A stretch of DNA of 64,000 nt. It comes from an uncultured Candidatus Saccharibacteria bacterium. Its GTDB lineage: Bacteria; Patescibacteriota; Minisyncoccia; Phycocordibacterales; UBA9973. The number at the start of each line of letters is the position of its first letter. The stretch's first letter is position 1. The stretch covers positions 1,732 through 65,731 of the forward strand of contig CAYREQ010000001.1 in assembly GCA_964423445.1 (NCBI GenBank). The letters run 5' to 3'. The position numbers and the translations under genes were made by a program. The notes beneath the pieces are model-generated. The model had not been told where the DNA came from. It did not search any database and worked only from the letters and a program-made list of their open reading frames with translations. Positions 1 through 64,000 of the stretch are shown here, piece after piece.

Positions 1-307
1 CACCGTCTTCTGCTGACACTACCAAGATAGCTATATCAGCTACTTGAGCTCCACGTTCTCGCATTTTTGAAAAAGCTTCGTGGCCAGGAGTATCTAGGAA
101 AGTTATTTTTTTATCTATACCTTCTTCGTTTTTGTGTACGACTTCATAAGCAGAAATTCTCTGAGTTATACCTCCAGTCTCAGTGTCTACGACATTTGTC
201 TTTCTTATATAGTCGAGCAATGTAGATTTACCATGGTCAATATGACCCATGATTACTACTACTGGTGCGCGTTCTGTCGTATTTGTTTTTTGACTATTTT
301 TTTCCAT
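1..307 (-). CDS. infB: translation initiation factor IF-2, N-terminal part (gene runs off the window start)
   Basis: Minus-strand ATG at 305-307. Translation [39 protein letters not shown]...[10 protein letters not shown] carries the G1 (GHIDHGKS) and G3 (DTPGH) motifs of IF-2. Missing from the ORF track because the window edge truncates it. Confidence 0.85.
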
Positions 308-313
308 ATTAAT

Positions 314-778
314 TTAAACTTTCGCTTTTTCTAAAACCTCACGCTCCTCGTCGGTCAATCCATGGTCTGATTTATTATTTTTTATTGGCTTAGCAAAGAC
401 ACTCATCCTCTCACGTGAGTAAAGGCTCGAAAGGACTACACCATCACCATCTTCGTTTAACATACCAATAGCAAAACTCTGGTTTCCTCCTTGATCAGGA
501 AATGGATTGAAACGTATGGTATGAAGCCCGCGAACACTTTTTTTAAGTTTGGAATTTATTACTCCAAGTTCTTTTTCTGTGTCTTCTTTTGATTTTTTTA
601 AAAGTGCAATATCATTATGAAGCGAGATGATAGTATCTTCTAAATCTTTTGCTTTTTTCCCTACAAAAAATCTTTTTAAGCGTTTTTCAGTGGTAAAAAT
701 CCAAATAGTTATTAAAAGAATGATTATTCCACCTAAAACAAAAAAAACCAAGAAAACACTGTCGAGCTTTATATTCAT
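314..778 (-). CDS. small membrane-anchored protein, DUF4446-like (N-terminal TM helix, RFNPF..GGNQSF motif)
   Basis: 154-aa ORF with one N-terminal hydrophobic helix; lies immediately upstream of infB on the same strand. The family assignment is recalled from memory only. Confidence 0.4.
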   Translation of the reverse strand: MNIKLDSVFLVFFVLGGIIILLITIWIFTTEKRLKRFFVGKKAKDLEDTIISLHNDIALLKKSKEDTEKELGVINSKLKKSVRGLHTIRFNPFPDQGGNQSFAIGMLNEDGDGVVLSSLYSRERMSVFAKPIKNNKSDHGLTDEEREVLEKAKV

Positions 779-802
779 ATAATTTCAATATATACTATTT
801 TC

Positions 803-1930
803 ATGCCTAAATCAAATGACAGATTGAGAAAAAATAAGAGTTTTATATATATGGATTATGCGTCGAGCGCCCTTGTGAGCTCGCCAAATTCTTCGGCTAT
901 TCACGACCTTGGATTAAAAGAGAAGAAAAAGCTCGAGGCTGCTAGAAAAAAAATAGCTGATATTCTAAAAACTCAAGATAGTGAGATTATTTTTACTTCT
1001 GGTGCTACTGAGAGTAATAATCTATCAATTTTAGGAATTGGCAAGGGTCATATAGTGACTACAAATATAGAACATGCATCTGTGATAGAGACAGCAAAAC
1101 ATAGAGGTGGAGTTTCTTTTGTTCCTGTGGAGCCAGACGGCATAGTCGATCCTAAAAAAATTAAAAAAGCTTTAAATAAAAACACCGTACTAGTATCTGT
1201 AATGTATGCAAACAATGAAATAGGCACAATACAACCGATAAAAGAAATTGCAAAAGAGATAAGACATTACAATAAGACAAACAATACAAAAATATTTTTT
1301 CACACTGATGCTACACAAGCTATAAACTATTTACTAATTTCTATACCACAGCTCGGTGTCGATATGATGTCTTTCAATGCTGCAAAAATTTATGGACCCA
1401 AAGGAGTCGGAGTTTTATATGTAAAGAAAAATACACCAATCACAAAGATTATGTTTGGTGGTGATCAAGAGATGGGATTTCGACCAGGTACTGAAAACGT
1501 AATAGGAGCTACAGCATTAGCAAGTGCTTTAGAAAAAACAGAAAAAATTAAAGACAAAGAAGTGAAAAGACTAACAGTTCTACGTGATTATTTTATTAAA
1601 AAATTACAGAAAATTTCTACAGACATAATAATAAATGGTGATTTAAAAAATAGACTACCAAATAATATAAATATTACTGTTCCCAATATACCAAGTGATT
1701 TATTGGTGATAGAATTATCTACAAGAGGAATCTTGGCTTCTGCGAAGAGTGCTTGCAAGAGTGGAGACGGCAAAGCTTCACATGTAATATCTGCGATAGA
1801 TAAGAATATAAAAGAAACTGATGGTTCTATAAGATTTTCTATGGGCAGAGAGACCACGAAAGCTCAGATTGACTATACAATCAAGTCTCTAGCTCAAATT
1901 TTAAATAAATTAGGTAAGTGGTATAATTAA
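803..1930 (+). CDS. cysteine desulfurase (class V aminotransferase, IscS/NifS-like)
   Basis: IFTSGATESNN and HTDATQA motifs; PLP-lysine context SFNAAKIYGPKGVGVLYV; catalytic Cys context ASAKSACKSGDG. Confidence 0.8.
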   Translation: MPKSNDRLRKNKSFIYMDYASSALVSSPNSSAIHDLGLKEKKKLEAARKKIADILKTQDSEIIFTSGATESNNLSILGIGKGHIVTTNIEHASVIETAKHRGGVSFVPVEPDGIVDPKKIKKALNKNTVLVSVMYANNEIGTIQPIKEIAKEIRHYNKTNNTKIFFHTDATQAINYLLISIPQLGVDMMSFNAAKIYGPKGVGVLYVKKNTPITKIMFGGDQEMGFRPGTENVIGATALASALEKTEKIKDKEVKRLTVLRDYFIKKLQKISTDIIINGDLKNRLPNNINITVPNIPSDLLVIELSTRGILASAKSACKSGDGKASHVISAIDKNIKETDGSIRFSMGRETTKAQIDYTIKSLAQILNKLGKWYN

Positions 1931-1957
1931 ATTATTATAAAATAAATAAAAAATATT

Positions 1958-2290
1958 ATGTTTGAAGGTAAACAAGAAGGAGTAAGAGACACAGCGTTAG
2001 AAGAAGAGATAGTCAAGTCTACTCAAAAAGTACGAGCACGGGAAGAATTTGATTTAAAAAAACAAGCATATTTAGAAAAATTTAAAAATCATGGGGACCA
2101 TGATATCATCGATTATCTGTTGTCTCGTGAAATAGATGAAATTATAAAAGATAAAAAAGGTAAAATTCAGAATTGGGAATTAGGACAAATGCTAGATCAA
2201 AGATTGGTATATATGAATAGTGTTGACCCAGAGCTAGATCTGACAGAAGAGAGAACAAAAACCAAAGAAGCAATAAAAAATCTATCCTAA
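1958..2290 (+). CDS. hypothetical protein
   Basis: 110-aa charged ORF in the operon gap; no recognisable motif. Confidence 0.35.
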   Translation: MFEGKQEGVRDTALEEEIVKSTQKVRAREEFDLKKQAYLEKFKNHGDHDIIDYLLSREIDEIIKDKKGKIQNWELGQMLDQRLVYMNSVDPELDLTEERTKTKEAIKNLS

Positions 2291-2303
2291 CTATAACTAC
2301 TAT

Positions 2304-2720
2304 ATGGACTCAAACGAAATAGTAATAAAAAAGTTTCATCCACATCCTTTATATCATTTTGTTTTTTATTTTAGTGGAGTTCTTATTTTTATTTCTGGAT
2401 TTTTTATTACTTGGTATTTACTCGTAGTGGGAGTACTAATTTTTGTATTGGGAGAAGTAGCCAGAATTTCTGAGACCTTTTTTGTGCTTGAGAGTGGTAT
2501 AGCCAGAGAATACAAATTAATTGCTACTTCTAGAGATTTTACTGAATACAGTAAAATTCAAAATATAAAAGTGAGGCAAGGTTTTATCGAAAGAATTTTT
2601 GGAATAGGAAATATACACATAGATACTGCCGGTAGTGATAAATCCGAAGTAAATTTTCATGGCGTATCTGATCCTTATGCTGTTGAAAGTATTATCAGAG
2701 GCAAAATGAAAATTTTATAA
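2304..2720 (+). CDS. membrane protein with bacterial PH domain (YdbS/YdbT-like, DUF304)
   Basis: Two TM helices followed by a roughly 80-aa soluble domain; the architecture matches bPH_2 proteins. Recalled from memory. Confidence 0.4.
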   Translation: MDSNEIVIKKFHPHPLYHFVFYFSGVLIFISGFFITWYLLVVGVLIFVLGEVARISETFFVLESGIAREYKLIATSRDFTEYSKIQNIKVRQGFIERIFGIGNIHIDTAGSDKSEVNFHGVSDPYAVESIIRGKMKIL

Positions 2721-2722
2721 AT

Positions 2723-2908
2723 ATGATGACAGATTTTGAAAAAGCTAAACAAATACAAAAGATATATGATGAAGCCATCAAGAAATTGGACGCGCTTGAA
2801 GGAGAAAAGAAGCAAATTACTAAAAAATATATAGAAGAGCTTGAAGCTCAAAAGATTGAAGCGATTCGGGCATCAATCGAATTATTATTTGATAAAAAAG
2901 AAGAATAA
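2723..2908 (+). CDS. small coiled-coil hypothetical protein
   Basis: 61-aa ORF rich in K, E and Q, tightly spaced before the next gene. Confidence 0.3.
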   Translation: MMTDFEKAKQIQKIYDEAIKKLDALEGEKKQITKKYIEELEAQKIEAIRASIELLFDKKEE

Positions 2909-2913
2909 TTTTA

Positions 2914-4058
2914 TGGCAATGGAAAATGTAGTAAAAAAATTAGAAGAAGAAGGGGACACAGTGGCTCTTGAGAGAATAAAAGAAGAAGCAGAAGTCAGCA
3001 TGGATGGAGCTACAGTAGGTTTGGCTGAGCAAGCACTTGCAAGACTAAATGCAATTTCTAAAAAGGCTGAAGCTGTGGGTATAGTACCCGCAGAAAAAAT
3101 CGCACAAGTAGAATCATTGGGAGGTTCTGGTGATGAAATTACAAGTAGAACACAAGAAATTGATAGTAAAATTGCAGAAGTAAGAGCTGACGCAGAAAGA
3201 AAAGTAAATGAAGTTATAAAAGGTGAAGATGGAACAGAAGTGCCAAAAATAGAAGCTACTCCAATTGACCCTATAGAAAAAAAGAAAGAAATAGTAGAAC
3301 TTGAAGCAGAATTAAATGCCCTACTTCAAGAAATTGAAAAATCTGGAAATGAACTTGATAAGTTTCGAGAAAATAAAAATCACAATGTACCAACAGGAAA
3401 TCAAATGATGGCTAATCTTTCTTCGTTGTGGGAAAAACGTGACGCCATAAGATCTCGCCTAGAGAAACTAACATTTGATCCTCAAAAAGCTGAAGAAGAA
3501 AAAAAACAAGCAGTGGATGCTCTAAAAGAAGAACTAAAGAAAATACCTGATATTCGTCCATATGATCGAGAGGCTGAAAAAAAAGTAGTTGCAAAATATT
3601 ATGAGAAAGGAGATAGTTTTGGATTCTCAGACCAAGAAAAAGAAGTGTTAAATAAATATTTAACAGACACCGAAGGAGTACTAAAGGCTGAGGCAAAATG
3701 GTTTGCACCTAATGCAGGTACACCAATAACAAGAGCAAAGGAACTTGGGAATCCTGAAAATATAATAGGTCAGGCAGAACAAAAATTACAAGAGGTGATT
3801 AAGCGTCTTATAGATAACGATGATAAAAAAAATCTTCGCACGCAAGTAATAACTTTTTTAATTGATAGCCCAGAAAATAGATTTTCACCCGAAACTCAAA
3901 GACTTTTAGTACAAGCATATGAGAAACTTGATGAAGGTCCGATGGTTGCAACTGTTCACTATGGTACAGGAGAACAAATGGATTTTCGGTCTATGTATGA
4001 AACAAAAGTAGCTGCTCTAAAAAAACACTTAGAAGTAGAAAATACTCCAGTCAGTTAA
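2914..4058 (+). CDS. hypothetical coiled-coil protein
   Basis: The track ORF 2841-4058 is long; the internal ATG at 2914 (MAMENVVKKLEEEG) avoids overlap with the upstream ORF. The long acidic coiled-coil composition is the only evidence. Confidence 0.45.
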
Positions 4059-4087
4059 AATTTCATCTTTTTGATTTATAGTCTCTT

Positions 4088-4639
4088 TTGAGCTATAATT
4101 GGCCTATGGACATAAAGGAATTAAATAAATCACAGCTTATATTACTTGCGGTGCTTTTGAGCTTCGTGACTTCTATAGCTACGGGTATAACCACTGTGAC
4201 TTTAATGCAACAAGCTCCAGGTTCAGTCACTGTGCCTTTAACTCAGATAGTCAGAGAGACAGTAGAAAAAGTAGTACCAGCTAGTGTAACCAATACAGTG
4301 AGTACTCCTGCACTATCTAATGATCAAAAGAAATTACTCGAAGATTTAAAAGCCATCAAGCCACTCACTATGACTTTAGTCCTCAAAGGAGAGACAGCTG
4401 ATAAGGATAAAGTTTTAGGTAGCGGATTATTTCTTGGAGAAAATAAAGTCGTCATAGCCTCTCTAATACCAGCACCAAAAGAAGGAGAAGTATATATTAT
4501 AAAATCTGTATTGGGTGAACAAAAAGTATCAAAAGTAATTGAACAAAAAGATTTTACTATCATTGAATTAGCAAAAACCGAAACTCCTCCTCCTGCTCCA
4601 GTAGTCCCACCAGCGGGGGAAACACCAGTAACACAATAA
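4088..4639 (+). CDS. membrane-anchored hypothetical protein with Pro-rich C-terminus
   Basis: N-terminal TM (LILLAVLLSFVTSIATGI) and C-terminal PPPAPVVPPAGETP tail. The start could be the ATG at 4106. Confidence 0.4.
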   Translation: MSYNWPMDIKELNKSQLILLAVLLSFVTSIATGITTVTLMQQAPGSVTVPLTQIVRETVEKVVPASVTNTVSTPALSNDQKKLLEDLKAIKPLTMTLVLKGETADKDKVLGSGLFLGENKVVIASLIPAPKEGEVYIIKSVLGEQKVSKVIEQKDFTIIELAKTETPPPAPVVPPAGETPVTQ

Positions 4640-4651
4640 TAAATTTTAAAT

Positions 4652-7375
4652 ATGCCACCATTAAATAAATTCACAACTAAAGCCAAAGACGCGATAAAAA
4701 AAGCTCATGAGCTTGCTATTGAACGTGGAGTAAATCACGTTTCTTCTCTGCACTTACTCGCAGCATTACTACTCGCAGAAGAATCCATAGTAAATTCTAT
4801 TTTAGACAAGCTCGAAATAGACACAATGCTTCTTACTGATTCTGTCTTGGAGTTAATAGAATTACCAGAATCTCACAGCACTATTTCACCTGCATACCAA
4901 ATCTACCTAAACCCAGATTTGGCACAAGTGATAGAGCAGTCAGCCAAGCTCGCTGAATACATGAAAGATGATTTTGTATCTACAGAGCACTTATTTATTG
5001 CAATTCTTGAAGTCACGAGTGAAGCTCGTGAGACACTATCACGATTTAGAATTCACAAAGATTCAGTTGTAAAAGTATTAGAAGAACTTCGTAGACAAAA
5101 TATTACTGACGTGGGTGAGCCAAGAAAATTTAAACTTCTTGTAAAATATACTCGCAATTTAACCAAGCTTGCCAAGGAAGATAAATTAGACCCAGTGATA
5201 GGTCGCGATAGTGAAATACTTCGTATCATGCAGATACTCTCAAGAAGGACAAAAAATAATCCAATTTTAATCGGGGAAGCAGGTACAGGAAAGACAGCAG
5301 TAGTAGAAGGTCTAGCTGAAAGAATTGTAAAAGGAAATGTCCCAGAGTCACTCAAAGACAAAGAGCTCGTGTCTCTAGACCTAGGGCTTCTTGTAGCTGG
5401 TACAAAATATCGTGGAGAATTTGAAGAAAGACTCAAAGGTATAATGAAAGAGATAGAACGCTCAGATGGAAAAGTAATTCTTTTTATTGACGAGATTCAT
5501 ACTATAGTCGGAGCGGGAGGAGCAGAGGGAACTATGGATGCTTCAAATATGTTGAAGCCAGTACTTTCTCGTGGAGAACTTCGAGCTATTGGAGCTACGA
5601 CTTTGCGAGAATATCAAAAACATATTGAAAAAGATCCAGCTTTGGCTCGTCGTTTTCAACCCGTATATATTGATGAACCATCTCTAGATGATGCAATTAC
5701 AATACTTCGTGGTCTAAAAGAAAGATACGAGCTTTTTCACGGTGTTCGTATTACAGACGACGCTATTATTGCTGCAGTAAATCTATCTGCTAGATATATC
5801 ACAAATAGATTTTTACCAGACAAAGCTGTGGACTTGATAGATGAAGCTTCAAGTTCTCTAAAGATAATGCTTGAAAACAAACCTTCTGTCCTAGAAGACG
5901 CACATAGAAAGATAATGAAGCTAGAGATAGAAAAAGAAGCTCTTAAAAAAGAGGTAGCGGTGAGAGGTGCTGACAAGAGTAAACAAAATAAAGAGACTAG
6001 AGAGAAAAATATTGAAATTAAAAATAGATTAAAAGAAGTAGATAAAGAGATAGCCAATCTAAACGAAAAGACAAAAGAAATAGAATTAAAATGGAATAAT
6101 GAAAAAACAATAGTAGCTGAGATTCGCACAATTAAACAAGAATTAGATACTATTCGGTTAGAAGCAGAAGAAGCAGAGATGCGCTCTGATCTTTCTCGGG
6201 TAGCTGAAATACGCTACGGTAAAATTCCAGAACTTAAGAAAGACTTAGACACAAAGCTCGCACGATTAAAGAAGTTACAAAAATCTCGCAGAATTTTGAA
6301 AGAAGAAATCACTGCTGAAGATATAGCAGAAGTCGTAGCTCGCTGGACTGGTATACCACTCACTAAGATGCTAGAAGAAGAAAGAGAGAAGCTTGAGAAA
6401 ATGGAAGAAGAATTAAAGAAGAGAGTAGTAGGCCAAGATGGAGCTATAAGAAAAGTCGCAGATGTCATAAGGCGCTCTCGTGCTGGTATAGGAGACCCAA
6501 ATAGGCCAATCGGCTCATTTATATTCTTGGGTCCGACTGGTGTAGGAAAGACAGAGCTCACAAAAGCTTTGGGGCAATTTATGTTCAATGATGACAAAGC
6601 TATAATTCGAGTGGATATGTCTGAGTACATGGAGAGGCATTCAATATCAAAACTCATTGGTTCACCACCAGGGTATGTAGGTTACGATGAAGCAGGACAA
6701 CTCACAGAGTCAGTAAGGCATAGACCTTATGCAGTGATACTTTTTGATGAGATTGAAAAAGCTCATCCTGAAGTTTTCAATATGCTACTCCAAGTATTGG
6801 ATGAAGGTAGATTAACTGATGGGAAAGGTAGAATAGTAAATTTCAAAAATACTATTATAATACTAACTTCAAATATCGGTTCACAATTCGTAGAAAAGAT
6901 GGAATCAGTTGGTTTTTCAAATAATACTGACAAGCAAAACTACTCAAACATGAAAGATAAAATCACAGACACCTTGAAAGAACATTTTCGTCCTGAGTTC
7001 TTAAATAGGTTAGATGAGACCATAGTCTTTGATATTTTGTCTGAATCTGCAATAAAAGAAATTGTAAAACTTCGAGTAAGAGTAGTACAAGACCGCTTAC
7101 TAGCCAAAGGTATAAGTTTTGAAATAGCAGATGAAGCCTTCTCTTATCTTGCAAAAGAAGGATATGATCCACACTATGGTGCAAGACCTCTAAATCGTCT
7201 AATTCAAAATAAAATTTTAAATCCCGTGGCTTCATACATTATTTCTAACAAAGTTAAAAAAGGAGATAAGATTGTAGCAAGTATAAAGAATGGGGAACTC
7301 ATAATAGAAAACAAAAAAGGACAAGGAGGCAAAATCAAAAGTCCAATACAAATAAGACCAAGCTCAAAGGTCTAA
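4652..7375 (+). CDS. clpB: ATP-dependent chaperone ClpB (AAA+ class I Clp ATPase)
   Basis: 907 aa with two Walker A boxes ([29 protein letters not shown]), a long coiled-coil middle domain between them, and a Clp N-domain. Confidence 0.9.
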
Positions 7376-7396
7376 AAGGAAGTAGATAGCTTATAA

Positions 7397-7432
7397 AACC
7401 CGCCCGTACAATATGGTGCATTCGGGCGGGGA
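7397..7432 (+). terminator. GC hairpin cccgcccg-N16-cgggcggg after clpB
   Basis: 8-bp GC stem seen directly in the sequence; the T-run is displaced, so this is a weaker intrinsic terminator. Confidence 0.4.
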
Positions 7433-7479
7433 TGCAAAAAAGTTTTTTTTGTGTTATTTTATGCTAGTATATTTCCTAT

Positions 7480-7565
7480 GCGTCGGTGGTAGAGTGGTCA
7501 ATTACAACAGACTGTAAATCTGTCGCCTCCGGGCTACGAAGGTTCGAATCCTTCCCGACGCACCA
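7480..7565 (+). tRNA. tRNA-Tyr (anticodon GTA), long variable arm, CCA encoded
   Basis: Acceptor GCGTCGG/CCGACGC; anticodon stem ACAGA/TCTGT with loop CTGTAAA; long variable arm; T-arm GAAGG-TTCGAAT-CCTTC. Confidence 0.85.
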
Positions 7566-7568
7566 AAC

Positions 7569-7865
7569 ATGACTAAACAAATTACTTGTATAATTTCTGG
7601 CAGAGTACAAGGTGTACTTTTTCGTGACTTTACTTGTAGAAATGCAAAGAAATTTTCTTTGATGGGTACTGTTGAAAATTTACCGGATGGGAGTGTGAAA
7701 GTTATAGCACAAGGAGAAGAAGAAATTCTAAATAAGTTTTTAGAAAAATTAAAAATAGGTCCAATTTTATCTAAGGTAGAAGATATAAAAATAGAATGGT
7801 CCGACAATATAGGTATATTTAAAGATTTCAAAATTGTTTACCATGGTTTCTTAGATCACTTTTAA
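7569..7865 (+). CDS. acyP: acylphosphatase
   Basis: VQGVLFRDFT and GTVENLPDGSVKV match the two acylphosphatase signatures. Confidence 0.7.
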   Translation: MTKQITCIISGRVQGVLFRDFTCRNAKKFSLMGTVENLPDGSVKVIAQGEEEILNKFLEKLKIGPILSKVEDIKIEWSDNIGIFKDFKIVYHGFLDHF

Positions 7866-7868
7866 AAA

Positions 7869-8579
7869 ATGGAAGAAAAAAATATAGATAAAAAAAATAT
7901 ACCCAAATGCATAGGTATCATAATGGATGGGAATAGGAGGTGGGCCAAAGAGCAAGGTGTCCCTGCTTTTGAAGGGCATAGGAAAGGTTATGAAAAGATG
8001 AGAAATACAGGAAGATGGGCAAAAGAAATTGGAATTGAATATATGATTTTTTATTGTTTCTCAGTTGAGAATTGGAAACGCAGAGAAGAAGAAGTAAATT
8101 ACCTTATGGATTTATTTAAGTTTGCATTTACAGATGGAGCTGAATCATTGTTTAGAAATGAAATAAGAATAAAAGTTGTCGGAGACATTTCTCGTTTTTC
8201 TTCTGATATTCAAGAAATGATAAAAAAAATAGAATACGATACAAAGCATTTCAAGACGACTATGGTCTTGGCTATGTCTTATGGCGGAAGAGGTGAGATA
8301 TTAAATGCTGTAAAAAAAATATCTGAGACTAAGACGAAAGAAGAAATAGAAAAAATGGACGAGGAAGATTTTTCTAAGTATTTATATACAGCCGATATTC
8401 CTGACCCAGATATAATAATAAGAACAAGCGGGGAGATGCGACTTTCAGGTTTTTTGCCATGGCAGAGCGTGTATAGTGAGTTTTTCTTCTTGAAAACTTA
8501 CTGGCCAGCATTTAGCAAAGAGGACTTTTTGGGGGTGTTAGACGAGTATAATTTACGTAGCCGTAGGCATGGGAAATAA
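7869..8579 (+). CDS. uppS: isoprenyl transferase (undecaprenyl-diphosphate synthase)
   Basis: IIMDGNRRWA, FSVENWKR and IIRTSGEMRLSGFLPWQS motifs. Confidence 0.9.
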   Translation: MEEKNIDKKNIPKCIGIIMDGNRRWAKEQGVPAFEGHRKGYEKMRNTGRWAKEIGIEYMIFYCFSVENWKRREEEVNYLMDLFKFAFTDGAESLFRNEIRIKVVGDISRFSSDIQEMIKKIEYDTKHFKTTMVLAMSYGGRGEILNAVKKISETKTKEEIEKMDEEDFSKYLYTADIPDPDIIIRTSGEMRLSGFLPWQSVYSEFFFLKTYWPAFSKEDFLGVLDEYNLRSRRHGK

Positions 8580-8705
8580 TTTATGTTATAATAAAGGGGA
8601 ATTTGACCAAGGACTTGTCATTTTCTATAAAGTATGTTATTATTAAAAGATGCAAAATAGAGCCAAAAGGCTTTTTTGTTTTATAAGGGTTTAAAAAAAT
8701 AAATT

Positions 8706-10526
8706 ATGGAAATAAGAAATATAGCGATAATAGCTCACGTGGACCACGGCAAGACGACTCTTACTGATTATTTGATGAAGCAAAATGGTGGAAATGCTGA
8801 GGGTGTATCCATGGATTCGAACGACCTAGAAAAAGAGCGTGGTATTACTATATATTCTAAAAATACTTCAATCTACTACAAAGATACAAAGATAAACATA
8901 GTAGACACTCCTGGCCACGCGGATTTCGGCTCTGAGGTAGAGCGTGTTTTACGAGCTATTGATTCTGTGCTTTTACTCGTGGATGCCGTAGAAGGACCAA
9001 TGCCACAAACAAGATTCGTATTAAAGAAATCTCTCGAGTTAGGACTAAGGCCTATAGTAGTAATAAATAAAATAGACAAACCAGCTGCCGATGCTCACAG
9101 AGTGCATGATGAAATTTTAGAATTATTTTTTGAATTGGGCGCTACTGAAGAACAAGCAGATTTTGAAACTATATATGCTATCGGAAGAGAGGGAAAAGCA
9201 TTTAAAAAATTAGGTGATGATTCAAAAGATTTGTCACCACTTTTAGATTTGATTTTAGAAAAAGTAAAACCTGCTTCCAAAGATCAAGACGGTAAAATGT
9301 CTGCTCAAGTTTTCAACCTTGGTTATGACAATTTCTTGGGAAGAATGGCTGTATGCAGAATATACTCTGGAAAAATAGTTTCTGGTAGCTCAGTCCTAGT
9401 AAAAGGGTTTTCTCATGACGAACAAGAAATAAATGAAACACGAAAAGGAAAGATTACAAAACTTTTTTCTTTTGAAGGTATTGCTAGAAAAGATGTAGAG
9501 TACGCGACTTCTGGAGATATAGTGATGATATCTGGTATACCGGATATTTATATCGGAGAGACAATTTGTGAAGATGATTCAGTAGAGCCACTGCCTCACA
9601 TTGCGATAGATGAACCGACACTGTCTCTAAATTTCTTGGTGAACGATTCTCCATTTGCAGGTACTGAAGGAAAATTTGTGACTTCTCGTCAAATAAAAGA
9701 AAGACTTGAAAAAGAACTTGAAATAAACGTGGGATTGAAAGTAGATTTTTCTCCAGACCAAGGTGATAAATCTGGACCTTCATTTTTCAAAGTATATGGA
9801 CGTGGAGAACTTCACATTGCAATTCTTTTAGAAAATATGCGCAGAGAAGGTTTTGAAATGCAGGTGTCTCAGCCAGAAGTTATCATCAAAGAAAAGAATG
9901 GAGTAAAGACAGAGCCATACGAAGAATTGGTGATAGATGTTCCCATGGAATCAAGTGGAAGTGTGATTGAAAAGATTGGAAAAAGACGTGGAATCATGAA
10001 AGACATGGTTGAGAAAAATGGTATTGCGAGAATTATTTTTGATATACCTACTCGCGGATTGCTTGGCTATCGCGGAGAGTTTATTATCGATACAAAAGGA
10101 GAGGGAATAATGAGCTCACGAGTTACAGGCTTTAAAGAACATGCTGGTGAAATCAAAAAGCGTTCATATGGTTCAATGACTTCTATGATTGGAGGTAAAG
10201 CTGTGGCGTTTGCCTTGGCAAACTTGCAAGAACGTGGTATATTATACATAGAACATGGTAGTGAAGTTTACGAAGGAATGGTTATCGGTAACGTTCTAAA
10301 AGGAGAAGACATGGCTGTAAATCCTACTAAAGGAAAACAGCTTACAAATATGCGAGCTTCTGGTACTGATGAAGCGATAACTTTAAATCCTCCATTTATC
10401 TTAAGTATTGAGAGAGGATTAGAAGTCATGAACAACGATGAATATCTGGAAGTCACTCCAAAATCTGTAAGACTAAGAAAGAAATATTTAACAGAGTTAG
10501 ATAGAGTAAAGAAAAATAGATCATAA
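8706..10526 (+). CDS. typA: translational GTPase TypA/BipA
   Basis: [17 protein letters not shown] and DTPGHADF motifs; 606-aa length. Confidence 0.9.
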
Positions 10527-10565
10527 AAGTAAAAGTAAGAATTAATTTAGAAAAAAAATAAATTT

Positions 10566-11594
10566 ATGTCAACAATATCTTTTAAACCAAAAAAAATTAC
10601 TAAAAAAATAATTTCACATCTTACTGACCGGTCTTTTGATGTTATTATGAATCGTTTTGGTTTGACACCTGACGGTGAGAGACACACACTAGAGGAGATT
10701 GGTAAAAAATATAAAATTACTAGAGAGCGTGTTCGCCAGATAGAAGACGTAGCTCTTTCTGCTATTAAAAAGTCAGATGCTTACAAATTAGAACAAGCAG
10801 CTTTTGAAGAATTGAAACAGCTTATCAAAAACCTTGGTTCAATAATTCCAGAGCATGAGCTTTTGCCATACATATCAAAAGATAAGACGACACAAAATCA
10901 TATTCACTTTTTCCTTACTCTAAGTGATTCTTTTAAAAAGCATCGTGAAGATGAACATTTTCATACTCGTTTTAGTGTAGATGATGAGATGGGTGAAAAA
11001 GTACACGCTACATTAAAAAAGCTTTATACAAGCCTAAAAGATGAAGACCTTATACCTGAGACTGAAATGATTAAAATGTTTTTTGATCATATGAAAGATG
11101 TATCTGAGCAATACCGAGATGACGAAATAGCTAAAAGATGGCTATCTATGTCAAAGAAAATTGCCAAGAATCCATTTGGAGAATGGGGAAAAGCTTCAAG
11201 TCCAAATGTACGTACTCGTGGTGTAAAAGATTATGCTTTCTTGGTCATGAGACGTCATGGTTCACCAATGCATTTCAAAGAGGTAGCAAATTCTATTTCA
11301 AAGACTTTTAATAAAAAAGTTCACTATGCTACTTGTCACAATGAATTAATCAAAGATTCTCGCTTTGTACTAGTAGGTAGAGGAATGTATGCTTTATCTG
11401 AGTGGGGTTACAAGGCTGGTACTGCTCGTGAGGTTATCCGAGATATACTAAAAAGAGAAGGCCCAATGACAAAAGATGATGTTATTGAAAAAGTAAATAA
11501 GGAGAGATACTTCAAGAAAAACACAATTTTAGTAAATCTAGTAAATCCAAAATACTTTAAAGTTGATAAGAACGGATTATACTCTATCGCTTAA
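10566..11594 (+). CDS. hypothetical protein with N-terminal sigma-70 region-4-like HTH only
   Basis: LTDRSFDVIMNRFGL...LEEIGKKYKITRERVRQIEDVAL resembles sigma region 4.1/4.2. No region 2 is present, so this is not a true sigma factor. Confidence 0.45.
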   Translation: MSTISFKPKKITKKIISHLTDRSFDVIMNRFGLTPDGERHTLEEIGKKYKITRERVRQIEDVALSAIKKSDAYKLEQAAFEELKQLIKNLGSIIPEHELLPYISKDKTTQNHIHFFLTLSDSFKKHREDEHFHTRFSVDDEMGEKVHATLKKLYTSLKDEDLIPETEMIKMFFDHMKDVSEQYRDDEIAKRWLSMSKKIAKNPFGEWGKASSPNVRTRGVKDYAFLVMRRHGSPMHFKEVANSISKTFNKKVHYATCHNELIKDSRFVLVGRGMYALSEWGYKAGTAREVIRDILKREGPMTKDDVIEKVNKERYFKKNTILVNLVNPKYFKVDKNGLYSIA

Positions 11595-11670
11595 ATTAAT
11601 AAAATATCAAAACTAAAAAATACAGCCTAAAAAGCTGTATTTTTTAGTTTTTTTATATTAAACTATTAAC

Positions 11671-13071
11671 ATGGATGCATTTTTAGAAGGTGTTGAGGAG
11701 GGAGTAATAGAATACTGGCCTTGGCTTCTTGCTACAGTAGCTCTCTTTTTCCTTTGGTATTACGATATGCTGTATGGTTTAGTAAAAGGCATTCTTCCAC
11801 TGATAGGAACTTTTTTTCTCGGATGGGTAGCATATAAAATGTGGATTCACTACATAAGACAGGATTTCATTTCCGGTATTGATTTTGTTTTACTTGAAAT
11901 TATTCCTCCTCGTGAAGTATTACGTTCACCAAAAGCCATGGAGCTTTTTATCACAAATGCTCTTTATCACTGGAGTTACAAAGGAGGTAAAGAAGAGTAT
12001 TGGCAAGGAGCTGTCTGGTTCTGGTTTTCTTTGGAGATAGCATCCATAGATGGACAAGTACATTTTTATATTCGTACGCCTACCCGTATTAGAGGATTGA
12101 TTGAGACACAAATGTACGCTCAATATCCTCAATCACAAATAAGAGAAGTTCCAGACTATACTTTGGCAGTCGACAAGATAAGTCCTGAGAGTGCATGGAT
12201 GGGCTGGGGTTGTGAATTTGGTTTATTAAAACCAGAGGCTTATCCACTAAAAACTTATGTAGACTTCGGTCTAGATAAAGATCCAAAAGAAGAATATAAA
12301 GTAGATCCTATTTCTCCAATAGTAGAGCTTTTTGGTTCTATAAAAAAAGGTGAACAAATGTGGTTGCAGATTGTCATCACTCCAGTAAAGAAAATGTATC
12401 ATACAAAAGGTACTTGGTTTGGTACGCATGATTGGGTCACGGAATCTAGAAATGAATTATTTAATTTGCTCAAAGATTATACCAGTGTTAAACAACGTCC
12501 AGGTGATCCAGGCAACTCTCGAGTGGAAGTTCGTGTACCTGCATACTTAGACAGAGCCACAAAGGCTATGAGTGCTAAGACTTCAAAAATTGGTTTTGAG
12601 ACAGGCATCAGAGTGATGTATGTAGCTAAAAAAGAAGCTTGGGATATGAGTAGCCGGAGAAACATCCGTCTTATCTTCCGTCAGTATGATGCACCAGACG
12701 TAAATGGATTAGTGCGTATGAATTCCACACAGGCAGATGCATACAGTGGACTCTTTGGACTTTCACAAGAAAAAGTGATGCTATTAGCAGATAGAATGCT
12801 TCATGAATATCGTGAAAGGGGATTCTTTCATCTTCCTATGAGGCATCATTTATTTAACAAGCATGCACTTAGTTGGCCATTTGAAAGTATTATTGCTGGT
12901 TCAGTCTTAATCCAACCTTTCTTTTTGCCATATTTCCACCCACAAACTTTCGTTTTAAATACAGAAGAAATAGCCACTCTTTGGCATTTCCCTGGTCAGA
13001 TATTAAAAGTTCCTACACTCGAACGTATCGAGTCTACAGACGCTTCTCCTCCTACAAATTTACCAACTTAA
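11671..13071 (+). CDS. hypothetical membrane protein (two N-terminal TM helices plus a large soluble domain)
   Basis: 466-aa ORF with good coding character; no recognisable motif. Confidence 0.45.
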   Translation: MDAFLEGVEEGVIEYWPWLLATVALFFLWYYDMLYGLVKGILPLIGTFFLGWVAYKMWIHYIRQDFISGIDFVLLEIIPPREVLRSPKAMELFITNALYHWSYKGGKEEYWQGAVWFWFSLEIASIDGQVHFYIRTPTRIRGLIETQMYAQYPQSQIREVPDYTLAVDKISPESAWMGWGCEFGLLKPEAYPLKTYVDFGLDKDPKEEYKVDPISPIVELFGSIKKGEQMWLQIVITPVKKMYHTKGTWFGTHDWVTESRNELFNLLKDYTSVKQRPGDPGNSRVEVRVPAYLDRATKAMSAKTSKIGFETGIRVMYVAKKEAWDMSSRRNIRLIFRQYDAPDVNGLVRMNSTQADAYSGLFGLSQEKVMLLADRMLHEYRERGFFHLPMRHHLFNKHALSWPFESIIAGSVLIQPFFLPYFHPQTFVLNTEEIATLWHFPGQILKVPTLERIESTDASPPTNLPT

Positions 13072-13072
13072 T

Positions 13073-14005
13073 ATGATAGAAAATATACAAGATATTCCTT
13101 TAAAGGATGAAAAATATTCTTTTTTAAAGTCTAGGAAATTCAAGCTTCTTACCACTTCTTTTTCGGTGTTAGTTTTTTTTATTTTAATATATGTTTTTCT
13201 TTTTAGTGCACCATCAAATTTTATACCTGGCACTATATTGCAAGTAGAACCAGGCATGAGCCTGCATAGTATTTCATTAAAATTAAAAAATGAAAATATT
13301 ATACGCTCGAGGTCTATGTTTGAAATTTTTGCTATAGCTTTTGGTGGTGAAAAACGTATAAAATTTTCAGATTATTTATTTCAAGAAAAAATTCCTGTAT
13401 ACAAAGTGGCTCTTTTAATAGTAAAAGGGGAACGTTATATGGCACCAGTAGTGGTCACTATACCGGAAGGTCTGAATATAAATGAAATTGCAGATGTATA
13501 TAGTAAGAAATTAAAATATTTTAATGAAAATAACTTTTTATTAAAAGCCAAGGAAGGCTATCTTTTTCCTGACACTTACTATTTCTTGAGTACAGACACA
13601 GAGGTAAAGGCCATTGAATCTATGAGTAAAAATTATGAGAAAAAAATCTCACCTATTCGCCCAGACATTGTTTCTTCAGGAAAGACTGAAAATGAAATAA
13701 TTACTATGGCGTCAATTTTAGAAAAAGAAGCAAGTGGTGACGCTGATAGGGAGCTCATATCTGGAATTTTATGGAAGAGACTCAGTATAGGAATGGCTCT
13801 ACAAGTAGATGCTGAACCAAATACATACAAGACAAAAGGATTACCTAAAAATCCAATCGGCAACCCTGGATTGGAGGCTATAAATGCAGCATTAAACCCA
13901 AAAAAATCAGCATATTTATATTATCTACATGATAAAGATGGCATCACTCACTATGCCAAGACTTTTTCTGAACATAAAAAAAATATAGCTAAATTTTTAA
14001 AATAA
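13073..14005 (+). CDS. mltG: endolytic murein transglycosylase MltG (YceG family)
   Basis: N-terminal TM helix; conserved KGLPKNPIGNPGLEAINAALNP and LYYLHDKDGITHYAKTFSEH blocks. Confidence 0.75.
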   Translation: MIENIQDIPLKDEKYSFLKSRKFKLLTTSFSVLVFFILIYVFLFSAPSNFIPGTILQVEPGMSLHSISLKLKNENIIRSRSMFEIFAIAFGGEKRIKFSDYLFQEKIPVYKVALLIVKGERYMAPVVVTIPEGLNINEIADVYSKKLKYFNENNFLLKAKEGYLFPDTYYFLSTDTEVKAIESMSKNYEKKISPIRPDIVSSGKTENEIITMASILEKEASGDADRELISGILWKRLSIGMALQVDAEPNTYKTKGLPKNPIGNPGLEAINAALNPKKSAYLYYLHDKDGITHYAKTFSEHKKNIAKFLK

Positions 14006-14020
14006 GGTTAGATTAATTCT

Positions 14021-15190
14021 ATGAAGCAAAACAAGCAAACAGTATTTGTGGGACTTTCAGGTGGGGTGGACAGCGCTGTGTCTGCCACTTTGCTAAAAAA
14101 TAGTGGTTATGAGGTAGTGGGAGTTTTCATAAAGACTTGGCACCCAGACTTTATAGAATGCAATGAAGAAGATGAAAAGAGAGACGCTATGCGTGTAGCC
14201 GCGTATTTAGATATACCATTTTTGACCCTAGACCTAGAAGATGTATATAAAAAAGAAGTCGCAGACTATATGATAAGAGAGTATGAAGCTGGTAGAACTC
14301 CAAATCCAGATGTCATGTGCAATAAGGAAGTAAAGTTTGGAGCGTTCTTAAAAAAAGCACTTTCTATGGGGGCTGATTTTGTGGCGACAGGGCATTATGC
14401 ACAGCGGGTACAGAAAAATTCTTCCGCTTTACCCGCAAGTGGGCTCCGACACGGACAGAATTTTTCTGTACCCGCTGTGCTGGGGAAAGGCGTAGACCCA
14501 AGCAAAGACCAAAGTTATTTTCTTTGGACTTTAAATCAAAAACAATTATCTAAAATTTTATTTCCTATTGGGCATCTAAAGAAGACAGAAGTTAGAAAAT
14601 TGGCGAAAAAATTTAAATTACCTGTAGCAGAAAAACATGATAGTCAAGGTATTTGTTTTTTGGGTGCGATTGATTTAAAAGAATTTTTAAAGCATTACAT
14701 AAAATCAAAGAAGGGCAAAGTTCTAAATACGGAAGGGGAAGTGATAGGTCATCATGATGGAGCTGTATTTCATACGCTCGGAGAAAGACATGGTTTTGTA
14801 ATTACTAAAAAGAGTCCAAATGATGGAGCTTATTATGTGGTAGCTAAAGATATAAAGAAAAATATTTTGGTTGTGTCGCAGAAAAATGAGAAAGATACTT
14901 TTTCTCAGTCGCTCGGTCCCTCACTGCGTTCAGCCACTCCTTCTAAAAAGCACATTTCTCATTTTTCTGTAGATTTGGAAAATCCAAATTGGATTTCAGA
15001 AATTCCACAAGAAAATAAAAACTACACAGCGCAAGTTCGTTATCATGGAGAATTTTTACATTGTAAAATTAAAATCAAAACAAAAGACAGTGCAGAGATA
15101 ATTTTTGAAAAACCAGTTTTGGTAGCGAGCGGTCAATCTATAGTAGTCTATGATGATGACATTTGCCTAGGTGGTGGAGTAGTTGTATAA
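14021..15190 (+). CDS. mnmA: tRNA-specific 2-thiouridylase MnmA, carrying an in-frame insertion of a repeat element
   Basis: PP-loop VFVGLSGGVDSAVSA; TGHYA and KDQSYFLW motifs; the repeat at 14399-14480 lies between these two motifs. Confidence 0.9.
   Translation: MKQNKQTVFVGLSGGVDSAVSATLLKNSGYEVVGVFIKTWHPDFIECNEEDEKRDAMRVAAYLDIPFLTLDLEDVYKKEVADYMIREYEAGRTPNPDVMCNKEVKFGAFLKKALSMGADFVATGHYAQRVQKNSSALPASGLRHGQNFSVPAVLGKGVDPSKDQSYFLWTLNQKQLSKILFPIGHLKKTEVRKLAKKFKLPVAEKHDSQGICFLGAIDLKEFLKHYIKSKKGKVLNTEGEVIGHHDGAVFHTLGERHGFVITKKSPNDGAYYVVAKDIKKNILVVSQKNEKDTFSQSLGPSLRSATPSKKHISHFSVDLENPNWISEIPQENKNYTAQVRYHGEFLHCKIKIKTKDSAEIIFEKPVLVASGQSIVVYDDDICLGGGVVV
14399..14480 (+). repeat. copy A of a GC-rich core element inside a perfect 24-bp inverted repeat, in-frame within mnmA
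   Basis: gcacagcgggtacagaaaaattct [tccgctttacccgcaagtgggctccgacacggac] agaatttttctgtacccgctgtgc; the core is related to the copies at 40724-40759 and 42300-42335. Confidence 0.8.
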
Positions 15191-15674
15191 TTGGCCTATG
15201 TCTCAATTTTTTATACAAAACGGTGATGTTATTTTAAGATTAGTAGTAGCTGCAGGCTTGGGCCTATTTATAGGTCTAGAGAGAGCTATTGTTCACAAAG
15301 AAGCTGGCATGAAGACTCATGCCTTGGTATCTATTGGTGCAGCTTTGTTTATAATAATTTCTGAAATGATAGCAATAAAACACGGCACTTTTGGCGGATT
15401 TGATCCTACTAGAATGGCTTCACAAATTATCGTAGGTATCGGTTTCTTGGGAGCTGGTTCTATAATTTTACAAGGAAATAGATTGATGGGTCTCACTACA
15501 GCAGGAGGATTATGGGTCACAGCTGGGGTAGGTATGGCTTCTGGTTTTGGATTCTTCAGCCTAGCTTTTATAGTCACTGGTATTATATTTATAGTGCTTA
15601 CCGCCGTAAATATAGTAGAAAAACCTATCAGAAAAATGGCTGGGGAGAAAATAGACGATAAATTCCAGAGCTAA
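15183..15674 (+). CDS. MgtC/SapB family membrane protein
   Basis: LERAIVHKEAGMKTHALVSIGAALF...GIGFLGAGSII...GLTTAGGLWVTAGVGMASG motifs. The start may be the ATG at 15198. Confidence 0.65.
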   Translation: MYNWPMSQFFIQNGDVILRLVVAAGLGLFIGLERAIVHKEAGMKTHALVSIGAALFIIISEMIAIKHGTFGGFDPTRMASQIIVGIGFLGAGSIILQGNRLMGLTTAGGLWVTAGVGMASGFGFFSLAFIVTGIIFIVLTAVNIVEKPIRKMAGEKIDDKFQS

Positions 15675-15681
15675 TAAAAAA

Positions 15682-17433
15682 ATGGATTCAAATGAGATTA
15701 GGTCAAGATTTTTAAAATTTTTTGAAAAGAGGGAACATAAAATAATTCCTTCAGCTTCACTAGTCCCTGAAAACGATCCATCAGTTTTATTTAATACTGC
15801 CGGCATGCAACCATTGGTGCCGTATCTCTTGGGACAACCTCACCCTATGGGTAAGAGAATTGTCGATATACAAAAATGTGTACGCACTGGAGACCTTGAC
15901 GACATAGGTGATAAACGCCACTTTTCTTTTTTTGAAATGATGGGCAACTGGTCTCTCGGAGATTATTTCAAAGAAGACGCTATCAAATGGAGCTATGAAT
16001 TTCTAACTTCAAAAGAAGAAGGATTAGGCTTAGATATAAATCGACTTTATTTTACAATATTTAAAGGAGATGAAAATGCTCCTTTTGATGAAGAATCAAA
16101 AAAGATTTGGATGAGTTTGGGTATTCCTGAACATAGAATTTATGCACTAGGAGCTGAAGACAATTGGTGGAGTCCAGGAGACAATGGCCCATGTGGTCCA
16201 TGTAGTGAAATGTTTTACGATATGTCTGGTGATGTCGGAGATTTGCCACATGAAGATTTTTTGAAAGCTATAAATGATGAGAGAGTTATAGAAATTTGGA
16301 ACGATGTTTTCATGGAATATGAAAAGAAAGACGGTAAAGTAATAGGTAAATTAAAACAAAAAAATGTAGACACAGGCGCAGGCCTAGAGCGCATTACGGC
16401 AGTAATGCAAGGTAAACAAACAGCATACGATACTGATTTACTTCAAGGTGCGTTAGACATAGTCAAAGAATCCTCTTTGAAATTTGATGAAAAGTCTACT
16501 AGGGTCATTGTGGACCATGTGAGGACAGCCACTTTTTTAATTTCTGATAGTGTTATACCAGCAAATAAAAATCAAGGCTATGTCTTGAGAAGATTAATTA
16601 GAAGGGCAGTATTTAAAATGCGTAATTTAGAATCACATAAAGTTTTAAGTACTAATCTAATTAAATTTTTTGTCGATAAATATTCACCAACTTATCCAAA
16701 TTTAAGAGATTTAGATATTAAATCTATATTTCAAAAAGAAGAAGAAAGATTCTTGAATACTTTAAATGAAGGGGCGAAAGAATTTGAGAAAGGTACTGAC
16801 CCATTTGTCTTGGCCACAACTTATGGTTTTCCGATAGAGCTTACCGAAGAATTGGCAAAAGAAAAAGGACAGACTATAGATAAAGAAGATTTCAAAAAAA
16901 AGATGGCAGAGCACCAAAAGCTTTCTCAGACTTCTTCAGCAGGGATGTTTAAAGGAGGTCTCGCAAATCATAATGAAAAAACTATTCGTCTTCACACAGC
17001 TCACCACTTATTATTAGCTGCACTTCAACAAGTCGTAGATAAAAATATAAAACAAAGAGGTAGTAATATCACGGAAGAACGTTTGCGTATAGATTTTCTA
17101 TGCGACCACAAGCTGACCGACGAAGAAAAACAAAAAGTGGAAGATTTAGTAAATGAAAAAATAAAAGAAGGGCTTGTTGTCACTCGTCATGAAATGGCAA
17201 AAACTGAAGCAGAAAAACTCGGTGCAGAGATGGAGTTTGGTGTCAAATACGCTGACACAGTCTCAGTGTATTCAATAGGTAAAACCTCTGAGATAAATAA
17301 TGACACATTTAGTCTAGAATTTTGTGGTGGTCCACATGTAAAAAACACAAACGAACTCTCAATTTTTAAAATTCAAAAAGAAGAATCTGTGGCACAGGGG
17401 ATTAGACGCATAAAAGCTGTTCTTGTTTCTTAA
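15682..17433 (+). CDS. alaS: alanine--tRNA ligase, short form (catalytic plus editing domain, no C-Ala domain)
   Basis: FNTAGMQP, WNDVFMEY and GAGLERI class-II core motifs; editing-domain HTAHHLL and CGGPHV; only 583 aa. Confidence 0.85.
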   Translation: MDSNEIRSRFLKFFEKREHKIIPSASLVPENDPSVLFNTAGMQPLVPYLLGQPHPMGKRIVDIQKCVRTGDLDDIGDKRHFSFFEMMGNWSLGDYFKEDAIKWSYEFLTSKEEGLGLDINRLYFTIFKGDENAPFDEESKKIWMSLGIPEHRIYALGAEDNWWSPGDNGPCGPCSEMFYDMSGDVGDLPHEDFLKAINDERVIEIWNDVFMEYEKKDGKVIGKLKQKNVDTGAGLERITAVMQGKQTAYDTDLLQGALDIVKESSLKFDEKSTRVIVDHVRTATFLISDSVIPANKNQGYVLRRLIRRAVFKMRNLESHKVLSTNLIKFFVDKYSPTYPNLRDLDIKSIFQKEEERFLNTLNEGAKEFEKGTDPFVLATTYGFPIELTEELAKEKGQTIDKEDFKKKMAEHQKLSQTSSAGMFKGGLANHNEKTIRLHTAHHLLLAALQQVVDKNIKQRGSNITEERLRIDFLCDHKLTDEEKQKVEDLVNEKIKEGLVVTRHEMAKTEAEKLGAEMEFGVKYADTVSVYSIGKTSEINNDTFSLEFCGGPHVKNTNELSIFKIQKEESVAQGIRRIKAVLVS

Positions 17434-17452
17434 GTAGTGATATAATTTCACT

Positions 17453-18697
17453 ATGAATATCTTGGGTATTTTTTCTAAAGTAAAAAAGAAAGATGAGCTA
17501 GTATTAGTTTTTGATATTGGTTCTTCGTCTGTAAAAGCAGCACTTTTTTATATACGAGAATCTGGTGTACCAAAGATTATTACTTCTATCCGTGAACCGA
17601 TAATACTCGAAGATAAGGTAGACCCAGATAGATTTTTACTTTTGACAATTCAAGCACTAGAGACTGTAACTAATAAAATTTACACCAAAGGCCTAGGTGC
17701 TCCATCAAGGATTTTCTGTATATTTTCTTCACCGTGGCATATTTCTCAGACTAGAGTTATCAGCTATAAACAAGACACACCTTTTGTATTTACTTCAAAA
17801 TTGTCCGAAGAGTTGATACAAAAAGATATAGCCGTCCTCAAAGAAAATTATTTAAAAAAGTATTCAGATGCTGATCACGCTCTCCGTTTGATTGAATTAA
17901 AAAATATTAAAATAGTTTTAAATGGTTATGAGACTATAAAACCACTCGGTAAAAAAGCCAAAGAAGTCGAGATGACTATCTTTGTATCAATGAGTGAAGA
18001 AAAAGTATGTAAAAAAATAGAAGAAACCATAGCCAAACATTTTACTTCTAGCGCTATTAGTAGTGAAATAAAATTCTCTCCATTTACATTGGCAGCCTTC
18101 ACTATAATTCGTGATTTATTTGTAGATCAAAATAATTTCCTTTTGATAAATATCGGGGGAGAAATCACGGACATTTCAATGATAAAAAATGATATTTTAC
18201 GAGAGTCCACTTCTTTCCCACTCGGCATAAACTTTATGATACGTGAGGTCGCCTCTACTATGAAATGCTCTCTCGCCGAAGCCAAGTCCCTCATTTCTCT
18301 CTTCAAGGATGGGCACGCCGCACCAAATACATTAAATACATTAGAGCCAGCTATAGCCAAGCTAAAGATAGAATGGCTAAAGAAATTCCAAGAATCCCTA
18401 GCAAATTTGTCCAATGATATTTCCATACCAGCCTTTGTGTACACAACTGTAGACAAAGACTTGGCAGAATTTTTTGCTGAAATAATAAAGACTGAGCAAT
18501 TCAACCAATACACTCTCACAGAATCAAAATTCCAAATTGTATTTTTAAATATTGAAAATTTACATGGTATAGCAGAATTTGGGGAAGACTCCATGTTTAA
18601 TGCTTTCCTCACTATTGATGGAGCTTATATAAACCGCTTTTTAGCAAAAGTTCCCGAGCGTAACTTTGAAAAATTCTTACTACAAGATAAAATATAA
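17453..18697 (+). CDS. actin-like ATPase of the FtsA/PilM/MreB superfamily (not the divisome ftsA, which is at 62233)
   Basis: N-terminal VLVFDIGSSSVKAAL phosphate-1-like motif and a later GGEITDISMIKN block. Confidence 0.45.
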   Translation: MNILGIFSKVKKKDELVLVFDIGSSSVKAALFYIRESGVPKIITSIREPIILEDKVDPDRFLLLTIQALETVTNKIYTKGLGAPSRIFCIFSSPWHISQTRVISYKQDTPFVFTSKLSEELIQKDIAVLKENYLKKYSDADHALRLIELKNIKIVLNGYETIKPLGKKAKEVEMTIFVSMSEEKVCKKIEETIAKHFTSSAISSEIKFSPFTLAAFTIIRDLFVDQNNFLLINIGGEITDISMIKNDILRESTSFPLGINFMIREVASTMKCSLAEAKSLISLFKDGHAAPNTLNTLEPAIAKLKIEWLKKFQESLANLSNDISIPAFVYTTVDKDLAEFFAEIIKTEQFNQYTLTESKFQIVFLNIENLHGIAEFGEDSMFNAFLTIDGAYINRFLAKVPERNFEKFLLQDKI

Positions 18698-18699
18698 TT

Positions 18700-20037
18700 A
18701 TGCCTAAAAATTTATTTCAAGACATGGTAAAGGTAAAAAATTCTTCTCCTAAAACTCTCCAAAAAGAGATGGTGAGACCCACTACCGTAAGACAATCTCC
18801 GAGAATGGAAGAAGTAAAAAAATACCCTAGTGTAAAAAAAATTCCTAGGCAAGAATTTTCTCAAAGAGAAATTCCTGAGTACAGAGAATTTAAAGAAAAT
18901 AAAAATACAAAATCTCGCCACGGGCTTTGGTTGGTAGCTTTTATTTCAATAATATTTTTTATCTTTGCTTTGTCTTTTCTTTTTGCTAGGGCTACAGTAA
19001 CAGTAAATCCAAAGGTAAATGATTTTGCCCTAGATAAAAATTGGTCTGCTATAAAAGATATAAATTCAAATGGTCTATCTTTTGATTTAGTCATCATCTC
19101 TGGTGAGGAAGTCAAAAAAGTTTCTGGTGGAGAAGAAAAAGAAGTATCTTTAAATTCCAAAGGTAAAGTTTTTATTTACAATACATTTAGTGCTTTACCT
19201 CAAAAACTTGCAAATAATACAAAGCTCGAAGGTTCAAATGGTAAATTTTACAAGACCAGTAGTGAAGTCACAGTTCCAGGCATGAATATAGATGGCACTG
19301 CTGGGAAAATAGAAGTGGGTATCTTAGGCATGGAAGCAGGGCAAGAGTACAACAGTGAACCCCTTGATTTTACTTTATCTGGGTTTAAGGGAACTCCAAA
19401 ATATTCAAAGTTTTATGGCAGGAGCAACGGAGCAATAACTGGTGGATTTAAGGGGAAAACACTAGTCATAGCTGAAGAAGAGCAACAAAAGGTATTCAAT
19501 GAGCTAAAAGTAGCCTTGAAAGACAAGCTTTTACAAAAAGCTATTGACCAAATTCCAAATGGCTTTATCCTATTTAAAGATGCAGCTTTCTTAAATATAG
19601 ACGAAGAAGGTGTCGAATTTACCTCAGAAGACGGTAATACTCCAGTAAAAGTAAAAGGCACACTTTATGGTTTTTTGTTTAGTGAAAAAGAGTTGACTAC
19701 AAAAATTGCCAAAGACAGTATAGCCAATTATGACGATAGCGAAGTATATATACCAAATATCAAAGACTTAGTTTTTACTATGATTGATAAAGACATATCA
19801 TTTAGTGATGTCCAAAATATAAATTTCAATTTGTCTGGTAATGCCAAGGTCGTCTGGAAGTTTGATGACGCTAGTTTTGCTGGTTCGCTTTTAGGTAAAT
19901 CAAAAAATGATTTCAATCAAATATTATCAGAATATCCTCACGTGGATTCTGCCGAGCTAGAGCTCAGTCCATTTTGGGTCAGATCAATACCAAGTAAATT
20001 AAAAGACATAAAGGTAATAGTAAATTATCCAAAATAA
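18700..20037 (+). CDS. hypothetical bitopic membrane protein (about 85-aa basic cytoplasmic N-terminus, one TM, large extracytoplasmic domain)
   Basis: TM segment HGLWLVAFISIIFFIFALSFLFA; begins 3 nt after the actin-like ORF, so likely co-transcribed. Confidence 0.4.
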   Translation: MPKNLFQDMVKVKNSSPKTLQKEMVRPTTVRQSPRMEEVKKYPSVKKIPRQEFSQREIPEYREFKENKNTKSRHGLWLVAFISIIFFIFALSFLFARATVTVNPKVNDFALDKNWSAIKDINSNGLSFDLVIISGEEVKKVSGGEEKEVSLNSKGKVFIYNTFSALPQKLANNTKLEGSNGKFYKTSSEVTVPGMNIDGTAGKIEVGILGMEAGQEYNSEPLDFTLSGFKGTPKYSKFYGRSNGAITGGFKGKTLVIAEEEQQKVFNELKVALKDKLLQKAIDQIPNGFILFKDAAFLNIDEEGVEFTSEDGNTPVKVKGTLYGFLFSEKELTTKIAKDSIANYDDSEVYIPNIKDLVFTMIDKDISFSDVQNINFNLSGNAKVVWKFDDASFAGSLLGKSKNDFNQILSEYPHVDSAELELSPFWVRSIPSKLKDIKVIVNYPK

Positions 20038-20101
20038 ATCAATATTATATATACAAAACACATTGACCAATGGTCATAATTCTGTTAGTATAAAAATACA
20101 A

Positions 20102-20332
20102 ATGAGTCAAATTAAAAACGAAAAACCTTTGACGACAAAAGGCACTGTAACAGAAGCATTACCATCTACTTTGTTTCGAGTAAACATCAAAGAGAACGAA
20201 ATAGATAAAGAAATTTTGGCATATCTATCTGGGAAAATGCGAATGCACAGAATCAAGGTTTTAGTCGGTGATTCTGTCGAAGTTGTCCTCGATTCTTATG
20301 GTGGAAAAGGGAGGATTGTAAAAAGGTTGTAA
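20102..20332 (+). CDS. infA: translation initiation factor IF-1
   Basis: KGTVTEALPSTLFRV...GKMRMHRIKVLVGDSVEVVLDSYGGKGRIVKRL. The ATG at 20102 gives the canonical length of about 76 aa, whereas the track ORF starts at 20063. Confidence 0.85.
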   Translation: MSQIKNEKPLTTKGTVTEALPSTLFRVNIKENEIDKEILAYLSGKMRMHRIKVLVGDSVEVVLDSYGGKGRIVKRL

Positions 20333-20435
20333 TTTTTTTAATAATAGTGTATTATACTAAGTACGGTTCTTAAGTTTTAATAGTATTTAGAAATAAGGGT
20401 TTTTTCCCTTTTTTTGTCTAATTTTCTGTGTATTT

Positions 20436-20546
20436 ATGAAAATCAAATCAGCAGTAAAAAAAATTTGTCATAATTGTAAAATGGTTAAAAGAGCCAGGCA
20501 TTTAAGAATTATCTGCTCAAATCCTAAGCATAAACAAAAACAATAA
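20436..20546 (+). CDS. rpmJ: 50S ribosomal protein L36
   Basis: My own translation gives [36 protein letters not shown] (36 aa, with the CxxC...C...H zinc ribbon). Too short for the ORF track; canonical position between infA and rpsM. Confidence 0.85.
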
Positions 20547-20551
20547 TTAAT

Positions 20552-20932
20552 ATGAGAATCCTTGGAATAACAATACCAGACGAAAAAAGATTAGAATTTG
20601 GCTTGACTGTACTATACGGTATAGGTCTTTCTACTTCTAGAAAAATTTTAGCTCAAGTAAATATTGATGCTGGACGTCACGCTAAAGATTTAAACGATGA
20701 CGAAGAAAATAAAATCCGTGCTGTCATAGAAAGTATGACAATAGAAGGAAACTTGAAAAGAGAAATTTCAGCAAACATAAAAAGATTAAAAGACGTGAAG
20801 AGTTACAGAGGTACTCGCCACATGAAGAGATTGCCAGTCAGAGGTCAACGTACAAAAACAAATTCAAGAACTGTCAGAGGTAACGTACGTAGAACAATGG
20901 CATCAGGTAAGAGAAAAGAAAGTAAGACATAA
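20552..20932 (+). CDS. rpsM: 30S ribosomal protein S13
   Basis: MRILGITIPDEKRLEFGLTVLYGIG... with an RK-rich C-terminus. Confidence 0.9.
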   Translation: MRILGITIPDEKRLEFGLTVLYGIGLSTSRKILAQVNIDAGRHAKDLNDDEENKIRAVIESMTIEGNLKREISANIKRLKDVKSYRGTRHMKRLPVRGQRTKTNSRTVRGNVRRTMASGKRKESKT

Positions 20933-20935
20933 TTT

Positions 20936-21361
20936 ATGGTAAAAACAACAGATAAAAAAGAAATAAACGAAGAGGTAAAGGAAGAAAAAGTTATCTCAAA
21001 ATCTAGCAAGAAAAAATTGTCTGCTGGAGTTTTACACATTGAGGCGACTTTCAACAATACCAAAGTACTTTTTTCAGATAAAGGAGGCAATACATTATTT
21101 TGGTCAAGTGCAGGATCTCTTGGTTTTCGTGGTGCAAAAAAAGGTACACCTTTCGTAGCTTCAAAGATAGGAGATTTAATCGGAGGAAAGGCAGCACAAA
21201 TCGGAGTCAAAGAAGCAGATGTAGTAGTCTTAGGAGTTGGATCTGGTCGCGAATCAGCAATCAGAGCATTTATGGCACACGGTATTCAAATCACTTCTAT
21301 AGTAGATGCGACACCTGTACCACATAATGGTCCAAAAGCTAAGAAGCCAAGAAGAGTATAG
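20936..21361 (+). CDS. rpsK: 30S ribosomal protein S11
   Basis: GVLHIEATFNNTKVLFSDKGGNTLFWSSAGSLGFRGAKKGTPFVA. Confidence 0.9.
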   Translation: MVKTTDKKEINEEVKEEKVISKSSKKKLSAGVLHIEATFNNTKVLFSDKGGNTLFWSSAGSLGFRGAKKGTPFVASKIGDLIGGKAAQIGVKEADVVVLGVGSGRESAIRAFMAHGIQITSIVDATPVPHNGPKAKKPRRV

Positions 21362-21384
21362 TTAAAAAATAATTTAAAAAAGTT

Positions 21385-21987
21385 ATGATATCAAAACCAA
21401 AATTTAAAATTTGCAGAAGATTAGGACCAGGAGTATATGACAAATGTCAGACTGCTAAATTTTCTACGGCTGCCCAAAAAGGTGGTTTTGGAGGCAAACG
21501 CCCAAAGGCTATGTCTGAATACGGTACACAATTTATAGAAAAGCAAAAAGTTAGATTTTCTTATGGAGTTACAGAACGCCAACTTTCAAATTACATCAAA
21601 AAAGCATCAGCAGTAAAAGGTGTCGGTACAGTAGATAAATTTTACGAAGGACTAGAGTCTCGCTTGGACAATGTCATCTACCGAATGGGTCTTGCTCCAA
21701 GTAGACGAGCAGCTCGCCAAATGGTTTCTCACGGTCACTTTATAGTAAATAGTCACAAAGTTACTATACCTTCATATGAAATAAAACAAGGAGATGTCAT
21801 AAAAGTTCGTGAAGGATCAAAGAGTAAGAAAATTTTTGGAAATTTAGCAGACAAACTTAAAGATTATATTGCACCGAGCTGGGTATCATTTGATTTAGGA
21901 AAAATGGAAGGAAGTGTATCAGGTAAGCCAAAGAACGGAGATACTTTCCTAAACCTTAACGCAGTCTTGGAATTCTATAGTCGTTAA
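21385..21987 (+). CDS. rpsD: 30S ribosomal protein S4
   Basis: Canonical position and length (200 aa); KFKICRRLG start, Zn-ribbon-less form. Confidence 0.9.
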   Translation: MISKPKFKICRRLGPGVYDKCQTAKFSTAAQKGGFGGKRPKAMSEYGTQFIEKQKVRFSYGVTERQLSNYIKKASAVKGVGTVDKFYEGLESRLDNVIYRMGLAPSRRAARQMVSHGHFIVNSHKVTIPSYEIKQGDVIKVREGSKSKKIFGNLADKLKDYIAPSWVSFDLGKMEGSVSGKPKNGDTFLNLNAVLEFYSR

Positions 21988-22047
21988 TTTATTATTTTTA
22001 TTTGCTCTTCGTAGAGCAATCATTATTAAAGCTTAACTTTTTAAATT

Positions 22048-23025
22048 ATGCCTGAATATAAAATAATCATACCTTCTAAGCCACGAGTTGTTTTAGAAGA
22101 AGAAAATAAGGGAGTATTTGAAATCGATGGTCTATATCCTGGATATGGTCATACTCTTGGTAATAGCCTACGAAGAATTATACTTTCATCTCTACCAGGG
22201 GCTAGTATCACTTCAGTAAAAATAGACGGAGTTACTCACGAATTCCAAACAATGGAAGGCATAAAGGAAGATGTTATAGTAATGATTTTAAATCTAAAAA
22301 AGACTCGTTTTAAAATGATCACTGATGAGCCACAGACAGTGACTCTTTCTGTAAAAAGTCCAAAGACAGTCACTGCAGGTGACATAAAGACTACTGGACA
22401 AGTAGAAGTCTTAAATCCTGAACAACACATTGCCGAAGTTACAGGCAAGATAAATTTGAATATTGAAATGCGAGTAGAAAAAGGACTCGGTTTTATACCA
22501 AAAGAAATTTTCCATAAAGAAAAAGTAGACGTAGGTACTATTGCTGTAGATGCTATCTTTACTCCTATTCGTCGTGTAGCTTATGAAGTTGAAAACATGC
22601 GTGTAGGTGACAAGACAAACTTTAATCGTCTTAGAATTTCTATAGAGACAAATGGTACTCTTTCTCCACGCGAAGCTTTGACTCAATCTATAGAAATCAT
22701 GATAAAGCAATTAAAAGCTATCGTTGATTTCAAAGAAGTAGAAGAAGAAGTAAAAATAGAAAAGAAATCATCAAAAAATGAAGACAAAGACGAAGATAAA
22801 GATGAAAAAGATACAGATGTAGCTGATGTATTAAAGACTCGTACTGACAGCCTAGATCTTTCTACTCGAACACTAAATGCTCTTACAAATGCGAACATCC
22901 GAACACTTGGAGGATTGGCTCGCAAAAAGAGAGAAGATCTTCTTGAAGTAGAAGGCATTGGTGAAAAGGGAATTACAGAAATTAAAAAGGTTCTTAGTAA
23001 GTTTGGTTTAAATTTGAAAGAATAA
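22048..23025 (+). CDS. rpoA: DNA-directed RNA polymerase subunit alpha
   Basis: 325 aa; N-terminal domain GYGHTLGNSLRRILLSSLPG; C-terminal domain LSTRTLNALTNANIRTLGGL. Confidence 0.9.
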   Translation: MPEYKIIIPSKPRVVLEEENKGVFEIDGLYPGYGHTLGNSLRRIILSSLPGASITSVKIDGVTHEFQTMEGIKEDVIVMILNLKKTRFKMITDEPQTVTLSVKSPKTVTAGDIKTTGQVEVLNPEQHIAEVTGKINLNIEMRVEKGLGFIPKEIFHKEKVDVGTIAVDAIFTPIRRVAYEVENMRVGDKTNFNRLRISIETNGTLSPREALTQSIEIMIKQLKAIVDFKEVEEEVKIEKKSSKNEDKDEDKDEKDTDVADVLKTRTDSLDLSTRTLNALTNANIRTLGGLARKKREDLLEVEGIGEKGITEIKKVLSKFGLNLKE

Positions 23026-23026
23026 T

Positions 23027-23383
23027 ATGAGACATCACAACGCAAACAGAAAATTCGGCCGAAGTAAGACACAAAGGAGAGCACTCTTAAACTCTTTGGC
23101 ATTCAACTTGATTACACGTGGAAAGATAAAGACTACTTTGGCTAAAGCTAAAGAATTGCGTCCTTTTGCAGAAAAGTTGGTAACTCGTGCAAAAGTAGGT
23201 ACTCCAGCAGGACGCCGACTTATAATTTCAAAATTGGGAGGAAGTCACACTCGTGAAGTAAAGAAACTTTATGAAGTTATCGCTCCAAAATACGCAGATA
23301 AAAAAGGTGGATATACACGAGTTTTGAAATTGGGAGTACGAAAGTCAGACGGTGCACCTATGGCTATTATTGAATTTGTATAA
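23027..23383 (+). CDS. rplQ: 50S ribosomal protein L17
   Basis: MRHHNANRKFGRSKTQRRALLNSLA... Confidence 0.9.
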   Translation: MRHHNANRKFGRSKTQRRALLNSLAFNLITRGKIKTTLAKAKELRPFAEKLVTRAKVGTPAGRRLIISKLGGSHTREVKKLYEVIAPKYADKKGGYTRVLKLGVRKSDGAPMAIIEFV

Positions 23384-23391
23384 TTAAAAAT

Positions 23392-23778
23392 ATGAAAAAA
23401 GAAACAAAAAATAAAAAAATACAGAATACAAAAGAAATCAAAACCATAGATGCGAGTGGTAGAACTTTAGGCCGAGTAGCTTCAGAAGTAGCTATCAATC
23501 TATTAGGTAAGACAAAAGCGACTTTTGAGAGAAATGCTTATACAGGTTTTCCTGTAAAAGTTTTAAACGCAGGACAAATTCGAATCACACCAAAAAAATT
23601 GGAAAGTATTTATCACACTAGATACTCTGGTTATCCAGGAGGTCAACGTGTTTTAAAAGGTACAGAGACAAAAGATAAAAAAGGAATGCGAGAGCTTGTA
23701 AAGCTTGCTGTATATCACATGCTACCAGGAAACAAGCTACGCCGAACAATGATGAAAAATTTAACAATTGAGGAATAA
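23392..23778 (+). CDS. rplM: 50S ribosomal protein L13
   Basis: IDASGRTLGRVASEVAINLLGK. Confidence 0.9.
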   Translation: MKKETKNKKIQNTKEIKTIDASGRTLGRVASEVAINLLGKTKATFERNAYTGFPVKVLNAGQIRITPKKLESIYHTRYSGYPGGQRVLKGTETKDKKGMRELVKLAVYHMLPGNKLRRTMMKNLTIEE

Positions 23779-23783
23779 AATAT

Positions 23784-24206
23784 ATGGCAACAGAGAATAA
23801 AGAAAAATACATAGAGGCTATAGGACGAAGAAAAACTTCTACTGCTCGCGTACGAATCACACCATCAGCAAAAGCTCATTTTGTTGTAAACGATTTAGAT
23901 TCAAAAGATTATTTTAAAACAGACGAACAACGCCGTCTTATCTTGGATCCTATGACAAAAGATTTAGTTGAAGGACAAGACAAGACTATAAAATGGAGTG
24001 TAGAAGCTCATGTTTCAGGTGGAGGAATTCACTCTCAAGCTGAAGCTATTCGCCATGGACTTTCAAGAGCATTGGTAAAATCAGATGAAAGTCTACACAG
24101 TGGACTAAAATCTCTTGGTTTCCTAAAACGTGATCCTAGAGCAAAAGAACGCCGTAAATTCGGACTCAAGAAAGCTCGTAAAGCACCAAAGTGGTCAAAA
24201 CGTTAA
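23784..24206 (+). CDS. rpsI: 30S ribosomal protein S9
   Basis: GRRKTSTARVRI...ERRKFGLKKARKAPKWSKR. Confidence 0.9.
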   Translation: MATENKEKYIEAIGRRKTSTARVRITPSAKAHFVVNDLDSKDYFKTDEQRRLILDPMTKDLVEGQDKTIKWSVEAHVSGGGIHSQAEAIRHGLSRALVKSDESLHSGLKSLGFLKRDPRAKERRKFGLKKARKAPKWSKR

Positions 24207-24228
24207 AACATTTTCTAAAAAGAAAGTC

Positions 24229-24268
24229 AAAAAGGATATTTATTATAGTAATAAATATCCTTTTTGTT
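24229..24268. terminator. perfect 17-bp AT-rich palindrome aaaaggatatttatta-tag-taataaatatccttttt after rpsI
   Basis: Hairpin seen in the sequence, flanked by A/T runs on both sides (bidirectional). Confidence 0.6.
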
Positions 24269-24452
24269 TATTTGTTCTTTTAAAAAATATTGAAATCAAG
24301 AGTTTTAAGATTGAATTGCACTGGTAATTATGTAGGTCGATTATTAATTTTTAATTGAAAACTCCGCTATTTTATAGTAAAAAATATAGGGGTGCTTATA
24401 TAAAAAAAGCATGTTATACTTTATAGACATAAAATCAAATTAAAAAGTACTT

Positions 24453-24827
24453 ATGGAACAAAAGATAATCTTAGAATGGTCAAAATTGCTTCAGTTAACT
24501 GCAAGTGAGGTAGCAAAAATAGAAGAAAAAGCTGGTGTTTTTCGTATATCTAAAAAAAATAGTGATGGAAAATACTATATTGTTTTTGTTGGGAGTGGAG
24601 ATAATTTAAAATCCGAACTACAAGGTATAGAGTCAGGTCAAAAAGGAAATGAGTTACTAACCTTAATACTGGCCCAGGAAGGACCATTTGCTTTTAAGTA
24701 TGCTGTGGTTGAAGAAGCAAAAATTAGAAAGGCAATAGAAAAGCAAATGTATAATCATTATGCACCTATAGCTAATCAAGGAAGTGAGCCAGAAAGTAAT
24801 CTAGATATTAAAGCTAATTTGAGTTAA
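24453..24827 (+). CDS. hypothetical protein, 4 nt upstream of the proteasome-like gene
   Basis: 124-aa ORF with a VFVGSGDNLKSEL block; no recognisable family. Confidence 0.4.
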   Translation: MEQKIILEWSKLLQLTASEVAKIEEKAGVFRISKKNSDGKYYIVFVGSGDNLKSELQGIESGQKGNELLTLILAQEGPFAFKYAVVEEAKIRKAIEKQMYNHYAPIANQGSEPESNLDIKANLS

Positions 24828-24830
24828 AAA

Positions 24831-25496
24831 ATGACACTAGTTATAGGCTTAAAAGCAAAAGATGGGATAGTGATTGCCTCAGACAGTCGGGCTAGTTCTG
24901 ATATAACTAGTAATGATAAAGTACAAAAAATATTTCAACTAGGAGAACATAGTGCGATTGGTATAGCAGGTGATGGAGGTTTGGCAATGTATTTTTTAGA
25001 CCAAATTAAACCCGGCCTTAATCATGGTACAGGCATTGTAGATTTAGCTGAACAAATAAGGAAAAAAGGTAAAGAATTATTTAATGATTATTTTCAACAT
25101 CTTCAACCAAGCGAGCGTCCTTCTCTGCAGTTATTATTAATTGGCTACACTACTGACGCAAAGGCAGAAATGTATACTCTGCGAAGTACAGATAATTTTG
25201 TGCCGCGAAAAGGTGTGACTGGTTTTGAATCTATAGGTATTCCATATTTTGCTGATTATTTACTGAATCGTCTGTATGAACCTGATATAAAAACTGAGGC
25301 AGGAGTAGAACTTTGTGTTCTATGTATTGAAGAGACAAATTCTCAGCATAGAGGGGTTGGAGAGGCCAACAGAGTGGCTACTTTTTCAAATGTGGCTCCA
25401 TTTGTAGAATTACCCGAATCAAAAATAAAAGAGTTGAGAGAGAAAGCTCAGAAATTCCAAATTGGACAAAAAAGCAAGTTTTACCCAGAAGAATAG
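24831..25496 (+). CDS. Ntn-hydrolase of the proteasome beta-subunit / HslV superfamily (Thr directly after the initiator Met)
   Basis: MTLVIGLKAKDGIVIASDSRAS...KVQKIF places Thr1, Asp17 and Lys32/33 as in 20S beta subunits and HslV; a later SAIGIAGDGG block also fits. Confidence 0.6.
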   Translation: MTLVIGLKAKDGIVIASDSRASSDITSNDKVQKIFQLGEHSAIGIAGDGGLAMYFLDQIKPGLNHGTGIVDLAEQIRKKGKELFNDYFQHLQPSERPSLQLLLIGYTTDAKAEMYTLRSTDNFVPRKGVTGFESIGIPYFADYLLNRLYEPDIKTEAGVELCVLCIEETNSQHRGVGEANRVATFSNVAPFVELPESKIKELREKAQKFQIGQKSKFYPEE

Positions 25497-25587
25497 ATAA
25501 GACTCATCTTTAAGATTTCAATATGATTGCTTTAGTTAATATCCTTCAAAATATTCGGAATACCTCTAAGGGAGTAAAAACGTTAAC

Positions 25588-25618
25588 AAAAAATCCCTCT
25601 TTCAAGAGGGATTTTTTT
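25588..25618 (+). terminator. intrinsic terminator aaaaaatccctctt-tcaa-gagggattttttt
   Basis: Perfect stem followed by a T-run, seen in the sequence. Confidence 0.65.
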
Positions 25619-25634
25619 ATGCTAATATTCAAGC

Positions 25635-26225
25635 ATGAATGATGAAGAAATAAAACCTGAACCCGAAGAAGTAGAGGATGACGTCGTCGAATTTGAGTTC
25701 AATGATGACGGTGAAGAGGATTTGAAAAAGACTCTAAAAAAGCTTCGCTTGGATTTAAAAGTAGCAAAAAAAGAAAAAGAAGAATATCTGACAGGTTGGC
25801 AAAAAGAGCGAGCTGATTTTGCTAATTATAAAAAGAGCGAAGATGACAGAAAGGGAAATTATAGCGAGAGCTTAAGAGAGCATATACTTACTCGATTTTT
25901 GACGGTAGCTGATAGCTTTAATATGGCTTTTTCAAATCGTGAAGCTTGGGAAAAAGTAGATCCAAATTGGCGTACAGGTGTGGAGTATATCTACTCTCAA
26001 CTAAACAGTGTTTTTGAGGAATATGGAGTAAAAGAGATAGGAAAAGAGGGAGAAAATTTTGATCCAAATATACATGAATCTATAGAGACAGTGGAGACAG
26101 ATAAAAAAGAAAATAACCACAAGATAGCTAAAGTAATTCAAAAAGGTTACAAGATAGGTGATAGAGTCATGCGCCCAGCTCGGGTAAATGTATTCGAGTT
26201 TAAAGATGGAGAAAACACAAAATAA
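25635..26225 (+). CDS. grpE: nucleotide exchange factor GrpE
   Basis: RERADFANYKKSEDDRK coiled-coil region and the C-terminal KGYKIGDRVMRPARVNV beta-domain. Confidence 0.85.
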   Translation: MNDEEIKPEPEEVEDDVVEFEFNDDGEEDLKKTLKKLRLDLKVAKKEKEEYLTGWQKERADFANYKKSEDDRKGNYSESLREHILTRFLTVADSFNMAFSNREAWEKVDPNWRTGVEYIYSQLNSVFEEYGVKEIGKEGENFDPNIHESIETVETDKKENNHKIAKVIQKGYKIGDRVMRPARVNVFEFKDGENTK

Positions 26226-27909
26226 AATCTGCCAGAGCTGTAAGAAAGATTTCGTTGTAGAGCCGGAAGATTTTTCATTTTATGAAAAGATAAAAGTGCC
26301 ACCCCCGACTCTGTGTCCGGAATGCAGACAGCGTCGTCGCTATGCTTGGAGAAATGAACGTACTTTATATCGCCGACCTTGTGATTTATGCGGAAAGAGT
26401 ACGGTGACTATTTATTCTCCAAATAAACCACATAAAGTTTATTGTAATACTTGCTGGTGGAGTGATGGGTGGGATCCTTCTTCTTATGGCGTAGATTTTG
26501 ATTTCAATCGTCCGTTTTTTGAACAATTTCACGAGCTACAGCTTCGCGTGCCTCGTATGGCTTTGCTAAACAAGAATAGTACAAATTCCGAATATACAAA
26601 TCACTCCGCGAATAATAAAAATGCATATCTGTCTTTTGCTATTTTTGATAGCGAAAATATTTCTTACAGTACTTGGATTATGAAAAATTCTTACGACTGC
26701 ATGGACTGTAGTTTCATAAATGAAAAAGGTGAAAGACTATATGAGTGTATAGACTCCAGAACTTCATATCAATGCCAGTACGGCATGTTTCTCAAAGATT
26801 GTTCTAGTTGTTTTTATTGTTATGATGCCCGTGGCTCCAACGATTGTTTTATGTCTACAAATTTGCGAAACAAGAGTTATGTATTTAGAAATACTCAGCT
26901 TACCCGCGAGCAATATTTAGAAAAAATAAAGGCTATTGATTTTTCTTCATTTAAAATTAGGGCTGAGTTGGAAAAAGAATTTAAAGAATTAATAGAAAAA
27001 CAAGCAGTTCACCGCTATGTTGTTAGCGAGAGAAATGTGAATTCAATTGGATCATTGATATATGATTGTAAGAATATTTTTAATGCTTTTGAGCTCGAGA
27101 GGAGTGAAAATGGAAAAAATATTTATGGTGGACTCGAGCTTAAAGATTGTATGGATATTTATCATGCTGGATTTAACACCACCGAGCTTTGTTATGAATT
27201 ACACGGATGTACTAGGCTTTCAAACTGCCAATTTTGCCACCTTTGCTATGACAATATGAATGTGATGTACAGTGATACTTGCCAGAATAGTCAAAATCTT
27301 TTTGGTTGTGTTTCTATAAAAAAAGGTGAGTACATGATTTTTAATAAAAAATACTCGAAAGAAGATTATGAAGCCTTGAAAGAAAAAATTATAGAACAAA
27401 TGAAGACTACAGGGGAATATGGAGAATTTTTTCCACCAAGTATGGCACCAGTTTATTACAACGAAACACAAGGCAATCTTTATATGCCTTTAACAAAGGA
27501 AGAGGTCTTGGCTCGTGGCTGGAATTGGGAAGAAAATATTCCAGGAACTTTTGGCAAAGAGACAATAAAGAGCGAGGATATTCCAGATAAAATAGGTGAT
27601 GTGCCAGATGATTATTTAAAAGAAATTTTTGCCTGCATTGAGTGTTCAAAGAACTATAATCTTACTCAAAATGAGCTTTTGTTTTATAGAAAAGAAACTA
27701 TTCCATTACCCAGAAAATGTCCAAATTGTAGATATAAGAGAAGGTTTGATATGCGCCCAGCGAGAGCTCTATGGCACAGACAGTGTATGTGTGATAAAAA
27801 ACATACAAACCATGAAGGTAGGTGTGAAGTAGAATTTGAGACATGTTATGCTCCAGAACGATCTGAAAAAGTTTATTGCGAAAAGTGTTATCAGCAAGAA
27901 GTTTACTAG
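26206..27909 (+). CDS. large Cys-rich protein with N- and C-terminal zinc-ribbon modules and internal Cys repeats
   Basis: N-terminal CQSCKKDF...FYEKIKVPPPTLCPECRQRRR mirrors C-terminal CIECSKNY...FYRKETIPLPRKCPNCRYKRR; more than 40 Cys in total. The ATG at 26206 overlaps the grpE stop. Confidence 0.5.
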   Translation: MEKTQNKICQSCKKDFVVEPEDFSFYEKIKVPPPTLCPECRQRRRYAWRNERTLYRRPCDLCGKSTVTIYSPNKPHKVYCNTCWWSDGWDPSSYGVDFDFNRPFFEQFHELQLRVPRMALLNKNSTNSEYTNHSANNKNAYLSFAIFDSENISYSTWIMKNSYDCMDCSFINEKGERLYECIDSRTSYQCQYGMFLKDCSSCFYCYDARGSNDCFMSTNLRNKSYVFRNTQLTREQYLEKIKAIDFSSFKIRAELEKEFKELIEKQAVHRYVVSERNVNSIGSLIYDCKNIFNAFELERSENGKNIYGGLELKDCMDIYHAGFNTTELCYELHGCTRLSNCQFCHLCYDNMNVMYSDTCQNSQNLFGCVSIKKGEYMIFNKKYSKEDYEALKEKIIEQMKTTGEYGEFFPPSMAPVYYNETQGNLYMPLTKEEVLARGWNWEENIPGTFGKETIKSEDIPDKIGDVPDDYLKEIFACIECSKNYNLTQNELLFYRKETIPLPRKCPNCRYKRRFDMRPARALWHRQCMCDKKHTNHEGRCEVEFETCYAPERSEKVYCEKCYQQEVY

Positions 27910-27948
27910 ATCGCAGTATTTACGCCATGGCGTAAATACTGCGGGTTG

Positions 27949-28479
27949 CTATTTGCCGAAAGATTCAAATAAGAATTTTTTTGTTTCTTCGTCTATCATT
28001 TGAGTGACTATTATCATCATCTCTGTAGTGAGACCCAAATCTTTTTTTATATTCATAAATAGGTGTTCGTAAGGGTAGGGGGAAATCCATGCAGAATTTT
28101 TTAGGCACACAAACCCAGCTTTTTTTAGTAAGTAGCGCAAGCTCTCTCGCTCACTTTTTCGACTCTCTGGTAGGTCTAGTAAAATTATTCTCCAAAACCC
28201 ATCCCAAGTTGTATTTACTAGCATTGTTTCACTCTCCAAAGTCAGGCTATGTATCTTCTTTTTGCCCTCTTTTGTGAGTCTTACAAAGCTCTGGTGTGTA
28301 GAGTCGTGAAGCTCTACAAAACCTCCGTTTACGAGGTTTTTGAGGCTTCTAGCCATGGCGTAGGAGGCTTTTGGGTCTTTACTGTCTTTTAATATTTCGA
28401 TAGGTAAAGCTGGCTTTTCTCCTAATATTTTAAGGATTTTTTTGGAATATTGGCCGTCTTTTTGGTTTTTGCTTGACAT
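27949..28479 (-). CDS. winged-helix transcriptional regulator (PaaX-like?), divergent from dnaK
   Basis: N-terminal wHTH ending ...FVRLTKEGKKKI; the C-terminal block WRIILLDLPESRKSERESLRYLLKKAGFVCLKNSAW has a Cas2/PaaX_C-like pattern. The family call is from memory only. Confidence 0.4.
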   Translation of the reverse strand: MSSKNQKDGQYSKKILKILGEKPALPIEILKDSKDPKASYAMARSLKNLVNGGFVELHDSTHQSFVRLTKEGKKKIHSLTLESETMLVNTTWDGFWRIILLDLPESRKSERESLRYLLKKAGFVCLKNSAWISPYPYEHLFMNIKKDLGLTTEMMIIVTQMIDEETKKFLFESFGK

Positions 28480-28509
28480 AGATATATCGTATCATATATA
28501 CTAATTTAT

Positions 28510-28539
28510 ACAAGTATTTTGTGGTCACGAAATACTTGT
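28510..28539. promoter_or_regulatory. inverted repeat ACAAGTATTT-N10-AAATACTTGT in the divergent regulator/dnaK intergenic region
   Basis: 10-bp perfect arms seen in the sequence; not the CIRCE consensus. Confidence 0.45.
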
Positions 28540-28579
28540 CAAATTATACAAAACATTAATAATTTAACAAAATAAAAAT

Positions 28580-30490
28580 ATGTCAAAAATAATAGGTATA
28601 GACTTAGGTACAACAAACTCAGCATTTGCAGTAATTGAAGGTGGTGCTCCAAAAATTATAGAAAATATTGAAGGTGCACGTACTACACCTAGTATTGTTT
28701 CCATTGCAAAAAATGGTGACAGACTAGTGGGACTTTTAGCAAAGCGCCAAGCTGTGACAAATCCAGAAAATACTGTCTATGGTATCAAGCGTTTTATGGG
28801 TCACAATTTTGATGATCCAGAAGTTCAGAAAGATTTAAAAAATGCTTCTTTCAAAATTCAAAAATCTTCAAATGGTGGAGTAGAAGTGATGATTGGTGAC
28901 AAGTGGATGCGTCCAGAAGAAATCTCTGCGATGATTTTGGGAAAAATGAAAGCAGACGCTGAAGCAAAGCTCGGAGAAAAAGTCACTGAAGCTGTGATTA
29001 CTGTGCCAGCATACTTCAATGATGCACAGAGAAAAGCTACAAAAGATGCAGGTCAAGTCGCAGGGCTAGATGTAAAGAGAATTATAAACGAGCCGACAGC
29101 AGCAGCTCTCGCATACGGATTTAATAAAAAGAAAAATGAAAAGATAGTAGTGTATGACTTTGGAGGAGGAACTTTTGACGTGTCTGTCCTAGAAATCGGT
29201 GATGATGTCATCGAAGTAAAATCTACAGATGGAGACAGTCACCTCGGAGGTCGTGATATAGATCACAAGATTATCGCTTGGATTGCTGAAGAATATAAAA
29301 AGACTTCAGGCGTAGATGTGCGCAATGACAAGCTCGCACTTCAGCGATTGGATGAAGCAGCAGAAAAAGCAAAGATAGAACTCTCTACTTCCATAGAGAC
29401 AGAAATAAATATTCCATTTATCACTTCTACTGCCGAAGGCCCACAGCACTTACTATTAAAGATGACTCGCGCTCAGCTCGAAGCTTTGGCAGATGAATAT
29501 ATCGCTCGCTCTATTGAAATCACAAAGCGTGCTATGACTGCATCTGGATTCAAGATGGAAGACATGAATGAAATCATAATGGTCGGAGGTCAGACTAGAA
29601 TGCCAAAGATTGTGGAAGAAGTGAAAAAAGTTTTTGGTAAGACTCCAAACCTTTCTATAAACCCTGATGAAGTCGTAGCTCTTGGTGCTGCTGTGCAGGC
29701 TGGAGTACTTCAAGGAGACGTGCGTGATGTTCTACTTCTCGACGTTATTCCACTATCTCTAGGTATTGAGACTCTTGGAGGAGTAGCTACAAAACTAATC
29801 GACAGAAATACTACAATCCCAGCAAATAAATCTCAGACATTTTCTACAGCTGCTGACAATCAAACATCTGTGGAAATACACATTGTCCAAGGTGAAAGAC
29901 CAATGGCAAGTGACAACAAATCTCTCGGCCGATTTATCCTAGACGGAGTGCCACCAGCACCACGAGGTATGCCACAAATCGAAGTATCTTTTGATGTGGA
30001 TGCAAACGGAATATTGAATGTGACTGCAAAAGATAAGGCTAGTGGTAAGACTCAATCTATAAAGATAGAAGCAAGCTCTGGATTGAAAGATGAAGATATA
30101 AAGAAGATGCAACAAGATGCTGAGCTTCATGCTGAAGAAGATAAAAAGAAAAAAGAAGTAGTAGACATGAAGAATACAGCTGAGATGATAATCTATACTG
30201 CAGAAAAAGCTATCAAAGATGCCGGAGATAAAATACCAGCTGAATTAAAGACTGAAGTGGAATCAAAAATTACAGCACTTCGCGGAGTAAAAGACGGCAC
30301 AGATGGTGAAGCTATAAAGAAGGCGACAGAAGAGCTTTCATCTGAGATGTCTAAAATAGGTGAGGCGATGCAAAAAGCTGGAGCTACTCCTGAGACAGGC
30401 ACCACAGCTGAACCACAGCCAGAAGAAGTAAAAGCAAAAGATGCTGAGGTAAGAGATGTTCCACCAGAGGGTGAAGCACCTAAAGCGTAA
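28580..30490 (+). CDS. dnaK: molecular chaperone DnaK (Hsp70)
   Basis: [18 protein letters not shown] and [17 protein letters not shown] motifs; 636 aa. Confidence 0.95.
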
Positions 30491-30494
30491 TTTA

Positions 30495-30530
30495 AAAAAG
30501 CCCCGCGGACTACCGCGGGGCTTTTTGTTT
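30495..30530 (+). terminator. strong intrinsic terminator agccccgcgg-acta-ccgcggggct plus a T-run after dnaK
   Basis: 10-bp GC stem followed by TTTTTGTTTT. Confidence 0.75.
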
Positions 30531-30570
30531 TCTGTATTTTTCTTTGTTTTTATTGTAAAATATATACTAT

Positions 30571-32550
30571 ATGGAAATCCCAGAAGTACCCTTTAATAGA
30601 GAACTTACTTATCTTGGAATCACTACTTACCGAGATAAAAATCAGCTTTTTGGTATCAAGCGCAAAGATAGGCGTCAGCATGTATACCTACTCGGAAAGT
30701 CTGGTACAGGTAAATCTGTCTTGATGTTCAACATGATAATTCAAAACATCCAAAACGGGGATGGAGTTTGCCTTGTAGACCCGCACGGAGAAAACGTAGA
30801 AGCTGTCCTCTCTGCTATTCCTCCACATAGAATCAAAGATGTGATTTATTTCAACCCTGCTGATGCCGAGCACCATATTGGTTTCAATGTGCTCGAGCTA
30901 GTAGACCCACAGTATAAACATCTCGTGGCTTCAGGCCTCATGGGTATTTTCACAAAAATTTGGGCAAACGCATGGAGTGCTCGAATGGAATATATTTTGA
31001 ATAATACTATCTTGGCATTATTAGATACTCCAGGCTCTACAATGCTCGGTATTCCTCGTATGCTCGTAGACAAAGATTATCGTCAAAAAATAATCGCGAA
31101 TTTGAAAGATCCTGTCATCAAAGCTTTTTGGGTGCACGAATATGAAGCATGGCAAGATAAATTCCGAAATGAAGCTATCGCTCCGATTCAAAATAAAGTC
31201 GGACAATTTTTATCTACTTCTATAATCCGAAACGTAGTAGGTCAGCAAAAAAGTACGATAAATATTTTTGACATGATGAACGAAGGAAAGATTTTTCTTG
31301 TAAACGTATCAAAGGGAAGAATCGGTGAAGACAACTCAGCCCTACTTGGAGGTATGATAATTACAAAAATTCAGCTGGCAGCCATGGAGCGTGTGCGTAT
31401 ACCCGAAGATGAGAGAAAGGACTTTTATTTATATGTGGACGAATTCCAAAACTTCGTGACAGATGCTTTTGCTAGTATTTTGTCTGAGGCTAGAAAATAT
31501 CGGTTAAACCTGACAGTGGCACACCAGTACACAGCCCAGCTAGTGTCTGATAAGAGTACGGCTGTGCGCGACGCAGTCTTTGGAAACGTAGGTACTATGA
31601 TAGTGTTTAGAGTCGGCTCTGATGATGCTGAATTCTTGGAAAAAGAATTTGAACCAGAATTTACTCCGAGTGATATTGTAAATCTTCCAAACTACAAAAT
31701 ATATTTAAAATTGATGATAGATGGTATCACATCTCGTCCTTTTTCAGCAAAAACATTGCCACCTATGGTAAAGTCTGGAAATAAAGAAATAGAAGATGCT
31801 GTTATAAATTCTTCTCGTGAGCTTTACTGTAGGTCCAAAGAAGACGTGGAGAGGGAAATAAATGAATGGAGTGGTATGTCTTTAGGTAGTGATACAGATG
31901 GACTAGGTATGGCTACAGGCATAGCAGGGAAATTTCCAGTGATATGCTCTATTTGTAAACAAGAGAGGACTGTTCCTTTCAAACCTGAGCCAGGCAGACC
32001 TGTGTATTGTAAAGATTGTATAGCTAAAATAAAATCTGGCGAGCTGAAACCAATCAAGGGCTCTATAAAACAAATCAACCAAGACCAAGATAAATTTTTC
32101 AAACCTTTGGCCGATCTCGGCATAGAGTTTACTGTAAAAGCCCCAACAGGTACAAAAGAAACTAGGGCAAATGAAGACAGATACCCAGAGAGACAAGACA
32201 ATCACACAGAAAATAAAATAATTCCTAAAAAGAAACCAGCACCTAATCTAGGATTAAAAGAAGCATTGAAAAAAGTTTTTTCTATACCAAAAGCTCCTGC
32301 GCCTACTCCCGCTCCAGTAGTACAAAGACCAGAGCCAGAGCCTGTATCATTGGATGTTTTAAAAAATAAAATAAAAGACATAGTTCCACAAAAAGACAAA
32401 TCTGCAAGTACAGAAGATAAAGATAAATTAAAAAATTTAATAGCCGGAGTCACACCATCAGCTGAAAAACAGGGAACTGAGCCACCACTAACAGCTGGAA
32501 ACATAAAAGAAGTACCCGAAGACGTACTGAGAAAAATTCTAGAGGAATAA
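30571..32550 (+). CDS. P-loop ATPase of the FtsK/HerA/VirB4/VirD4 (type-IV coupling-protein-like) superfamily, with a C-terminal zinc ribbon and Pro-rich tail
   Basis: Walker A LLGKSGTGKS, then CLVDPHGE; Walker B YLYVDEFQNF; TVAHQY..QL; C-terminal CSICK...CKDC; no TM helices. Confidence 0.6.
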   Translation: MEIPEVPFNRELTYLGITTYRDKNQLFGIKRKDRRQHVYLLGKSGTGKSVLMFNMIIQNIQNGDGVCLVDPHGENVEAVLSAIPPHRIKDVIYFNPADAEHHIGFNVLELVDPQYKHLVASGLMGIFTKIWANAWSARMEYILNNTILALLDTPGSTMLGIPRMLVDKDYRQKIIANLKDPVIKAFWVHEYEAWQDKFRNEAIAPIQNKVGQFLSTSIIRNVVGQQKSTINIFDMMNEGKIFLVNVSKGRIGEDNSALLGGMIITKIQLAAMERVRIPEDERKDFYLYVDEFQNFVTDAFASILSEARKYRLNLTVAHQYTAQLVSDKSTAVRDAVFGNVGTMIVFRVGSDDAEFLEKEFEPEFTPSDIVNLPNYKIYLKLMIDGITSRPFSAKTLPPMVKSGNKEIEDAVINSSRELYCRSKEDVEREINEWSGMSLGSDTDGLGMATGIAGKFPVICSICKQERTVPFKPEPGRPVYCKDCIAKIKSGELKPIKGSIKQINQDQDKFFKPLADLGIEFTVKAPTGTKETRANEDRYPERQDNHTENKIIPKKKPAPNLGLKEALKKVFSIPKAPAPTPAPVVQRPEPEPVSLDVLKNKIKDIVPQKDKSASTEDKDKLKNLIAGVTPSAEKQGTEPPLTAGNIKEVPEDVLRKILEE

Positions 32551-32554
32551 AATT

Positions 32555-34012
32555 ATGCCAAAACCAAATCGAGTACAAATAATCAAATATGGTCCACCGC
32601 CACCAGAGCTTCCAGTCTTTGGTAAAGTAAAACCCGAAGAGGTTTCTTTTATTGGGCGTACAAATTATGTGGCTTCTCTCGAGGAGAAAAAATTCGTTTT
32701 TGGTATAAAGCGCATAGATAGGAGAAGACACCTATATATCATAGGAAAGTCTGGAGTAGGAAAGACAAAATTGATGGAGCTTTTTTTACGCCAAGATATT
32801 TCTTATAATCATGGACTTTGCCTGATTGACCCACACGGAGATGTGATAGATGCGATGCTCGATTATATTCCAAGAGAGCGTATAGAAGATGTGTGCATGA
32901 TAGACCCGACAGATGTAGACTTTCCAGCATCTTTCAATCCGCTTGCAAACGTAGATCCGCTTTTTAAATTTCAGCTCACCCAAGGCCTAATCGAGGTATT
33001 TCAAAAGCAATTCGGTGCAAATTGGACACCTAGACTAGAGCACGTATTTCGTTTTACTTGTCTGGCGCTCTTGGATTACCCACATGCGACAATGCGCGGA
33101 ATGATTTCAATGCTGACTGACAGAAATTACAGACAAAAAGTAGTGGAATATATTACTGATGACATGGTAAAGAGATTCTTTGCTATAGAATTCGCTGATT
33201 GGTCTGAAAAATTTGATACAGATGCTATTATCCCACTCGTAAACAAGCTCGGGCAATTCCTCTCTGACCCACTACTCCGAAATATATTTGGACAAAAGCA
33301 AAACAAAATAGATATTTCAAAATTGATGAATGAAGGAAAAATCATTTTGATAAACCTTTCAAAGGGTCGCCTCGGAGAAGAGAATTCTAGTTTCCTAGGC
33401 TCTATGTTTTTGACAAAAATCAAACAAGCCGGAATGGAGCGGGCGAGTATACCCGAAAAAGATCGTGTAGATTTTTATCTTTATGTAGACGAGTTCCAAA
33501 ACGTCGTCACAAATACTTTTGAAAATATCTTATCCGAGGCGCGTAAATATGGACTAAACCTCACCATTGCTCACCAATATGTAGGACAGCTAATTCCAAA
33601 AGTTCAGCAAGCGGTCCTCGGAAATACTGGAGCACTCATATGCTTCCGTGTGGGTGGTGAAGATGCAGTAAAATTAAAACCAGAGTTTGCCCCAATATTC
33701 GATGTGAAAGATATGATAAATTTGGCTGTCGGAGAAATTTATATCAAGATGACAATAGATGGAGAATCTTACGACCCATTTTCTGCTGAGACTTTAAAAA
33801 TTCTTCCACCGACACATCCTTCATATAGAGAAGAAATAATAGCAGCATCTAGAAGAAAATATTCTATATCAAAGGATGATGCAGCAAAATTGATAGCCGA
33901 AGAAGAAGCTACTATCATCCGAAGTGCTGAAGAAAAGAAAATAATTGAAGGAAAAACAAAAGACAATGTGAATAGTTCTCAGTCTTCACAAGAAGCTGAA
34001 CCTATGATATAG
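32555..34012 (+). CDS. paralogous P-loop ATPase of the same FtsK/HerA/VirD4-like family (tandem duplicate, shorter)
   Basis: IIGKSGVGKT, CLIDPHGD, YLYVDEFQNV and TIAHQYVGQL are collinear with the upstream gene (roughly 40-45% identity by eye). Confidence 0.6.
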   Translation: MPKPNRVQIIKYGPPPPELPVFGKVKPEEVSFIGRTNYVASLEEKKFVFGIKRIDRRRHLYIIGKSGVGKTKLMELFLRQDISYNHGLCLIDPHGDVIDAMLDYIPRERIEDVCMIDPTDVDFPASFNPLANVDPLFKFQLTQGLIEVFQKQFGANWTPRLEHVFRFTCLALLDYPHATMRGMISMLTDRNYRQKVVEYITDDMVKRFFAIEFADWSEKFDTDAIIPLVNKLGQFLSDPLLRNIFGQKQNKIDISKLMNEGKIILINLSKGRLGEENSSFLGSMFLTKIKQAGMERASIPEKDRVDFYLYVDEFQNVVTNTFENILSEARKYGLNLTIAHQYVGQLIPKVQQAVLGNTGALICFRVGGEDAVKLKPEFAPIFDVKDMINLAVGEIYIKMTIDGESYDPFSAETLKILPPTHPSYREEIIAASRRKYSISKDDAAKLIAEEEATIIRSAEEKKIIEGKTKDNVNSSQSSQEAEPMI

Positions 34013-34028
34013 TTGTTAAAATAACGTT

Positions 34029-35120
34029 ATGAATAAAGACTATTATGAAATTTTAGGTGTTAATAAGAGTGCCTCCAAAGAAGAAATCAAGAAGGCTTTT
34101 TACAAGTTGGCGCACAAATACCACCCTGATAAAAAAGAGGGAAATGAGGCTAAATTTAAGCAGGTAAACGAAGCTTATCAGGTATTATCTGATGACAGTA
34201 AGCGTTCAAAGTATGACCAATTTGGAGCAGGGTATGAAAATATGGGAGGAAATCCTTATGGAGGTCAGCAAGGTGGCTTTGGCGGTTTTGATTTTTCTGG
34301 TTTCCAAAATGGTTTCGGGGGAGGCGGAGCTGAATTTGATTTTGGAAACTTAAATGATATCTTTAGTGATTTCTTTGGAGGTGGAAGACCACAACAGAGA
34401 CGAGGCCGTGATATATCTACTGAAATACAAATATCATTTGCTGATTCAATTTTTGGTACAAATAGAAAAATTTTAATCACAAAGACATCTAGCTGTCTCA
34501 CATGTAAAGGTTCTGGTGCAAAATCTGGTACAAAGATGGAGACATGCAAGACATGCAATGGTCAAGGAAAAATTCATGAAGCTAAGCGTTCATTTTTAGG
34601 TACTATCTCAAGTACAAAGCTTTGTGATAATTGTCATGGTGCTGGAGAAGTTCCAAAAGAAAAATGTGATACATGTAAAGGCCACGGTGTACTTCGCCGA
34701 GAAGAAGAAGTCTCAATAGCAATTCCAGCTGGTATCAGAAATGGAGAGATGATTCGCATGACAGGTATGGGTGAGGCAGTATCAAAAGGTACCACAGGAG
34801 ACTTGTATATAAAGATAAATGTAATACCACACGCTATATTTGCTCGTGAAGGTCATGACTTGGTAATGAGTTTGAATTTAAAACTTTCCGATGCATTGCT
34901 CGGTATGAAATATCCGATAGAGACATTGGATGGAAAAATAGAAGTGACTATACCAGAAGGTGTATCCATAAATGAAATTCTTCGCGTGCGAGGCAAGGGT
35001 GTACCTATGGGTAAAAACAAGAGAGGAGACTTGCTCATAAAGCTAAACATAAAAATGCCTACAAAAATTTCTCGCAAATCTCGAGAGTTAATAGAAGAAC
35101 TCAAAAAAGACGGCATATAA
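34029..35120 (+). CDS. dnaJ: molecular chaperone DnaJ
   Basis: J-domain with HPD (KYHPDKK); a G/F-rich region; four CxxCxGxG zinc-finger repeats. Confidence 0.9.
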
Positions 35121-35132
35121 ACCCACAGAAAA

Positions 35133-35720
35133 ATGCTACCAGAATACATAATTTTTTTCGCAATTTTCCTAAATTTAATAGGACAAGTTTTTTATATAAA
35201 AAGTATTTTAAAAGGTGAAGCCAGACCAAATTTAGTCACTTGGTTTATATGGATGCTGGCACCATTTATCGGTGTATTTTTTCAATTAAAAGCCGGAGCA
35301 GGCTTATCTATTTTACCTATATTTATGGCTGGTTTTGGACCTCTTATAATTATTATTGCAGCTCTTTTGAAAAGGAATAATTTTTGGAAGACAACTCCTT
35401 TTGATATTTATTGTGGCTTGTTAGCCATTATTACTTTGTTTTGTTATGTACTTACTCAAAACTTAGGATTATCAATAATCTTTGCGATACTTACTGATGT
35501 GCTCGCTTCTATTCCTACTATTGTAAAGTCATGGAAATTTCCCGAGACAGAATCTAGCTCTGCGTATATAGGTGCTGTCGTTTCAAATATCATTGGTTTA
35601 CTGATTATTAAAAATTGGTCTTTTTCTATATATTCTTTTGGAGTTTGGCTCGTAGTATTAAATCTTGGATTAACAATTATAATACATCGCAAAAAAATTA
35701 TACTTTGGTATACTAAATAA
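35133..35720 (+). CDS. hypothetical polytopic membrane protein
   Basis: 195 aa with roughly 6 predicted TM helices. Confidence 0.4.
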   Translation: MLPEYIIFFAIFLNLIGQVFYIKSILKGEARPNLVTWFIWMLAPFIGVFFQLKAGAGLSILPIFMAGFGPLIIIIAALLKRNNFWKTTPFDIYCGLLAIITLFCYVLTQNLGLSIIFAILTDVLASIPTIVKSWKFPETESSSAYIGAVVSNIIGLLIIKNWSFSIYSFGVWLVVLNLGLTIIIHRKKIILWYTK

Positions 35721-35721
35721 T

Positions 35722-36588
35722 ATGAACGAAGAAATACCAAACAATTTTTTAGGGATAGACGAAGTGGCACAAGGTGATGCCGATGTTTTTATATTACCTA
35801 TTCCACTCGAAGCCACAGTGAGCTATGGCAAAGGCACAGGCAGGGGTCCAGAGGCAATCATAAAAGCTTCACAGCAAGTAGAGCTATACGACCACGAGCT
35901 TGGCTATGAAGTGCAGGAAAAGGTAAAAATAAAGACTTTACCATTTGTAAAACTTCCAGAGGGATTAAACTCTAGCAATGCGGACACAGCTCAGCCTATA
36001 ATTACTAGTGCCGTCGCACCATTTACAGATAAATTTGTATTGAGCTTGGGTGGGGAGCACGCTATTACTCCGGCTCTCGTCAGTGAGTATAAAAAGAAAT
36101 ATCCAGATTTATCTATTTTGTATTTTGATGCACACACAGATATGCGAGAAGAGTGGGGTGATACAAAATGGTCTCATGCTTGTGCCGCACGACGTTGCCA
36201 AGATAACCATGGTATAAAAAATATCGTCTGGGTGGGGACACGAAATACTTCGCTAGGTGAACAGCAATATATAAATAAAGAGCAAGTAAACTATGGTAAT
36301 ACCTATGATCTAAAAAAGATTTTGAGCCAGCTCGGACCAAATGTATACATTTCTTTTGATGTAGATGTATTTGATGTCTCTACCATGCCGGCTACAGGAA
36401 CACCAGAACCAGGAGGAATTTCTTGGTATCAAGCTATGGAAATATTTGAAGCAGTCACTCGAGAAAAAAATGTAGTCGGTGCAGATATTGCTGAATGTGC
36501 CCCTATACCTACGCCTGGATTTCATGGTTATGATTTTCTAGTAGCCAAACTAGCTTTTAAACTAATCGGGTATAAATTTAGAAAATAA
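35722..36588 (+). CDS. arginase-family ureohydrolase (agmatinase-like)
   Basis: Mn-ligand motifs LSLGGEHAIT, FDAHTDMRE and SFDVDVFD. Confidence 0.75.
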   Translation: MNEEIPNNFLGIDEVAQGDADVFILPIPLEATVSYGKGTGRGPEAIIKASQQVELYDHELGYEVQEKVKIKTLPFVKLPEGLNSSNADTAQPIITSAVAPFTDKFVLSLGGEHAITPALVSEYKKKYPDLSILYFDAHTDMREEWGDTKWSHACAARRCQDNHGIKNIVWVGTRNTSLGEQQYINKEQVNYGNTYDLKKILSQLGPNVYISFDVDVFDVSTMPATGTPEPGGISWYQAMEIFEAVTREKNVVGADIAECAPIPTPGFHGYDFLVAKLAFKLIGYKFRK

Positions 36589-36681
36589 TACCAATTTGAC
36601 CGATATACTAAAAGTGTGTTAGAAAGTATATAGAAATGTAATTTCTAAAATCCAAATAATAAGTAAGGAGATAGAAAAACT

Positions 36682-37152
36682 ATGCAAAAACCAAGCATAG
36701 GTCGTGTCGATTTCGAAGTCGATCGGTCGAGGAAAATCGTGTTTCCACCTAGCGTTCGTGGAGATGTATTTAAGCCAGAAGACGAGCTTCTGCGTCCTGC
36801 GCAGTACACCTTGGACCATTTGGGTCTTTGGTATGCTGAAGGTCAACAAGGAAAATATCTAAATGGCTGGGAAGTTTTTGCTTCGGTTTCCCAAAAACCG
36901 ACAGAATCCTTTCTCAGCTGGAATGATGGTTTCCAGTTTACAAAATCACCGAGCCTTTTTATCGAGAGGTTCGGCCGCGAAAAGCAGTACGTGCTCTGGG
37001 GCAGTACTGTATTCAACAACGACAAAGGGTTTGTTCCTTTGGTTTACGCTCTTCAGAAAATAGATAAAGTTTTCTTTTTATGGGAAGACCTCAAGAGCGT
37101 CTTTTTCGGGAAAGATCGGCCCGCACTTCGTTTCACCACTCCTGGCACTTGA
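36682..37152 (+). CDS. hypothetical protein, compositionally GC-rich relative to its neighbours
   Basis: AAGGAG ribosome-binding site 8 nt upstream; 156-aa ORF with a terminator at 37188; no recognisable motif. Confidence 0.45.
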   Translation: MQKPSIGRVDFEVDRSRKIVFPPSVRGDVFKPEDELLRPAQYTLDHLGLWYAEGQQGKYLNGWEVFASVSQKPTESFLSWNDGFQFTKSPSLFIERFGREKQYVLWGSTVFNNDKGFVPLVYALQKIDKVFFLWEDLKSVFFGKDRPALRFTTPGT

Positions 37153-37187
37153 TGTATAAATGTTTTTGGAAAGTATCACATAACTTT

Positions 37188-37216
37188 CCCCTCGGAAATA
37201 TTCCGAGGTTTTTTAT
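37188..37216 (+). terminator. cctcggaa-ata-ttccgagg plus a T-run
   Basis: Seen in the sequence; lies between the convergent 36682 ORF and cysS. Confidence 0.6.
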
Positions 37217-38590
37217 TTATATTTTGTAAACCCTCTGTCCGTCGCTAGTATCTTTTACTTCAAAACCGAGATTGTTTATTTCTTTTCTTAATTCGTCAGA
37301 TTTTGTATAGTCTGTATTTTTTCTAGCTGCCTCTCTTTCTTTTACAAGTTCTAAAATATTTTCTGGTATTGTTTCTTCTTTCAAATTTTCAAACCCAAGG
37401 CCGAGTACTTTATCAAAATCAAGCACAGTAGCTTTTTTATCAGCATTAGATATTTTCTCATCTTTCAACAAATCCCAAAGCACTGTGAGGGCTCGTGGTG
37501 TATCTAAGTCATCGTCTATAAAATTTTTGAATTTCTGCTGATATTCTTTGTTTATTTCCCCAGATTCCTCTCCCAGCATTAAATACATATTATAAAGGCG
37601 TTTTAGGGCAGTCTCAGCACCTTCTAGGGCATCCCAGTTGAAGTTTACCTTGGTTCGATAGCTTGCCATTAAAAGTAAAAAACGATAGGTGAGGGGATTT
37701 ATATTTTTTTCTATTAGACTTCCCAGTTTTAAAAAGTTCCCAGCTGATTTTGCCATTTTTGCACCAGCTACATCTACATGCTCACTATGTATCCAGAATT
37801 TTACAAAAGGTTTTTTGCCTGTAGCAGATTCTGATTGAGCAATTTCATTTGTATGGTGTGTGGGAATAAGATCAATTCCTCCAGTATGAATATCAAATTG
37901 TTCAGCCAAAAACTTCATACCAATAGCCGAACATTCTATATGCCATCCAGGAAAACCTTTACCCCATTTTGAGTCGTAGCCAATTTTTGAATTGAATTTC
38001 CAAAGTGCAAAATCTTCAGGATTTTTTTTCTCTGGGTTTTCAGCAATTCGTGCATGATCTTCATCGCGGGCTATTTTACCCCCAGTCAGTATCCCGTAAT
38101 CAGCCATTTTCGCTGTATCAAAATAAAGTCCATCGCTGGTTTTGTATGCGTATCCTTTTTCTTCCAATTTCTCTACGAGCTCTGCATCTTCTGTTACATA
38201 GTCACTCGCAAAATAAATATTCTTTGGAACTTCAATATTTAGCCTAGTTAAATCATCCTTGAATTTTTCTGTGTAAAATTCTGCGAGCTCACGCATATTT
38301 TTAAGTGTAAGCTCTTTTCCTTCACGCACTAGTGCAGCAGTCATTTTGTCTTCACCAGTATCTGCATCACTAGACATAATACCTATGTCTGTAATATTCA
38401 TTACTCTTTTTACTCGGTATCCAGAATATTCTAAAGTTTTTTGTAATACATCAGCAAATACATATGCACGCAGGTTTCCTATGTGGGCATAGTTGTTTAC
38501 CGTAGGTCCGCAACTATAAAAAGTCACCTCATCTTTATTGATAGGTATAAATTCTTCTTTTTTTCTACCGAGAGTGTTGTAAAGTTTCAT
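37217..38590 (-). CDS. cysS: cysteine--tRNA ligase
   Basis: HIGH-type motif CGPTVNNYAHIGNLRAY and KMSKS-type KMAKSAGN; a Zn-binding Cys is present. Confidence 0.9.
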   Translation of the reverse strand: MKLYNTLGRKKEEFIPINKDEVTFYSCGPTVNNYAHIGNLRAYVFADVLQKTLEYSGYRVKRVMNITDIGIMSSDADTGEDKMTAALVREGKELTLKNMRELAEFYTEKFKDDLTRLNIEVPKNIYFASDYVTEDAELVEKLEEKGYAYKTSDGLYFDTAKMADYGILTGGKIARDEDHARIAENPEKKNPEDFALWKFNSKIGYDSKWGKGFPGWHIECSAIGMKFLAEQFDIHTGGIDLIPTHHTNEIAQSESATGKKPFVKFWIHSEHVDVAGAKMAKSAGNFLKLGSLIEKNINPLTYRFLLLMASYRTKVNFNWDALEGAETALKRLYNMYLMLGEESGEINKEYQQKFKNFIDDDLDTPRALTVLWDLLKDEKISNADKKATVLDFDKVLGLGFENLKEETIPENILELVKEREAARKNTDYTKSDELRKEINNLGFEVKDTSDGQRVYKI

Positions 38591-38603
38591 TTCTAAAAAG
38601 TAC

Positions 38604-39629
38604 TTATGAGACTATGTTTTGATTAAATTCATTTCTGTATATTGAAATGAGGGAGTAGAGCAGACTGATTACCAGTGGCCCTACTAGTACACCTACAGGA
38701 CCCAAGAAAGAAATACCACCCAATACAGAAAACAAAATCAAGATAGATGGGATGTTCATTTTTCTTCCGACTACGAGTGGTCCGAGCAGATTGTCTATGA
38801 GCCCTACGATGACCACAGACCAAACCAAAAGGCCGACAGCTCCTGTCGTGTTTCCAGTAGCGAAAAGAAAAATGATAGCAGGTATAGATACGAGTGAAGT
38901 ACCAAATGTCGGAATAAAAGACATCACAGCAGCGACTACTCCCCAGAGTGCTCCATTTGGAACATTGAAAATCCAAAAACCAAAACCAAGCAATATACCT
39001 TGTGCGAGAGCTATAAGTAGTGAACCTTTGACTACTCCATTTACTGCCAAAGTTAGTCTAGAGATTATTCTCTCGTCATCTTCTTTTACGAGTGGACTAA
39101 GCGAGATGATAGATTCTCGCCATCTTGCTCCATCTTTTAGTAAATAAAAAATAATTAAGAGCATTAATATAAATGAAAAGAATGCAGAAATTGTGCTACT
39201 AAAAATAGTAGTGATATGGCTAGATAAATACGATACAAACTCTGTAGCTTTTTGGTTTATGTCAAAAACTACACCGTCTGGCAAGACATTGTTTACTTTG
39301 TAGTTTATTTTTTCCAAAATTGGGGAAGTATTCAAATCACTACTCAAGACTTTTTGGTAAACACTCTGGCTTTGTTTGAAAACCAAAGCACCGATACCAA
39401 GTAAGGGGCCACACACTAAAATAGTAAATAGAACTACTGTGATTAATGCAGATAAAGTCTCAGGAATTCCTTTTTTTGAGAGCCATTCATATATAGGATA
39501 TAGAACTATTGAAAAGGATATTCCGAGTACGATTATTATCCAAAAAGGTTGGAAAATTAGGAAAGTAAAAATAAACGTTCCGAGCAATAGCCCAAAGAAG
39601 AAGAACCTTTCTATTATTTTTGTTTGCAT
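38604..39629 (-). CDS. AI-2E family (PerM/UPF0118) transporter
   Basis: 8-TM architecture with AI-2E-like conserved blocks. The track ORF runs to 39809 and would overlap rplU, so the ATG at 39629 (MQTKIIERFFFF) is preferred. Confidence 0.55.
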   Translation of the reverse strand: MQTKIIERFFFFGLLLGTFIFTFLIFQPFWIIIVLGISFSIVLYPIYEWLSKKGIPETLSALITVVLFTILVCGPLLGIGALVFKQSQSVYQKVLSSDLNTSPILEKINYKVNNVLPDGVVFDINQKATEFVSYLSSHITTIFSSTISAFFSFILMLLIIFYLLKDGARWRESIISLSPLVKEDDERIISRLTLAVNGVVKGSLLIALAQGILLGFGFWIFNVPNGALWGVVAAVMSFIPTFGTSLVSIPAIIFLFATGNTTGAVGLLVWSVVIVGLIDNLLGPLVVGRKMNIPSILILFSVLGGISFLGPVGVLVGPLVISLLYSLISIYRNEFNQNIVS

Positions 39630-39663
39630 AGCATCATTGTAGCAAAAACCCTGCCTGAGACCA

Positions 39664-39710
39664 AGCCCAAATGGCCTCGGGGTTGCTTTTTTACGAAATA
39701 TCCTATAATA
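39664..39710 (+). promoter_or_regulatory. putative sigma-70 promoter for rplU (TATAAT at 39702-39707 preceded by TTGCTT)
   Basis: Sequence motif only; the -10 element lies 14 nt before the rplU ATG, so the 5'UTR would be very short. Confidence 0.3.
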
Positions 39711-39720
39711 TATAGACCAT

Positions 39721-40056
39721 ATGAAAACAGAGGAATTTGCAGTAATAAAGACAGGCGGAAAGCAATACAAGGTCTCAAAAGGGGCCGTTATTTCTATTGA
39801 AAAGATCAAAAATGCTAAGGCTGATTACAAGAAAGGGGACAAGCTTACTTTTGATAAAGTATTGCTTGTAGATAGTGGCAAAGACGTGACTATCGGTACA
39901 CCTTATATAGATGGAGCAAAAGTAGAGGCTGAAATCTTAGAGGTTGGCCGTGCTCGAAAAATTCTTGTTGTAAAATATAAACAAAAATCTCGATACCTAC
40001 GAAGGAACGGGCACAGACAGCCTTTCTTTAAGATTAAAGTTACTTCTATAAACTAA
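39721..40056 (+). CDS. rplU: 50S ribosomal protein L21
   Basis: MKTEEFAVIKTGGKQYKVSKGAVISIEKI... Confidence 0.9.
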   Translation: MKTEEFAVIKTGGKQYKVSKGAVISIEKIKNAKADYKKGDKLTFDKVLLVDSGKDVTIGTPYIDGAKVEAEILEVGRARKILVVKYKQKSRYLRRNGHRQPFFKIKVTSIN

Positions 40057-40057
40057 T

Positions 40058-40087
40058 AAAAAAACCACTCGAGAGAGTGGTTTTTTT
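40058..40087. terminator. bidirectional terminator aaaaaaccactc-gaga-gagtggttttttt between rplU and recR
   Basis: Hairpin with A-runs and T-runs on opposite sides. Confidence 0.65.
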
Positions 40088-40700
40088 ATTGCCTATTTTT
40101 TAGGGCATTTTTTAGAGTGTCGTTGTCAGAGTATTCTAGCTCGGTGCCGGTGGAAAGACCTTTGCCTAATGATGATATTTTTATGTTTTGTTTTTCTGCA
40201 ATATCTTTTATTTGTTCGCGGACATATTGGTCAGTATAGTCACCTTGAGGGGACAATGAAAAAGCTATGATTATTTCTTGTAACCCACCAGAGGCAGACG
40301 AGATTTTCTTTTTTAATTCTTCAATACGTACTCGGCTTTTGGTATTTTTTTCTACTATCGGCACCAATCCACCCAAGATAAAATATTTTCCATTATAAAC
40401 TCCACTTTTTTCTACGCTCTCTAGGTCCGAATCTTTTTCTACTATCATGAGAGTACTCGCATCTATGTTTGGATTACTACAAATCTCACAGATAGTACTT
40501 TTTGTTTTTGTATTTAAAAAGAATTTATAACATTCCTTACATTGAGATACTTCTCTTTTCAGCTCCAAGACGAGCTTGCTCAAGCTTTCTGCATAGTTTG
40601 GATTTTTAAACATCAGGAAATAAACAAAACGCCTTGCTTGACGCTCCCCAATACCTGGAAAATCTTTAAATACTTCAGTTAATTTGTCTATTATGTCCAT
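40086..40700 (-). CDS. recR: recombination protein RecR
   Basis: C4 zinc finger CKECYKF...CEIC and a Toprim domain; 204 aa. Confidence 0.9.
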   Translation of the reverse strand: MDIIDKLTEVFKDFPGIGERQARRFVYFLMFKNPNYAESLSKLVLELKREVSQCKECYKFFLNTKTKSTICEICSNPNIDASTLMIVEKDSDLESVEKSGVYNGKYFILGGLVPIVEKNTKSRVRIEELKKKISSASGGLQEIIIAFSLSPQGDYTDQYVREQIKDIAEKQNIKISSLGKGLSTGTELEYSDNDTLKNALKNRQ

Positions 40701-40706
40701 AACTTT

Positions 40707-40776
40707 ATAAGTATAGCAAAAATTCGCCGCTTTACCCTAAAGGGCTCCGACACGGACTCATTTTTGCTATACTTAT
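40707..40776 (+). repeat. copy B of the GC-rich core element: 36-nt core inside a perfect 17-bp inverted repeat, between the recR start and the dnaB stop
   Basis: ataagtatagcaaaaat [tcgccgctttaccctaaagggctccgacacggactc] atttttgctatacttat. Confidence 0.85.
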
Positions 40777-40780
40777 CTTA

Positions 40781-42205
40781 CTAGAATTCATCTAAATCAC
40801 CACTAATTTTTGATGGTGAAAATTCACTTAGGTTGCTCTTTTCAAGGTTTAGGAAAGTAGTAGTCTTTTCATCAAAGTACAATTCTACTTTTCCTGTCGG
40901 ACCATTTCGGTGTTTTTCTACTAGGATTTCAGCGATATTTGTCTTATCCATGGCATCTTTTCCTTTGTCTTCACGGTGGATAAACATTACTACATCGGCA
41001 TCCTGCTCGATTGATCCAGAGTCACGGAGGTCAGACAGTCTTGGTCGTCCACCACGAGATTCTACTGCACGAGAGAGCTGTGACAGTGCAAGCACTGGAA
41101 CATTTAGCTCTTTTGCTAGGCCCTTTAGTGAGCGAGATATCTCAGTGACTTGGTTTACCATAGAGTCATAATTTTTACTTGTAGTCATCAGCTGGAGGTA
41201 ATCTACCACGATTAGGTCCACACCTTTTTCTGCTTTGATTCGGCGTGCTAGAGATTTCATTCGAACGATAGAATTTCCAGCTTGGTCGTCAATAAATATT
41301 TTTGCTTTAGCGAGCTTGTCCAGTGAATCACGAAGTTGAGAAAATTCTCTGTCTGATGAAAGATTTCCTGTACGTAGGTTCCATGCGTTTACTCTAGATT
41401 GTGCTGAGAGCATTCGGTCTACGAGTTGTTGTGAAGACATTTCGAGAGAGAATATAAGTACAGACTTGTCGTGGTTTACAGCAGCTAGTCGTGACATGTC
41501 TAGGGCGAGGGTAGTCTTTCCCATACTTGGTCGAGCAGCGAGAATAATCAAATCAGAATCTTGAAAACCAGACAGCATAGAATCCAAATCTTTAAAACCA
41601 GTAGGTAGACCGCGAAGCATACCTTTGTTTTCGTGAAGTTTTTCCAAGCGTTCATAGGCTTCACCGAGTTCATCCTTTAGGTTTACAAATTTTTGATTTT
41701 TTGGACTTGAGACTACACTAAAAATTCTTTTTTCTGCCAAATCTAAAATATCATTCATGTGGTCGTCGCCCTCTTCAAAAGCAAGCTCGGACACATAGTC
41801 TGCTGCTTCAATTAGACTTCGAAGGACATATTTTTTTTGCACGATATCGGCATAGTGTTTTACGTTTGTAGAAGATGGCACAGTGTTTACTATCTCAGCT
41901 AGGTATTGATTTCCACCTATATTGTTTAGCAACTTTTGCTCACTCAATTTTGTAGAGAGCGAGAGCATATCTATAGGCTCGTTCTTTGAAGACAGATCAA
42001 GCATAGCCTTAAAAATAATTTTATGTTTTTCAGCATAAAAAGAATCAGGAGTAATCATGTCTTCTACCTCGTGCATAGCGTCTTTGCGTAGCATTATAGA
42101 TCCGAGTACTGCTTGCTCTGAAGGCATACTCTGTGGTGGTAGTCTCAAATTATTTTGTCTTGGTTTTTGTACGTCGTTTCTTCTATTGTTTTCTCCTTTT
42201 ACCAT
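40781..42205 (-). CDS. dnaB: replicative DNA helicase DnaB
   Basis: Walker A ARPSMGKTTLAL; DYLQLM; the RecA-like C-terminal domain plus the N-terminal helicase domain. Confidence 0.9.
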   Translation of the reverse strand: MVKGENNRRNDVQKPRQNNLRLPPQSMPSEQAVLGSIMLRKDAMHEVEDMITPDSFYAEKHKIIFKAMLDLSSKNEPIDMLSLSTKLSEQKLLNNIGGNQYLAEIVNTVPSSTNVKHYADIVQKKYVLRSLIEAADYVSELAFEEGDDHMNDILDLAEKRIFSVVSSPKNQKFVNLKDELGEAYERLEKLHENKGMLRGLPTGFKDLDSMLSGFQDSDLIILAARPSMGKTTLALDMSRLAAVNHDKSVLIFSLEMSSQQLVDRMLSAQSRVNAWNLRTGNLSSDREFSQLRDSLDKLAKAKIFIDDQAGNSIVRMKSLARRIKAEKGVDLIVVDYLQLMTTSKNYDSMVNQVTEISRSLKGLAKELNVPVLALSQLSRAVESRGGRPRLSDLRDSGSIEQDADVVMFIHREDKGKDAMDKTNIAEILVEKHRNGPTGKVELYFDEKTTTFLNLEKSNLSEFSPSKISGDLDEF

Positions 42206-42281
42206 GAAAGCATTTTAACATAGTCAGGAAATTGTGAAAGCTTAAAAGTGCGTAAGACTGTTATTAAAATGTGGAAAGTTT

Positions 42282-42353
42282 AGCAGGTAAAGTAAAAATT
42301 CGCCGCTTTACCCTAAAGGGCTCCGACACGAACTCATTTTTACTTTACCTGCT
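42282..42353 (+). repeat. copy C of the GC-rich core element: core differs from copy B by 1 nt, inside a perfect 18-bp inverted repeat, between the dnaB start and the trpS start
   Basis: agcaggtaaagtaaaaat [tcgccgctttaccctaaagggctccgacacgaactc] atttttactttacctgct. Confidence 0.85.
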
Positions 42354-42373
42354 CTACATGATAAGATATTATC

Positions 42374-43324
42374 ATGTCTAAAAAGGTATTATTGTCAGGA
42401 GTAAAGCCTACAGGTCGCCCACATCTGGGCAACTATTTTGGTGCCATGAAGCAATTCGTGGATTTATCATCAGATTACGACAGTTATGTATTTATTGCTG
42501 ATTATCACGCACTCAATTTTATACAAAACAAGGAAGAGATGAGAGAAAACATAATCGGGGTTTTGCTCGATTATTTAGCTGTAGGTCTCGATCCAAAAAA
42601 AGTTTGCATATTCAAACAAAGTGATATTTCTGAACACACAGAGCTGGCTTGGATTTTTGATACTATCACTACTATGCCATATCTCATGCGTGCACATGCT
42701 TTCAAAGATGCAGAAGCTAAAAATAAAGAAATCGTAGTAGGTACTTTCAATTATCCGATGCTGATGGCTGCAGATATCTTACTCTACAGTCCAGACATAG
42801 TTCCAGTAGGTCAAGATCAGCAACAACACGTAGAAATCACTAGAGACGTAGCTCAAAAGTTCAATAATACTTTTGGAGAAGTTTTTAAATTACCAGAACA
42901 TAAAATAATGAAAGAAGTAGCCGTAGTTCCTGGTACAGACGGACAAAAGATGAGTAAAAGCTATAACAATACTATTCCACTCTTTGCTGAATATGAAGAA
43001 ATAAAAAAAGCTGTGATGGGCATAGTCACAGACTCAAGCGGAGATATTCCAAAAAATGTTTTTGCCATACATAAACTCATCCGACCAGAGGCTGAACTCG
43101 CTCCAATATATGAAGAAAAAAAGGGTAGCTACAAAGAACTAAAAGAGCTACTAATAGAAGACTTGGAAAAATTTATAGCTCCAATGCGAGAAAAGAGAAA
43201 AGAATTTGAAAAAGATATTCCGAGCGCACTAGCAATACTAAAAGCCGGTGGAGAAAAAGCTAAAGCTGTAGCTAATGCAAAAATGCAAGAAGTTCGCGAA
43301 AAAATTGGAGTTAGTGTATATTAA
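42374..43324 (+). CDS. trpS: tryptophan--tRNA ligase
   Basis: HIGH-type motif TGRPHLGNY and KMSKS. Confidence 0.9.
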   Translation: MSKKVLLSGVKPTGRPHLGNYFGAMKQFVDLSSDYDSYVFIADYHALNFIQNKEEMRENIIGVLLDYLAVGLDPKKVCIFKQSDISEHTELAWIFDTITTMPYLMRAHAFKDAEAKNKEIVVGTFNYPMLMAADILLYSPDIVPVGQDQQQHVEITRDVAQKFNNTFGEVFKLPEHKIMKEVAVVPGTDGQKMSKSYNNTIPLFAEYEEIKKAVMGIVTDSSGDIPKNVFAIHKLIRPEAELAPIYEEKKGSYKELKELLIEDLEKFIAPMREKRKEFEKDIPSALAILKAGGEKAKAVANAKMQEVREKIGVSVY

Positions 43325-43434
43325 ATAAAATGAATAATAAATTTTTACAAATAAATAACTGGCAGTATTTCTTTAGCCCTTCTAATAGAAAGCTGCTTTT
43401 TGTGCTGTAAAAATATCTAAAAAACTTACAACCT

Positions 43435-43476
43435 AAAAAACAGCTTTCTAACCGAAAGCTGTTTTTGTTTTTTTTG
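43435..43476 (+). terminator. intrinsic terminator cagctttc-taac-cgaaagctg plus a T-run downstream of trpS
   Basis: Seen in the sequence; a weaker related hairpin (tctaatagaaagctgc plus Ts) lies about 45 nt upstream. Confidence 0.6.
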
Positions 43477-43504
43477 CAAATAAATAGAAAAAGGAGGTGA
43501 TTCT

Positions 43505-43543
43505 ATGAACACAGCTTGGGACATAGATGATGAATGGTTTTAG
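43505..43543 (+). CDS. candidate 12-codon leader peptide MNTAWDIDDEWF
   Basis: Strong Shine-Dalgarno GGAGGTG 7 nt upstream; ORF lies between two terminators and before aspS; contains 3 Asp, 1 Asn and 2 Trp codons. Confidence 0.35.
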   Translation: MNTAWDIDDEWF

Positions 43544-43610
43544 GGCTACGTATCGAGGGATTTGGCCCACTCTCGCGCGTTCGGCGTTTACCGGATAATA
43601 TCAAAATCAA

Positions 43611-43652
43611 TTGGCGAATGTCCCACATGAGACGTTCGCCAATATTTTTTTT
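43611..43652 (+). terminator. terminator/attenuator hairpin ttggcgaa-N16-ttcgccaa plus T8, 20 nt upstream of the aspS ATG
   Basis: Seen in the sequence; the hairpin loop contains ATGTCCCA, which is complementary to the leader codons TGGGACAT. Confidence 0.55.
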
Positions 43653-43673
43653 CTGTGATAAAATGCATTTTAT

Positions 43674-45008
43674 ATGAAGGACAGAATATATTTAAAGGAT
43701 TTAAAGGATTATGTGGGGAAAGAGGTAATCGTGGCTGGATGGGTAGATGTACGACGCGATCAGGGTAAAATGGTCTTTTTTGACATACGAGATATGACCG
43801 GCAAGGTACAATGCGTGACATTGCCTAGTCACACTGAAGCCATAGAAGCTGCCAAAGAAATTCGACCTGAATGGGCTTTGAAAGTAAATGGAATAGTAAA
43901 CAAGCGCCCAGAGAAAAATGTGAAAGCTGGGGTAATCAATGGTGATGTGGAACTCGAAGTCACAGCTATAGATGTGGTAGTAAAAGCTGAAGAACTACCT
44001 TTTGACCTAGGAGCAGAATTAAATTTAGATACATACCTCGATCATTTACCACTCATGCTTCACTCTGAACGCACTCGAGATATTTTCACAATGCAATCTA
44101 GCATCCTAGATGCCTACCGTTCATCTCTACGACGCCAAGGTTTTACCGAGTTCATGTCTCCAGCTATCGTGGGTGGAGATGCTGAAGGTGGAGCTGCTGC
44201 TTTCAAACTAGAATATTTTAAAGACAAGTCTGCATTTTTGGCGACTAGTCCACAATTTTACAAACAAATTATGGTGGGTGGTTTTGAGCGTTCATGCACC
44301 ATAGCCAAAGTTTTCCGTGCTGAAAAAAGTGCTACGACTAGACACCTTTCCGAAATCACTCAAATGGATTTTGAAATGGGATTTATTGAAAACGAACTTG
44401 AACCGATGAAAGTTTTAGAAAATGCTGTTCGCGACACAGTGAAAGTTGTAGGAGAAAAGCACGCAGATATTTTTGCTCGTTTTAAAACTACAATTCCAGA
44501 AGTTCCTGCGGAAATACCTATCTTTACACTCGCTGAAGCTCAAGCCCTAGTATCAAAAGAATATAATCGTGTCATAGAAGATACAGATGATATGTCTCCA
44601 GAAGACGAGAGACAGATTTGTGAATATGCAAAGAAAAATCTTCACTCTGACTTTGTTTTCATTACTCGATTCCCGACAGCAAAAAGAGCATTTTATACTT
44701 ACGAAGAGCCGAGCGAAGCACCTTTTTCTCGAGGATTTGATTTACTTTTCCGAGGGTTAGAGATAAATAGTGGAGCACAACGCATTCACAATTATGACGA
44801 TCTCGTGGCTCGTATAAAAGAGCGAGGAATGGATCCAGAAAAATTCTCTTATTACTTACAAGCATTTAAATATGGTATGCCACCACATGGTGGATCTTCT
44901 ACTGGGTTAGAGCGTTTTACTGCTCGTATGCTAGAGCTCTCAAATGTCAAAGAGGCTACAGCATTTCCTCGTGACATGGGCCGTATAGATAAAAGACTAG
45001 CGGAATAA
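43674..45008 (+). CDS. aspS: aspartate--tRNA ligase, archaeal/eukaryal-type short form (possibly non-discriminating)
   Basis: Class II motifs FRAEKSATTRHLSE and GMPPHGGSSTGLER; SPQFYKQ is Asp-type; 444 aa. Confidence 0.8.
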   Translation: MKDRIYLKDLKDYVGKEVIVAGWVDVRRDQGKMVFFDIRDMTGKVQCVTLPSHTEAIEAAKEIRPEWALKVNGIVNKRPEKNVKAGVINGDVELEVTAIDVVVKAEELPFDLGAELNLDTYLDHLPLMLHSERTRDIFTMQSSILDAYRSSLRRQGFTEFMSPAIVGGDAEGGAAAFKLEYFKDKSAFLATSPQFYKQIMVGGFERSCTIAKVFRAEKSATTRHLSEITQMDFEMGFIENELEPMKVLENAVRDTVKVVGEKHADIFARFKTTIPEVPAEIPIFTLAEAQALVSKEYNRVIEDTDDMSPEDERQICEYAKKNLHSDFVFITRFPTAKRAFYTYEEPSEAPFSRGFDLLFRGLEINSGAQRIHNYDDLVARIKERGMDPEKFSYYLQAFKYGMPPHGGSSTGLERFTARMLELSNVKEATAFPRDMGRIDKRLAE

Positions 45009-45011
45009 TTT

Positions 45012-45341
45012 GTGATGGAAAATATTATTTCAGGCAAAGTCGTCCCAGGTGACAAATATGGTAGAAAGCTAGGCTTTCCGACAGCAAACTTGGATACAAA
45101 GTTAGATAATTTTGTCACTGGTGTATATGGTGGCGAGGGGACAATAGGTAAAAAGACTTACAGAGCGGCCATTGTCATAAATGACAATGGCCGGATAGAA
45201 GCACACCTCCTCGGGTACAGAGGAAATGCTTATGGAAAAATTTTGGATTTAAATTTAAAAAAAATTATACGAAATTATATAAAGTTTGATACTGAGGCAG
45301 AGCTAATAGCTCAAATTAGGAAAGATATAAAAAAATGTTAA
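45012..45341 (+). CDS. stand-alone riboflavin kinase domain
   Basis: GKVVPGDKYGRKLGFPTANL is the riboflavin-kinase signature; only 109 aa, with no FAD-synthetase domain. Confidence 0.65.
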   Translation: MMENIISGKVVPGDKYGRKLGFPTANLDTKLDNFVTGVYGGEGTIGKKTYRAAIVINDNGRIEAHLLGYRGNAYGKILDLNLKKIIRNYIKFDTEAELIAQIRKDIKKC

Positions 45342-45352
45342 ACTAATAATCT

Positions 45353-46273
45353 ATGAAAGATTCACAAAGTTATCTAACTGGTCCAATATTTATAATCATC
45401 GCTGCATTGCTCTGGGCTTTTGATGGACTCATTCGTCAATATTTATATACATTACCACCAATCACTATTATATTTTTTGAGCACCTCATCGGCCTTGTTC
45501 TATTGTCTCCGTTTGTATTTAAATATGTATTAAATACAAAACTTACAAAAAAGGAATGGTGGCTCATTATTTTGATTTCAATTTTGAGTGGACTCTTTGG
45601 TACATTGTGGTTTACCACTGCTCTCGGTAAGGTCCATTTTATTTCTATCTCTGTAGTATTTTTGATTCAAAAACTTCAACCAATATTTGCTATCACTACA
45701 GCTAGAATTTTTTTGAAAGAGCGCCTGGACAAGAGATATGTCAAATGGGCTATCTTGGCTGTCGTATCCGCATACTTTGTGACTTTTCCAAATGGTATCG
45801 TAAATCTACAGACAGGCGAGGGTACAATTATCGCAGCACTATATGCCCTAGGAGCAGCTTTTGCTTGGGGTTCATCCACTACATTTTCAAAGATGTTGCT
45901 CGGCAAGATGGATTTCAAAGTCAGTACTTTTTATAGATTTTTATTTACTTTAATATTTGCAATACCAGCCCTATTTTTACTAGGAGGTTATTCTTCAGCT
46001 ACCGGCTTTATAGTGCCTAGTATCACTCAATTTGAACTCCTAGCATTGATAGCACTATCTACAGGCATGGTGGCACTTCTCATATACTACAAAGGCCTAG
46101 CCAAGACACCGGTGCATATCTCTACAATCTTAGAACTCACTTTTCCATTTATCGCCATTTTCTTGGACATGGTTGTAAATGGCACGAGCCTCTCTGTATC
46201 ACAATGGATAGCAGCACTCGTATTAGTATTTAGTATTTATCAAATTTCTAGCTTAAGAGAAAAAGCTTTTTGA
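45353..46273 (+). CDS. EamA/DMT-family transporter
   Basis: 10 predicted TM helices forming two EamA-like repeats. Confidence 0.6.
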   Translation: MKDSQSYLTGPIFIIIAALLWAFDGLIRQYLYTLPPITIIFFEHLIGLVLLSPFVFKYVLNTKLTKKEWWLIILISILSGLFGTLWFTTALGKVHFISISVVFLIQKLQPIFAITTARIFLKERLDKRYVKWAILAVVSAYFVTFPNGIVNLQTGEGTIIAALYALGAAFAWGSSTTFSKMLLGKMDFKVSTFYRFLFTLIFAIPALFLLGGYSSATGFIVPSITQFELLALIALSTGMVALLIYYKGLAKTPVHISTILELTFPFIAIFLDMVVNGTSLSVSQWIAALVLVFSIYQISSLREKAF

Positions 46274-47097
46274 TTTAAAATAGAGTTTGTGACAAAAACA
46301 CGACTCGCTCCACTCTTTAGAATTTTTTCTGAGATTTTTTCTCCAGCAAAGACTCCATGAGTAGCACCTACTATTACTTTTTTTGCGCCGAGAGATTTTA
46401 GATGTTTTATCGCATGCACTATTGTGCCACCTGTGGCTATGATGTCATCTAATATACAGACATTTTTACCTTTTACATCAGCCTTACCTTCTATCTTAGC
46501 TACCTTGGCATGAATACCATTTTTTATACCGTTGTCTTTGGCTAGCCCTCTTGTCTTTTGGAGTGAGTGACCTGTGTGACCCTTAGCATTTTCTATAAAA
46601 TAAGAAGAACCTTCATCTGGGGAAATTACACAAAATTCTTGTTTACCAAAATATTTTTTTGCATAAGATAATAGCTGTCTACCTGCAGAATGATTTTCTA
46701 TTTTTAGACCATTTCGCACAAAGTTTCCAGTCTTTGGCAGAAAATGACAATCAAAAGTGATTAATTTTTTTACCCCATAATTTTTTAAAAGACCACACAA
46801 GATATCCGCACTGACTGCTTCACCTTTTTTACTTTCTCTGTCTTGGCGAGCATATGGAAAATAGGGAATAAAGAGCTCTATATTTTTTACTTCTTTTTTC
46901 AATCTAGCTAGTATTAATAAAAGTTCAAAAGTTCTCTTTTCTGGCTCGGGGTATAGCCGGTGGTAGATAGTCACATTTTTACCTTTGAGAGAATCTATCT
47001 TTTCTATAAATACGTATGACTCTGTGTCTGGGAATTGCTTTATGGTGATATTTACTTTTCCAAAGTCAGAGGCGTAGGGAGTGATTAATTTTTGCAT
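46240..47097 (-). CDS. prs: ribose-phosphate diphosphokinase (PRPP synthetase)
   Basis: PRPP-binding loop VCILDDIIATGGTIVHA and the N-terminal Prs domain. Confidence 0.85.
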   Translation of the reverse strand: MQKLITPYASDFGKVNITIKQFPDTESYVFIEKIDSLKGKNVTIYHRLYPEPEKRTFELLLILARLKKEVKNIELFIPYFPYARQDRESKKGEAVSADILCGLLKNYGVKKLITFDCHFLPKTGNFVRNGLKIENHSAGRQLLSYAKKYFGKQEFCVISPDEGSSYFIENAKGHTGHSLQKTRGLAKDNGIKNGIHAKVAKIEGKADVKGKNVCILDDIIATGGTIVHAIKHLKSLGAKKVIVGATHGVFAGEKISEKILKSGASRVFVTNSILNQKAFSLKLEI

Positions 47098-47135
47098 ATG
47101 GTCATTGTATAAAATAATGTTAGAATATACAAACT

Positions 47136-47486
47136 ATGGACGAAGCCAAAGATACCAAAAGCCTTATAAAAAAGAAATGTGTACCTTGCGAGAAAAAGGG
47201 AATAAAGCCTATGGAGCGAGAGGAGGCACAGGATTATGTAGACGAATCATATCACTGGATTTTGAGTGATGATGTAAAAAAGATTTCCAAAGAATATAAA
47301 TTTACTGATTTTATCGGTGCGATAAATTTTGTAGACAGAGTAGCTGACATAGCTGAAGAAGAAGGGCATCATCCAGATATACATATAAACTACAACAAAG
47401 TACTCCTCGAGCTCACCACTCATGCGATAGATGGATTGTCAGTAAATGACTTCATCCTAGCTGCAAAAATAGACGAAGGCAGATAA
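47136..47486 (+). CDS. pterin-4a-carbinolamine dehydratase (PCD/DCoH)
   Basis: EGHHPDIHINYNKVLLELTTH signature. Confidence 0.8.
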   Translation: MDEAKDTKSLIKKKCVPCEKKGIKPMEREEAQDYVDESYHWILSDDVKKISKEYKFTDFIGAINFVDRVADIAEEEGHHPDIHINYNKVLLELTTHAIDGLSVNDFILAAKIDEGR

Positions 47487-47535
47487 AAAAAGGTGAATCA
47501 CTTTTGTGTTCACCTTTTAAAATATATTCATCTAA

Positions 47536-48642
47536 CTATACCTTTATTTTTTTTCTTAGCATGTTCAAGGATTGCCCAGCTGCACATCCACCACACTTTG
47601 CACATCCAGATTTTATTTCTGACATGCGAAGATTTAATCCTGTTCGCAACATTTCTTTTTGTAGAAAGTCTTGTACGCGAGCAAAAATAAAAGGGTCAGT
47701 CTGGTATCGCATATAAGCTGGTGGTCTGATTGGTATCGGGTCTGGTATCACATCCATAGCGATCATTTTCTCTATGGCTTTGTTTGTATAATATTCGTCT
47801 TCTAATCCGACGATGATATTACTTATAACATTACCTACTCCGAATATAGACACAGCGTAGGGAAGTACATACCAATAGACTTCATTTATGAGTTCTATTT
47901 TTCCTGGTATATGGGAGCGTTGCGCTTGGGGACTATAGCAGTCCAGAGGAACCATCCATGTATCTACTCCAGCATTTTTTATTTTATCTATAATTAAAGC
48001 TGAAGCTGGCTGTGATTCAAGAGCAAGAGGAAGTAAAGGGAAAACCTTTTTAATTTTTGCCAATGATTCGCAGACATTTTCAAATACAGGAAGTGTCATA
48101 AGTGGAGTCGTAAAAGTAAGTACATAATTTTTACGATATCCAGTTATTATTTCAAGTGCCTCGATTATTTCTTCAGTTGTTCTGTTTAAATTTTCCATAC
48201 CTCCTGTCATTTGACAAAAGCTACAGGCGTTTCCAGCATCAAATAAAGAGCATCTAGTACCCCCGATTATTCCAACTAGATTATTTCCGGTATGTTTCTG
48301 TAGTATTTCAGATACATATCGTCCACTCGTGAGTTTTTTCATTGCCCACTCTTCTGCTTGAAATGTTTTCACGGTAGCTATTGTTTTACCGTTAAAATCA
48401 ATTTCATAACTATCTAGCCCTTCTCCTTTTATCAAGCAAAGAGGGGAAGATTGATTGATGCGGATATTTACATTTCGAGAAAGACTTGTGAGCTCACTTA
48501 CATCCTTTACACTTGCATGTAAGCCATATCCTAGCCCTCCTCGTTTTTGCTGGTGTGGATTTTGTGCGTTTAATATTACATAAAGCAACACAGGATCAAC
48601 TCGGACTCCTACACATACTAAGTACGGGAATAGATTATTCAT
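47536..48642 (-). CDS. putative Fe-S enzyme, radical-SAM-like with non-canonical Cys spacing (Cx8Cx2C) and a C-terminal CxxCxxC motif
   Basis: GIIGGTRCSLFDAGNACSFCQMTGG and C-terminal SGCAKCGGCAAG; TIM-barrel-like length. The family is unresolved. Confidence 0.35.
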   Translation of the reverse strand: MNNLFPYLVCVGVRVDPVLLYVILNAQNPHQQKRGGLGYGLHASVKDVSELTSLSRNVNIRINQSSPLCLIKGEGLDSYEIDFNGKTIATVKTFQAEEWAMKKLTSGRYVSEILQKHTGNNLVGIIGGTRCSLFDAGNACSFCQMTGGMENLNRTTEEIIEALEIITGYRKNYVLTFTTPLMTLPVFENVCESLAKIKKVFPLLPLALESQPASALIIDKIKNAGVDTWMVPLDCYSPQAQRSHIPGKIELINEVYWYVLPYAVSIFGVGNVISNIIVGLEDEYYTNKAIEKMIAMDVIPDPIPIRPPAYMRYQTDPFIFARVQDFLQKEMLRTGLNLRMSEIKSGCAKCGGCAAGQSLNMLRKKIKV

Positions 48643-48755
48643 AACTTTCTCCTATTTTAAAGAACAAATATTGTCGTTTTGTTTTGGGTAGACAAAGAAA
48701 AACCCCTTCCTAGAAACTTAGGAAGGGGATGTTTTCAAAAATTAATTTATGTAAA

Positions 48756-49151
48756 TTACGAGCTCAAAGACAACCCTTTCCTAAGTTTGGATGGGTTGTG
48801 GTGGTTTGATATACGAGACAATACGAGCCGATATCCGCCGAGTGAACCTTTTAACCATTTTGCTATGCGGGCAATAGTCGCAGACGAGAGACCAGTGTTT
48901 TCACTGATGGTATTGTATTGTATGTCTTTTGAGAGCAGGGAAGCTGCTTCGAGCCTGTTTGCAAATTCTTTTATTTCTAGTTCAGTCATGACATCTCGCA
49001 AGAAAGATTGCATCTCTTCTTTATTTTTCAAAGACAAAAAAGCTTGCACCAATTGTTGGTTTTTCTTTGTATTCCAATCTATCTTTGTGCCGATACCTTG
49101 GATCAGTTTTACTGTATCTATATTTGTATTTTTATTCATTCCTTTACTCAT
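48756..49151 (-). CDS. TrpR-like / YerC-YecD family DNA-binding protein
   Basis: FLRDVMTELEIKEFANRLEAASLL...ISENTGLSSATIARIAKWLK matches the Trp_repressor-fold HTH. The overlapping plus-strand ORF 48679-49164 is rejected. Confidence 0.65.
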   Translation of the reverse strand: MSKGMNKNTNIDTVKLIQGIGTKIDWNTKKNQQLVQAFLSLKNKEEMQSFLRDVMTELEIKEFANRLEAASLLSKDIQYNTISENTGLSSATIARIAKWLKGSLGGYRLVLSRISNHHNPSKLRKGLSLSS

Positions 49152-49196
49152 GACGTCACTTTAGCAGACTAAAGTACTTTAGTCAACTAAAGTGAC
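49151..49196. promoter_or_regulatory. composite palindromic operator TGACGTCACTTTAG-CA-GACTAAAGTACTTTAGTC-AA-CTAAAGTGAC, directly upstream of the YerC-like gene
   Basis: Four ACTTTAG/CTAAAGT half-sites in mirror symmetry, seen in the sequence; lies between the regulator and the divergent small ORF. Confidence 0.55.
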
Positions 49197-49358
49197 GGGT
49201 AGGGGTGTGGAAAACTTTAGCTGAGTAAAGTAGAGATATGGAGTAGAGGGGTAGGAGCGTGGAGGCATGCTTGACTTTTTGCTTTTTGTATGATATTTTA
49301 TTTTTGGATATATGCTCGTGGTATTTCCAAATTTAATTAACTTGGAGACAAAAAAACA

Positions 49359-49496
49359 ATGAAAAGACCAATCTTGTTTGGTTTACTTTTAGATGAAGAT
49401 GGCAACATTTTGACGACCGCGGCCACGACGACGGCAGGCGATCCGAATTTTAACATCAGCAACGATTTCGGCGGCGGCGTCGGCACCGGTGCGTAA
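49359..49496 (+). CDS. candidate small peptide (45 aa), with an atypically GC-rich 3' half
   Basis: GGAGA ribosome-binding site; translation MKRPILFGLLLDEDGNILTTAATTTAGDPNFNISNDFGGGVGTGA; could equally be part of a structured RNA. Confidence 0.35.
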   Translation: MKRPILFGLLLDEDGNILTTAATTTAGDPNFNISNDFGGGVGTGA

Positions 49497-49614
49497 CTAT
49501 CGCCGATCTCCGGCGAAACAAGGGAGGGGAGGAAAGCCTCCCCCGACAATCAAAAGCCATTGAGGCAATTCAACGAATTAGCTTTAATGGCTTTTTCTAT
49601 TTGTGTATAAAAAT

Positions 49615-49651
49615 AAAACCCTCGGAATTTTCTTTGAAAATTCCGAGGGTT
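49615..49651. terminator. perfect 13-bp hairpin ccctcggaatttt-ctttg-aaaattccgaggg, bidirectional
   Basis: One of five consecutive hairpins between 49501 and 49683. Confidence 0.6.
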
Positions 49652-49673
49652 GATTTGTAAGTAGCTATGATGG

Positions 49674-49892
49674 CTACTTTTTACTTGGAGCTTCTACGAG
49701 GGTAGTACGCTTTATCTTTACACAAGGATGGTACCAAGAACCATCAGGCCTTTTATAAATGACGTCATTACCCTTTGTCGCCCTGCATCCGCAAGGCAAC
49801 GTAGGAATACGTGATGAGACCGTCATCTCATCTCGCGTCTTGGTTCTACGTGCAAACCAAGCTTCGAAAGACAATTTTTCATTCATAGTCAT
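49674..49892 (-). CDS. small Cys-containing hypothetical protein (72 aa, CGC...HPC)
   Basis: Strong AAGGAG ribosome-binding site; this ORF is moderately GC-rich. Confidence 0.5.
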   Translation of the reverse strand: MTMNEKLSFEAWFARRTKTRDEMTVSSRIPTLPCGCRATKGNDVIYKRPDGSWYHPCVKIKRTTLVEAPSKK

Positions 49893-50130
49893 ATCTCCTT
49901 AAAGAACAAAATACCAGCCTTTTTAAAAGACTGGTATTTGAGTTGTGTTTATTGAATAGTTTATATTTACAGCACAAAAATCAGCCTTCTAATTTTGTTT
50001 CGAAAGCTAAATACATAACTGTTTAAATTTTTCGCTGTTTTTACCATATATTTACATTAACAAAATGTATAAGTATTTGCAATTTGTTACACTTTCTTTT
50101 AAAAACTAGCAGTAAAAATTCCTTAATAAT

Positions 50131-50916
50131 TTATACAAGTAGAGAGTTTATGTGGTCTATAAGATTTTGGTATTCTTTTTTATAAGCAGGAACAAGTATT
50201 TTTTCTGGAGTAGGCCTGAAAGTTAAGCCTTTTTCAAAAGGGTTTATATCTTCCCCGTCACTATCTGCCCAAAAAAGCTTAATTATGTTTTTCATCATTA
50301 TCTTTGCCGAGTCTTCATTTAAGGGTCTATTTATACAATATCGAAAAGAACCCAAAACAATATCCATTGCAGAACTTAAATTAGATGCGTTATCACATGT
50401 TGAGGAAAATAATTTTATTTTAGTTAATTCTACGTTCCTATCTTTTACTACTAGTCCAGTTGTAAATTTTTCAGAAAGGAATTTATATTCTCCAATATCA
50501 GATAATCTGTCCACGAATACCATGCCAGTAGAATTTTTTTGTGTTAGGTAGTGATTAAATTTACCAACAATATGATCAGCTCCCCACTTTACTGTTTTAT
50601 TTATTCCCTGGCTACTAGCTATCTTATGTAAAACAACATACGCTAAAAATTTACACTCATTTTCTATGCATAAATTAATAATTTTACTTTTTATTTTTGC
50701 AAAGTCAGTAGTACTGATATTTTTTGGTCTAGTATTTGAGTCAAATTTTAAACTATCAGTTGAATTAAAATTGTATTCTTTTCTAATTTTTTTTATTTCA
50801 TCATCAATAATATCTATTTTTTCTAGGGGTATGATCAAACCACCATATGCAAAAAACTTTATTCCAAGATTTTCTTGTTCAGTTAGGTTTGTTTCATCAG
50901 TAAAAAGTAAATACAT
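50131..50916 (-). CDS. hypothetical protein, DUF3800-like (N-terminal LLFTDETNL acidic motif)
   Basis: 261 aa; AT-rich gene after a 238-bp AT-rich spacer. The family assignment is tentative, from memory. Confidence 0.35.
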   Translation of the reverse strand: MYLLFTDETNLTEQENLGIKFFAYGGLIIPLEKIDIIDDEIKKIRKEYNFNSTDSLKFDSNTRPKNISTTDFAKIKSKIINLCIENECKFLAYVVLHKIASSQGINKTVKWGADHIVGKFNHYLTQKNSTGMVFVDRLSDIGEYKFLSEKFTTGLVVKDRNVELTKIKLFSSTCDNASNLSSAMDIVLGSFRYCINRPLNEDSAKIMMKNIIKLFWADSDGEDINPFEKGLTFRPTPEKILVPAYKKEYQNLIDHINSLLV

Positions 50917-50919
50917 ATT

Positions 50920-53400
50920 CTATTTCAAAAACTCTTCTATATTCTTCCCATCTCGTTTTAACCAAGCTATGTTGCCTTCGAGGCGTTCTACTAGCTGATC
51001 TATAGCTCTCTTGGCTCCTGGGGCATCAGCCGTCTTGAAGAATTTTACTATAGATTTTAAGTGACGCTCTTCTGCACTACCACCTATGGCTTTTACGGCT
51101 CGGCCGAGAGTGAGGCCTCCTTCGCCATAACGGGTGACGAGAGTTTTCCAATTCTTTTGCAAGAAATTCCACCAGATATCTCGGCCGAGCGGGTTTGATC
51201 CGACAGAGGACAGGATGCCTACGGTATCTTGGATACGCACATGCTCGGACATAGCAAACTCGCAAGCACTTTGTAAAAGCTTTGGGTCAGTAAAATCGCC
51301 GAGTGCTCCGCCGAGGCGATTTTTTTCTTCGTGCAAAGTCTCTGCTTTATATCTTTTTACAAATTCTTCGAAATCTTTTTTATTACCAGATGAAGCTACT
51401 ACTCCATACACAGCTCCGCGGATATCTGGATTTGTTTTTCCACTTTTAAATTTCTTTCGTGCCTCATCTATTACTTTTTTGTCACCAGCTCGGCCGAGGC
51501 GAGAAATTGCGAGAGAACGCAAAAGGGAATCAGTATGTGAATCATCGGGTTTTTTATTCCAGCCGAGGCGCTTTAAGGTAGGAGAGAATAAATTAATCAC
51601 AAATTTATTCAAGTTTTTATTGTGAGGGAGGAGCTGTTCTATTCTGGCTAGACCCATAGCTATTTCTAGCCACACAGTATAATTGTCTTCATTTTTATAG
51701 TTTGGTAAAAATTCTAGGGCATCTGTGGTGGGGATGACTCCAGCTTCTGATAAAGCAAACAAATCACGTATCACTCCGAGTCTGTCGCGGGCAGAAAGTT
51801 TTTTGTTTTGTATTGGCACATAGAGACCCTCCAACAACTCTTTGGAGTATGCGGTGCGATAAAATCCAGCCTCACCAAAATTTACTTTATTATTTTTGTA
51901 ATTTATAGGCATTTCCCATTTTGTTTTATCACTAATTTTTTTTGCAGAAATTGGGCTCGCAAAGAATCTCTTTTGAGAAAATATTACTTTCTCATGTTTC
52001 AATTCAGCTTTGACGACAGGGTAGCCGGGCTTACTCGTCCAATTGTTCATCATCTTGGCGACAGGTTTGCCAGACACTTTTTCAAATGCTTGCCATAGAT
52101 GGATGGTCTCGGTGTTTTTATAGCTGTGTTTTTTTAGATAGTATCGCAAACCATCTCGGAAATCTGTTTCGCCTAAATAATCTGCAAGCATTCGGATGAC
52201 AGATGCTCCTTTTGAATATGATACTTCATCAAAAATTTCTCCGATTTCGCTCGGGTGGTGTACTTCTACTTCTATAGGGTGTGTAGTAGCCAAAGCATCC
52301 AAACGCAGTGCCACACCGAGGTCATTTGTAGAAAACTGAGTCCATATGTCCCATTTTGGGAAAAGCTTGTCCACAGCTAGGTATTCTATATATGAAGCAA
52401 AGCCTTCATTTAGCCAGAGATGAGTCCACCACTCCATAGTCACTAAATTTCCAAACCATTGATGAGCTAGCTCGTGAGCGACTACGAGTGCCACCCACTG
52501 CTTGTTTGAGATAGAAGAATGTTCTTCGTCTACCAATAGAGCAGACTCTCTGTAAGTAATAGCGCCCCAGTTTTCCATAGCTCCTGAAGCAAAGTCTGGA
52601 ATAGCTATCATGTCTAAGACAGGAAGGGGATATTTTATATCAAAATATTTTTCGTAAAATTCTAGAGTCTTCACTGCACAATCTAGGGCAAACTTTGCCT
52701 GATGTTTTTTATTTGGTGTGGTGTATATTCGTACCCGGACACCATTTTTTGCCTTCTTTTCAATATATTCAAAATCTCCAATGATAAAAGCTAGGAGATA
52801 AGTAGACATTTTAGGTGTAGGAGAAAATTTTAAAATATCATAACCAGCTTCATGCTCTATCATAGACACTGGCAAGGTATTTGATATGGCAGTCTTGCCT
52901 TTGGGCACTATGAGTGAGATGTGAAAGACTGCTTTGTGGGCTGGCTCATCAAAACAAGGGAAAGCTCGGCGTGCATCAGTGGCTTCAAATTGGGTGGTAG
53001 CCATAAAAGCTTCTTTGTCTTTTATCATGTAGCTACTCCTATAAAATCCTCGCATCTTGTCGTTTAGAATTCCCTTGAATACGAGAGACAATTTTATTTT
53101 TCCAGTCGGAATTATCTTTGGGAATAAAAAAGTGGCTGTCTCGGATTTTTCATCATAAGAAATTTTTGCAAATATTTTTTCTTTACCAATCAAAACATCT
53201 GCTGTGTCTATCTCTATTTCTTTTGAATGCAGAGTGATAGATTTTGTATTAGATAGAATTGATAAATAAATTGTCTCGACTCCACTGAAAGTAAAATTTT
53301 CTAGGTCTGGCTTTAGCCCTATCTCGTATTCTAGGGGTATTATATTTTTTGAGAGGCGGACATTTGACGATGATTTTTTAGGCTTATTTTTATTTTGCAT
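50920..53400 (-). CDS. pepN: aminopeptidase N (M1 family zinc metallopeptidase)
   Basis: GAMEN and HELAHQWFGNLVT...WLNEGFASY motifs; 826 aa. Confidence 0.9.
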   Translation of the reverse strand: MQNKNKPKKSSSNVRLSKNIIPLEYEIGLKPDLENFTFSGVETIYLSILSNTKSITLHSKEIEIDTADVLIGKEKIFAKISYDEKSETATFLFPKIIPTGKIKLSLVFKGILNDKMRGFYRSSYMIKDKEAFMATTQFEATDARRAFPCFDEPAHKAVFHISLIVPKGKTAISNTLPVSMIEHEAGYDILKFSPTPKMSTYLLAFIIGDFEYIEKKAKNGVRVRIYTTPNKKHQAKFALDCAVKTLEFYEKYFDIKYPLPVLDMIAIPDFASGAMENWGAITYRESALLVDEEHSSISNKQWVALVVAHELAHQWFGNLVTMEWWTHLWLNEGFASYIEYLAVDKLFPKWDIWTQFSTNDLGVALRLDALATTHPIEVEVHHPSEIGEIFDEVSYSKGASVIRMLADYLGETDFRDGLRYYLKKHSYKNTETIHLWQAFEKVSGKPVAKMMNNWTSKPGYPVVKAELKHEKVIFSQKRFFASPISAKKISDKTKWEMPINYKNNKVNFGEAGFYRTAYSKELLEGLYVPIQNKKLSARDRLGVIRDLFALSEAGVIPTTDALEFLPNYKNEDNYTVWLEIAMGLARIEQLLPHNKNLNKFVINLFSPTLKRLGWNKKPDDSHTDSLLRSLAISRLGRAGDKKVIDEARKKFKSGKTNPDIRGAVYGVVASSGNKKDFEEFVKRYKAETLHEEKNRLGGALGDFTDPKLLQSACEFAMSEHVRIQDTVGILSSVGSNPLGRDIWWNFLQKNWKTLVTRYGEGGLTLGRAVKAIGGSAEERHLKSIVKFFKTADAPGAKRAIDQLVERLEGNIAWLKRDGKNIEEFLK

Positions 53401-53422
53401 AAAGAAATGTTATCATATAACG

Positions 53423-54193
53423 ATGGAAACCCAAAATGAGCCAGATATTTATGCTATAAAAACGCCCATTTTTGAAGGCCCGCTTGGGATCCTTTTGGAT
53501 TTAGTAGAAAAACGCAAGCTCTTTATAAACGATGTGTCACTCGCTTCTGTGACTGAAGATTTCCTAGCATATATGAACAAACTGGGCGGACTAGGGCCGG
53601 CTCAAATCACGAGCTTTGTATTAGTGGCTTCTATTTTAATTTTAATTAAATCAAAATCTCTTTTACCAAATTTGAGTCTGACCGATGAAGAGCAAGGTGA
53701 TATAAAAGATTTGGAAGAGAGACTCCGACTCTATAAAATTTTTATTAGTCTGGGAGGAAATATAAAAAGTAATTTTGGAAAACACGTCATCTTTGCTCCG
53801 CTCGAGAGAAAAAATAATACTTTGGTTTTTTTGCCAGATAAACAAATCTCCAAAGATAGCATGATGGGTTTTGCTCGTGGAGTCTTGGGTGGGATGCCGA
53901 AAAAGGTATTTATGCCCGAAGTAGAAGTACGAAAAGTCATCAGTATTGAAGAAGTGATAGATAATCTGACAGAGAGAATACAGACTGCGATGCAAGTTAG
54001 CTTTTCAGAATTTGCTGGCAAAAAACAGGGAGTAGTACATACTCGTGCAGAAAAGGTGACCGTGATAGTGAGCTTTTTGGCTATGCTTGAATTGGTCCGA
54101 AATGGCATACTGGATGCAGTCCAAAATAGTCATGCCGAAGATATAATTATCAGTAAACAAGAAAATGAATTAAATACAACAAACAATGAATAA
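53423..54193 (+). CDS. scpA: segregation and condensation protein A (kleisin)
   Basis: N-terminal LLDLVEKRKLFINDVSLASVTEDFLAYM. Confidence 0.8.
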   Translation: METQNEPDIYAIKTPIFEGPLGILLDLVEKRKLFINDVSLASVTEDFLAYMNKLGGLGPAQITSFVLVASILILIKSKSLLPNLSLTDEEQGDIKDLEERLRLYKIFISLGGNIKSNFGKHVIFAPLERKNNTLVFLPDKQISKDSMMGFARGVLGGMPKKVFMPEVEVRKVISIEEVIDNLTERIQTAMQVSFSEFAGKKQGVVHTRAEKVTVIVSFLAMLELVRNGILDAVQNSHAEDIIISKQENELNTTNNE

Positions 54194-54749
54194 TCTAGAA
54201 TCAAAAATTGAAGCAGTGTTATTTTGGAAAGGTGAGCCAGTGTCACGAAAAAAGCTCGCTGATATTTTGAAAGTTACACCAGAAGAAATAAATGAAGCTA
54301 TAGAAAAATTGAAACAAAATTTATCAGGCAGAGGCATAGTCTTGCAAGAGAAAGAAAATGAAGTCACCCTCGGCACTACACCAGAATTGTCTACATTGTT
54401 TGAAGACTTGCAAAAAGAAGAATTGAACAGAGACCTTTCAAAAGCATCACTAGAGACTTTGTCTATAATCCTTTATAAAAATGGAGCAAATAGAGCAGAG
54501 ATAGACTATATCAGGGGAGTGAATTCCAGCTTTACCTTGCGAGCACTTTCTGTGCGTGGGCTCGTAGAAAAAGTATTAGACACAAAAGATAATAGACGCT
54601 ATATGTACAAGCCGAGCTTTGAATTGCTCTCTTATATGGGTGTAAAGTCTGTAGAAGAATTGCCAGATTATGCTGAAGTAAATAATTCTATAAACGGAGC
54701 TGCAAAAGAGATGGAAGATTTATCAAAAGAAGAAGAAAATAAAATTTAA
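54186..54749 (+). CDS. scpB: segregation and condensation protein B
   Basis: IEAVLFWKGEPVSRKKLADIL with tandem winged helices; overlaps the scpA stop. Confidence 0.8.
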   Translation: MNNLESKIEAVLFWKGEPVSRKKLADILKVTPEEINEAIEKLKQNLSGRGIVLQEKENEVTLGTTPELSTLFEDLQKEELNRDLSKASLETLSIILYKNGANRAEIDYIRGVNSSFTLRALSVRGLVEKVLDTKDNRRYMYKPSFELLSYMGVKSVEELPDYAEVNNSINGAAKEMEDLSKEEENKI

Positions 54750-54769
54750 AATTTTGTTATACTTTTATT

Positions 54770-55825
54770 ATGTACTTAGATTTAATTAAAATTTCCTTAC
54801 CGACAATACTAGCCTTCTTTTTAGGATTATTTTTTACTCCTATTGCCACACACTTTTTCTTTAAATATAAAATGTGGAAGAGGTATGCCAGAAATGAGTC
54901 TGTAAATAATCCAGAATTTTCAAAAGTTCACAGTGATAAAGCCGAATTGAATACTCCACGAGTGGGTGGAATAATCGTATGGTTTTCAGTCATTTTGGCT
55001 ACATTGGTTTTTTATTTTATTTCTCTAATTATCCCATCTATAAGTACAGAGAAAATAAATTTCTTAAGCCGAAATCAAACCCTGATACCTTTTATCACAC
55101 TTATTTTTGGATCATTGCTCGGACTATGGGATGACCTGATACAAATATATGGACATAGTAAAATAGCTCGTGATGATAAATCTTGGCGTAAATGGAAGGC
55201 TTTTCTCATAGGACTTTCTTCTCTATTTGTCGGACTTTGGTTTTTCTATAAACTCGGTATGACTAGCATACATATACCATTTGGTGGAGACTTATATTTA
55301 GGAATTTTAATCATTCCATTTTTTATGCTCGTAGCTTTGTCTACTTTTTCTGGAGGAGTGATAGATGGTCTAGATGGCCTCTCTGGTGGGGTTTTTGCCT
55401 CTATTTTCGCCTCCTACGCAGTGATAGCATATACAAACAATCAGATAGACATAGCGGCTTTTTGCGGGGTCGTGACGGGCTCAATATTGGCTTTTTTGTG
55501 GTTTAATATACCACCTGCTAGATTCTATATGGGTGAGACAGGCATCATGGGACTGACCCTGATGCTGGCTACAATTGCATTTTTGACTGATTCAGTGCTC
55601 CTATTACCTGTGATTGCATTGCCACTCGTCATCACCTCTATGTCAGTCATATTGCAGTTTTTTTCAAAGAAGTTTAGAGGAGGTAAAAAAATATTTAAGC
55701 TTGCACCTATACACCACCATTTTGAAGCTATCGGCTGGCCATCTTACAAGGTGACTATGCGTTTCTGGGTTTTGTCCGCTGTGTTTTCTATAATCGGTAT
55801 TATTCTATTTGTAGTAAGTAAATAA
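54770..55825 (+). CDS. mraY: phospho-N-acetylmuramoyl-pentapeptide transferase
   Basis: GLWDDL, GVIDGLDGLSGG and HHHFE motifs; 10 TM helices. Confidence 0.9.
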   Translation: MYLDLIKISLPTILAFFLGLFFTPIATHFFFKYKMWKRYARNESVNNPEFSKVHSDKAELNTPRVGGIIVWFSVILATLVFYFISLIIPSISTEKINFLSRNQTLIPFITLIFGSLLGLWDDLIQIYGHSKIARDDKSWRKWKAFLIGLSSLFVGLWFFYKLGMTSIHIPFGGDLYLGILIIPFFMLVALSTFSGGVIDGLDGLSGGVFASIFASYAVIAYTNNQIDIAAFCGVVTGSILAFLWFNIPPARFYMGETGIMGLTLMLATIAFLTDSVLLLPVIALPLVITSMSVILQFFSKKFRGGKKIFKLAPIHHHFEAIGWPSYKVTMRFWVLSAVFSIIGIILFVVSK

Positions 55826-55830
55826 AATAA

Positions 55831-57123
55831 ATGAAAGAATTATTTAAAAAGATAATAACTTATATTTTGCGAGTAGAATCTGAACTCGTATTGTATAAAT
55901 ACAAACCAAAAATTATTGCTATCACTGGCTCTGTGGGGAAGACTTCTACCAAGGATGCTATCTATGCTGTCATCTCAAAATTTTCTGATGTAAGAAGGAG
56001 TGAGAAGAGCTACAACAGTGAGATAGGATTACCACTGACTATTTTGGATTGTCCAAATGGCTGGAGTAGTCCAATAATTTGGACAAAAAATATTTTTAAA
56101 GGTTTGTGGCTCATCATTGCTCCACACAAATATCCGAGCTGGCTGGTGCTCGAAGTCGGCGTAGGAAAAGCTGGAGACATGAGAGCTACCGCATCTTGGC
56201 TAAAGACTGATGTGGTCATCGTGACTGCTATCGGAGAGACTCCATCACACATTGAATTTTTTAATTCACGAAAACATTTGATAGAAGAAAAAAGTGAGCT
56301 TATAAAAACTTTGAAAAAAGATGGAATTTTAATTTTAAATGCTGATGATGAAGATGTGCTAGCCATGAAAAGTAAGACCAAGCAACTCATAGTGACTTAT
56401 GGTTTTAAAGAAGGAGCAGACATCGTAGGCTCTGGAGACAGTATTTTATATAGTGACGACGGAGTACCCGAAGGAATAATCTTTAGAGTAGACGAACAAG
56501 GTAATAGTATGCCGGTGGAGATAGAAGGAGTCTTTGGACGAAATCATGTATATGCATCACTGGCATCTTTGGCAGTGGCTTCAGCTTTGAAATTGAACAC
56601 TCTCACAGCGATAGATGCATTAAAGAATTACGACGTGCCAGCTGGGCGTATGAGATTATTAAAGGGTATAAATGACTCTATCATCATAGATGATACTTAT
56701 AATTCTTCACCACTAGCTTGTGAATCTGCGCTAAAAACTATAAAAGAAATAAAGATGAAAGGACGCCGAATAGCTGTACTCGGTGACATGCTCGAGCTCG
56801 GTAAACACACAGTGGAAGCTCATAAAAATATCGGCAAAATTGCAAAAGATATCGTGGAGATATTGATAGTAGTAGGACCTAGAGCAAAGAGCATAGAAGA
56901 AGGTGCTTTGGAGGAGGGCATGAAACAAGAAAATATTTTTGAATTTTTAAACTCAAATGAAGCAGGAGAATTTGTGAAAAGTTTTGTAAAGACAGGTGAC
57001 ATAGTCTTGGTAAAAGGTTCACAGGGTGTGCGTATGGAAAAAGTTACTGAAGCCATGCTACTCGATAAGAAAAATAAAGAAAAATTACTCGTCCGCCAAG
57101 ACAGTGAGTGGAAGAAAAAATAA
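55831..57123 (+). CDS. murF: UDP-N-acetylmuramoyl-tripeptide--D-alanyl-D-alanine ligase
   Basis: ITGSVGKTSTKD P-loop and the Mur ligase C-terminal domain. Confidence 0.85.
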   Translation: MKELFKKIITYILRVESELVLYKYKPKIIAITGSVGKTSTKDAIYAVISKFSDVRRSEKSYNSEIGLPLTILDCPNGWSSPIIWTKNIFKGLWLIIAPHKYPSWLVLEVGVGKAGDMRATASWLKTDVVIVTAIGETPSHIEFFNSRKHLIEEKSELIKTLKKDGILILNADDEDVLAMKSKTKQLIVTYGFKEGADIVGSGDSILYSDDGVPEGIIFRVDEQGNSMPVEIEGVFGRNHVYASLASLAVASALKLNTLTAIDALKNYDVPAGRMRLLKGINDSIIIDDTYNSSPLACESALKTIKEIKMKGRRIAVLGDMLELGKHTVEAHKNIGKIAKDIVEILIVVGPRAKSIEEGALEEGMKQENIFEFLNSNEAGEFVKSFVKTGDIVLVKGSQGVRMEKVTEAMLLDKKNKEKLLVRQDSEWKKK

Positions 57124-57145
57124 TAAAAATCTAATTTATTATTTT

Positions 57146-57174
57146 TTGACTAAAATCATAAAATGTGATATAAA
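57146..57174 (+). promoter_or_regulatory. near-consensus sigma-70 promoter TTGACT-N17-TATAAA
   Basis: Seen in the sequence; 20 nt upstream of the GGAGG site and ATG of the 57195 ORF. Confidence 0.6.
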
Positions 57175-57194
57175 TTTTTTGGAGGTTTTTCTTT

Positions 57195-57410
57195 ATGGCA
57201 AACACGGGAGAAGATGGCTCAATCTCTGAGCCTTTGGATTCAACTTTGGAACTCTCACCAACGGGTGACGAGTCGGCACTGGACATTGATTCAGGCGTTT
57301 TCAAAAAGTTTGATGGCAACCCGGCAAAACCGGACCTGCCATCAGTAGAACAGCGGGCTGCTTTTCATGCTCGTGGAGGCTGGCGACCATCAGGTGGCCG
57401 TAAAAAATAG
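57195..57410 (+). CDS. small hypothetical protein (acidic N-terminus, basic C-terminus), GC-rich
   Basis: Strong GGAGG ribosome-binding site; 71 aa; first gene of a compositionally distinct three-gene operon. Confidence 0.45.
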   Translation: MANTGEDGSISEPLDSTLELSPTGDESALDIDSGVFKKFDGNPAKPDLPSVEQRAAFHARGGWRPSGGRKK

Positions 57411-57421
57411 GAGGAGATGTA

Positions 57422-57778
57422 ATGCCGGAACCTGTCTTGTCGGCTTACCTACGAAAGGCTGGGAATATTGCAATTCTTGACCTTTCTGGGAAGATAACCA
57501 TGGGAGAAGGAGCTGTACGTCTCCGCGTCGAAGTCCGGAGACTTTTAAACGAGGGCTGGAATAAAATCTTGCTTAATTTTGAGCAAGTAAAGTCTGTCGA
57601 CCTTTCTGGTGTTGGCGAAATAAAACTTTGCATTAACTGTGCCGAAAAAGAAGGCGGTGAAATGAAAGGTGAATTTGCTGTAAACATCAAAGATGTCGGA
57701 GAGCTTACTAGGCTCGTTTCGACGATTGACTGTTTCCGGTCCGAGGCGGAAGCTTTATGCTCTTTTAGTGTAAAATAG
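57422..57778 (+). CDS. STAS-domain protein (anti-sigma-factor antagonist, SpoIIAA-like)
   Basis: ILDLSGKITMGEGAVRLRVEVRRLL...ILLNFEQVKSVDLSGVGEI; AGGAGGAG ribosome-binding site. Confidence 0.7.
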   Translation: MPEPVLSAYLRKAGNIAILDLSGKITMGEGAVRLRVEVRRLLNEGWNKILLNFEQVKSVDLSGVGEIKLCINCAEKEGGEMKGEFAVNIKDVGELTRLVSTIDCFRSEAEALCSFSVK

Positions 57779-57787
57779 GGGAAAAAA

Positions 57788-57991
57788 ATGACAAAACGTG
57801 ATAAGCAGTTGCGCAAGCAACGCAGGGCGTATAAAAAACGCTTGAAGGAAAGGATGAAAAATGGCGAAGGCAAAGGCCCGAGCCAGACGCCTTCGCCTTA
57901 CGGCTATAGTCGTAAGGAAGGTCGAGGGCAATCCTCCGCAGGCGATGACTACCGTGGTAGCTGGCGTGCCGGTAGATACGGAGTGTTCTAA
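57788..57991 (+). CDS. small highly basic hypothetical protein (67 aa, RK-rich)
   Basis: Ribosome-binding site GGGGAAAAAA; GC-rich; followed by a strong terminator. Confidence 0.45.
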   Translation: MTKRDKQLRKQRRAYKKRLKERMKNGEGKGPSQTPSPYGYSRKEGRGQSSAGDDYRGSWRAGRYGVF

Positions 57992-58018
57992 ACACAAAAA
58001 TCGAGCTTAAGCTCACAG

Positions 58019-58060
58019 GAATAGCCAGGTGTCTAGGAGGACACCTGGCTATATTAATTT
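58019..58060 (+). terminator. 12-bp hairpin atagccaggtgtc-ctaggagg-acacctggctat plus an AT-run
   Basis: Seen in the sequence. Confidence 0.6.
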
Positions 58061-58112
58061 TTGCCATTTTTTGAAAAATAATATAATATATAGAAGTCCA
58101 TTTATTACATAT

Positions 58113-58170
58113 GGCCCTATCGTCTAACCAAGTTAAATACAGTGGACGTGGTCTTTTTTGAAAATGCAAA
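58113..58170 (+). pseudogene. tRNA-Glu 5' fragment / degenerate partial duplicate
   Basis: ggccctatcgtctaac (58113-58128) is identical to the first 16 nt of tRNA-Glu at 58216; GACGTGG is also shared; there is no T-arm. Confidence 0.4.
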
Positions 58171-58215
58171 GGGTATATAAATGAGACAAAGTGTTTAATT
58201 GTAAGTAAATAGTTT

Positions 58216-58287
58216 GGCCCTATCGTCTAACGGTTAGGACGTGGCCTTTTCAAGGCTAAAATCAGAGTTCGATTCTCTGTAGGGTCA
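58216..58287 (+). tRNA. tRNA-Glu (anticodon TTC), no encoded CCA
   Basis: Acceptor GGCCCTA/TAGGGTC (one G-U pair); D-arm CGTCTAACGGTTAGGACG; anticodon loop TTTTCAA; T-loop TTCGATT. Confidence 0.8.
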
Positions 58288-58335
58288 CAAATACTAAAAA
58301 AGAGTCCACTACTGGGCTCTTTTTTAGTATTTGTG
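58288..58335 (+). terminator. long hairpin caaatactaaaaaagag-tccactactgg-gctcttttttagtatttg after tRNA-Glu
   Basis: Seen in the sequence. Confidence 0.55.
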
Positions 58336-58485
58336 AAGACGGAGGCATAATTCGTGAGTACACGAATAGCCGAGTCCGGGTCTGGAAAATTTTCTTTTGA
58401 CGAAAAGAAAATTATTGTGGACCACGTAAAAAAAGAACCGCCTGAGAACGCGGTTCTCAGGCGGGGTTTTGTGACTGATTTATGT

Positions 58486-59196
58486 TTAGTCGAAATTATA
58501 TCTCTTCTTTGTTCGAAAAAGGTACTTATTGTCTACATTACCTGGGTAAGTATAGACTTGATTTAAATTACCATTAAGATACCCAAGATGATAATTTTCA
58601 TATTTACCTACGGCAAACATGACTGGGTTACCGATTTTTATCGGCACCATGGCAATGTCAAGTGATTCGTTGATTTTCTCTAGATCAAATTTTGGATCAG
58701 CGAGAATTTCTAGAATATCTCCAGACAAACAAGGCTCGAGCTCGTATTTTGGAGCAGCAGCCAAGAGCTCTCTTTGGGTCCAGTTTCCCGGGTATAACCC
58801 GAGCTCTCTCGGCGAGACGGCAGCAAAATATACTTCTTCTTTGCGGTCATTGAACTTGATTTGTTCTTCGAGTTCGAGCAGGTCGAGCGGTACATGCTCA
58901 CTATAAGATATCTCAAAACCTCTTTTGAGAATTTTGTCCACCAAAATCTTTAAAGGCTTTTTAGTTCCAATGTTTGCCTTCGTCCAAATGTTTTTTTCCC
59001 ATCGAGATGGAATTATCCAAGATTGTTGTTTGCGGAGAAATTTATTAAATTCATCCAGCCACATCCTTCCGTTTTCACCGGAGAGATTTACGTTGAGTTG
59101 GTTTAACGGTCCCTGAGCTTCAGAGAGCGTCACTTGAGTGTTTTTCATATTTTTTAAACAGTCAATATATTCTTTTGAAGAACCATACCTGTACAT
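58486..59196 (-). CDS. hypothetical protein
   Basis: 236-aa ORF with no recognisable motif and a weak ribosome-binding site; the start is uncertain. Confidence 0.35.
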   Translation of the reverse strand: MYRYGSSKEYIDCLKNMKNTQVTLSEAQGPLNQLNVNLSGENGRMWLDEFNKFLRKQQSWIIPSRWEKNIWTKANIGTKKPLKILVDKILKRGFEISYSEHVPLDLLELEEQIKFNDRKEEVYFAAVSPRELGLYPGNWTQRELLAAAPKYELEPCLSGDILEILADPKFDLEKINESLDIAMVPIKIGNPVMFAVGKYENYHLGYLNGNLNQVYTYPGNVDNKYLFRTKKRYNFD

Positions 59197-59250
59197 ACGT
59201 AACTGTTTGTACTTTGTAGTCCAAATAAAAATTACTATAGTTTAAGGTTT

Positions 59251-59532
59251 TTGTACAGTACAAATAAATTAAGGTATAATTTTTTCATGACTCAAATTTC
59301 AAGTGGCACAGTGCATGAAATTCCAGAAGATTTTAAAAAATCTATAAATTTAGACAAAAAAGTGTTTTTATTATGGCAAGACATTACACCACTAGCACGC
59401 AATGAGTGGATTTGCTGGGTTATCTCTCCTAAAAAAATAGAGACTAGAAAAATTCGAATTGAAAAAGCTATATCAAAAATGAGAGGAGGAATGCGTAGGC
59501 CATGCTGCTGGGCTGGATGCACGCATAGGTAA
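59251..59532 (+). CDS. YdeI/OmpD-associated (OmdA-like) family small protein
   Basis: LWQDITPLARNEWICWVISPKKIETRKIRIEKAI matches the C-terminal conserved block of that family as recalled; the start may be the ATG at 59287. Confidence 0.4.
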   Translation: MYSTNKLRYNFFMTQISSGTVHEIPEDFKKSINLDKKVFLLWQDITPLARNEWICWVISPKKIETRKIRIEKAISKMRGGMRRPCCWAGCTHR

Positions 59533-59538
59533 TTATAT

Positions 59539-60477
59539 TTACTTTGCGTGGATAGCGAGATATATATCTTCTAGGGCTCGGACGGCGTCGCCAGCGGCTA
59601 TATTGTTTTGATGATAGAGGACATCAGTGCAATCTCCAGCAGCCCAGACTCCCTCTACTTCAGTTTTTTGATTGAGTGGATTTATTTTTACACGGCCAAT
59701 AGCATCTAGTGGCACCAAGTCTTTAGCAAAACTCGTATTTGGTATTTGACCGACTTCTACGAACACACCCGAGACTTTTAATTCATGTTGTTCGCCAGTC
59801 ACAGAGTCTTTGTATAATAGACCTTCTACAAATTTTTCTCCTTGGATTTCTAAAATTTCTACATTTTTAATCGCTTTCATTTTTGGGTTTTTCAAAACTT
59901 TTTCTACTGTGATTTCATCTGCTCGAAAATCTCCACGAGAAAGTAAGGTCACAGATTTACAGTAGGCGAGTAGCTGAGAAGCAGATTCAAATCCAGCATT
60001 TCCTCCACCGACTACGACTACATCCATATCACTGAATAAAGGTCCATCACAAGAGGCACAATAGGTGAGTCCTTTGTGTTCCAAGGTATCAGCATTTTTA
60101 GCTTCCAATTTTCGGCGTCCACTACCGCTAGCTATCAAAACAGTCTTACTTGAAAATTCTTTTCCAGATTCTGTTTTTACTTTGAAATTGCTATCGCCAT
60201 TTGCATCTTTTTCAAGACCAGATACTTTTTCTCCTTCTTTTACTTCTAAGGTTTGTCCTTCCCCTGTATTTGCCAAGACATGGTTTTTAAAACTTTGCGC
60301 TAAATCATTTCCGGATATGGAGTTAGTACCTATCCAATTATAAATTTGCTCAGAGACGATAGATTGTCCACCCCACTCATGAATTAGCATAAGCGTGTTC
60401 AATCTCTTGCGTGCAGCATATACAGCGGCAGCTGTACCTGCAGGACCTCCTCCAATAATTATCAAATCGTATGTCAT
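59539..60477 (-). CDS. trxB: thioredoxin-disulfide reductase
   Basis: FAD motif DLIIIGGGPAGTAAAVYAAR; redox-active CASCDG; NADPH motif VVVVGGGNAGFE. Confidence 0.9.
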   Translation of the reverse strand: MTYDLIIIGGGPAGTAAAVYAARKRLNTLMLIHEWGGQSIVSEQIYNWIGTNSISGNDLAQSFKNHVLANTGEGQTLEVKEGEKVSGLEKDANGDSNFKVKTESGKEFSSKTVLIASGSGRRKLEAKNADTLEHKGLTYCASCDGPLFSDMDVVVVGGGNAGFESASQLLAYCKSVTLLSRGDFRADEITVEKVLKNPKMKAIKNVEILEIQGEKFVEGLLYKDSVTGEQHELKVSGVFVEVGQIPNTSFAKDLVPLDAIGRVKINPLNQKTEVEGVWAAGDCTDVLYHQNNIAAGDAVRALEDIYLAIHAK

Positions 60478-60598
60478 ATCTATATATTATACACTATTAG
60501 TCAAATTTTTAAATTATATTGACAAAATTGCGTTTTAAATGTATAAACTAGAAGTAGTTGGTTCTTTATTTTTCAATCCACAAGAAGGAGAAAGTGTA

Positions 60599-60886
60599 AT
60601 GGATATGGATATTACAAAAAGACAGGCTTTGCAACAGCGGTTCTTGAATCGCATGATCAAGGGCGCCGGCGGAAAGGAAAAATTTGATTCGGTATTATTT
60701 CTTTTCGATGCGTATCCGAGCTACGCCGAAGAGGTCGGTAAGAGGATTTTCGAAGAAGTCGAAGCGTTGGAAAATTCAGCCATCGCGGAGGATGAGCAGG
60801 ACGAATTTTCTCGCCAGATGAACGATGTCGCGAGAGCTAAGGGGCTCAACCTCGATGACCCCAGGAACAGTATGATGTTTCCTTAG
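60599..60886 (+). CDS. hypothetical acidic protein, GC-rich relative to its neighbours
   Basis: Ribosome-binding site AAGGAGAAAG before the ATG at 60599; strong terminator immediately downstream. Confidence 0.4.
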   Translation: MDMDITKRQALQQRFLNRMIKGAGGKEKFDSVLFLFDAYPSYAEEVGKRIFEEVEALENSAIAEDEQDEFSRQMNDVARAKGLNLDDPRNSMMFP

Positions 60887-60896
60887 TTTTAATATC

Positions 60897-60940
60897 AAAA
60901 GGGCGGTTCGTGCATTGCACGAACCGCCCTAAGTTTTTTT
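60897..60940. terminator. bidirectional terminator gggcggttcgtgc-attg-cacgaaccgccc plus a T-run, between the 60599 ORF and ftsZ
   Basis: Perfect 13-bp GC-rich stem. Confidence 0.75.
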
Positions 60941-60956
60941 ATATTTAATTTACTAA

Positions 60957-62162
60957 TTATTTCTTTCGGCGTAAAAATGCAGGGACAGCACTCCAATCAT
61001 CAGCATCATCGTCTATTATTATATCTTCTACTACATTTGTAGGCTTTCGGATAAAGTCATTTGTTGGCTTTGGAGTATTTTGTATTGTATTAGTGATTTC
61101 TTTTTTTGCTTGAGCTACGTTTTCTTCTTTTAATACAGTTTGATTTGAAGTTAGTCCGATACTACCAAAAAGACTTTTCTTTGGAGCGTCAGTAGGGAAT
61201 GATGTAGCTATCACAGTGACTTTTAATTCTCCCTTTTTCAACTTTTCATCACGAATAGTACCAAAGATAACTTTTGCATCTTTGTCTATTGATTCTGTGA
61301 TTATTTTTGCAGCTTCTTGGATTTCTTGGATTGTTAGGTCGTCTCCACCAGATACAGCAAAGAGTACTCCTCGTGCTCCATGTATAGATACTTCAAGGAG
61401 AGGGGAATTTATAGCTCCAAGAGCCGCCTTTTCAGCACGCTTGTCTCCTGATGCAGTACCGATACCCATAAGTGCACTACCAGCATCTTGCATCACAGCT
61501 TTGATATCTGCAAAGTCTACGTTTATGATACCTGGAGTAGTGATAAGGTTTGAGATACCTTCCACAGCTTGGCGAAGTACATCGTCGGCACTAGCGAAAG
61601 CATCTTTGAAATTTGTATTTTTGTCAGCTAATTGTAAAAGCTTGTCATTTGGTATTACGATTATCGCATCTACTTCTTTTGAAAGATTTTCTAGTCCAGC
61701 TTCAGCTATTTTCATGCGGTGATTACCTTCAAAGAAGAAAGGTTTTGTAGTGACAGCCACAGTCAGTATGCCTTGTTCTTTAGCTGCACGAGCTACGATA
61801 GGAGCAGCACCAGTACCTGTACCTCCTCCCATTCCACAAGCGATAAATATCATGTCTGCGCCCTTGATGACATCTTGGATTTCAGATTTTGTTTCTTCAG
61901 CTGCTTTTTTACCGACTTCTGGGTCCATTCCAGCACCTAAGCCCTTTGTGAGGTTCTTTCCAATGTGGATCTTTTTTTCTGCTTTTGAGTGATGTAAATC
62001 CTGAGTATCAGTATTCATACAAATAAATGAAATACCTTGTACTTTTGAATTTATCATGTGGTTTACAGCGTTTTTACCGGAACCACCTATTCCTACTACC
62101 ATTATACGAGCAAAGCTCTCTATTTCTTGGTTTACTTTTGGCATATTTTTTCTTACCCTCAA
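60957..62162 (-). CDS. ftsZ: cell division protein FtsZ
   Basis: GGGTGTGAAP tubulin signature and N-terminal VVGIGGSGKNAVNHM. Confidence 0.9.
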   Translation of the reverse strand: MRVRKNMPKVNQEIESFARIMVVGIGGSGKNAVNHMINSKVQGISFICMNTDTQDLHHSKAEKKIHIGKNLTKGLGAGMDPEVGKKAAEETKSEIQDVIKGADMIFIACGMGGGTGTGAAPIVARAAKEQGILTVAVTTKPFFFEGNHRMKIAEAGLENLSKEVDAIIVIPNDKLLQLADKNTNFKDAFASADDVLRQAVEGISNLITTPGIINVDFADIKAVMQDAGSALMGIGTASGDKRAEKAALGAINSPLLEVSIHGARGVLFAVSGGDDLTIQEIQEAAKIITESIDKDAKVIFGTIRDEKLKKGELKVTVIATSFPTDAPKKSLFGSIGLTSNQTVLKEENVAQAKKEITNTIQNTPKPTNDFIRKPTNVVEDIIIDDDADDWSAVPAFLRRKK

Positions 62163-62232
62163 AGAGGCTTAAATTATTAACATTTTGTCTTGTATAAAAA
62201 CATACTACCACTAGGGTAAAAAAAAGCAACGC

Positions 62233-63396
62233 TTAGGGCATGAGCTGTTTCATGCTGGATTTCAAGAGACTTTTTAGGTTATTTAATAGACCACTAAAAG
62301 AATTTGAAGAGTATCCTGTGCCATCTCTACTAGATATCAAAAGTCCAATCACAGTGAACCAAGAAGGATCACGAAGTTTGGTTTTTATGTTTCCAAAAAT
62401 TTCTGTATTACCAATACTGCATGGAAGCTTGAGTGTAGATTTTGCTAATTCTTCTAGTTTGGAAATATTTGCACCACCACCGACAAAAATAATACCAGCA
62501 GGTAATAATTCGGATCTTTTTAATTTTTTCAAATTATTTTCTATAGATTCAAAAATATCACAGAGTCTAGCTTCGATAATTTCATCTGTTTTCTTTTTTG
62601 AAAATTCTTCGGTGTCATGTCCTTGCTTTAAAGACTCTGCTTTTTCAAGTGGAATTTTAAAACCGAGAGCTAGGTCATTTGTAATGTCACAAGAACCGAT
62701 AGAAAAAGTTTGTACTGATATCAAATTTCCATTATCAAAGACAGATAGGGATGTAGTCTCAGCGCCTATATTTACCAAGGCCACACCGACAATCTTTTGT
62801 CTTTCAGTCAATATTATATTTGATAAGGCTATGGGTGAAGCGATGACATCTATGGTCTCTATACCAGCCCTAGCAAGGACATTTATCAAATCCTCCAAAT
62901 GCTGTACAGAGTATGTGACAAACAGAGCTTTGACTTCGAGCTTTGTACCTCGCATGCCGTCTATGCGCCCCATAACTTCTTTTCCATCTAGCTTGAAAGA
63001 TACAGGGTAGACCTGAATTACTTTTTTATTATTTAAATTTAAATTATCTTCGGCGTCTTGGAGAGCTCTATTTATATCTAGATTTGTGACCTCGCCATTT
63101 GCTTTTGAGATGATTGCTTCGCCGGTATTGTTTTCACTTTTTAAACTGACACCACTGACAGAAAGGAAAGCTCTCTTTATTTTTATTCCAGAAGTTTTTT
63201 CTGCTTGAGCTACAGCATTTTGTAGAGATTTTATGACAGAAGTAGAGTCTACGATGTAGCCATGTCGAAGACCAGCGCTCGGAGATTCTCCAACGCCAAT
63301 AATTTTAGGATTTTTTTCTCCTCCTATGAATTCTCCCACTACGACTCGCGTCGTCTGAGAGCCGATGTCTATTCCCACTGAAATACTTCTTATCAT
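62233..63396 (-). CDS. ftsA: cell division protein FtsA
   Basis: SVGIDIGSQTTRVVVGEF with actin-fold motifs. The track ORF begins at a GTG (63426), so the ATG at 63396 is preferred; either start overlaps the ybeY 3' end. Confidence 0.85.
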   Translation of the reverse strand: MIRSISVGIDIGSQTTRVVVGEFIGGEKNPKIIGVGESPSAGLRHGYIVDSTSVIKSLQNAVAQAEKTSGIKIKRAFLSVSGVSLKSENNTGEAIISKANGEVTNLDINRALQDAEDNLNLNNKKVIQVYPVSFKLDGKEVMGRIDGMRGTKLEVKALFVTYSVQHLEDLINVLARAGIETIDVIASPIALSNIILTERQKIVGVALVNIGAETTSLSVFDNGNLISVQTFSIGSCDITNDLALGFKIPLEKAESLKQGHDTEEFSKKKTDEIIEARLCDIFESIENNLKKLKRSELLPAGIIFVGGGANISKLEELAKSTLKLPCSIGNTEIFGNIKTKLRDPSWFTVIGLLISSRDGTGYSSNSFSGLLNNLKSLLKSSMKQLMP

Positions 63397-63769
63397 ATTT
63401 TTTTTCTCTTCTCTCCATTGTATCACTATGGTCCATACCTTTCAAATGAAGCATTCCGTGTATAACTAAGAATCCCAAGAATTCAGGAAATGTTTTGTCA
63501 AAATCTTTGGCCTCACGCTTTACCACAGCGGGGCAGAGCACGAGCTCGCCCTCATTTTTATGTAAACGGAAAGATAAAACATTTGTAGATTTGTTTTTAC
63601 CACGATAGAGATTGTTTAATCTCTTGGAAGTGTTTTCATCTACATAAGCCACAGATAAAATGTATTTTTTTCCTAGAATATCATTTTTTATTTTCACAAA
63701 AGGCAAGCTTGGTAGCTTGCCTTTTGTTTTATTTATTATTGAAAAGTTTTCTTCAATCATTTTGCGCAA
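63305..63769 (-). CDS. ybeY: endoribonuclease YbeY
   Basis: HGMLHLKGMDH matches the H3xH5xH zinc motif. Confidence 0.8.
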   Translation of the reverse strand: MRKMIEENFSIINKTKGKLPSLPFVKIKNDILGKKYILSVAYVDENTSKRLNNLYRGKNKSTNVLSFRLHKNEGELVLCPAVVKREAKDFDKTFPEFLGFLVIHGMLHLKGMDHSDTMERREKKYDKKYFSGNRHRLSDDASRSGRIHRRRKKS

Positions 63770-63997
63770 TTATTTCATCTTGCCTAGTTTTTTGAGCTTC
63801 TCGATTTCTTTTCTTCGGCTCATTCTCTTTAGGGCACTTCTCTTTAATTTGAGTTTTGATTCTTGTCTCAAATTGTAACGATTCTTTTTTACGTTACGAA
63901 CTATGCCTGATTCTTGCATTTTACGAGTAAAACGGCGCAAAATACTTGCGTTGTTTTCGTTTGGGTTTTTTTCTACTTTTATTACTGCTTTTGCCAT
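63770..63997 (-). CDS. rpsU: 30S ribosomal protein S21
   Basis: MAKAVIKVEKN...LRRFTRK...KRSALKRMSRRKE. Confidence 0.85.
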   Translation of the reverse strand: MAKAVIKVEKNPNENNASILRRFTRKMQESGIVRNVKKNRYNLRQESKLKLKRSALKRMSRRKEIEKLKKLGKMK

Positions 63998-64000
63998 GTA

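Follow-up and report, generated by a model that had tools for sequence, protein, structure and literature searches.

Judged by sequence comparison, the palindrome in the mnmA gene studied here belongs to a hairpin population that is widespread in housekeeping genes of Patescibacteria. We consider it probable that it is a copy of a non-autonomous, selfish, RPE/REP-like hairpin element that is common in these bacteria and is moved by a putative mobilising enzyme. The host of the hairpin is a Patescibacteria bacterium. Patescibacteria (CPR) are ultra-small, their genomes are among the smallest and most streamlined known, and little mobile DNA is presumed to be present in them. In the searchable literature we found no description of such hairpin elements in Patescibacteria housekeeping genes.

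Two hairpins in the mnmA gene

The essential gene mnmA (tRNA 2-thiouridine synthase, a tRNA-modifying enzyme) was assigned by the Pfam domains PF03054, PF20259 and PF20258 in its homologues. The protein aligns with solved MnmA structures (E = 3e-81), and the gene order DUF8128-YceG-MnmA-MgtC-AlaS is kept in relatives. The original prediction for the window, i.e. the whole stretch of 64 kb that was analysed, described, inside this gene, a GC-rich core of 34 nt that is enclosed by a perfect inverted repeat of 24 bp. The repeat was reproduced at the same coordinates (Table 1): its arms, GCACAGCGGGTACAGAAAAATTCT (14399-14422) and AGAATTTTTCTGTACCCGCTGTGC (14457-14480), are 24 nt long, 100% complementary and separated by 34 nt. 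The chance expectation for an inverted repeat of 24 nt at the composition of the window is about 1.4e-7 per 64 kb. As had been claimed, the reading frame of 389 codons stays open through the hairpin, and the stem proposed for the mRNA agrees with the predicted fold of the 82-mer as RNA (-50 kcal/mol, z = -11). Against our covariance model R1 the hairpin scores 77.7 bits (E = 3e-21).

The core 16-mer GGGCTCCGACACGGAC is present three times in the window (positions 14441, 40742 and, with one mismatch, 42318), a number reached in 0 of 100 shuffles. The extended core could be aligned across all three sites, in agreement with the two further core copies that had been postulated. Copy 2 takes up the 80-nt spacer that separates the upstream ORF 40086..40700 from dnaB (stop at 40781), and is antisense to both. 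Copy 3 is located within the divergent spacer between dnaB and the ORF 42374..43324, by inspection a putative tryptophanyl-tRNA synthetase gene.

Table 1. Hairpins in the window and their parts.
Feature	Position	Strand	Remarks
mnmA (tRNA 2-thiouridine synthase)	14021..15190	+	389 codons, intact ORF, two hairpin inserts
Family-1 hairpin, MnmA hotspot A	14399..14480	+	82 nt, perfect stem, protein residues 127-154
Upstream arm, site A	14399..14422	+	outer GCACAG overlaps native A-Q codons
Apical module, site A	14423..14456	+	conserved, GC-rich; linker T, P2, internal loop, P3 (alignment A3, pair counts)
P2, site A	14424-26 (CCG) with 14452-54 (CGG)	+	invariant in alignment
Internal loop, site A	14427-31 (CTTTA) / 14444-51 (CTCCGACA)	+	
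P3, site A	14432-35 (CCCG) / 14440-43 (TGGG)	+	loop CAAG
Downstream arm, site A	14457..14480	+	exact reverse complement of upstream arm
Inferred 75-nt (25-codon) unit, site A	14405..14479	+	RVQKNSSALPASGLRHGQNFSVPAV; putative boundary, by analogy with other copies
Family-2 hairpin, MnmA hotspot B	14879..14969	+	unrelated to family 1; residues 287-317
Outer arms, site B	14879-14893 / 14955-14969	+	15 nt perfect, then 5-nt mismatched bubble
Inner arms, site B	14899-14903 (TTTTT) / 14945-14949 (AAAAA)	+	
GC-rich core, site B	14904-14944	+	
Family-1 copy 2	40707..40776 (core 40724-40759)	+	own 17-nt perfect arms; 72.5 bits
Family-1 copy 3	42282..42353 (core 42300-42335)	+	own 18-nt perfect arms; 66.8 bits

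Comparison with orthologues identified the segment as an insertion, as had been expected. Four close MnmA proteins (P0014, P0048, P0057 and P0066) read 'HYAQNKKN-SL.KG' at this position (site A) and carry no insert, the window protein being 20 aa longer, while other orthologues contain different insert families at the same site in protein and DNA alignments. The estimate of about 16 extra amino acids was too low, the excess over the shortest orthologues amounting to 20 aa. Family 1 is represented at site A in frame 1, in frame 0 and in the opposite orientation, and families 2, 3 and 6 are found there too; this variety of families, frames and orientations indicates that the site was hit independently more than once. 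For the copies in opposite orientation an origin by spacer inversion was not supported, as their linker sub-family is a different one.

A second hairpin in the same gene, at site B, had been missed by the original prediction. Its family-2 core recurs at site B of L209; L193 carries it at MnmA site A and L128 within LigA. On the alignments, the two MnmA sites are hotspots that have been hit repeatedly by several unrelated core families. Both inserts model as disordered surface loops: the AF2 model shows residues 133-148 and 290-312 as coil between beta-strands, with pLDDT < 50, and in solved MnmA structures site A, which is a variable loop in MnmA generally, forms a beta-turn.

Distribution and anatomy of family-1 hairpins

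We collected 80 distinct copies of the family-1 core by exact match to 23 core bases, a selection that favours young or conserved copies and inflates the apparent conservation of the core. They stem from Saccharibacteria and Paceibacterota genomes and from groundwater metagenomes. The covariance model gave 95 matches in 705 kb. Scanning a genome collection with the bare 16-mer was unspecific (9 true copies among the 120 matches listed, most of the others being chance matches in GC-rich genomes), and viral contigs scanned for the family-1 core gave 0 matches. In a clustering of hairpin loops by k-mers, A/T-rich k-mers and the bias of the loci towards family 1 drowned out the signal; families were instead defined from MnmA and RluA protein alignments. 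The claim that the core is a dispersed repeat held true in many Patescibacteria genomes and genes, and the mnmA segment was not encountered in orthologues devoid of the core.

Fifty-three of the 80 copies are located inside ORFs of ≥180 codons, in all frames and both orientations and always stop-free. The host ORFs include MnmA, class-I aminoacyl-tRNA synthetases (aaRS), LigA, CCA enzyme, RluA, UvrA, UvrC, BipA, RNase HII and PheT. Four readings of the element result in recurrent peptides (AALPASGLRHG, SRFTLKGSDTD, SPLYPQAGSDTD and VRVGARLRVKR). A variant with TAAA has stops in two + frames and is found in ORFs solely in its open frame. Old copies decay: some RluA orthologues retain the arms together with a diverged core, and the copy in L213 scores only 39 bits against the covariance model.

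Family-1 hairpins are composed of a conserved GC-rich apical module of 31-37 nt, an inner stem of an A-run and a T-run, and a fast-diverging, yet strictly co-varying, stem of about 20 bp. Within the module P3 is 100% paired across copies by four types of pairs (GC, UG, AU and GU), and in the arms both sides are changed at 15 of 18 pairs. Unrelated copies have about 10 nt of arm sequence beside the core in common; the outer 10 nt or so are locus-specific yet complementary.

At the base of the hairpins a short tag was noticed that lies beyond the stem at unrelated loci; its 5' form is (GC)TTC, its 3' form T(T/C)C(GC). TTC is flush with the stem in 17 of 80 copies (background 2.3%), and a basal bubble TTC / T(T/C)C closed by G-C pairs is present in at least a quarter of the copies. 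Of 22 copies with a TTC..TYC tag pair, 13 span exactly 75 nt although their cores measure 31 or 33 nt, and 16 of the 22 tag-to-tag spans are divisible by 3. A family-2 copy carries the same TTC/TYC tag, and CTAC (GTAG on the other strand) was seen in L115, L137 and L173 only. In addition, direct repeats of 2-3 nt are in excess at the hairpin ends. Target-site duplication was rejected as their origin: the end repeats are tags of the element and no duplicated target, because the same TTC, CTTCG or GCTTCGC recurs at unrelated loci and because they differ (TTC versus TCC) where the arms are perfect.

By analogy with these copies the unit in mnmA would comprise 75 nt. Taking it out leaves HYAQ joined in frame to LGKGVDPSKDQ, and the base following it, 14480, is the first of a native CTG (Leu) codon. 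However, at MnmA site A a 75-nt unit does not reconcile with the orthologues, because the shortest of them keep 15 aa, which puts the net excess of the window protein at 19-20 aa.

Mismatches in the arms differ between the strands: 46 are of the A.C type on the + strand and 10 of the G.T type (p = 1e-6), i.e. they are compatible with wobble pairing on the minus strand. Intergenic copies show the same bias, whereas the wobbles of P3 lie on the + strand, in conflict with this bias. Selection for mRNA folding was rejected as the cause of the perfect stems, since G.U pairs are not enriched on the mRNA strand and intergenic copies are equally biased.

Origin of the hairpins and competing explanations

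The original prediction held that the upstream arm encodes conserved MnmA sequence (HYAQRVQ) and that the downstream arm looks like an inverted duplicate of this native flank, made at insertion. Of the peptide, 'AQ' is conserved in orthologues and the rest is not. A duplication of the flank was also our initial working model. Three observations favour a mobile core whose downstream arm arises by fold-back copying of the upstream flank: roughly 10 nt per arm are private to a locus yet complementary, the outer upstream arm in mnmA lies on conserved native codons at both sites (HY/AQ at site A, VS/QKN at site B), and the net excess at site A corresponds to roughly the core plus one arm. The overlap of the outer arms with native AQ and QKN indeed fits a flank-derived arm better than the insertion of a whole hairpin. 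We dropped the model after alleles of RluA had shown indels of whole hairpins. Filled RluA proteins have 249 aa and empty ones 224 aa, a difference of exactly 25 codons that corresponds to both arms plus the core; the empty site reads aaa-aat-ttt and lacks either arm, so that the arms there are not native flank. Furthermore, arms of 16-17 nt are common to the unrelated genes for MnmA of the window, an aaRS (L160) and a CCA enzyme (L135), the inner 17 nt of the mnmA upstream arm (GGGTACAGAAAAATTCT) recurring in the copy within the L160 class-I aaRS gene, and unrelated loci carry the basal TTC/TYC tag beyond the stem. What stands of the earlier claim is that the two arms depend on each other and that in mnmA the upstream arm overlaps native HY/AQ codons with its outer 6-7 nt; as an account of the hairpins, flank copying appears unlikely to us.

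The closest pair of filled and empty RluA proteins is about 80% identical. Within one population no presence/absence polymorphism was found, and mobility of the hairpins is for this reason deduced from their distribution.

An arm is more similar to its own partner (identity 0.90) than to the partner in an orthologue (0.73; Mann-Whitney p = 1.2e-5, 4 orthologous series), and lineage-specific compensated changes are seen in the arms of orthologous copies. By these sequence comparisons the evolution of the two arms is concerted, a pattern that template switching during replication would produce. Such switching at quasipalindromes has been described to result in perfect arms, compensated changes of several nucleotides and possibly spacer inversion in coding DNA, and it extended arms from 5 to 16 bp in yeast REG2 (PMC8604942, PMC8794818). 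With these quasipalindromes (Ripley-type) our hairpins share the homogenisation of arms within a copy. Template switching is, however, a mutational process and no element, and leaves the dispersal of the core to new loci unexplained.

For the selfish element that we favour we propose the following course. New copies would arise by insertion of whole hairpins, the likely targets being palindromes of an A-run and a T-run, for instance AAAAATTTT (Lys-Asn-Phe codons). Selection would purge copies that break the frame or the fold, favouring lineages that are 3n long and stop-free. After insertion, polymerase template switching between the arms (quasipalindrome correction) would maintain their complementarity and may sometimes extend it into the flanks. 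In-gene copies, commoner than intergenic ones, reside in surface loops of essential housekeeping proteins and would be read in any stop-free frame or orientation. The core of the mnmA copy departs at two positions from the consensus of its sub-family, yet the stem is flawless at 24 bp and reaches into native codons, for which template switching between the arms is the proposed reason. The overlap of the mnmA arm with native codons fits a later templated extension or homogenisation and not a one-step duplication. Most likely the insert does nothing useful and adds a disordered tip to a beta-hairpin.

The constant distance of about two helical turns between module and tag, the tag common to families 1 and 2, and the strand-asymmetric mismatches hint at a structure-specific enzyme that would act on only one of the strands. 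With low probability, the hairpins may not be passive RPE-like fossils but substrates of a candidate enzyme which would recognise the apical module on one single strand, measure about two turns of stem irrespective of its sequence and cut or join at the basal TTC/TYC tags. They might then represent a minimal 'hairpin transposon' with several core families, whose 25-codon unit would have evolved for life in coding sequence; as a variant, the same geometry might direct precise excision from DNA or RNA, making the insertions reversible. Pfam detected no transposase, reverse transcriptase, HUH or recombinase domain in 30 ORFs of the window (from about 26-64 kb and a few elsewhere), and phmmer with an approximate IS608 TnpA query found no IS200/IS605-type protein among 1,861 ORF segments from 770 kb.

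The conserved module, the basal tag and the measured stem could also mean a host function. The hairpins would then be RNA or single-stranded DNA signals under selection (for processing, regulation, recombination or DNA uptake), with the conserved loop and the tag as the putative protein-binding part. The apical module is near-identical across the class-level divergence between Saccharibacteria and Paceibacterota, the distance to the conserved basal tag is constant at about 20 bp, P3 and the arms covary, and wobble-type mismatches are tolerated strand-asymmetrically, all of which would suit such a function. It is at odds with the erratic presence of hairpins among orthologues, with families that replace one another at the same site and with the decay of old copies. 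Hairpins occur in any frame and orientation in unrelated proteins, the intergenic copies lie at promoter, terminator and spacer positions alike, and the density in the window is low (about 3 per 64 kb). Rfam gave no fitting family for the element, the whole window or two GC-rich, ORF-poor stretches; the element itself had sub-threshold matches to generic hairpins (miRNA precursors) only, and window-wide two tRNAs alone reached the gathering threshold. A function for the host is therefore, in our opinion, doubtful.

We regard it as improbable that the hairpins are classical MITEs, deletion derivatives of an IS that are moved by its transposase via terminal inverted repeats under formation of target-site duplications. 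Like MITEs (Correia, ERIC, BOX, RUP) they are small, non-autonomous, hairpin-forming and dispersed, have inverted repeats, do not code on their own and show the excess of short direct repeats at their ends; bacterial MITEs are occasionally found in frame within genes (PMC10969869). But MITEs are characterised by conserved terminal inverted repeats and target-site duplications, whereas the termini of our hairpins, the arms, are their least conserved part and the end repeats are tags with the same motif at unrelated loci. Neither an IS with matching ends nor a transposase was found in the scanned ORFs of the window or in the 770 kb sampled.

Excision of the hairpin from the mRNA, intron-like or in the manner of 'SOS splicing' triggered by the paired arms, would yield an MnmA protein without the insert. 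Removal at the RNA level triggered by paired inverted repeats has a precedent in animals (PMC12779559), the stem is long and perfect, and a unit length that is a multiple of three would keep the frame. The copies in ORFs are, however, all stop-free, the TAAA variant being held to its one open frame, and this constraint counts against splicing because it would be needless if the hairpins were spliced out. In addition, indels in old copies of RluA orthologues preserve the frame, no curated intron, ribozyme or other Rfam RNA model matched, and intergenic copies exist; we judge this explanation very improbable. That the segment is an ordinary lineage-specific variable loop, or an artefact of assembly or amplification, has next to no probability left despite the general variability of site A in MnmA, as the same 34-nt core with locus-specific stems recurs in many genes and in independent assemblies from many projects, which already refutes it, and the chance expectation of the repeat is about 1e-7.

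Relation to known elements and significance

The resemblance to Rickettsia palindromic elements that had been pointed out holds at the level of kind. RPE-1 to RPE-10 are elements of about 150 bp inserted in frame into unrelated housekeeping genes of a bacterium with a reduced genome; they encode a recurrent peptide that is tolerated on the protein surface, and several families coexist per genome (PMC10969869). The hairpins described here are likewise dispersed in-frame palindromes with recurrent peptides in more than ten housekeeping families, and those in the MnmA model are located at the surface and compatible with the fold. Their hosts are Patescibacteria and not Rickettsiales, and at about 75-82 nt they have roughly half the size of an RPE. 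They are set apart from the description of RPEs, which are conserved along their length, by what is conserved, namely the apical module of 31-37 nt and a basal tag of 3-5 nt, while the stem varies by locus.

Tagged REPs (GTAG/CGTC) mobilised by RAYT are believed to move as single-stranded DNA, with an HUH tyrosine transposase making the cut at the tag (PMC3733652). Common features are the intragenic location (UvrA, UvrC, LigA and RNase HII are among the hosts here), the fixed distance of a basal tag and perhaps a different behaviour of the two strands. REPs, in contrast, are 20-40 bp long and rich in GC over their whole length, and their stem is conserved while the loop varies, whereas the present hairpins measure about 75 nt and combine a conserved loop with a variable A/T-rich stem. 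Their tags are CTTC / T(T/C)CG instead of GTAG/CGTC, and no RAYT was found in the 770 kb of DNA sampled with the approximate query. Yeast mitochondrial GC clusters are comparable GC-rich hairpins of an organelle, and perfect hairpins within translated genes are known from the AT-rich reduced genomes of Nematomorpha (PMC6649704). Both cases concern organelles of eukaryotes, and in Nematomorpha both arms encode conserved protein and no mobile core is shared.

For annotation and phylogenomics the finding means that selfish DNA may account for the 'CPR-specific insertions' of variable length in marker proteins. With respect to protein evolution, a DNA hairpin in a beta-turn would give rise to a longer protein beta-hairpin. 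For replication and repair, it suggests that long perfect palindromes are tolerated in Patescibacteria and even kept perfect. To the biology of mobile elements it adds an architecture in which the loop is conserved, the stem is free but fixed in length, a tag marks the base and the unit comprises 25 codons, with no known transposase in the DNA sampled. Cultivable Saccharibacteria gain a concrete element that can be tested. Essential enzymes of Patescibacteria such as tRNA synthetases, DNA ligase, UvrABC and MnmA appear to be dotted with very small hairpin insertions, which undergo turnover at hotspots.

In-frame hairpins at two sites of MnmA

The inverted repeat with a 34-nt core originally noted within mnmA was reproduced when arms and spacer were re-measured (see table); at window composition such a repeat is expected by chance about 1e-7 times per 64 kb. 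The Pfam architecture of its homologues identifies the surrounding ORF as MnmA, and it matches solved MnmA structures with E = 3e-81. Folded as RNA, the 82-mer reaches -50 kcal/mol (z = -11). A 16-mer of the core occurs three times in the window, which was equalled in 0 of 100 shuffles, and the three copies can be aligned over about 36 nt. Fifty-four copies of this hairpin element, referred to as family 1, were used to build a covariance model; in the window it recognised three copies and no more (67-78 bits), with all other scores ≤22 bits. The core of the mnmA copy differs at two positions from its sub-family consensus (linker T; GCAAGT in P3), and 17 nt of its arm are common to the family-1 copy in an aaRS gene (locus L160).

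The proteins nearest to the window MnmA come from Patescibacteria assemblies (Paceibacterota/Nomurabacteria-type), and the gene order DUF8128-YceG-MnmA-MgtC-AlaS is kept in relatives. Aligning 30 orthologues (71-84% identity) revealed two hypervariable hotspots, sites A and B. Four orthologues without the core (P0014, P0048, P0057, P0066) carry just 'AQNKKN-SL.KG' at site A and lack the extra segment; such empty alleles retain 15 residues here, the window protein having a net excess of 20 aa. Removal of 75 nt (14405-14479) joins HYAQ to LGKG with the frame kept. The outer upstream arms overlap native codons (A-Q at site A, Q-K-N at site B). Among the remaining orthologues the hotspots hold eight or more unrelated peptide families, several of which recur at either site and across lineages; at site A, each of the three closest filled relatives has an insert family of its own. 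The family-1 core at this site is read in frame 1 in the window, in frame 0 in three other loci (L127, L164, L175) and in opposite orientation in two (L099, L136), which indicates repeated events at one hotspot.

A second element occupies site B of the window. Its core belongs to an unrelated hairpin family, family 2, and is a core that L209 also has at site B, L193 at MnmA site A and L128 within LigA. Family-1-like outer arms (CAGAAAAATGAGAAA) surround the family-2 core with inner arms of its own and a mismatched bubble; this architecture suggests nested insertion or core replacement. In relatives, the 'empty' site B (L207 ~1450-1500, L208; also L127 and L175) contains short core-less palindromes, in L207 ATTCTGGTATTC-tcaa-GAATACCAGAAT, which may be traces of elements since lost, or sites at which new ones land. 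We infer that hairpins were inserted at the MnmA hotspots, partly deleted and re-colonised.

Both inserts (residues 133-148 and 290-312) are predicted as coil with pLDDT below 50 in the AlphaFold model of MnmA (mean pLDDT 68), and solved structures have a short beta-hairpin turn at the position of insert A, in line with a predicted loop location. The arm-encoded residues beside insert A lie in strands 128-131 and 152-155 of the model. Alignment-invariant residues are retained, including the cysteines of NPDVMCN and QGICF, the catalytic pair of MnmA. As modelled, the inserts are most likely a tolerated surface extension.

Features of the window, MnmA insertion sites and gene families carrying family-1 copies
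Feature	Position	Description	Basis
mnmA ORF	14021..15190	389 codons, intact; encloses hairpin 14399-14480	
mnmA hairpin arms	14399-14422 / 14457-14480	24 nt each, 100% complementary, 34-nt spacer	
Second mnmA element	14879-14969	Site B; family-2 core	
MnmA site A		Between TGHYA and L.KG.DPSKDQSYFL	Orthologue alignment
MnmA site B		Between VSQ and NTNWISEIP	Orthologue alignment
Class-I tRNA synthetase (IleRS-like by inspection)		12 family-1 copies	ORF clustering, Pfam
MnmA		6 family-1 copies	ORF clustering, Pfam
LigA		5 family-1 copies	ORF clustering, Pfam
CCA-adding enzyme		5 family-1 copies	ORF clustering, Pfam
RluA-type pseudouridine synthase		5 family-1 copies	ORF clustering, Pfam
UvrC		4 family-1 copies	ORF clustering, Pfam
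UvrA		4 family-1 copies	ORF clustering, Pfam
BipA, RNase HII, PheT		Further family-1 hosts	ORF clustering, Pfam
Loop-less palindrome	27912-27943	Perfect, 32 bp, CGCAGTATTTACGCCA followed by TGGCGTAAATACTGCG; between two convergent ORFs, one with a PaaX_M (Cas2-like) domain	
Core-less A/T-rich hairpins	11600-11660, 58285-58336, 24228-24266	Intergenic, long; arms 27, 24, 18 nt, loops 3-7 nt; one directly after tRNA 58216-58287; weak covariance-model scores, via stems only	
Coupling-protein ATPases	30571-34012	Two adjacent, VirD4/TraG/TrwB-like; dnaK and dnaJ on either side	
GC-rich regions	49165-50130, 57350-58200	Up to about 65% vs 36% genome; no Pfam-matching long ORF, no Rfam match	

Distribution and anatomy of the family-1 element

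Scanning metagenomes with a two-block pattern of 23 bases and adding the usable genome-scan matches gave 102 matches representing 80 distinct family-1 copies, so that the core is not confined to this window. Wherever the host is named, it belongs to the Patescibacteria (six Saccharibacteria MAGs, two Paceibacterota, one 'Patescibacteria group'), and a scan of viral contigs returned no family-1 core. With the covariance model 95 copies were detected in 705 kb of Patescibacteria DNA, old diverged copies among them. An artefact is ruled out by the independent assemblies from which the copies come, and an ordinary variable loop by the same DNA being present in many genes. Within a single Saccharibacteria MAG locus (L062:1799-3800) three copies lie in about 2 kb, one nested in a second, outer palindrome.

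More than half of the copies (53/80) are located within ORFs of 180-1,214 codons, which group into few, repeatedly hit host families; these housekeeping genes are occupied in frame and without stops. Translation of the core uses three frames of its own strand, and copies in opposite orientation are translated as well. Its TAAA-loop variant has stops in two of its frames and is confined to the open frame within ORFs. This pattern indicates that the inserts are read through and that disruptive copies are removed by selection.

The apical module consists of a linker, an invariant P2 (CCG/CGG), an invariant asymmetric internal loop (CTTTA / CTCCGACA) and P3 (CCC..GGG). Extension and loop of P3 are variable (TAAA, GCAAGC, ACAAGT, TCTCTACGG, AGAGTACTG, GGCGTACCG and others) with pairing still at 100%; one P3 pair occurs as GC (20), UG (14), AU (4) and GU (1). 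A median of 19 nt are paired in the stem; only the ~10 nt adjacent to the core (A-run/T-run, e.g. CAGAAAAATTCT) are common to copies in unrelated genes. About 10 further stem nt are locus-private yet complementary, with at least 8 such nt in 55/80 copies, and 15 of 18 stem pairs are changed on both sides.

In many copies the stem is bounded by a basal tag, (GC)TTC on its 5' and T(T/C)C(GC) on its 3' side, the two forming a 3x3 bubble with closing G-C pairs. TTC directly abuts the stem in 17/80 copies vs 2.3% background (p = 4e-12). Where both tags are present (n=22), their distances to the core are 20-21 and 19-20 nt. From tag to tag, 13 of these measure exactly 75 nt with cores of either 31 or 33 nt, the stem making up the difference, and in 16/22 the span is a multiple of three, intergenic copies included (p = 2e-4, the copies not all being independent). 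The tag was also found beside a family-2 copy, so the two families probably share one machinery. Short direct repeats at the hairpin ends are this tag and not a target-site duplication, since they are identical at unrelated loci and read TTC vs TCC in copies with perfect arms.

The cleanest comparison of filled and empty sites is provided by RluA. Empty alleles (P0166, P0227, P0238) read KR(L/F)-K-N-F-TYLEV, encoded by aaa-aat-ttt, and are without either arm, whereas filled alleles read aag, GCTTCGTGTGTTCAAAATTTTT-core-AAAAATTTTGAACACACCGTGCC, t-ttt. The proteins have 224 and 249 aa, a difference of exactly 25 codons. The site is a short A/T palindrome, presumably the insertion target. Many more distant RluA orthologues retain the arm-encoded peptides around a diverged core, indicating that this insertion is old and vertically inherited. 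Other RluA segments of variable length (alignment A4: P0149, P0127, P0231, P0234, P0162), e.g. PASTRGGSPASSSLDGSTRGG, STLGGSASGG and LPLTKGEEKRGG, look by sequence like further insert families at additional sites.

Concerted arms and strand asymmetry

Between orthologous copies with the same site, frame and flanks the arms differ at several positions, with a matching change in the partner arm every time (L164/L175/L127; L099/L136; the aaRS series; RluA L176). Across these four series the left arm matched its own right arm at 0.90 vs 0.73 for the orthologue's right arm (p = 1.2e-5), which argues against independent decay after a single insertion. Other orthologues show plain decay with 3-4 mismatches per 22-23 nt. 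Template switching would keep the arms in concert and thereby account for the flawless 24-bp stem in mnmA around an already diverged core.

Among 92 arm mismatches in the 80 copies, 50 are A.C/C.A on the core + strand and 11 G.T/T.G; after de-duplication 46 vs 10 remain (p = 1e-6; by locus 23 vs 3). The bias is equally present in intergenic copies (21 vs 4), so selection on the host mRNA is not the cause. It is thus the minus strand on which the mismatches are compatible with wobble pairing; there the basal bubble would be purine-rich (GAA/GRA) and predicted folds are more stable. By contrast, the P3 wobbles are on the + strand. This hints at a strand-specific single-stranded phase, which might involve either strand.

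Relation to known elements

Rickettsia palindromic elements measure ~150 bp and comprise ten families with 44 integrations, nearly half of them in-frame (PMC10969869). They are closest in kind to the family-1 element, bearing out the proposed resemblance across lineages; size and host lineage differ. REP-type palindromes with tetranucleotide tags are also close: they too occur inside replication/repair genes, encoding 20-30 aa, and single strands of GTAG REPs are cut by RAYT transposases (PMC3733652). The family-1 element has neither GTAG/CGTC tags nor conserved stems. In MITEs the ends are conserved, whereas here it is the outer part of the stem that is locus-private, and the terminal repeats and target duplications that define MITEs are lacking. 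The element differs from each of these families in defining features, namely size, conserved stem, tag or host lineage.

No Rfam family matched the element, and we did not find such elements described for Patescibacteria in the full-text literature searched. By Pfam, 30 window ORFs (~26-64 kb and a few elsewhere) contained no transposase, reverse transcriptase, HUH or recombinase domain, and a heuristic query returned no IS200/IS605-type protein in 770 kb. Any enzyme or active strand is putative.

The element is set apart by the conserved loop, the free, co-varying stem of fixed length, the basal tag and the 25-codon unit, as well as by several families sharing hotspots with no transposase found in the DNA sampled. 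The distribution of the element and the turnover at hotspots suggest that it is mobile, and it would be neutral for its host.

Follow-up and report, generated by a model that had tools for sequence, protein, structure and literature searches.

A predicted proteasome-fold threonine hydrolase in fixed pairing with a GIY-YIG-fold protein in CPR bacteria

The locus and its surroundings

The locus comprises two adjacent open reading frames (ORFs) for proteins of 124 and 221 amino acids (referred to here as the partner and the protease, respectively), which were confirmed at the positions given by an earlier, sequence-only reading of the window, i.e., of the whole 64,000-nucleotide stretch of DNA that was analyzed (Table 1). 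The TAA stop codon of the partner is followed by the three bases AAA and then by the ATG of the protease, both ORFs lie in one frame, and the N terminus of the protease reads MTLVIGLKAKDGIVIASDSRAS. The earlier reading placed the pair downstream of rplM-rpsI, which holds positionally but not as a single unit: a terminator-like hairpin intervenes, predicted to mark the end of the rplM-rpsI unit, and this neighborhood is seen again in one close relative only (L031). Terminator-like sites, identified by consensus scan only, number 3, versus 0.9 ± 1.1 in shuffled sequences; promoter-like sites number 4, versus 5.9 expected from shuffles, and since they show no excess over this expectation, we claim no promoter. 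As part of the explanation favored below, we propose that these two genes form a self-contained operon.

The window also contains a grpE-dnaK-dnaJ cluster and two tRNA genes, with no rRNA genes. Its sole AAA+ protein is a ClpB-type Hsp100, which is of the disaggregase type and is not an HslU, ARC, or PAN; the earlier statement that no hslU, ARC/PAN ATPase, or alpha subunit is visible in the window is correct for each of these but needs amending in that AAA+ proteins are not wholly absent. ClpB acts as a disaggregase, for which docking to peptidases is not known. Neither hslU nor a second proteasome-like gene (alpha or beta, with all six frames of the window considered) was found in the window or in related loci, and no ATPase is conserved beside the pair in about 25 loci.

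Table 1. Coordinates of the features discussed, in window numbering
Feature	Position	Strand	Description
Partner gene	24453..24827	+	124-aa ORF; stand-alone protein with predicted GIY-YIG fold
Protease gene	24831..25496	+	221-aa ORF; predicted proteasome-fold N-terminal-Thr hydrolase, without propeptide
Predicted terminator hairpin	24228..24266	+	stem of 18 bp, loop of 3 nt, and T-rich tail; separates rpsI from the pair
ClpB-type Hsp100 (AAA+)	4652..7375		17 kb from the protease gene

Folds and catalytic residues of the two proteins

The protease matches the Pfam Proteasome family (PF00227) with an E value of 5.9e-17 and 62.4 bits against a cutoff of 22.4, the alignment spanning residues 4 to 171 of the protein and positions 7 to 175 of the 189 in the model. 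A word-indexed search returned 222 homologs, and an exhaustive search returned 1132 representatives at an E value of ≤1e-3. In the AlphaFold (AF2) model (pLDDT, 89.1; pTM, 0.86), the protein adopts the alpha-beta-beta-alpha sandwich of the proteasome/Ntn type, in which two sheets are flanked by H1/H2 and H3/H4 and helices and strands follow the order of proteasome subunits; a long C-terminal helix, H5, occupies residues 196 to 217, and a conserved F-Y-P-E motif stands at the terminus. By Foldseek, the closest folds in the PDB are 20S beta subunits (TM of 0.75 to 0.82; 0.81 for that of Rhodococcus), and the best 50 matches consist entirely of 20S subunits and intermediates of their assembly. 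The Pfam score, the confidently modeled Ntn-hydrolase sandwich, and a TM of about 0.8 to 20S beta subunits bear out the earlier identification of a Thr protease of the proteasome type, for which structure prediction had been suggested as a check, and the 221-aa protein is confirmed, at the level of sequence and predicted structure, as a proteasome-fold N-terminal-threonine hydrolase. A phage origin was considered and rejected, cellular 20S beta subunits being closer matches than the viral proteasome homologs in BFVD (TM of 0.5 to 0.65; E value of about 1e-7); PHROGs yields a partial "HslV family" match to residues 1 to 65 only. The broad clade of "MTL..." relatives extends beyond CPR bacteria, for example, to Kosmotoga.

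With Thr counted as residue 1, Asp falls at position 17 and Lys at position 32, and this Lys aligns, across a one-residue gap, with Lys33 of the Thermoplasma and Archaeoglobus beta subunits. Numbered from Met, the catalytic set consists of Thr2 (Thr1 once Met is gone), Asp18 (equivalent to Asp17), Lys33 (equivalent to Lys33), and Gly47. Residues M1, T2, L3, D18, K33, and G47 are invariant in alignments of 81 to 124 sequences, and the positions of Thr1, Asp17, Lys33, and Gly47, which align with Thr1, Glu/Asp17, Lys33, and Gly47 of archaeal beta subunits, are conserved in 123 to 124 of the 124 family members, such that the Thr1/Asp17/Lys constellation noted earlier withstands a check of residue conservation. 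Of the secondary active-site residues of beta subunits, Ser129 and Ser169 have given way to I/V137 and V176, and position 173, the equivalent of Asp166, holds Asp in 96 of the 124 members but His in the window protein; with these replacements, protease activity could be altered. E168 and T169 are conserved throughout the clade and might compensate. Residues D121, R126, K127, C134, and E220 of the protease set apart the clade that is paired with a partner. At otherwise near-invariant positions, the window lineage carries the changes C134S, G178E, P179A, and T180N and has lost the C-terminal tail.

The partner, listed as unknown in the sequence-only reading, can be assigned a GIY-YIG nuclease fold on the strength of family matches and structural modeling. 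PF01541 (GIY-YIG) is matched by 14 of 25 members of the partner family at an E value of ≤1 (best, 1e-5); the top PDB match of the family profile is the UvrC N-terminal domain (E value, 0.013); the AF2 model (pLDDT, 93.9) has the UvrC GIY-YIG domain 1yd2 as its top Foldseek match (probability, 1.00; TMt, 0.69); and some members are named "GIY-YIG nuclease family protein" in NCBI records. The sole GIY-YIG-type match of the window partner itself in Pfam is to PF19239 (E value, 0.036), at 14 bits under a cutoff of 21. A Kunitz-type inhibitor was rejected as a candidate, the match to Kunitz_legume being weak (E value of 0.003, below the cutoff) and confined to 1 of the 25 members, versus 14 for GIY-YIG.

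The full catalytic signature, YYRHEN, is present in 102 of 124 partner sequences; the Lloydbacteria protease OGZ06653.1 and its upstream neighbor exemplify a pair with an intact nuclease. The signature of the window partner is FFEIEN, with four of the six positions substituted (F30, F45, E55, and I59) and E96 and N108 kept, and its pI is 5.9, versus a family median of 8.3. A Pfam search of members recognized no DNA-binding domain in this family of proteins of ~120 aa, whose specific N- and C-terminal extensions hold the invariant residues W9, L12, P113, and N122.

Pairing, selection, and a proposed complex

In a pattern-limited scan of 185,579 species genomes, the cassette was found in 18 GTDB loci, in 17 of which a partner homolog lies directly upstream of the protease; the partner is also there in the 18th, with one in-frame stop, as well as in six further loci of paired relatives from public assemblies. 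Gene order and strand are the same throughout, the gap between the genes ranges from −4 to +7 nt in the 21 measured pairs, and the arrangement is kept from 96% protease identity down to relatives at 164 bits. Across these 21 pairs, pairwise identities of partner and protease are correlated (r = 0.80). The strict synteny and narrow range of gaps uphold the suggestion, made from the sequence alone, that the 124-aa ORF is a probably cotranslated partner. No other neighbor is conserved across the loci examined, and two remoter members of the broad clade (P0257 and P0272) have no partner. Two other relationships between the ORFs were rejected: a read-through fusion or trans propeptide is at odds with the finding that the frame is shared only in the window lineage, the gaps elsewhere being −4, 0, 1, and 2 nt, and with a partner that does not end in Gly. 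A fixed protease-GIY-YIG pairing in ultra-small CPR bacteria is not described in the literature searched.

Both genes are under constraint. Between the window and L031, dN/dS is 0.022 for the protease, 0.11 for the partner, 0.28 for rpsI, and 0.07 for grpE; that is, the protease is more constrained than the flanking rpsI and grpE, and the window partner is under purifying selection despite its lost catalytic residues. That some CPR/Patescibacteria, with their very reduced genomes, retain the protease at a dN/dS of 0.02 suggests an important, previously unrecognized activity.

We consider it probable that the Thr protease and its GIY-YIG partner are produced together and form an ATPase-independent complex, of which the window partner is a noncatalytic subunit. 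From the folds, residue conservation, synteny, co-inheritance, and selection on both genes, we infer complex formation, a ring oligomer, proteolytic activity, and a role for the partner, as follows. Met1 would be cleaved off by methionine aminopeptidase, leaving Thr1 as the nucleophile in a triad with Lys33 and Asp17; the invariance of these residues and the precedents of Anbu, BPH, and 20S beta subunits suggest as much. Translational coupling would yield partner and protease together, and the partner may bind the protease as a stoichiometric subunit, in place of alpha rings or AAA+ caps. Most partners are basic and retain the complete catalytic set, which makes it probable that proteolysis was linked in the ancestral complex to a nuclease or to nucleic acid binding; in the window lineage, the partner has lost its nuclease residues and positive charge while staying constrained, and its most likely role is a noncatalytic one in regulation, targeting, or assembly, as a subunit of a protease without a dedicated ATPase. 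The cellular role of such a complex could lie in proteostasis or be linked to conflict or to DNA.

A further reading, advanced tentatively and in our view rather unlikely, is that a proteasome-like ring and the GIY-YIG subunit, which would replace an alpha ring or AAA+ cap, constitute a previously undescribed protease-nuclease holoenzyme in which nucleic acid recognition or cutting is coupled to proteolysis. If this were so, the tasks of the holoenzyme could include the removal of proteins that are DNA-bound or cross-linked and attack on invading genetic elements, and it would be the first proteasome homolog with a conserved, function-indicating partner that is not an ATPase.

The pair might also be a conflict module (anti-phage, addiction, or toxin control), the GIY-YIG protein acting as a DNA-cutting effector or toxin that the protease restrains or activates by proteolysis, and the window copy, with its dead nuclease, being domesticated or decaying. 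We hold this to be possible but doubtful. Consistent with it, the cassette occurs in few species and travels as a unit among unrelated neighborhoods, the catalytically complete partners (102 of 124) are basic, and several settings are suggestive. In L029/L014 and L021, MmeI-type type IIG restriction-modification genes immediately precede the pair and NYN genes occur close by; in L023, a TaqI_C protein is encoded upstream of the pair; in L028, the pair sits between two serine recombinases, accompanied by Prim-Pol and Toprim genes; and L029 also has a SocA_Panacea antitoxin-type gene in the vicinity. Most neighbors, however, are housekeeping genes (RecA, RpoB, DnaA, tRNA synthetases, H+-PPase, and tig-clpP), and TaqI_C, the commonest restriction-modification-type domain, and NYN account for only 3 each of the 90 neighbors at 18 loci. 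Neither window protein has a significant match among the PADLOC 2.0 defense models, to which the partner of one relative shows weak similarity in the GIY-YIG motif region only (E values of 7e-5 to 4e-3); no sensor component is evident; and a protease more constrained than the adjacent ribosomal gene, beside a dead but constrained partner, would be unusual for a decaying defense gene. The rarity of the cassette and its occasional restriction-modification or recombinase-rich settings also count against the complex that we favor, in that an accessory or conflict role suits them better than one in core proteostasis.

Free-standing GIY-YIG genes are often mobile, and the adjacency could be meaningless, a selfish, homing-endonuclease-like gene having lodged beside the protease and traveled along with it. 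We think this very improbable: the general mobility of GIY-YIG genes and the variable neighborhood of the cassette would agree with it, but order, strand, and spacing are fixed within the above range in all paired loci, the two proteins diverge in step, the partner has only ~120 aa and shows no recognizable DNA-binding domain, and purifying selection has persisted after catalytic loss, with the four residues of the terminal extensions invariant.

Comparison with known proteasome relatives and GIY-YIG proteins

Against NCBIfam, the protease misses the curated equivalog cutoffs of both 20S beta models (TIGR03634, 44.4 bits versus a cutoff of 224; TIGR03690, 34.8 versus 191.9) and reaches 39 and 34 bits with the 20S alpha models, versus equivalog or subfamily cutoffs of 219 and 287; no HslV model appears among the matches at an E value of ≤1. 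Archaeal alpha and beta subunits score about alike against it, both as models and as PDB chains, and hhalign aligns E. coli HslV over 66 columns (score, 24), versus 187 for the Thermoplasma beta subunit (score, 37). The sequence-only reading had named 20S beta subunits, HslV, Anbu, and BPH together as the type; membership in the proteasome family stands, but in NCBIfam, hhalign, and PDB comparisons the protein is less like HslV than like the alpha and beta subunits of 20S particles, and it is neither HslV nor a canonical 20S subunit. To a conventional HslV or 20S core whose ATPase and/or alpha subunit has its gene in another part of the genome, with the small ORF playing no part, we give hardly any credence: the triad is common to HslV and 20S beta subunits, the window has a ClpB-type gene and grpE-dnaK-dnaJ, and the pair adjoins tig-clpP in L027, but the missing HslV match, 20S scores far under the cutoffs, the short alignment to HslV, and the presence of H5 all argue otherwise, as do the lack of an alpha-like paralog in the window and of a conserved ATPase in about 25 loci and a ClpB of the disaggregase type, with no known peptidase docking.

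Archaeal PsmB and actinobacterial PrcB, both 20S beta subunits, resemble the protease in fold, in Thr1, Asp/Glu17, Lys33, and Gly47, and in the order of H1 to H5 and of the strands; unlike them, the protease is without an alpha-subunit gene and a propeptide, falls below the equivalog cutoffs, and has Ser129 and Ser169 replaced. With HslV (ClpQ) and its descendant BPH, the protease has in common a Thr nucleophile at the N terminus and the positions of Lys33 and Gly47. HslV, however, has about 175 aa, is partnered by HslU, and lacks S12/H5, the H5 helix being absent from HslV-group proteins (Fuchs et al., PMC8665760), whereas the protease has 221 aa and carries H5 at residues 196 to 217. BPH is marked by a compact subunit with an elongated, acidic pore loop and is not associated with a partner protein (PMC5777263); the features of BPH are not found in the protease, whose loop between H2 and the following strand (residues 88 to 98, FQHLQPSERPS) is not acidic and in which H5 is present. 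Anbu shares the absence of a propeptide, the exposure of Thr by Met removal, the absence of a linked AAA+ protein, and the long C-terminal helix (PMC5666114). Anbu-associated genes are neither in the window nor among the Pfam families found most often in the 90 neighbors at 18 loci, and no Anbu structure is among the best 60 sequence matches and best 50 fold matches in the PDB, which are all of the 20S type.

The partner shares with the GIY-YIG superfamily and the N-terminal endonuclease domain of UvrC its predicted fold and, in 102 of 124 members, the motifs GVY...YVG...R..H...E...N; unlike UvrC, it stands alone, at a length of about 122 aa, has N- and C-terminal strands specific to the family, and is paired with a proteasome homolog. 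The window partner has F, F, E, and I where GIY-YIG nucleases have Y, Y, R, and H.

Within the proteasome family, the protease falls in a wider clade of propeptide-less homologs and resembles, by description, WPH, the "widespread proteasome homolog," and the group II clusters adjacent to it (Fuchs et al. 2021, PMC8665760). This likeness rests on the published account (WPH reference sequence, WP_040339656.1), according to which WPH is about equally similar to alpha and beta subunits; the two also share the lack of a propeptide, the absence of a linked AAA+ protein, and a long H5, which in WPH is predicted to form coiled coils (PMC8665760). "Orphan" proteasome homologs have been catalogued since 2008 and especially since 2021, and, according to the authors of the latter survey, no context or co-occurring gene hints at their function (PMC8665760). 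One orphan subfamily now has an obligate, coevolving partner of recognizable fold, which provides a first functional lead, and its members with intact and with dead nucleases offer a natural contrast by which the structural role of the partner can be separated from its catalytic role. In having this obligate GIY-YIG neighbor, the window subfamily is unlike the 22 new families of proteasome homologs described by Fuchs, Alva, and Lupas in 2021, for all of which genomic context was uninformative (PMC8665760).

Fold and active site of the protease

The two ORFs proposed in the sequence-only reading, a 221-aa protease and a 124-aa partner upstream of it, are confirmed at their positions (see table), and the protease is a Thr hydrolase of proteasome fold whose catalytic triad is intact. 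Pfam Proteasome (PF00227) matches it with an E value of 5.9e-17 (62.4 bits; cut-off, 22.4), and the AlphaFold2 model, based on 81 homologues (pLDDT 89.1, pTM 0.86), has the order S1-S2 ... H1 (49-62), H2 (65-87) ... H3 (138-148), H4 (155-172) ... H5 (196-217). The best PDB matches of this model in Foldseek are 20S beta subunits (TM of 0.81 for Rhodococcus 1q5q_H, ~0.8 for M. tuberculosis PrcB, and 0.75-0.82 for Thermoplasma beta), so the proposed proteasome-type fold withstands structure prediction.

The suggested Thr1/Asp17/Lys33 constellation likewise proved positionally conserved. With the Thr counted as residue 1, the Asp lies at 17 and the Lys at 32; across 124 family sequences, M1, T2, and L3 occur in 123, and D18, K33, G44, G47, D48, and G49 are invariant. 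In alignments to archaeal beta subunits (family profile against Thermoplasma beta, sequence identical to 3c91_H; HMMER against A. fulgidus beta), T2 falls on Thr1, D18 on Glu/Asp17, K33 on Lys33, and G47 on Gly47. Because the Thr directly follows the Met, methionine aminopeptidase would be expected to expose the nucleophile, by analogy with Anbu, in which Met removal does so (PMC5666114). Ser129 and Ser169 of beta subunits are not kept in the family, I/V137 and V176 being aligned there, and the equivalent of Asp166, position 173, is Asp in 96/124 members and His in the window protease. E168 and T169, close by in H4 and conserved throughout the wider clade, may take over the supporting active-site role.

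Several positions that hardly vary in the family are changed in the window protease (C134S, D173H, G178E, P179A, T180N), which also lacks the 10-15-residue tail that comes after the F-Y-P-E-D motif in most members; these changes occur in the window lineage alongside the partner's loss of nuclease residues.

Distribution and the co-inherited GIY-YIG-fold neighbor

A word-indexed search returned 222 protease homologues (216-249 aa), those with names coming from Patescibacteria/CPR (Paceibacterota, Staskawiczbacteria, Lloydbacteria), and nr has included members since 2016, under the names "hypothetical protein" or "proteasome subunit." Scanning one genome per GTDB species, with detection limited to two nearly invariant peptide motifs, gave 18 loci, most bearing CPR names and a few short contigs carrying other labels as recorded. 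The family thus occurs widely across CPR metagenomes but in few species. In a complete Berkelbacteria chromosome (L017, 6001..6772), a frameshift breaks the protease gene in two.

The GIY-YIG-fold neighbor of the protease is obligate and co-inherited. Strict synteny bears out the upstream ORF as a partner: 17 of the 18 GTDB loci have a homologue as the next gene upstream, in the same orientation, and the 18th (L018, 220..588) has it too, with one in-frame TAA that, like the L017 frameshift, could be decay or a sequencing error. Partners also occur at L027, L028, and L031 (a close relative of the window) and at the more distant protease relatives P0250 (221 bits), P0252 (197 bits), and P0256 (164 bits; locus truncated at the contig end), and are absent beside P0257 (154 bits) and P0272 (130 bits). 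Over 21 pairs, partner and protease pairwise identities correlate (r = 0.80) and spacing ranges from -4 to +7 nt; the reading frame shared in the window, where only TAA AAA separates the partner from the protease ATG (24825..24833), is not kept across the gaps of other loci. No other conserved neighbor emerged from all-against-all clustering of neighbors or from Pfam and PADLOC scans of 90 neighboring proteins at the 18 loci. As for the partner-less relatives (L019, 3864..11073; L025, 782..1700), P0257 sits within a ribosomal-protein operon (L3, L4, X, L23, L2) and P0272 has a serine recombinase, an S24 repressor, and AntA as neighbors; each of the two protease genes is overlapped at its 3' end by a short ORF (46 or 76 aa).

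Among 25 partner sequences, 14 match Pfam GIY-YIG (best, 1e-5) and 11 match GIY_YIG_2. The best PDB match of the family profile is the UvrC N-terminal endonuclease domain (E 0.013; through YVG, E, and P..N motifs), and the AF2 model (pLDDT 93.9) best matches the UvrC GIY-YIG domain 1yd2 (prob 1.00, TMt 0.69). A profile search found 179 homologues, almost all ~122 aa and some named "GIY-YIG nuclease family protein" by NCBI; family-specific N- and C-terminal strands carry the invariant W9, L12, P113, and N122. YYRHEN, the set of six catalytic residues of the superfamily (Tyr, Tyr, Arg, His, Glu, Asn), is complete in 102/124 partners; the same positions read FFEIEN in the window partner and YFKHEN or YFE.EN in its nearer relatives. 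The usual partner is a basic protein (median pI, 8.3); that of the window has a pI of 5.9 and its closest relative 5.5. Judging from these residues and the acidic pI, nuclease activity has most likely been lost in the window lineage, and nucleic-acid binding probably as well.

L031 retains the window's gene order (rpsI, partner, protease, grpE), and between the two, with dS near 1, amino-acid identity and dN/dS are 67% and 0.28 for rpsI, 76% and 0.07 for grpE, 79% and 0.11 for the partner, and 96% and 0.022 for the protease. Both members of the pair are thus under strong purifying selection and functional in the window lineage, the protease being more constrained than its housekeeping neighbors, as expected of a subunit in a large homo-oligomer. 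Continued constraint on a partner whose catalytic residues are gone indicates a putative role other than DNA cutting.

Genomic surroundings and possible role

Features of the window around the pair and beyond
Feature	Positions	Strand	Description
Four long ORFs	2841..4058, 11671..13071, 17453..18697, 18700..20037		405-466 aa; without Pfam match (E <= 1e-5 or 1e-6)
ClpB-type Hsp100 chaperone	4652..7375		907 aa; TIGR03346 1174 bits, just under cut-off (1232)
tRNA	7480..7562		After ClpB-type gene
rpsI	23784..24206		Upstream of hairpin and pair
Hairpin	24228..24266		Near-perfect 18-bp stem, T-rich tails on both strands; directly after rpsI
Partner ORF	24453..24827	+	124 aa
Protease ORF	24831..25496	+	221 aa; N-terminus MTLVIGLKAKDGIVIASDSRAS
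grpE	25635..26225		Next after protease
573-aa protein	26188..27909		Treble-clef zinc fingers; within chaperone cluster
PaaX_M-like gene	27949..28479	-	176 aa; within chaperone cluster
dnaK	28580..30490		Chaperone cluster
VirD4/TraD-like coupling-protein ATPase	30571..32550		CxxC-x17-CxxC finger; within chaperone cluster
VirD4/TraD-like coupling-protein ATPase, second	32555..34012		Within chaperone cluster
dnaJ	34029..35120		Chaperone cluster
M1-family aminopeptidase	50920..53400	-	826 aa, ERAP1-like C-terminal domain; a further peptide-processing enzyme

The pair does lie downstream of rplM-rpsI, as first described, but the link is only positional, since a hairpin that looks like a bidirectional terminator stands between, setting rplM-rpsI apart. 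On its other side, the pair is just upstream of grpE, dnaK, and dnaJ, a cluster (25635..35120) broken up by four genes. The pair has no dedicated ATPase, none being linked to it in any locus; the initial remark that no hslU or ARC/PAN ATPase is visible in the window holds to this extent, although a single AAA+ unfoldase-like gene, the ClpB-type Hsp100 chaperone, is present.

Elsewhere, the pair occurs upstream of tig-clpP (L027), flanked by serine recombinases, together with Prim-Pol and Toprim genes (L028), immediately after a type IIG restriction-modification gene of the MmeI type, an NYN-domain gene adjoining the block (L029, 3501..8880 [= L014]; L021, 2049..6744), and immediately after a TaqI_C-domain protein (L023, 36..2414). 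The MmeI/TaqI_C blocks, from three separate lineages, may represent a larger mobile island. From such varied neighborhoods, the cassette is a mobile unit landing in both housekeeping and accessory surroundings.

We favor, if only modestly, a model in which partner and protease form a complex, given their translational coupling and strict synteny and the constraint that persists on a predicted catalytically dead partner. The protease would oligomerize and be active, the partner would be its regulatory, targeting, or assembly subunit, and in most members this subunit would also bring nuclease or nucleic-acid-binding activity. Candidate roles are quality control, processing of nucleic-acid-bound proteins, and genetic conflict; that the pair is a conflict module is, in our view, the less likely reading. 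An adjacency arising from mere hitch-hiking is unlikely at this degree of synteny.

Relation to known proteasome homologues

The protease is not a canonical 20S subunit. NCBIfam scores are far under the cut-offs for beta models (archaeal, 44 bits against 224; bacterial, 35 against 192) and archaeal alpha models (39 against 219 and 34 against 287), with no HslV model reported, and a conventional HslV/20S protein is thus unlikely. Of the earlier label "proteasome-beta/HslV-like," the proteasome fold stands and the HslV part does not: the E. coli HslV sequence (174/175 residues identical to 1e94_A) aligns with the protease profile over only 66 columns (score 24), compared with 187 columns (score 37) for Thermoplasma beta. 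HslV, Anbu, and BPH chains are absent from the best 60 matches of the protease sequence or profile. Archaeal alpha and beta chains match about equally with either query (family profile, 1.2e-12 for M. jannaschii alpha and 3.6e-10 for A. fulgidus beta).

When 1.84 billion representatives were searched exhaustively with HMMER, 1132 proteins passed E <= 1e-3, of which 248 reached <= 1e-10 and 32 reached <= 1e-30. Matches outside the core family are 220-260 aa long, mostly start with MTL or MSL, and have no propeptide but a common C-terminal helix that terminates in an aromatic motif. Because they score 100-270 bits, far above canonical 20S chains (<= 51 bits), the protease family is placed within a separate clade of homologues without propeptides, of which a Kosmotoga protein is one named member; viral proteasome homologues are more distant.

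The presence of a proteasome homologue is not new, as annotation pipelines already label such proteins proteasome-like. In the most complete survey of these homologues, none of the new families is reported to have a gene context that is informative, and neither CPR nor GIY-YIG is mentioned (Fuchs, Alva & Lupas 2021, PMC8665760); among the papers listed in the searchable literature, we found none combining GIY-YIG with a proteasome homologue; the obligate pairing thus appears to be undescribed so far. The protease itself agrees with the published description of the "widespread proteasome homolog" (WPH) and neighboring group II clusters in that survey, which are similar to both alpha and beta subunits, lack a propeptide, and possess an H5 helix.

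Follow-up and report, generated by a model that had tools for sequence, protein, structure and literature searches.

Background

[quoted passage not shown] According to the relevant passages of Quinonero-Coronel et al. 2025 (PMC12102498) there are 5,713 VirD4-type homologues in 2,918 of 3,035 Patescibacteria genomes, i.e., about two per genome. Only 148 of them are near virB4, and VirB4 itself is found in 2,417 genomes; the same passages raise the possibility that the orphan VirD4-type homologues have been exapted. An essential Saccharibacterial T4SS cluster has been described which has no recognisable coupling protein (PMC10633639). Two soluble subtypes, a location between dnaK and dnaJ, zinc-ribbon partners and the promoter architecture are not treated in these passages of PMC12102498, and a term search of that paper gave no occurrence of "chaperone". 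Our literature search found no other paper describing the soluble subtypes, the dnaK-dnaJ location, the zinc-ribbon partners or the promoter architecture.

The stretch of DNA which was analysed, in the following called the window, is 64,000 nucleotides long and comes from an organism which falls in a Nomurabacteria-like clade of Paceibacteria (Patescibacteria/CPR). It carries two ATPase genes, here called A1 and A2, whose products almost certainly belong to the orphan VirD4-type set as that set is presented in the passages of PMC12102498.

The two ATPases

28580-30490, forward strand: dnaK (Hsp70; ORF and translation)
30571-32550, forward strand: A1, soluble T4CP-like ATPase, 659 aa (Pfam and homologue search)
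30694-30717, forward strand: A1 Walker A, GKSGTGKS, residues 42-49 (motif search)
31426-31452, forward strand: A1 Walker B region, YLYVDEFQN, residues 286-294 (Pfam, motif search)
31933-32028, forward strand: A1 zinc ribbon, CxxC-x17-CxxC, residues 455-486 (zf_Tbcl_2, TIGR04272)
32029-32547, forward strand: A1 Lys/Pro/Glu-rich tail with conserved short motifs (composition, alignment)
32555-34012, forward strand: A2, soluble T4CP-like ATPase, 485 aa, paralogue of A1 (Pfam, model, Foldseek)
32744-32767, forward strand: A2 Walker A, GKSGVGKT, residues 64-71 (motif search)
32957-33280, forward strand: A2 all-helical insert between Walker A and Walker B, residues ~135-242 (DSSP on model, Pfam)
33476-33502, forward strand: A2 Walker B region, YLYVDEFQN, residues 308-316 (motif search)
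34029-35120, forward strand: dnaJ, with J domain, G/F region and four CxxCxG zinc motifs (translation)

Both ATPase ORFs are intact, and their lengths and their position between dnaK and dnaJ agree with the preliminary description of this DNA. Over 441 aa the two proteins share 47% identity (E 1e-138). The motifs for which they were first noticed (Walker A, DPHGE/DPHGD, YLYVDEFQN, AHQY) could all be located. In family alignments Walker A is invariant across the A1 and A2 families alike, and D290 and E291 in Walker B of A1 are invariant among the aligned homologues; 3' of this Walker B the sequence SEARKY...AHQY..QL makes up the TraG-D_C region. A KD19 scan of both proteins found no segment hydrophobic enough for a TM helix, as had been claimed (maximum 1.38 for A1 and 1.06 for A2 vs 2.49 for the adjoining membrane protein), and judged by sequence both should be cytoplasmic.

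The zinc ribbon postulated for the longer protein is there, with scores (zf_Tbcl_2 3.9e-11, TIGR04272 5.2e-12) which both exceed the cut-offs; a ribbon of this type is seen in 11 of 150 distant representatives. The tail following it had been called Pro/Ala-rich, but it is rich in Lys, Pro and Glu (K26, P20 and E16 among 169 residues) and has a single short Pro/Ala stretch. Among 13 selected A1 orthologues the identity is 90% in the core and 51% in the tail, and the tail contains conserved motifs at nearly invariant positions (FKPLxDLGIEF, SLDxLKNK and EVPEDVLRKILE-COOH). In the AF2 model of A2, which is of moderate confidence only (pLDDT 67), DSSP places helices at residues 135-156, 159-174, 182-188, 190-197, 203-217 and 222-236 of the insert. 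The Pfam TrwB_AAD_bind alignment covers this insert, which as modelled is the counterpart of the T4CP all-alpha domain.

Family placement

For both A1 and A2 the Pfam families TrwB_AAD_bind (E 1e-11 for A1), T4SS-DNA_transf, TraG-D_C and DUF87 score above the gathering score, DUF87 only marginally. TrwB is the only solved structure with a significant match to the A1/A2 family profile. It also comes first in the Foldseek ranking for A2 (E 5e-12, TM 0.45-0.54), followed by HerA (2.5e-11 to 1e-8, the DNA translocase 4d2i at E 2.5e-11 being the second-best structural match), Cagbeta and VirB4. The Pfam scan of the two proteins gave no match to FtsK_SpoIIIE at E <= 0.1, to the gamma domain or to the HAS-barrel, and none of the curated NCBIfam T4CP models reached its cut-off (47-53 bits vs at least 366). 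Taken by sequence and structural match, A1 and A2 are P-loop ATPases of the FtsK-HerA superfamily, nearest to the T4CPs (TrwB/VirD4) and ahead of HerA, VirB4 and FtsK. The placement originally proposed, in the FtsK-HerA/T4CP/VirB4 clade, is borne out, and of VirD4/TraG, HerA/DUF87 and FtsK it is TrwB/VirD4 which is closest.

The homologues of A1 number over 8000, and the 120 best clusters (67-100% identity) come from Patescibacteria without exception. Representatives of the A1 type share 55-65% identity with A1, those of the A2 type 44-53% with A2 and 33-40% with A1; by these values the duplication is old. Comparison of the sequences thus presents A1 and A2 as ancient paralogues in a Patescibacteria-wide family of "orphan" T4CPs (VirD4/TrwB-like), in both of which the membrane anchor at the N-terminus appears to have been lost. 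Some related representatives do carry N-terminal extensions and TM helices, and in other lineages two ATPase modules are fused in a single polypeptide (P0273, P0311, P0374).

The chaperone cluster and its signals

25635-26225, forward strand: grpE, which opens the conserved cluster (Pfam GrpE 1.4e-38; upstream in 36 loci)
26188-27909, forward strand: zf573, 573 aa, 35 Cys, with a total of four zinc ribbons at its termini (weak Pfam matches, Cys positions)
27911-27944, forward strand: terminator-like hairpin 3' of zf573 (15 bp stem)
27949-28479, reverse strand: PaaX-like putative regulator (wHTH and Cas2-like PaaX_M), divergent from dnaK (Pfam PaaX_M 3.5e-21)
28473-28502, forward strand: dnaK promoter-like site, TTGACA-18-TATACT (11 of 12 consensus positions, the best of the region)
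28510-28539, forward strand: perfect palindrome ACAAGTATTT-N10-AAATACTTGT, candidate operator between the dnaK promoter and the start codon (sequence search)
30495-30526, forward strand: dnaK intrinsic terminator (14 bp stem, 9 G-C pairs, T-run; -26.6 kcal/mol)
30554-30561, forward strand: A1 promoter -10 box, TG + TAAAAT, leaderless-type, 9 nt from the ATG (locus comparison)
32542-32546, forward strand: GAGGA Shine-Dalgarno of A2, within the 3' end of A1 (sequence)
34005-34022, forward strand: two overlapping extended -10-like boxes before dnaJ (scan, sequence, locus comparison)

The grpE gene is preceded by a leaderless-type extended -10 (TGcTAATAT) ending 6 nt from its ATG. The position of the PaaX-like gene, whose TIGR02277 match (1.7e-8) is under the cut-off, is conserved in 48 loci. 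The palindrome occurs once in the window, where 0.02 would be expected by chance, and is present at the equal position in loci L001, L017 and L048; a CIRCE element, or a second copy of the palindrome which could make it a shared operator, was not found anywhere in the window. The strong dnaK terminator reported earlier was recovered, and at least 39 of 60 loci have a comparable hairpin and T-run 3' of dnaK. A promoter belonging to the ATPase pair, also claimed earlier, got no support from a generic promoter scan of the window but strong support from the comparison of loci: a TATAAT-like box matching at least 5 of 6 positions lies upstream of A1 in 74 of 76 loci, in 66 of them with its end 6-11 nt away from the ATG, and a Shine-Dalgarno sequence precedes A1 in only one of the 76.

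The 4-nt gap between A1 and A2 together with the Shine-Dalgarno sequence suggests that this pair, as the only one in the cluster, is translationally coupled in the window genome. The dnaJ gene does begin 16 nt after the A2 stop, as first described, but it does not simply depend on the ATPase transcript. The first box, TGaTATAGT (34005-34013, hexamer 34008-34013), lies over the last codons and the stop of A2 and is the scan match TTCACA-17-TATAGT with TG; the second, TGtTAAAAT (34014-34022, hexamer 34017-34022), ends 6 nt from the ATG. Such a box is found in 43 of 51 loci and is frequently made from the final codons of A2. The region from grpE to dnaJ therefore reads as a conserved neighbourhood and not as one operon, because of the dnaK terminator, the separate leaderless-type promoters of A1 and dnaJ, and the palindrome, present before dnaK only. 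With an insertion hotspot added to these (see below), "wired into the Hsp70 operon" was an overstatement.

Conservation of gene order and the zinc-ribbon partner

The gene order itself is conserved. Of the 63 species-level loci which could be evaluated, 50 have dnaK upstream of A1, 50 loci have the arrangement A1, zero to four zf573 copies, A2, and the next recognised gene 3' of A2 is dnaJ in 49 of 50. The order dnaK-A1-A2-dnaJ in the window genome is thus, on comparison of loci, not accidental, a point on which the preliminary description had made its proposal depend. In 46 of 49 loci dnaJ is the immediate neighbour, and this junction stays tight while the remaining junctions decay; the A2-dnaJ spacer measures 7-214 nt, and among the 46 only one contains a terminator. 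Between dnaK and A1 there is an insertion hotspot, where as much as 6 kb of unrelated genes can be accommodated. Median identities to the window are 86% for A2 (57 loci with A2), 84% for DnaK (range 72-95%, 59 loci), 75% for DnaJ and 71% for A1. Within the loci sharing the window's arrangement A2 is 83-94% identical, RpoA is 76-88% identical, and A2 exceeds DnaK at 23 of 41 loci; by these identities the conservation of A2 is roughly on a level with that of DnaK and RpoA.

In a sister lineage A2, zf573-type proteins and A1 are found together but not next to dnaK, and the neighbours are Nramp, CutA1, an LTD/PKD protein and cell-wall genes. No chaperone linkage was seen in the GC-rich distant relatives surveyed. 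The Hsp70 link is confined to one Paceibacteria subclade and could be synteny passed on by descent, with no meaning for function.

The most constant genomic partner of A1 and A2, kept even where dnaK is missing from the locus, is by these comparisons the zf573 family, with 172 copies over 80 loci (0-4 in the A1-A2 gap, 0-3 from grpE to the regulator gene). The window has a single copy after grpE and none between A1 and A2. Its architecture is [zf_Tbcl - zf_Tbcl_2] at both ends, the Pfam matches being weak, and the predicted model (pLDDT 53) is unusable. Orthologues are 70-86% identical and every one is annotated "hypothetical"; the family was overlooked in the earlier reading of the sequence. 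The ~570-aa zf573 proteins and A1 share the CxxC-x17-CxxC domain (zf_Tbcl_2 type), ribbons 2 and 4 being similar to that of A1. A domain of this type binds Zn experimentally in small proteins of M. mazei (PMC12704099).

Possible functions

The explanation we prefer, held at a little under an even chance, is that A1 and A2 are an exapted cytoplasmic, probably hetero-oligomeric motor derived from T4CPs and working with zinc-ribbon proteins. They would form a soluble, ring-shaped, ATP-driven motor, probably mixed, because T4CPs and HerA work as rings and other lineages fuse two modules. The A1 zinc ribbon and its motif-rich tail would be an adaptor arm, and the motor would act on, or alongside, zinc-ribbon proteins, which might be handed over to a distantly encoded T4SS or be remodelled or assembled in the cytoplasm. 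Since in the Nomurabacteria-like clade the module is enclosed by the genes of the grpE-dnaK-dnaJ cluster, DnaK and DnaJ could plausibly assist the same clients, a cooperation suggested by gene neighbourhood. We infer the A1-A2 interaction, the rings and the contacts to zinc-ribbon proteins or DnaK/DnaJ from neighbourhood, shared domain and family behaviour. The dnaK-A1 insertions, the unshared operator and the empty A1-A2 gap of the window count against this explanation, as do the restriction of the Hsp70 link to one subclade and the low confidence of the A2 and zf573 models.

That A1 and A2 are ordinary T4CPs of a T4SS encoded elsewhere, feeding DNA or effectors to a VirB4-type channel and perhaps docking via another membrane protein, we regard as unlikely, at something like one chance in four; their place between dnaK and dnaJ would then have no functional meaning. 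The VirD4/TrwB assignment agrees with it, as does the lack of chaperone linkage in sister and distant lineages, and the relatives with TM helices could provide the anchor. The passages of PMC12102498 also report that T4CP genes often lie at a distance from virB4 and that a VirB4 system is present in most Patescibacteria. Against it, according to the same passages, the genomes with homologues outnumber those with VirB4, and a t4cp homologue is not essential for epibiotic growth of Ca. S. epibionticum whereas the T4SS is. Mutants of TrwB, MobB and PcfC without the TMD, which A1 and A2 also lack, are non-functional in transfer (PMC7431656). DnaK/RpoA-level conservation is unusual among T4CPs, the curated cut-offs are all missed, and the A2-dnaJ junction has stayed tight. 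The pilus or T4SS components proposed as companions did not turn up either: no pilus or channel gene was recognised among 36 scanned proteins of the 64-kb window.

A HerA/FtsK-like translocase moving DNA (or RNA) in the cytoplasm, serving DNA uptake or processing, repair or chromosome handling, is improbable in our judgement, at about one chance in five. TrwB is a DNA-dependent ATPase, PF10412, the top Pfam match, is described as a T4CP DNA-binding domain, and HerA ranks second by structure with DUF87 above its gathering score. The A1 ribbon, the Lys-rich tail and the Arg-rich zf573 ribbons with their CPxCRxxRR motifs would be the nucleic-acid-binding parts, and the authors of the M. mazei work point to the cysteine motif in TFIIB-family transcription factors too (PMC12704099). 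The Pfam scan, however, gave no HAS-barrel, FtsK_SpoIIIE or gamma domain, no NurA, Sir2 or nuclease partner adjoins the pair, and the genes around it serve as chaperones, in metal-related roles or in the cell wall, not in DNA metabolism. The idea that a module of anti-phage defence or of a mobile element, with a HerA-type or MADS-type ATPase, was inserted by chance is close to refuted: weak PADLOC matches to mad8 (7.5e-16, 2.7e-11) and HerA defence models, and the hotspot next to A1, are set against the location and identity of A2 over dozens of species, which is core-gene behaviour, the lack of any effector partner, a GC content in the module (0.38-0.40) similar to that of adjoining windows (0.33-0.39), and homologues near-universal in Patescibacteria by the account in PMC12102498. 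An ATPase pair conserved between dnaK and dnaJ across an ultra-small Patescibacteria clade, always with zinc-finger-rich proteins, suggests a core cellular machine.

Comparison with known systems

With TrwB, VirD4, TraG and TraD the pair shares the nucleotide-binding domain with Walker A and B, the all-alpha-like helical insert and the ARKY...AHQY..QL region. It differs in having no N-terminal TMD, in consisting of two co-encoded paralogues, in the ribbon and long motif-bearing tail of A1, in housekeeping-level conservation, and in that its 64-kb window has no recognised virB4, relaxase or channel genes. The orphan VirD4-type set, as characterised in the passages of PMC12102498, is alike in copy number, near-universality and distance from virB4. 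HerA-type hexameric translocases, including defence HerA, share the core fold and DUF87, but A1 and A2 have neither HAS-barrel nor a NurA, Sir2 or DUF4297 partner and match T4CP models better.

In the canonical hrcA-grpE-dnaK-dnaJ heat-shock operon with CIRCE the genes have the same order on one strand as grpE, dnaK and dnaJ of the window. The window cluster is, unlike that operon, broken by zf573, the divergent PaaX-like gene, A1 and A2; it has another palindrome instead of CIRCE, a terminator for dnaK, and separate leaderless-type promoters for A1, grpE and dnaJ. The Dot/Icm system is an analogy of function only: DotL is membrane-anchored in a defined secretion system, and its adaptors IcmS, IcmW and LvgA are small and dedicated, not Hsp70. 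The likeness, as far as the consulted parts of PMC7251119 and PMC3441705 describe it, is that a coupling ATPase and chaperone-like adaptors together select and deliver clients.

Gene organization of the locus

The two ATPase genes lie in an Hsp70 gene cluster on a stretch of low-GC chromosome (GC 0.33-0.42) which is occupied by housekeeping genes, including those for ClpB, BipA, AlaRS, RpoA, DnaB, FtsZ and FtsA. We call the 659-aa ATPase A1 and its 485-aa paralogue A2; zf573 is a family of Cys-rich proteins of ~570 aa with multiple zinc ribbons.

Features of the grpE-dnaJ region (window positions)
25635-26225, + strand: grpE
26188-27909, + strand: zf573 gene, 573 aa, Cys-rich product
27949-28479, - strand: PaaX-like gene, 176 aa, divergent from dnaK
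28580-30490, + strand: dnaK
30554-30561, + strand: promoter box of A1, TG+TAAAAT
30571-32550, + strand: A1, 659 aa
32555-34012, + strand: A2, 485 aa
34008-34013, + strand: hexamer of first dnaJ box, TGaTATAGT
34017-34022, + strand: hexamer of second dnaJ box, TGtTAAAAT
34029-35120, + strand: dnaJ

A1 and A2 are 47% identical across 441 residues. Their genes are separated by 4 nt, with GAGGA, and A2 is separated from dnaJ by 16 nt. Read from its first ATG, the zf573 frame shares 38 nt with the end of grpE (26188-26225); translation may really begin at the second Met (26206), since the orthologue consensus starts about 6 residues later.

A gene at 4652-7375, 21 kb upstream, encodes a canonical two-ring ClpB (Clp_N, AAA, AAA_lid_9, AAA_2, ClpB_D2-small). 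With it the Hsp70-Hsp100 disaggregase pair is complete without the coupling-protein-like ATPases, and A1/A2 as a simple ClpB replacement, i.e., as the disaggregase partner of Hsp70, is ruled out. Just 5' of grpE (24831-25496) there is a gene for a 221-aa proteasome-subunit-like protein (PF00227, 6e-17) with weak matches to archaeal and bacterial 20S subunits; it was rejected as part of a "proteostasis island", as none of the 80 related loci has it at this place. Large ORFs of 405, 466, 414 and 445 aa elsewhere in the window (2841-4058, 11671-13071, 17453-20037) have sub-threshold Pfam matches or none, one of these being a weak FtsA/PilM-like match at 17453-18697.

Family placement of A1 and A2

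Every ATPase motif quoted in the preliminary description was found in A1/A2, and GKSGxGK[ST] (Walker A) and YLYVDEF (Walker B) are invariant across both paralogue families. [quoted passage not shown] Both proteins match TrwB_AAD_bind, T4SS-DNA_transf (TraG/VirD4), TraG-D_C (PF12696; 27.1 and 23.8 bits, GA 22) and, marginally, DUF87/HerA (27.8 and 27.2, GA 23.2) above the Pfam GA. There was no Pfam match to FtsK_SpoIIIE (PF01580) at E <= 0.1 and none to the HAS-barrel in either. The best NCBIfam matches were conjugative TraD and VirD4-like models, whose cut-offs are 250-650; none of the curated T4CP cut-offs was reached (best SXT_TraD, 47-53 bits vs 366; the VirD4-like CD1115, 39-44 bits vs 250), and the VirB4 models came below the T4CP ones (TIGR00929, 18 bits vs 643; CD1110, 15-26 bits vs 325).

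In the AlphaFold model of A2 (pLDDT 67, pTM 0.64, core blocks 80-90) the core is RecA-like, and an insert of six helices (residues 135-236, local pLDDT 55-78) separates the two Walker motifs, in a region covered by the TrwB_AAD_bind alignment. A Foldseek search with this model returned TrwB at the top (E 5e-12, TM 0.45-0.54, ~400 columns), followed by HerA, Cagbeta/VirD4, defence HerAs and VirB4 (4ag5 at rank 50), and in a family-profile search of solved structures TrwB was the sole significant relative. No segment with KD19 >= 1.6, our measure of a TM helix, occurs in A1 or A2; some of their relatives carry N-terminal TM helices. The combination of the NBD, an insert of the all-alpha type and the TraG motif, without an anchor, therefore places A1/A2 among the coupling-protein-like ATPases of the FtsK-HerA superfamily. 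We regard this family call as near certain, and equally that part of the model proposed below which describes them as soluble exapted T4CPs.

A1 carries a zinc ribbon, CxxC-x17-CxxC (zf_Tbcl_2 4e-11, TIGR04272 5e-12), a domain shown to bind zinc in small proteins of Methanosarcina (PMC12704099). Beyond the ribbon, the tail of A1 is rich in Lys, Pro and Glu and has several short motifs that hardly vary, among them EVPEDVLRKILE at the C-terminus. A2 ends in a conserved E-x-P-[ILMF]-[IL]-COOH peptide (33994-34012) common to A2-type and N-extended relatives, with the variants EPMI, EAPFI, EVPLL, EEPLI and EPII (among them the family representatives P0241-P0245). This end is present whether or not dnaJ comes next, and it may be a docking motif.

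Gene order in relatives

At least 593 genomes with a relative were found in a scan of one genome per species, and the best 80 loci (L001-L080; 58-85% identity to A1) were compared gene by gene with tblastn. The order dnaK-ATPase-ATPase-dnaJ, for which the preliminary description had proposed a check in related genomes, turned out to be kept: dnaK is 5' of A1 in 50 of the 63 loci having enough flank, and where A1 is followed by A2 (50 loci) the next recognised gene is dnaJ in all except one, directly in 46 and via 1-2 zf573 copies in 3. In full, the conserved order reads grpE-[zf573 x0-3]-PaaX-like(-)-dnaK-A1-[zf573 x0-4]-A2-dnaJ. The zf573 genes form tandem arrays of variable copy number, with 0, 1, 2, 3 and 4 copies between A1 and A2 in 14, 13, 15, 6 and 2 loci, respectively; the window variant has one copy after grpE and zero between the ATPase genes. 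The A2-dnaJ spacer is 7-214 nt across the loci and exactly 7 nt in 11.

A1 and A2 are among the best-conserved proteins of the locus. The median identity to the window is 86% for A2, 84% for DnaK, 75% for DnaJ, 73% for GrpE and 71% for A1, and RpoA is 76-88% identical in the related loci, which puts the conservation of A2 roughly on a level with that of DnaK and RpoA. Among 13 selected A1 orthologues the core is about 90% identical and the tail about 51%. Both ATPases are under very strong purifying selection. In contrast to the A2-dnaJ spacer, the junction between dnaK and A1 is an insertion hotspot, where unrelated, variable genes take up as much as 6 kb. Two families of small ORFs are seen repeatedly in this cargo (L003, L013, L037, L067 and others): proteins of ~110-127 aa with the N-terminus MSTQKETxEFI...RAMFGEYALY, and proteins of ~88-106 aa with the motif IDPxKVxxNQLPKKF.

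A1 and A2 are obligately co-located with each other and with the zf573 family. The zf573 protein contains 35 Cys, with two zinc ribbons at each end, in the arrangement [zf_Tbcl - zf_Tbcl_2] - Cys-rich centre - [zf_Tbcl - zf_Tbcl_2]; the single zf_Tbcl_2 of A1 is thus a ribbon type common to zf573. Identity is ~40% between paralogues and 70-86% between positional orthologues, all of them annotated as "hypothetical". A sequence search of the PDB with zf573 gave nothing meaningful, and an AF2 model from 36 orthologues (pLDDT 53, pTM 0.31) was too poor to use.

The linkage to the Hsp70 genes has its limits. In thirteen loci, mostly more divergent (A1 58-64% identical), dnaK is absent up to a distance of 10 kb. 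In eight of them, looked at in detail, the recurring arrangement is Nramp(-) | A2 - CutA1 - cytidylyltransferase - zf573 xN - A1 - LTD/PKD-domain protein - methyltransferase, with MurA-like, MurB and Alr genes further 3'. The Lamin-tail/PKD-domain protein is directly 3' of A1 in 7 of the 8 (among L068-L080, e.g., L074 621-14056), and metal-related genes here adjoin those of the zinc-rich proteins. As a negative control for chaperone linkage we used a single-protein metagenome scan, which gave 18 loci only, 27-51% identical to the query in the best segment; GC-rich relatives among them (46-48% identity to A1) are single genes with no dnaK, dnaJ or zf573 nearby. From the dnaK-less arrangement and the GC-rich relatives it follows that the stable core is A1 + A2 + zf573 and that the Hsp70 genes are a clade-specific neighbourhood.

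Promoters and regulation

A strong intrinsic terminator lies 3' of dnaK (30495-30526), and at least 39 of 60 loci have a hairpin with a T-run at this place; such a structure is present in only one of 46 A2-dnaJ spacers. A TATAAT-like box with at least 5 of 6 matches, frequently TGnTAnAAT, precedes the A1 ATG in 74 of 76 loci, which bears out the earlier proposal that the ATPase pair has its own promoter. The box ends 6-11 nt from the start codon in 66 loci, and a Shine-Dalgarno sequence before A1 was seen in 1 of 76. As an internal contrast, dnaK has a TATAAT-like box in only 30 of 53 loci and at scattered distances. As far as sequence can tell, the geometry of the A1 box points to a promoter dedicated to A1, with an mRNA that has no leader or almost none. 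The same design is found at grpE, and at A2 in all loci where zf573 genes lie between it and A1. At dnaJ a box occurs in 43 of 51 loci, often supplied by the 3'-terminal codons of A2 (cct atg ata taa t; ...EPMI-stop), so the co-transcription of dnaJ with the ATPases that had been suggested is possible by read-through and is not required. The extended -10 regions of the cluster are at 30554-30570 (A1), 25619-25634 (grpE) and 34005-34028 (dnaJ); since the extended -10 ends 6-11 nt before the ATG and a Shine-Dalgarno sequence is absent, the mRNAs of the cluster would be leaderless.

The best sigma-70-like site of the region is 5' of dnaK (28473-28502). Between this promoter and the start codon there is a perfect palindrome (10-N10-10), ACAAGTATTT-N10-AAATACTTGT, at 28510-28539, which is unique within the window and whose exact core is found at the same place in 3 other loci. 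It was not found before A1, grpE or clpB, no CIRCE element was present in the window within 3 mismatches, and searches for direct and inverted repeats from 25.4 to 35.2 kb gave chance-level matches only. A shared heat-shock regulon was rejected on these three results, and nothing points to an operator common to the cluster.

The divergent gene next to the palindrome (27949-28539) encodes a PaaX-like protein, a wHTH with a Cas2-like PaaX_M domain, and is kept at this position in 48 loci. In Gram-positive bacteria HrcA/CIRCE would occupy this place 5' of dnaK. The PaaX-like protein is likely to be the Hsp70 regulator of the clade and the palindrome its candidate operator.

Distribution of the ATPase family

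Homologues of A1/A2 number in the thousands, and the best 120 clusters are all from Patescibacteria/Paceibacteria ("Nomurabacteria"), with identities of 67-100% for A1 and 84-95% for A2. An exhaustive search of 1.84 billion cluster representatives gave 21,543 relatives, 5,526 of them under 1e-30. The best 150 representatives comprise soluble A1-type proteins with long C-tails (the zinc ribbon is kept in 11), short A2-type proteins, and forms with N-terminal extensions of 230-410 aa which match no Pfam family and some of which begin with TM helices; no fusion to zf573 beyond the single ribbon was found among them. In three proteins of ~1200 aa from other, apparently GC-rich lineages (P0273, P0311, P0374), a single polypeptide carries two T4CP-like ATPase modules in tandem. 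A2-type representatives are nearer A2 than A1 and A1-type ones nearer A1, so the duplication is old. This is consistent with the published survey of orphan T4CPs (Quinonero-Coronel et al., PMC12102498). It reports 5,713 VirD4-type homologues, spread over 2,918 of 3,035 genomes of Patescibacteria (about 96%); only 148 lie close to virB4, VirB4 itself being present in 2,417 genomes. According to the same survey the t4cp homologue is not essential in Ca. Southlakia epibionticum, and exaptation is raised as a possibility. The essential T4SS (type IV secretion system) cluster of this organism is without a recognisable coupling protein (PMC10633639). Of the T4SS and pilus components that the preliminary description proposed to look for, none was recognised here: neither virB4, channel genes, pilus genes nor a relaxase among the 36 proteins scanned in the 64-kb window, and no T4SS genes or relaxase in the +/-10 kb flanks of related loci.

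A possible function and its alternatives

A1 and A2 are two T4CP-type ATPases with intact catalytic motifs and are cytoplasmic by sequence. By analogy to the TrwB and HerA hexamers, and with support from the two-module fusions, they would probably form a mixed ring-shaped motor, in which the ribbon and tail of A1 could act as an adaptor and the zf573 proteins could be clients or cofactors. DnaK/DnaJ may assist the motor in the clade with interleaved genes. We hold this composite model tentatively, at slightly under even chances as a whole; our confidence is moderate for the pairing of A1 with A2 and low to moderate for the functional coupling to Hsp70.

A different explanation is that A1/A2 are an ordinary T4CP serving a distant T4SS, the synteny with dnaK/dnaJ being accidental. 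If they did serve the essential T4SS, the missing coupling component of that system would be identified. However, the transmembrane domain (TMD) is missing in A1/A2, the homologues are more widespread than VirB4, and the conservation is at the housekeeping level. We consider this explanation unlikely, and a HerA/FtsK-like nucleic-acid translocase, with HerA next to TrwB in the structural search and PF01580 and the HAS-barrel unmatched, slightly more so. The weak PADLOC matches of A1/A2 to HerA reflect similarity at the superfamily level only and no NurA/Sir2/DUF4297-type partner gene was found in any related locus; a defence module was rejected on these grounds and is highly improbable.

There is a real chance that the A1/A2 system is a new cytoplasmic machine. 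In its boldest form, which we consider unlikely, the composite model makes A1/A2 + zf573 an unrecognised Patescibacteria-specific machine, a coupling-protein ring that has been uncoupled from secretion and exapted to serve as a core ATP-driven motor for remodelling or delivery, which cooperates with Hsp70 in Nomurabacteria-like lineages. It would then be an addition of this lineage to proteostasis (or nucleoprotein handling) instead of a component of the T4SS. A large part of bacterial diversity belongs to the Patescibacteria, and most of their conserved lineage-specific proteins are without an assigned role; a motor working with Hsp70 or on zf573 would be a clear exaptation of a secretion ATPase to cytoplasmic housekeeping and would give a function to a large "dark" family.

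That orphan T4CP homologues exist in Patescibacteria is already published (PMC12102498), and up to now nothing more is known of the family than that its members are homologous to T4CPs, lie far from virB4 and may have been exapted. What is added here is the existence of two ancient co-encoded soluble subtypes, an obligate genomic partner family sharing a zinc-binding domain with one of them, and a fixed position inside the Hsp70 cluster across a large clade. The division into two ancient soluble T4CP-like subtypes is not described in the literature we searched, nor are the fixed place of the ATPases in the Hsp70 cluster of a large Paceibacteria clade, the zinc-ribbon partner family or the promoter architecture.

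Comparison with known systems

The canonical HrcA/CIRCE dnaK operon has CIRCE upstream and co-transcribes grpE-dnaK-dnaJ, whereas here CIRCE is absent and the promoter-like boxes are separate. FtsK/SpoIIIE proteins combine the PF01580 motor with N-terminal TM segments and a gamma (KOPS-binding) domain, and A1/A2 fall outside this family. VirB4 proteins have a VirB4 N-terminal domain and a C-terminal ATPase which reach the model cut-offs, unlike A1/A2. HerA/DUF87 translocases carry an N-terminal HAS-barrel besides the central HerA ATPase domain and are paired with a nuclease or effector (NurA, Sir2, DUF4297); neither the barrel nor such a partner was found for A1/A2. The closest likeness is to the T4CPs (VirD4/TrwB/TraG/TraD). 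Most of these have an N-terminal transmembrane domain, required for function in TrwB, MobB and PcfC, which A1/A2 lack, but the Walker NBD and the TraG/TraD C-terminal motif region are shared, and the all-alpha domain in the NBD is matched by the six-helix insert of the A2 model.
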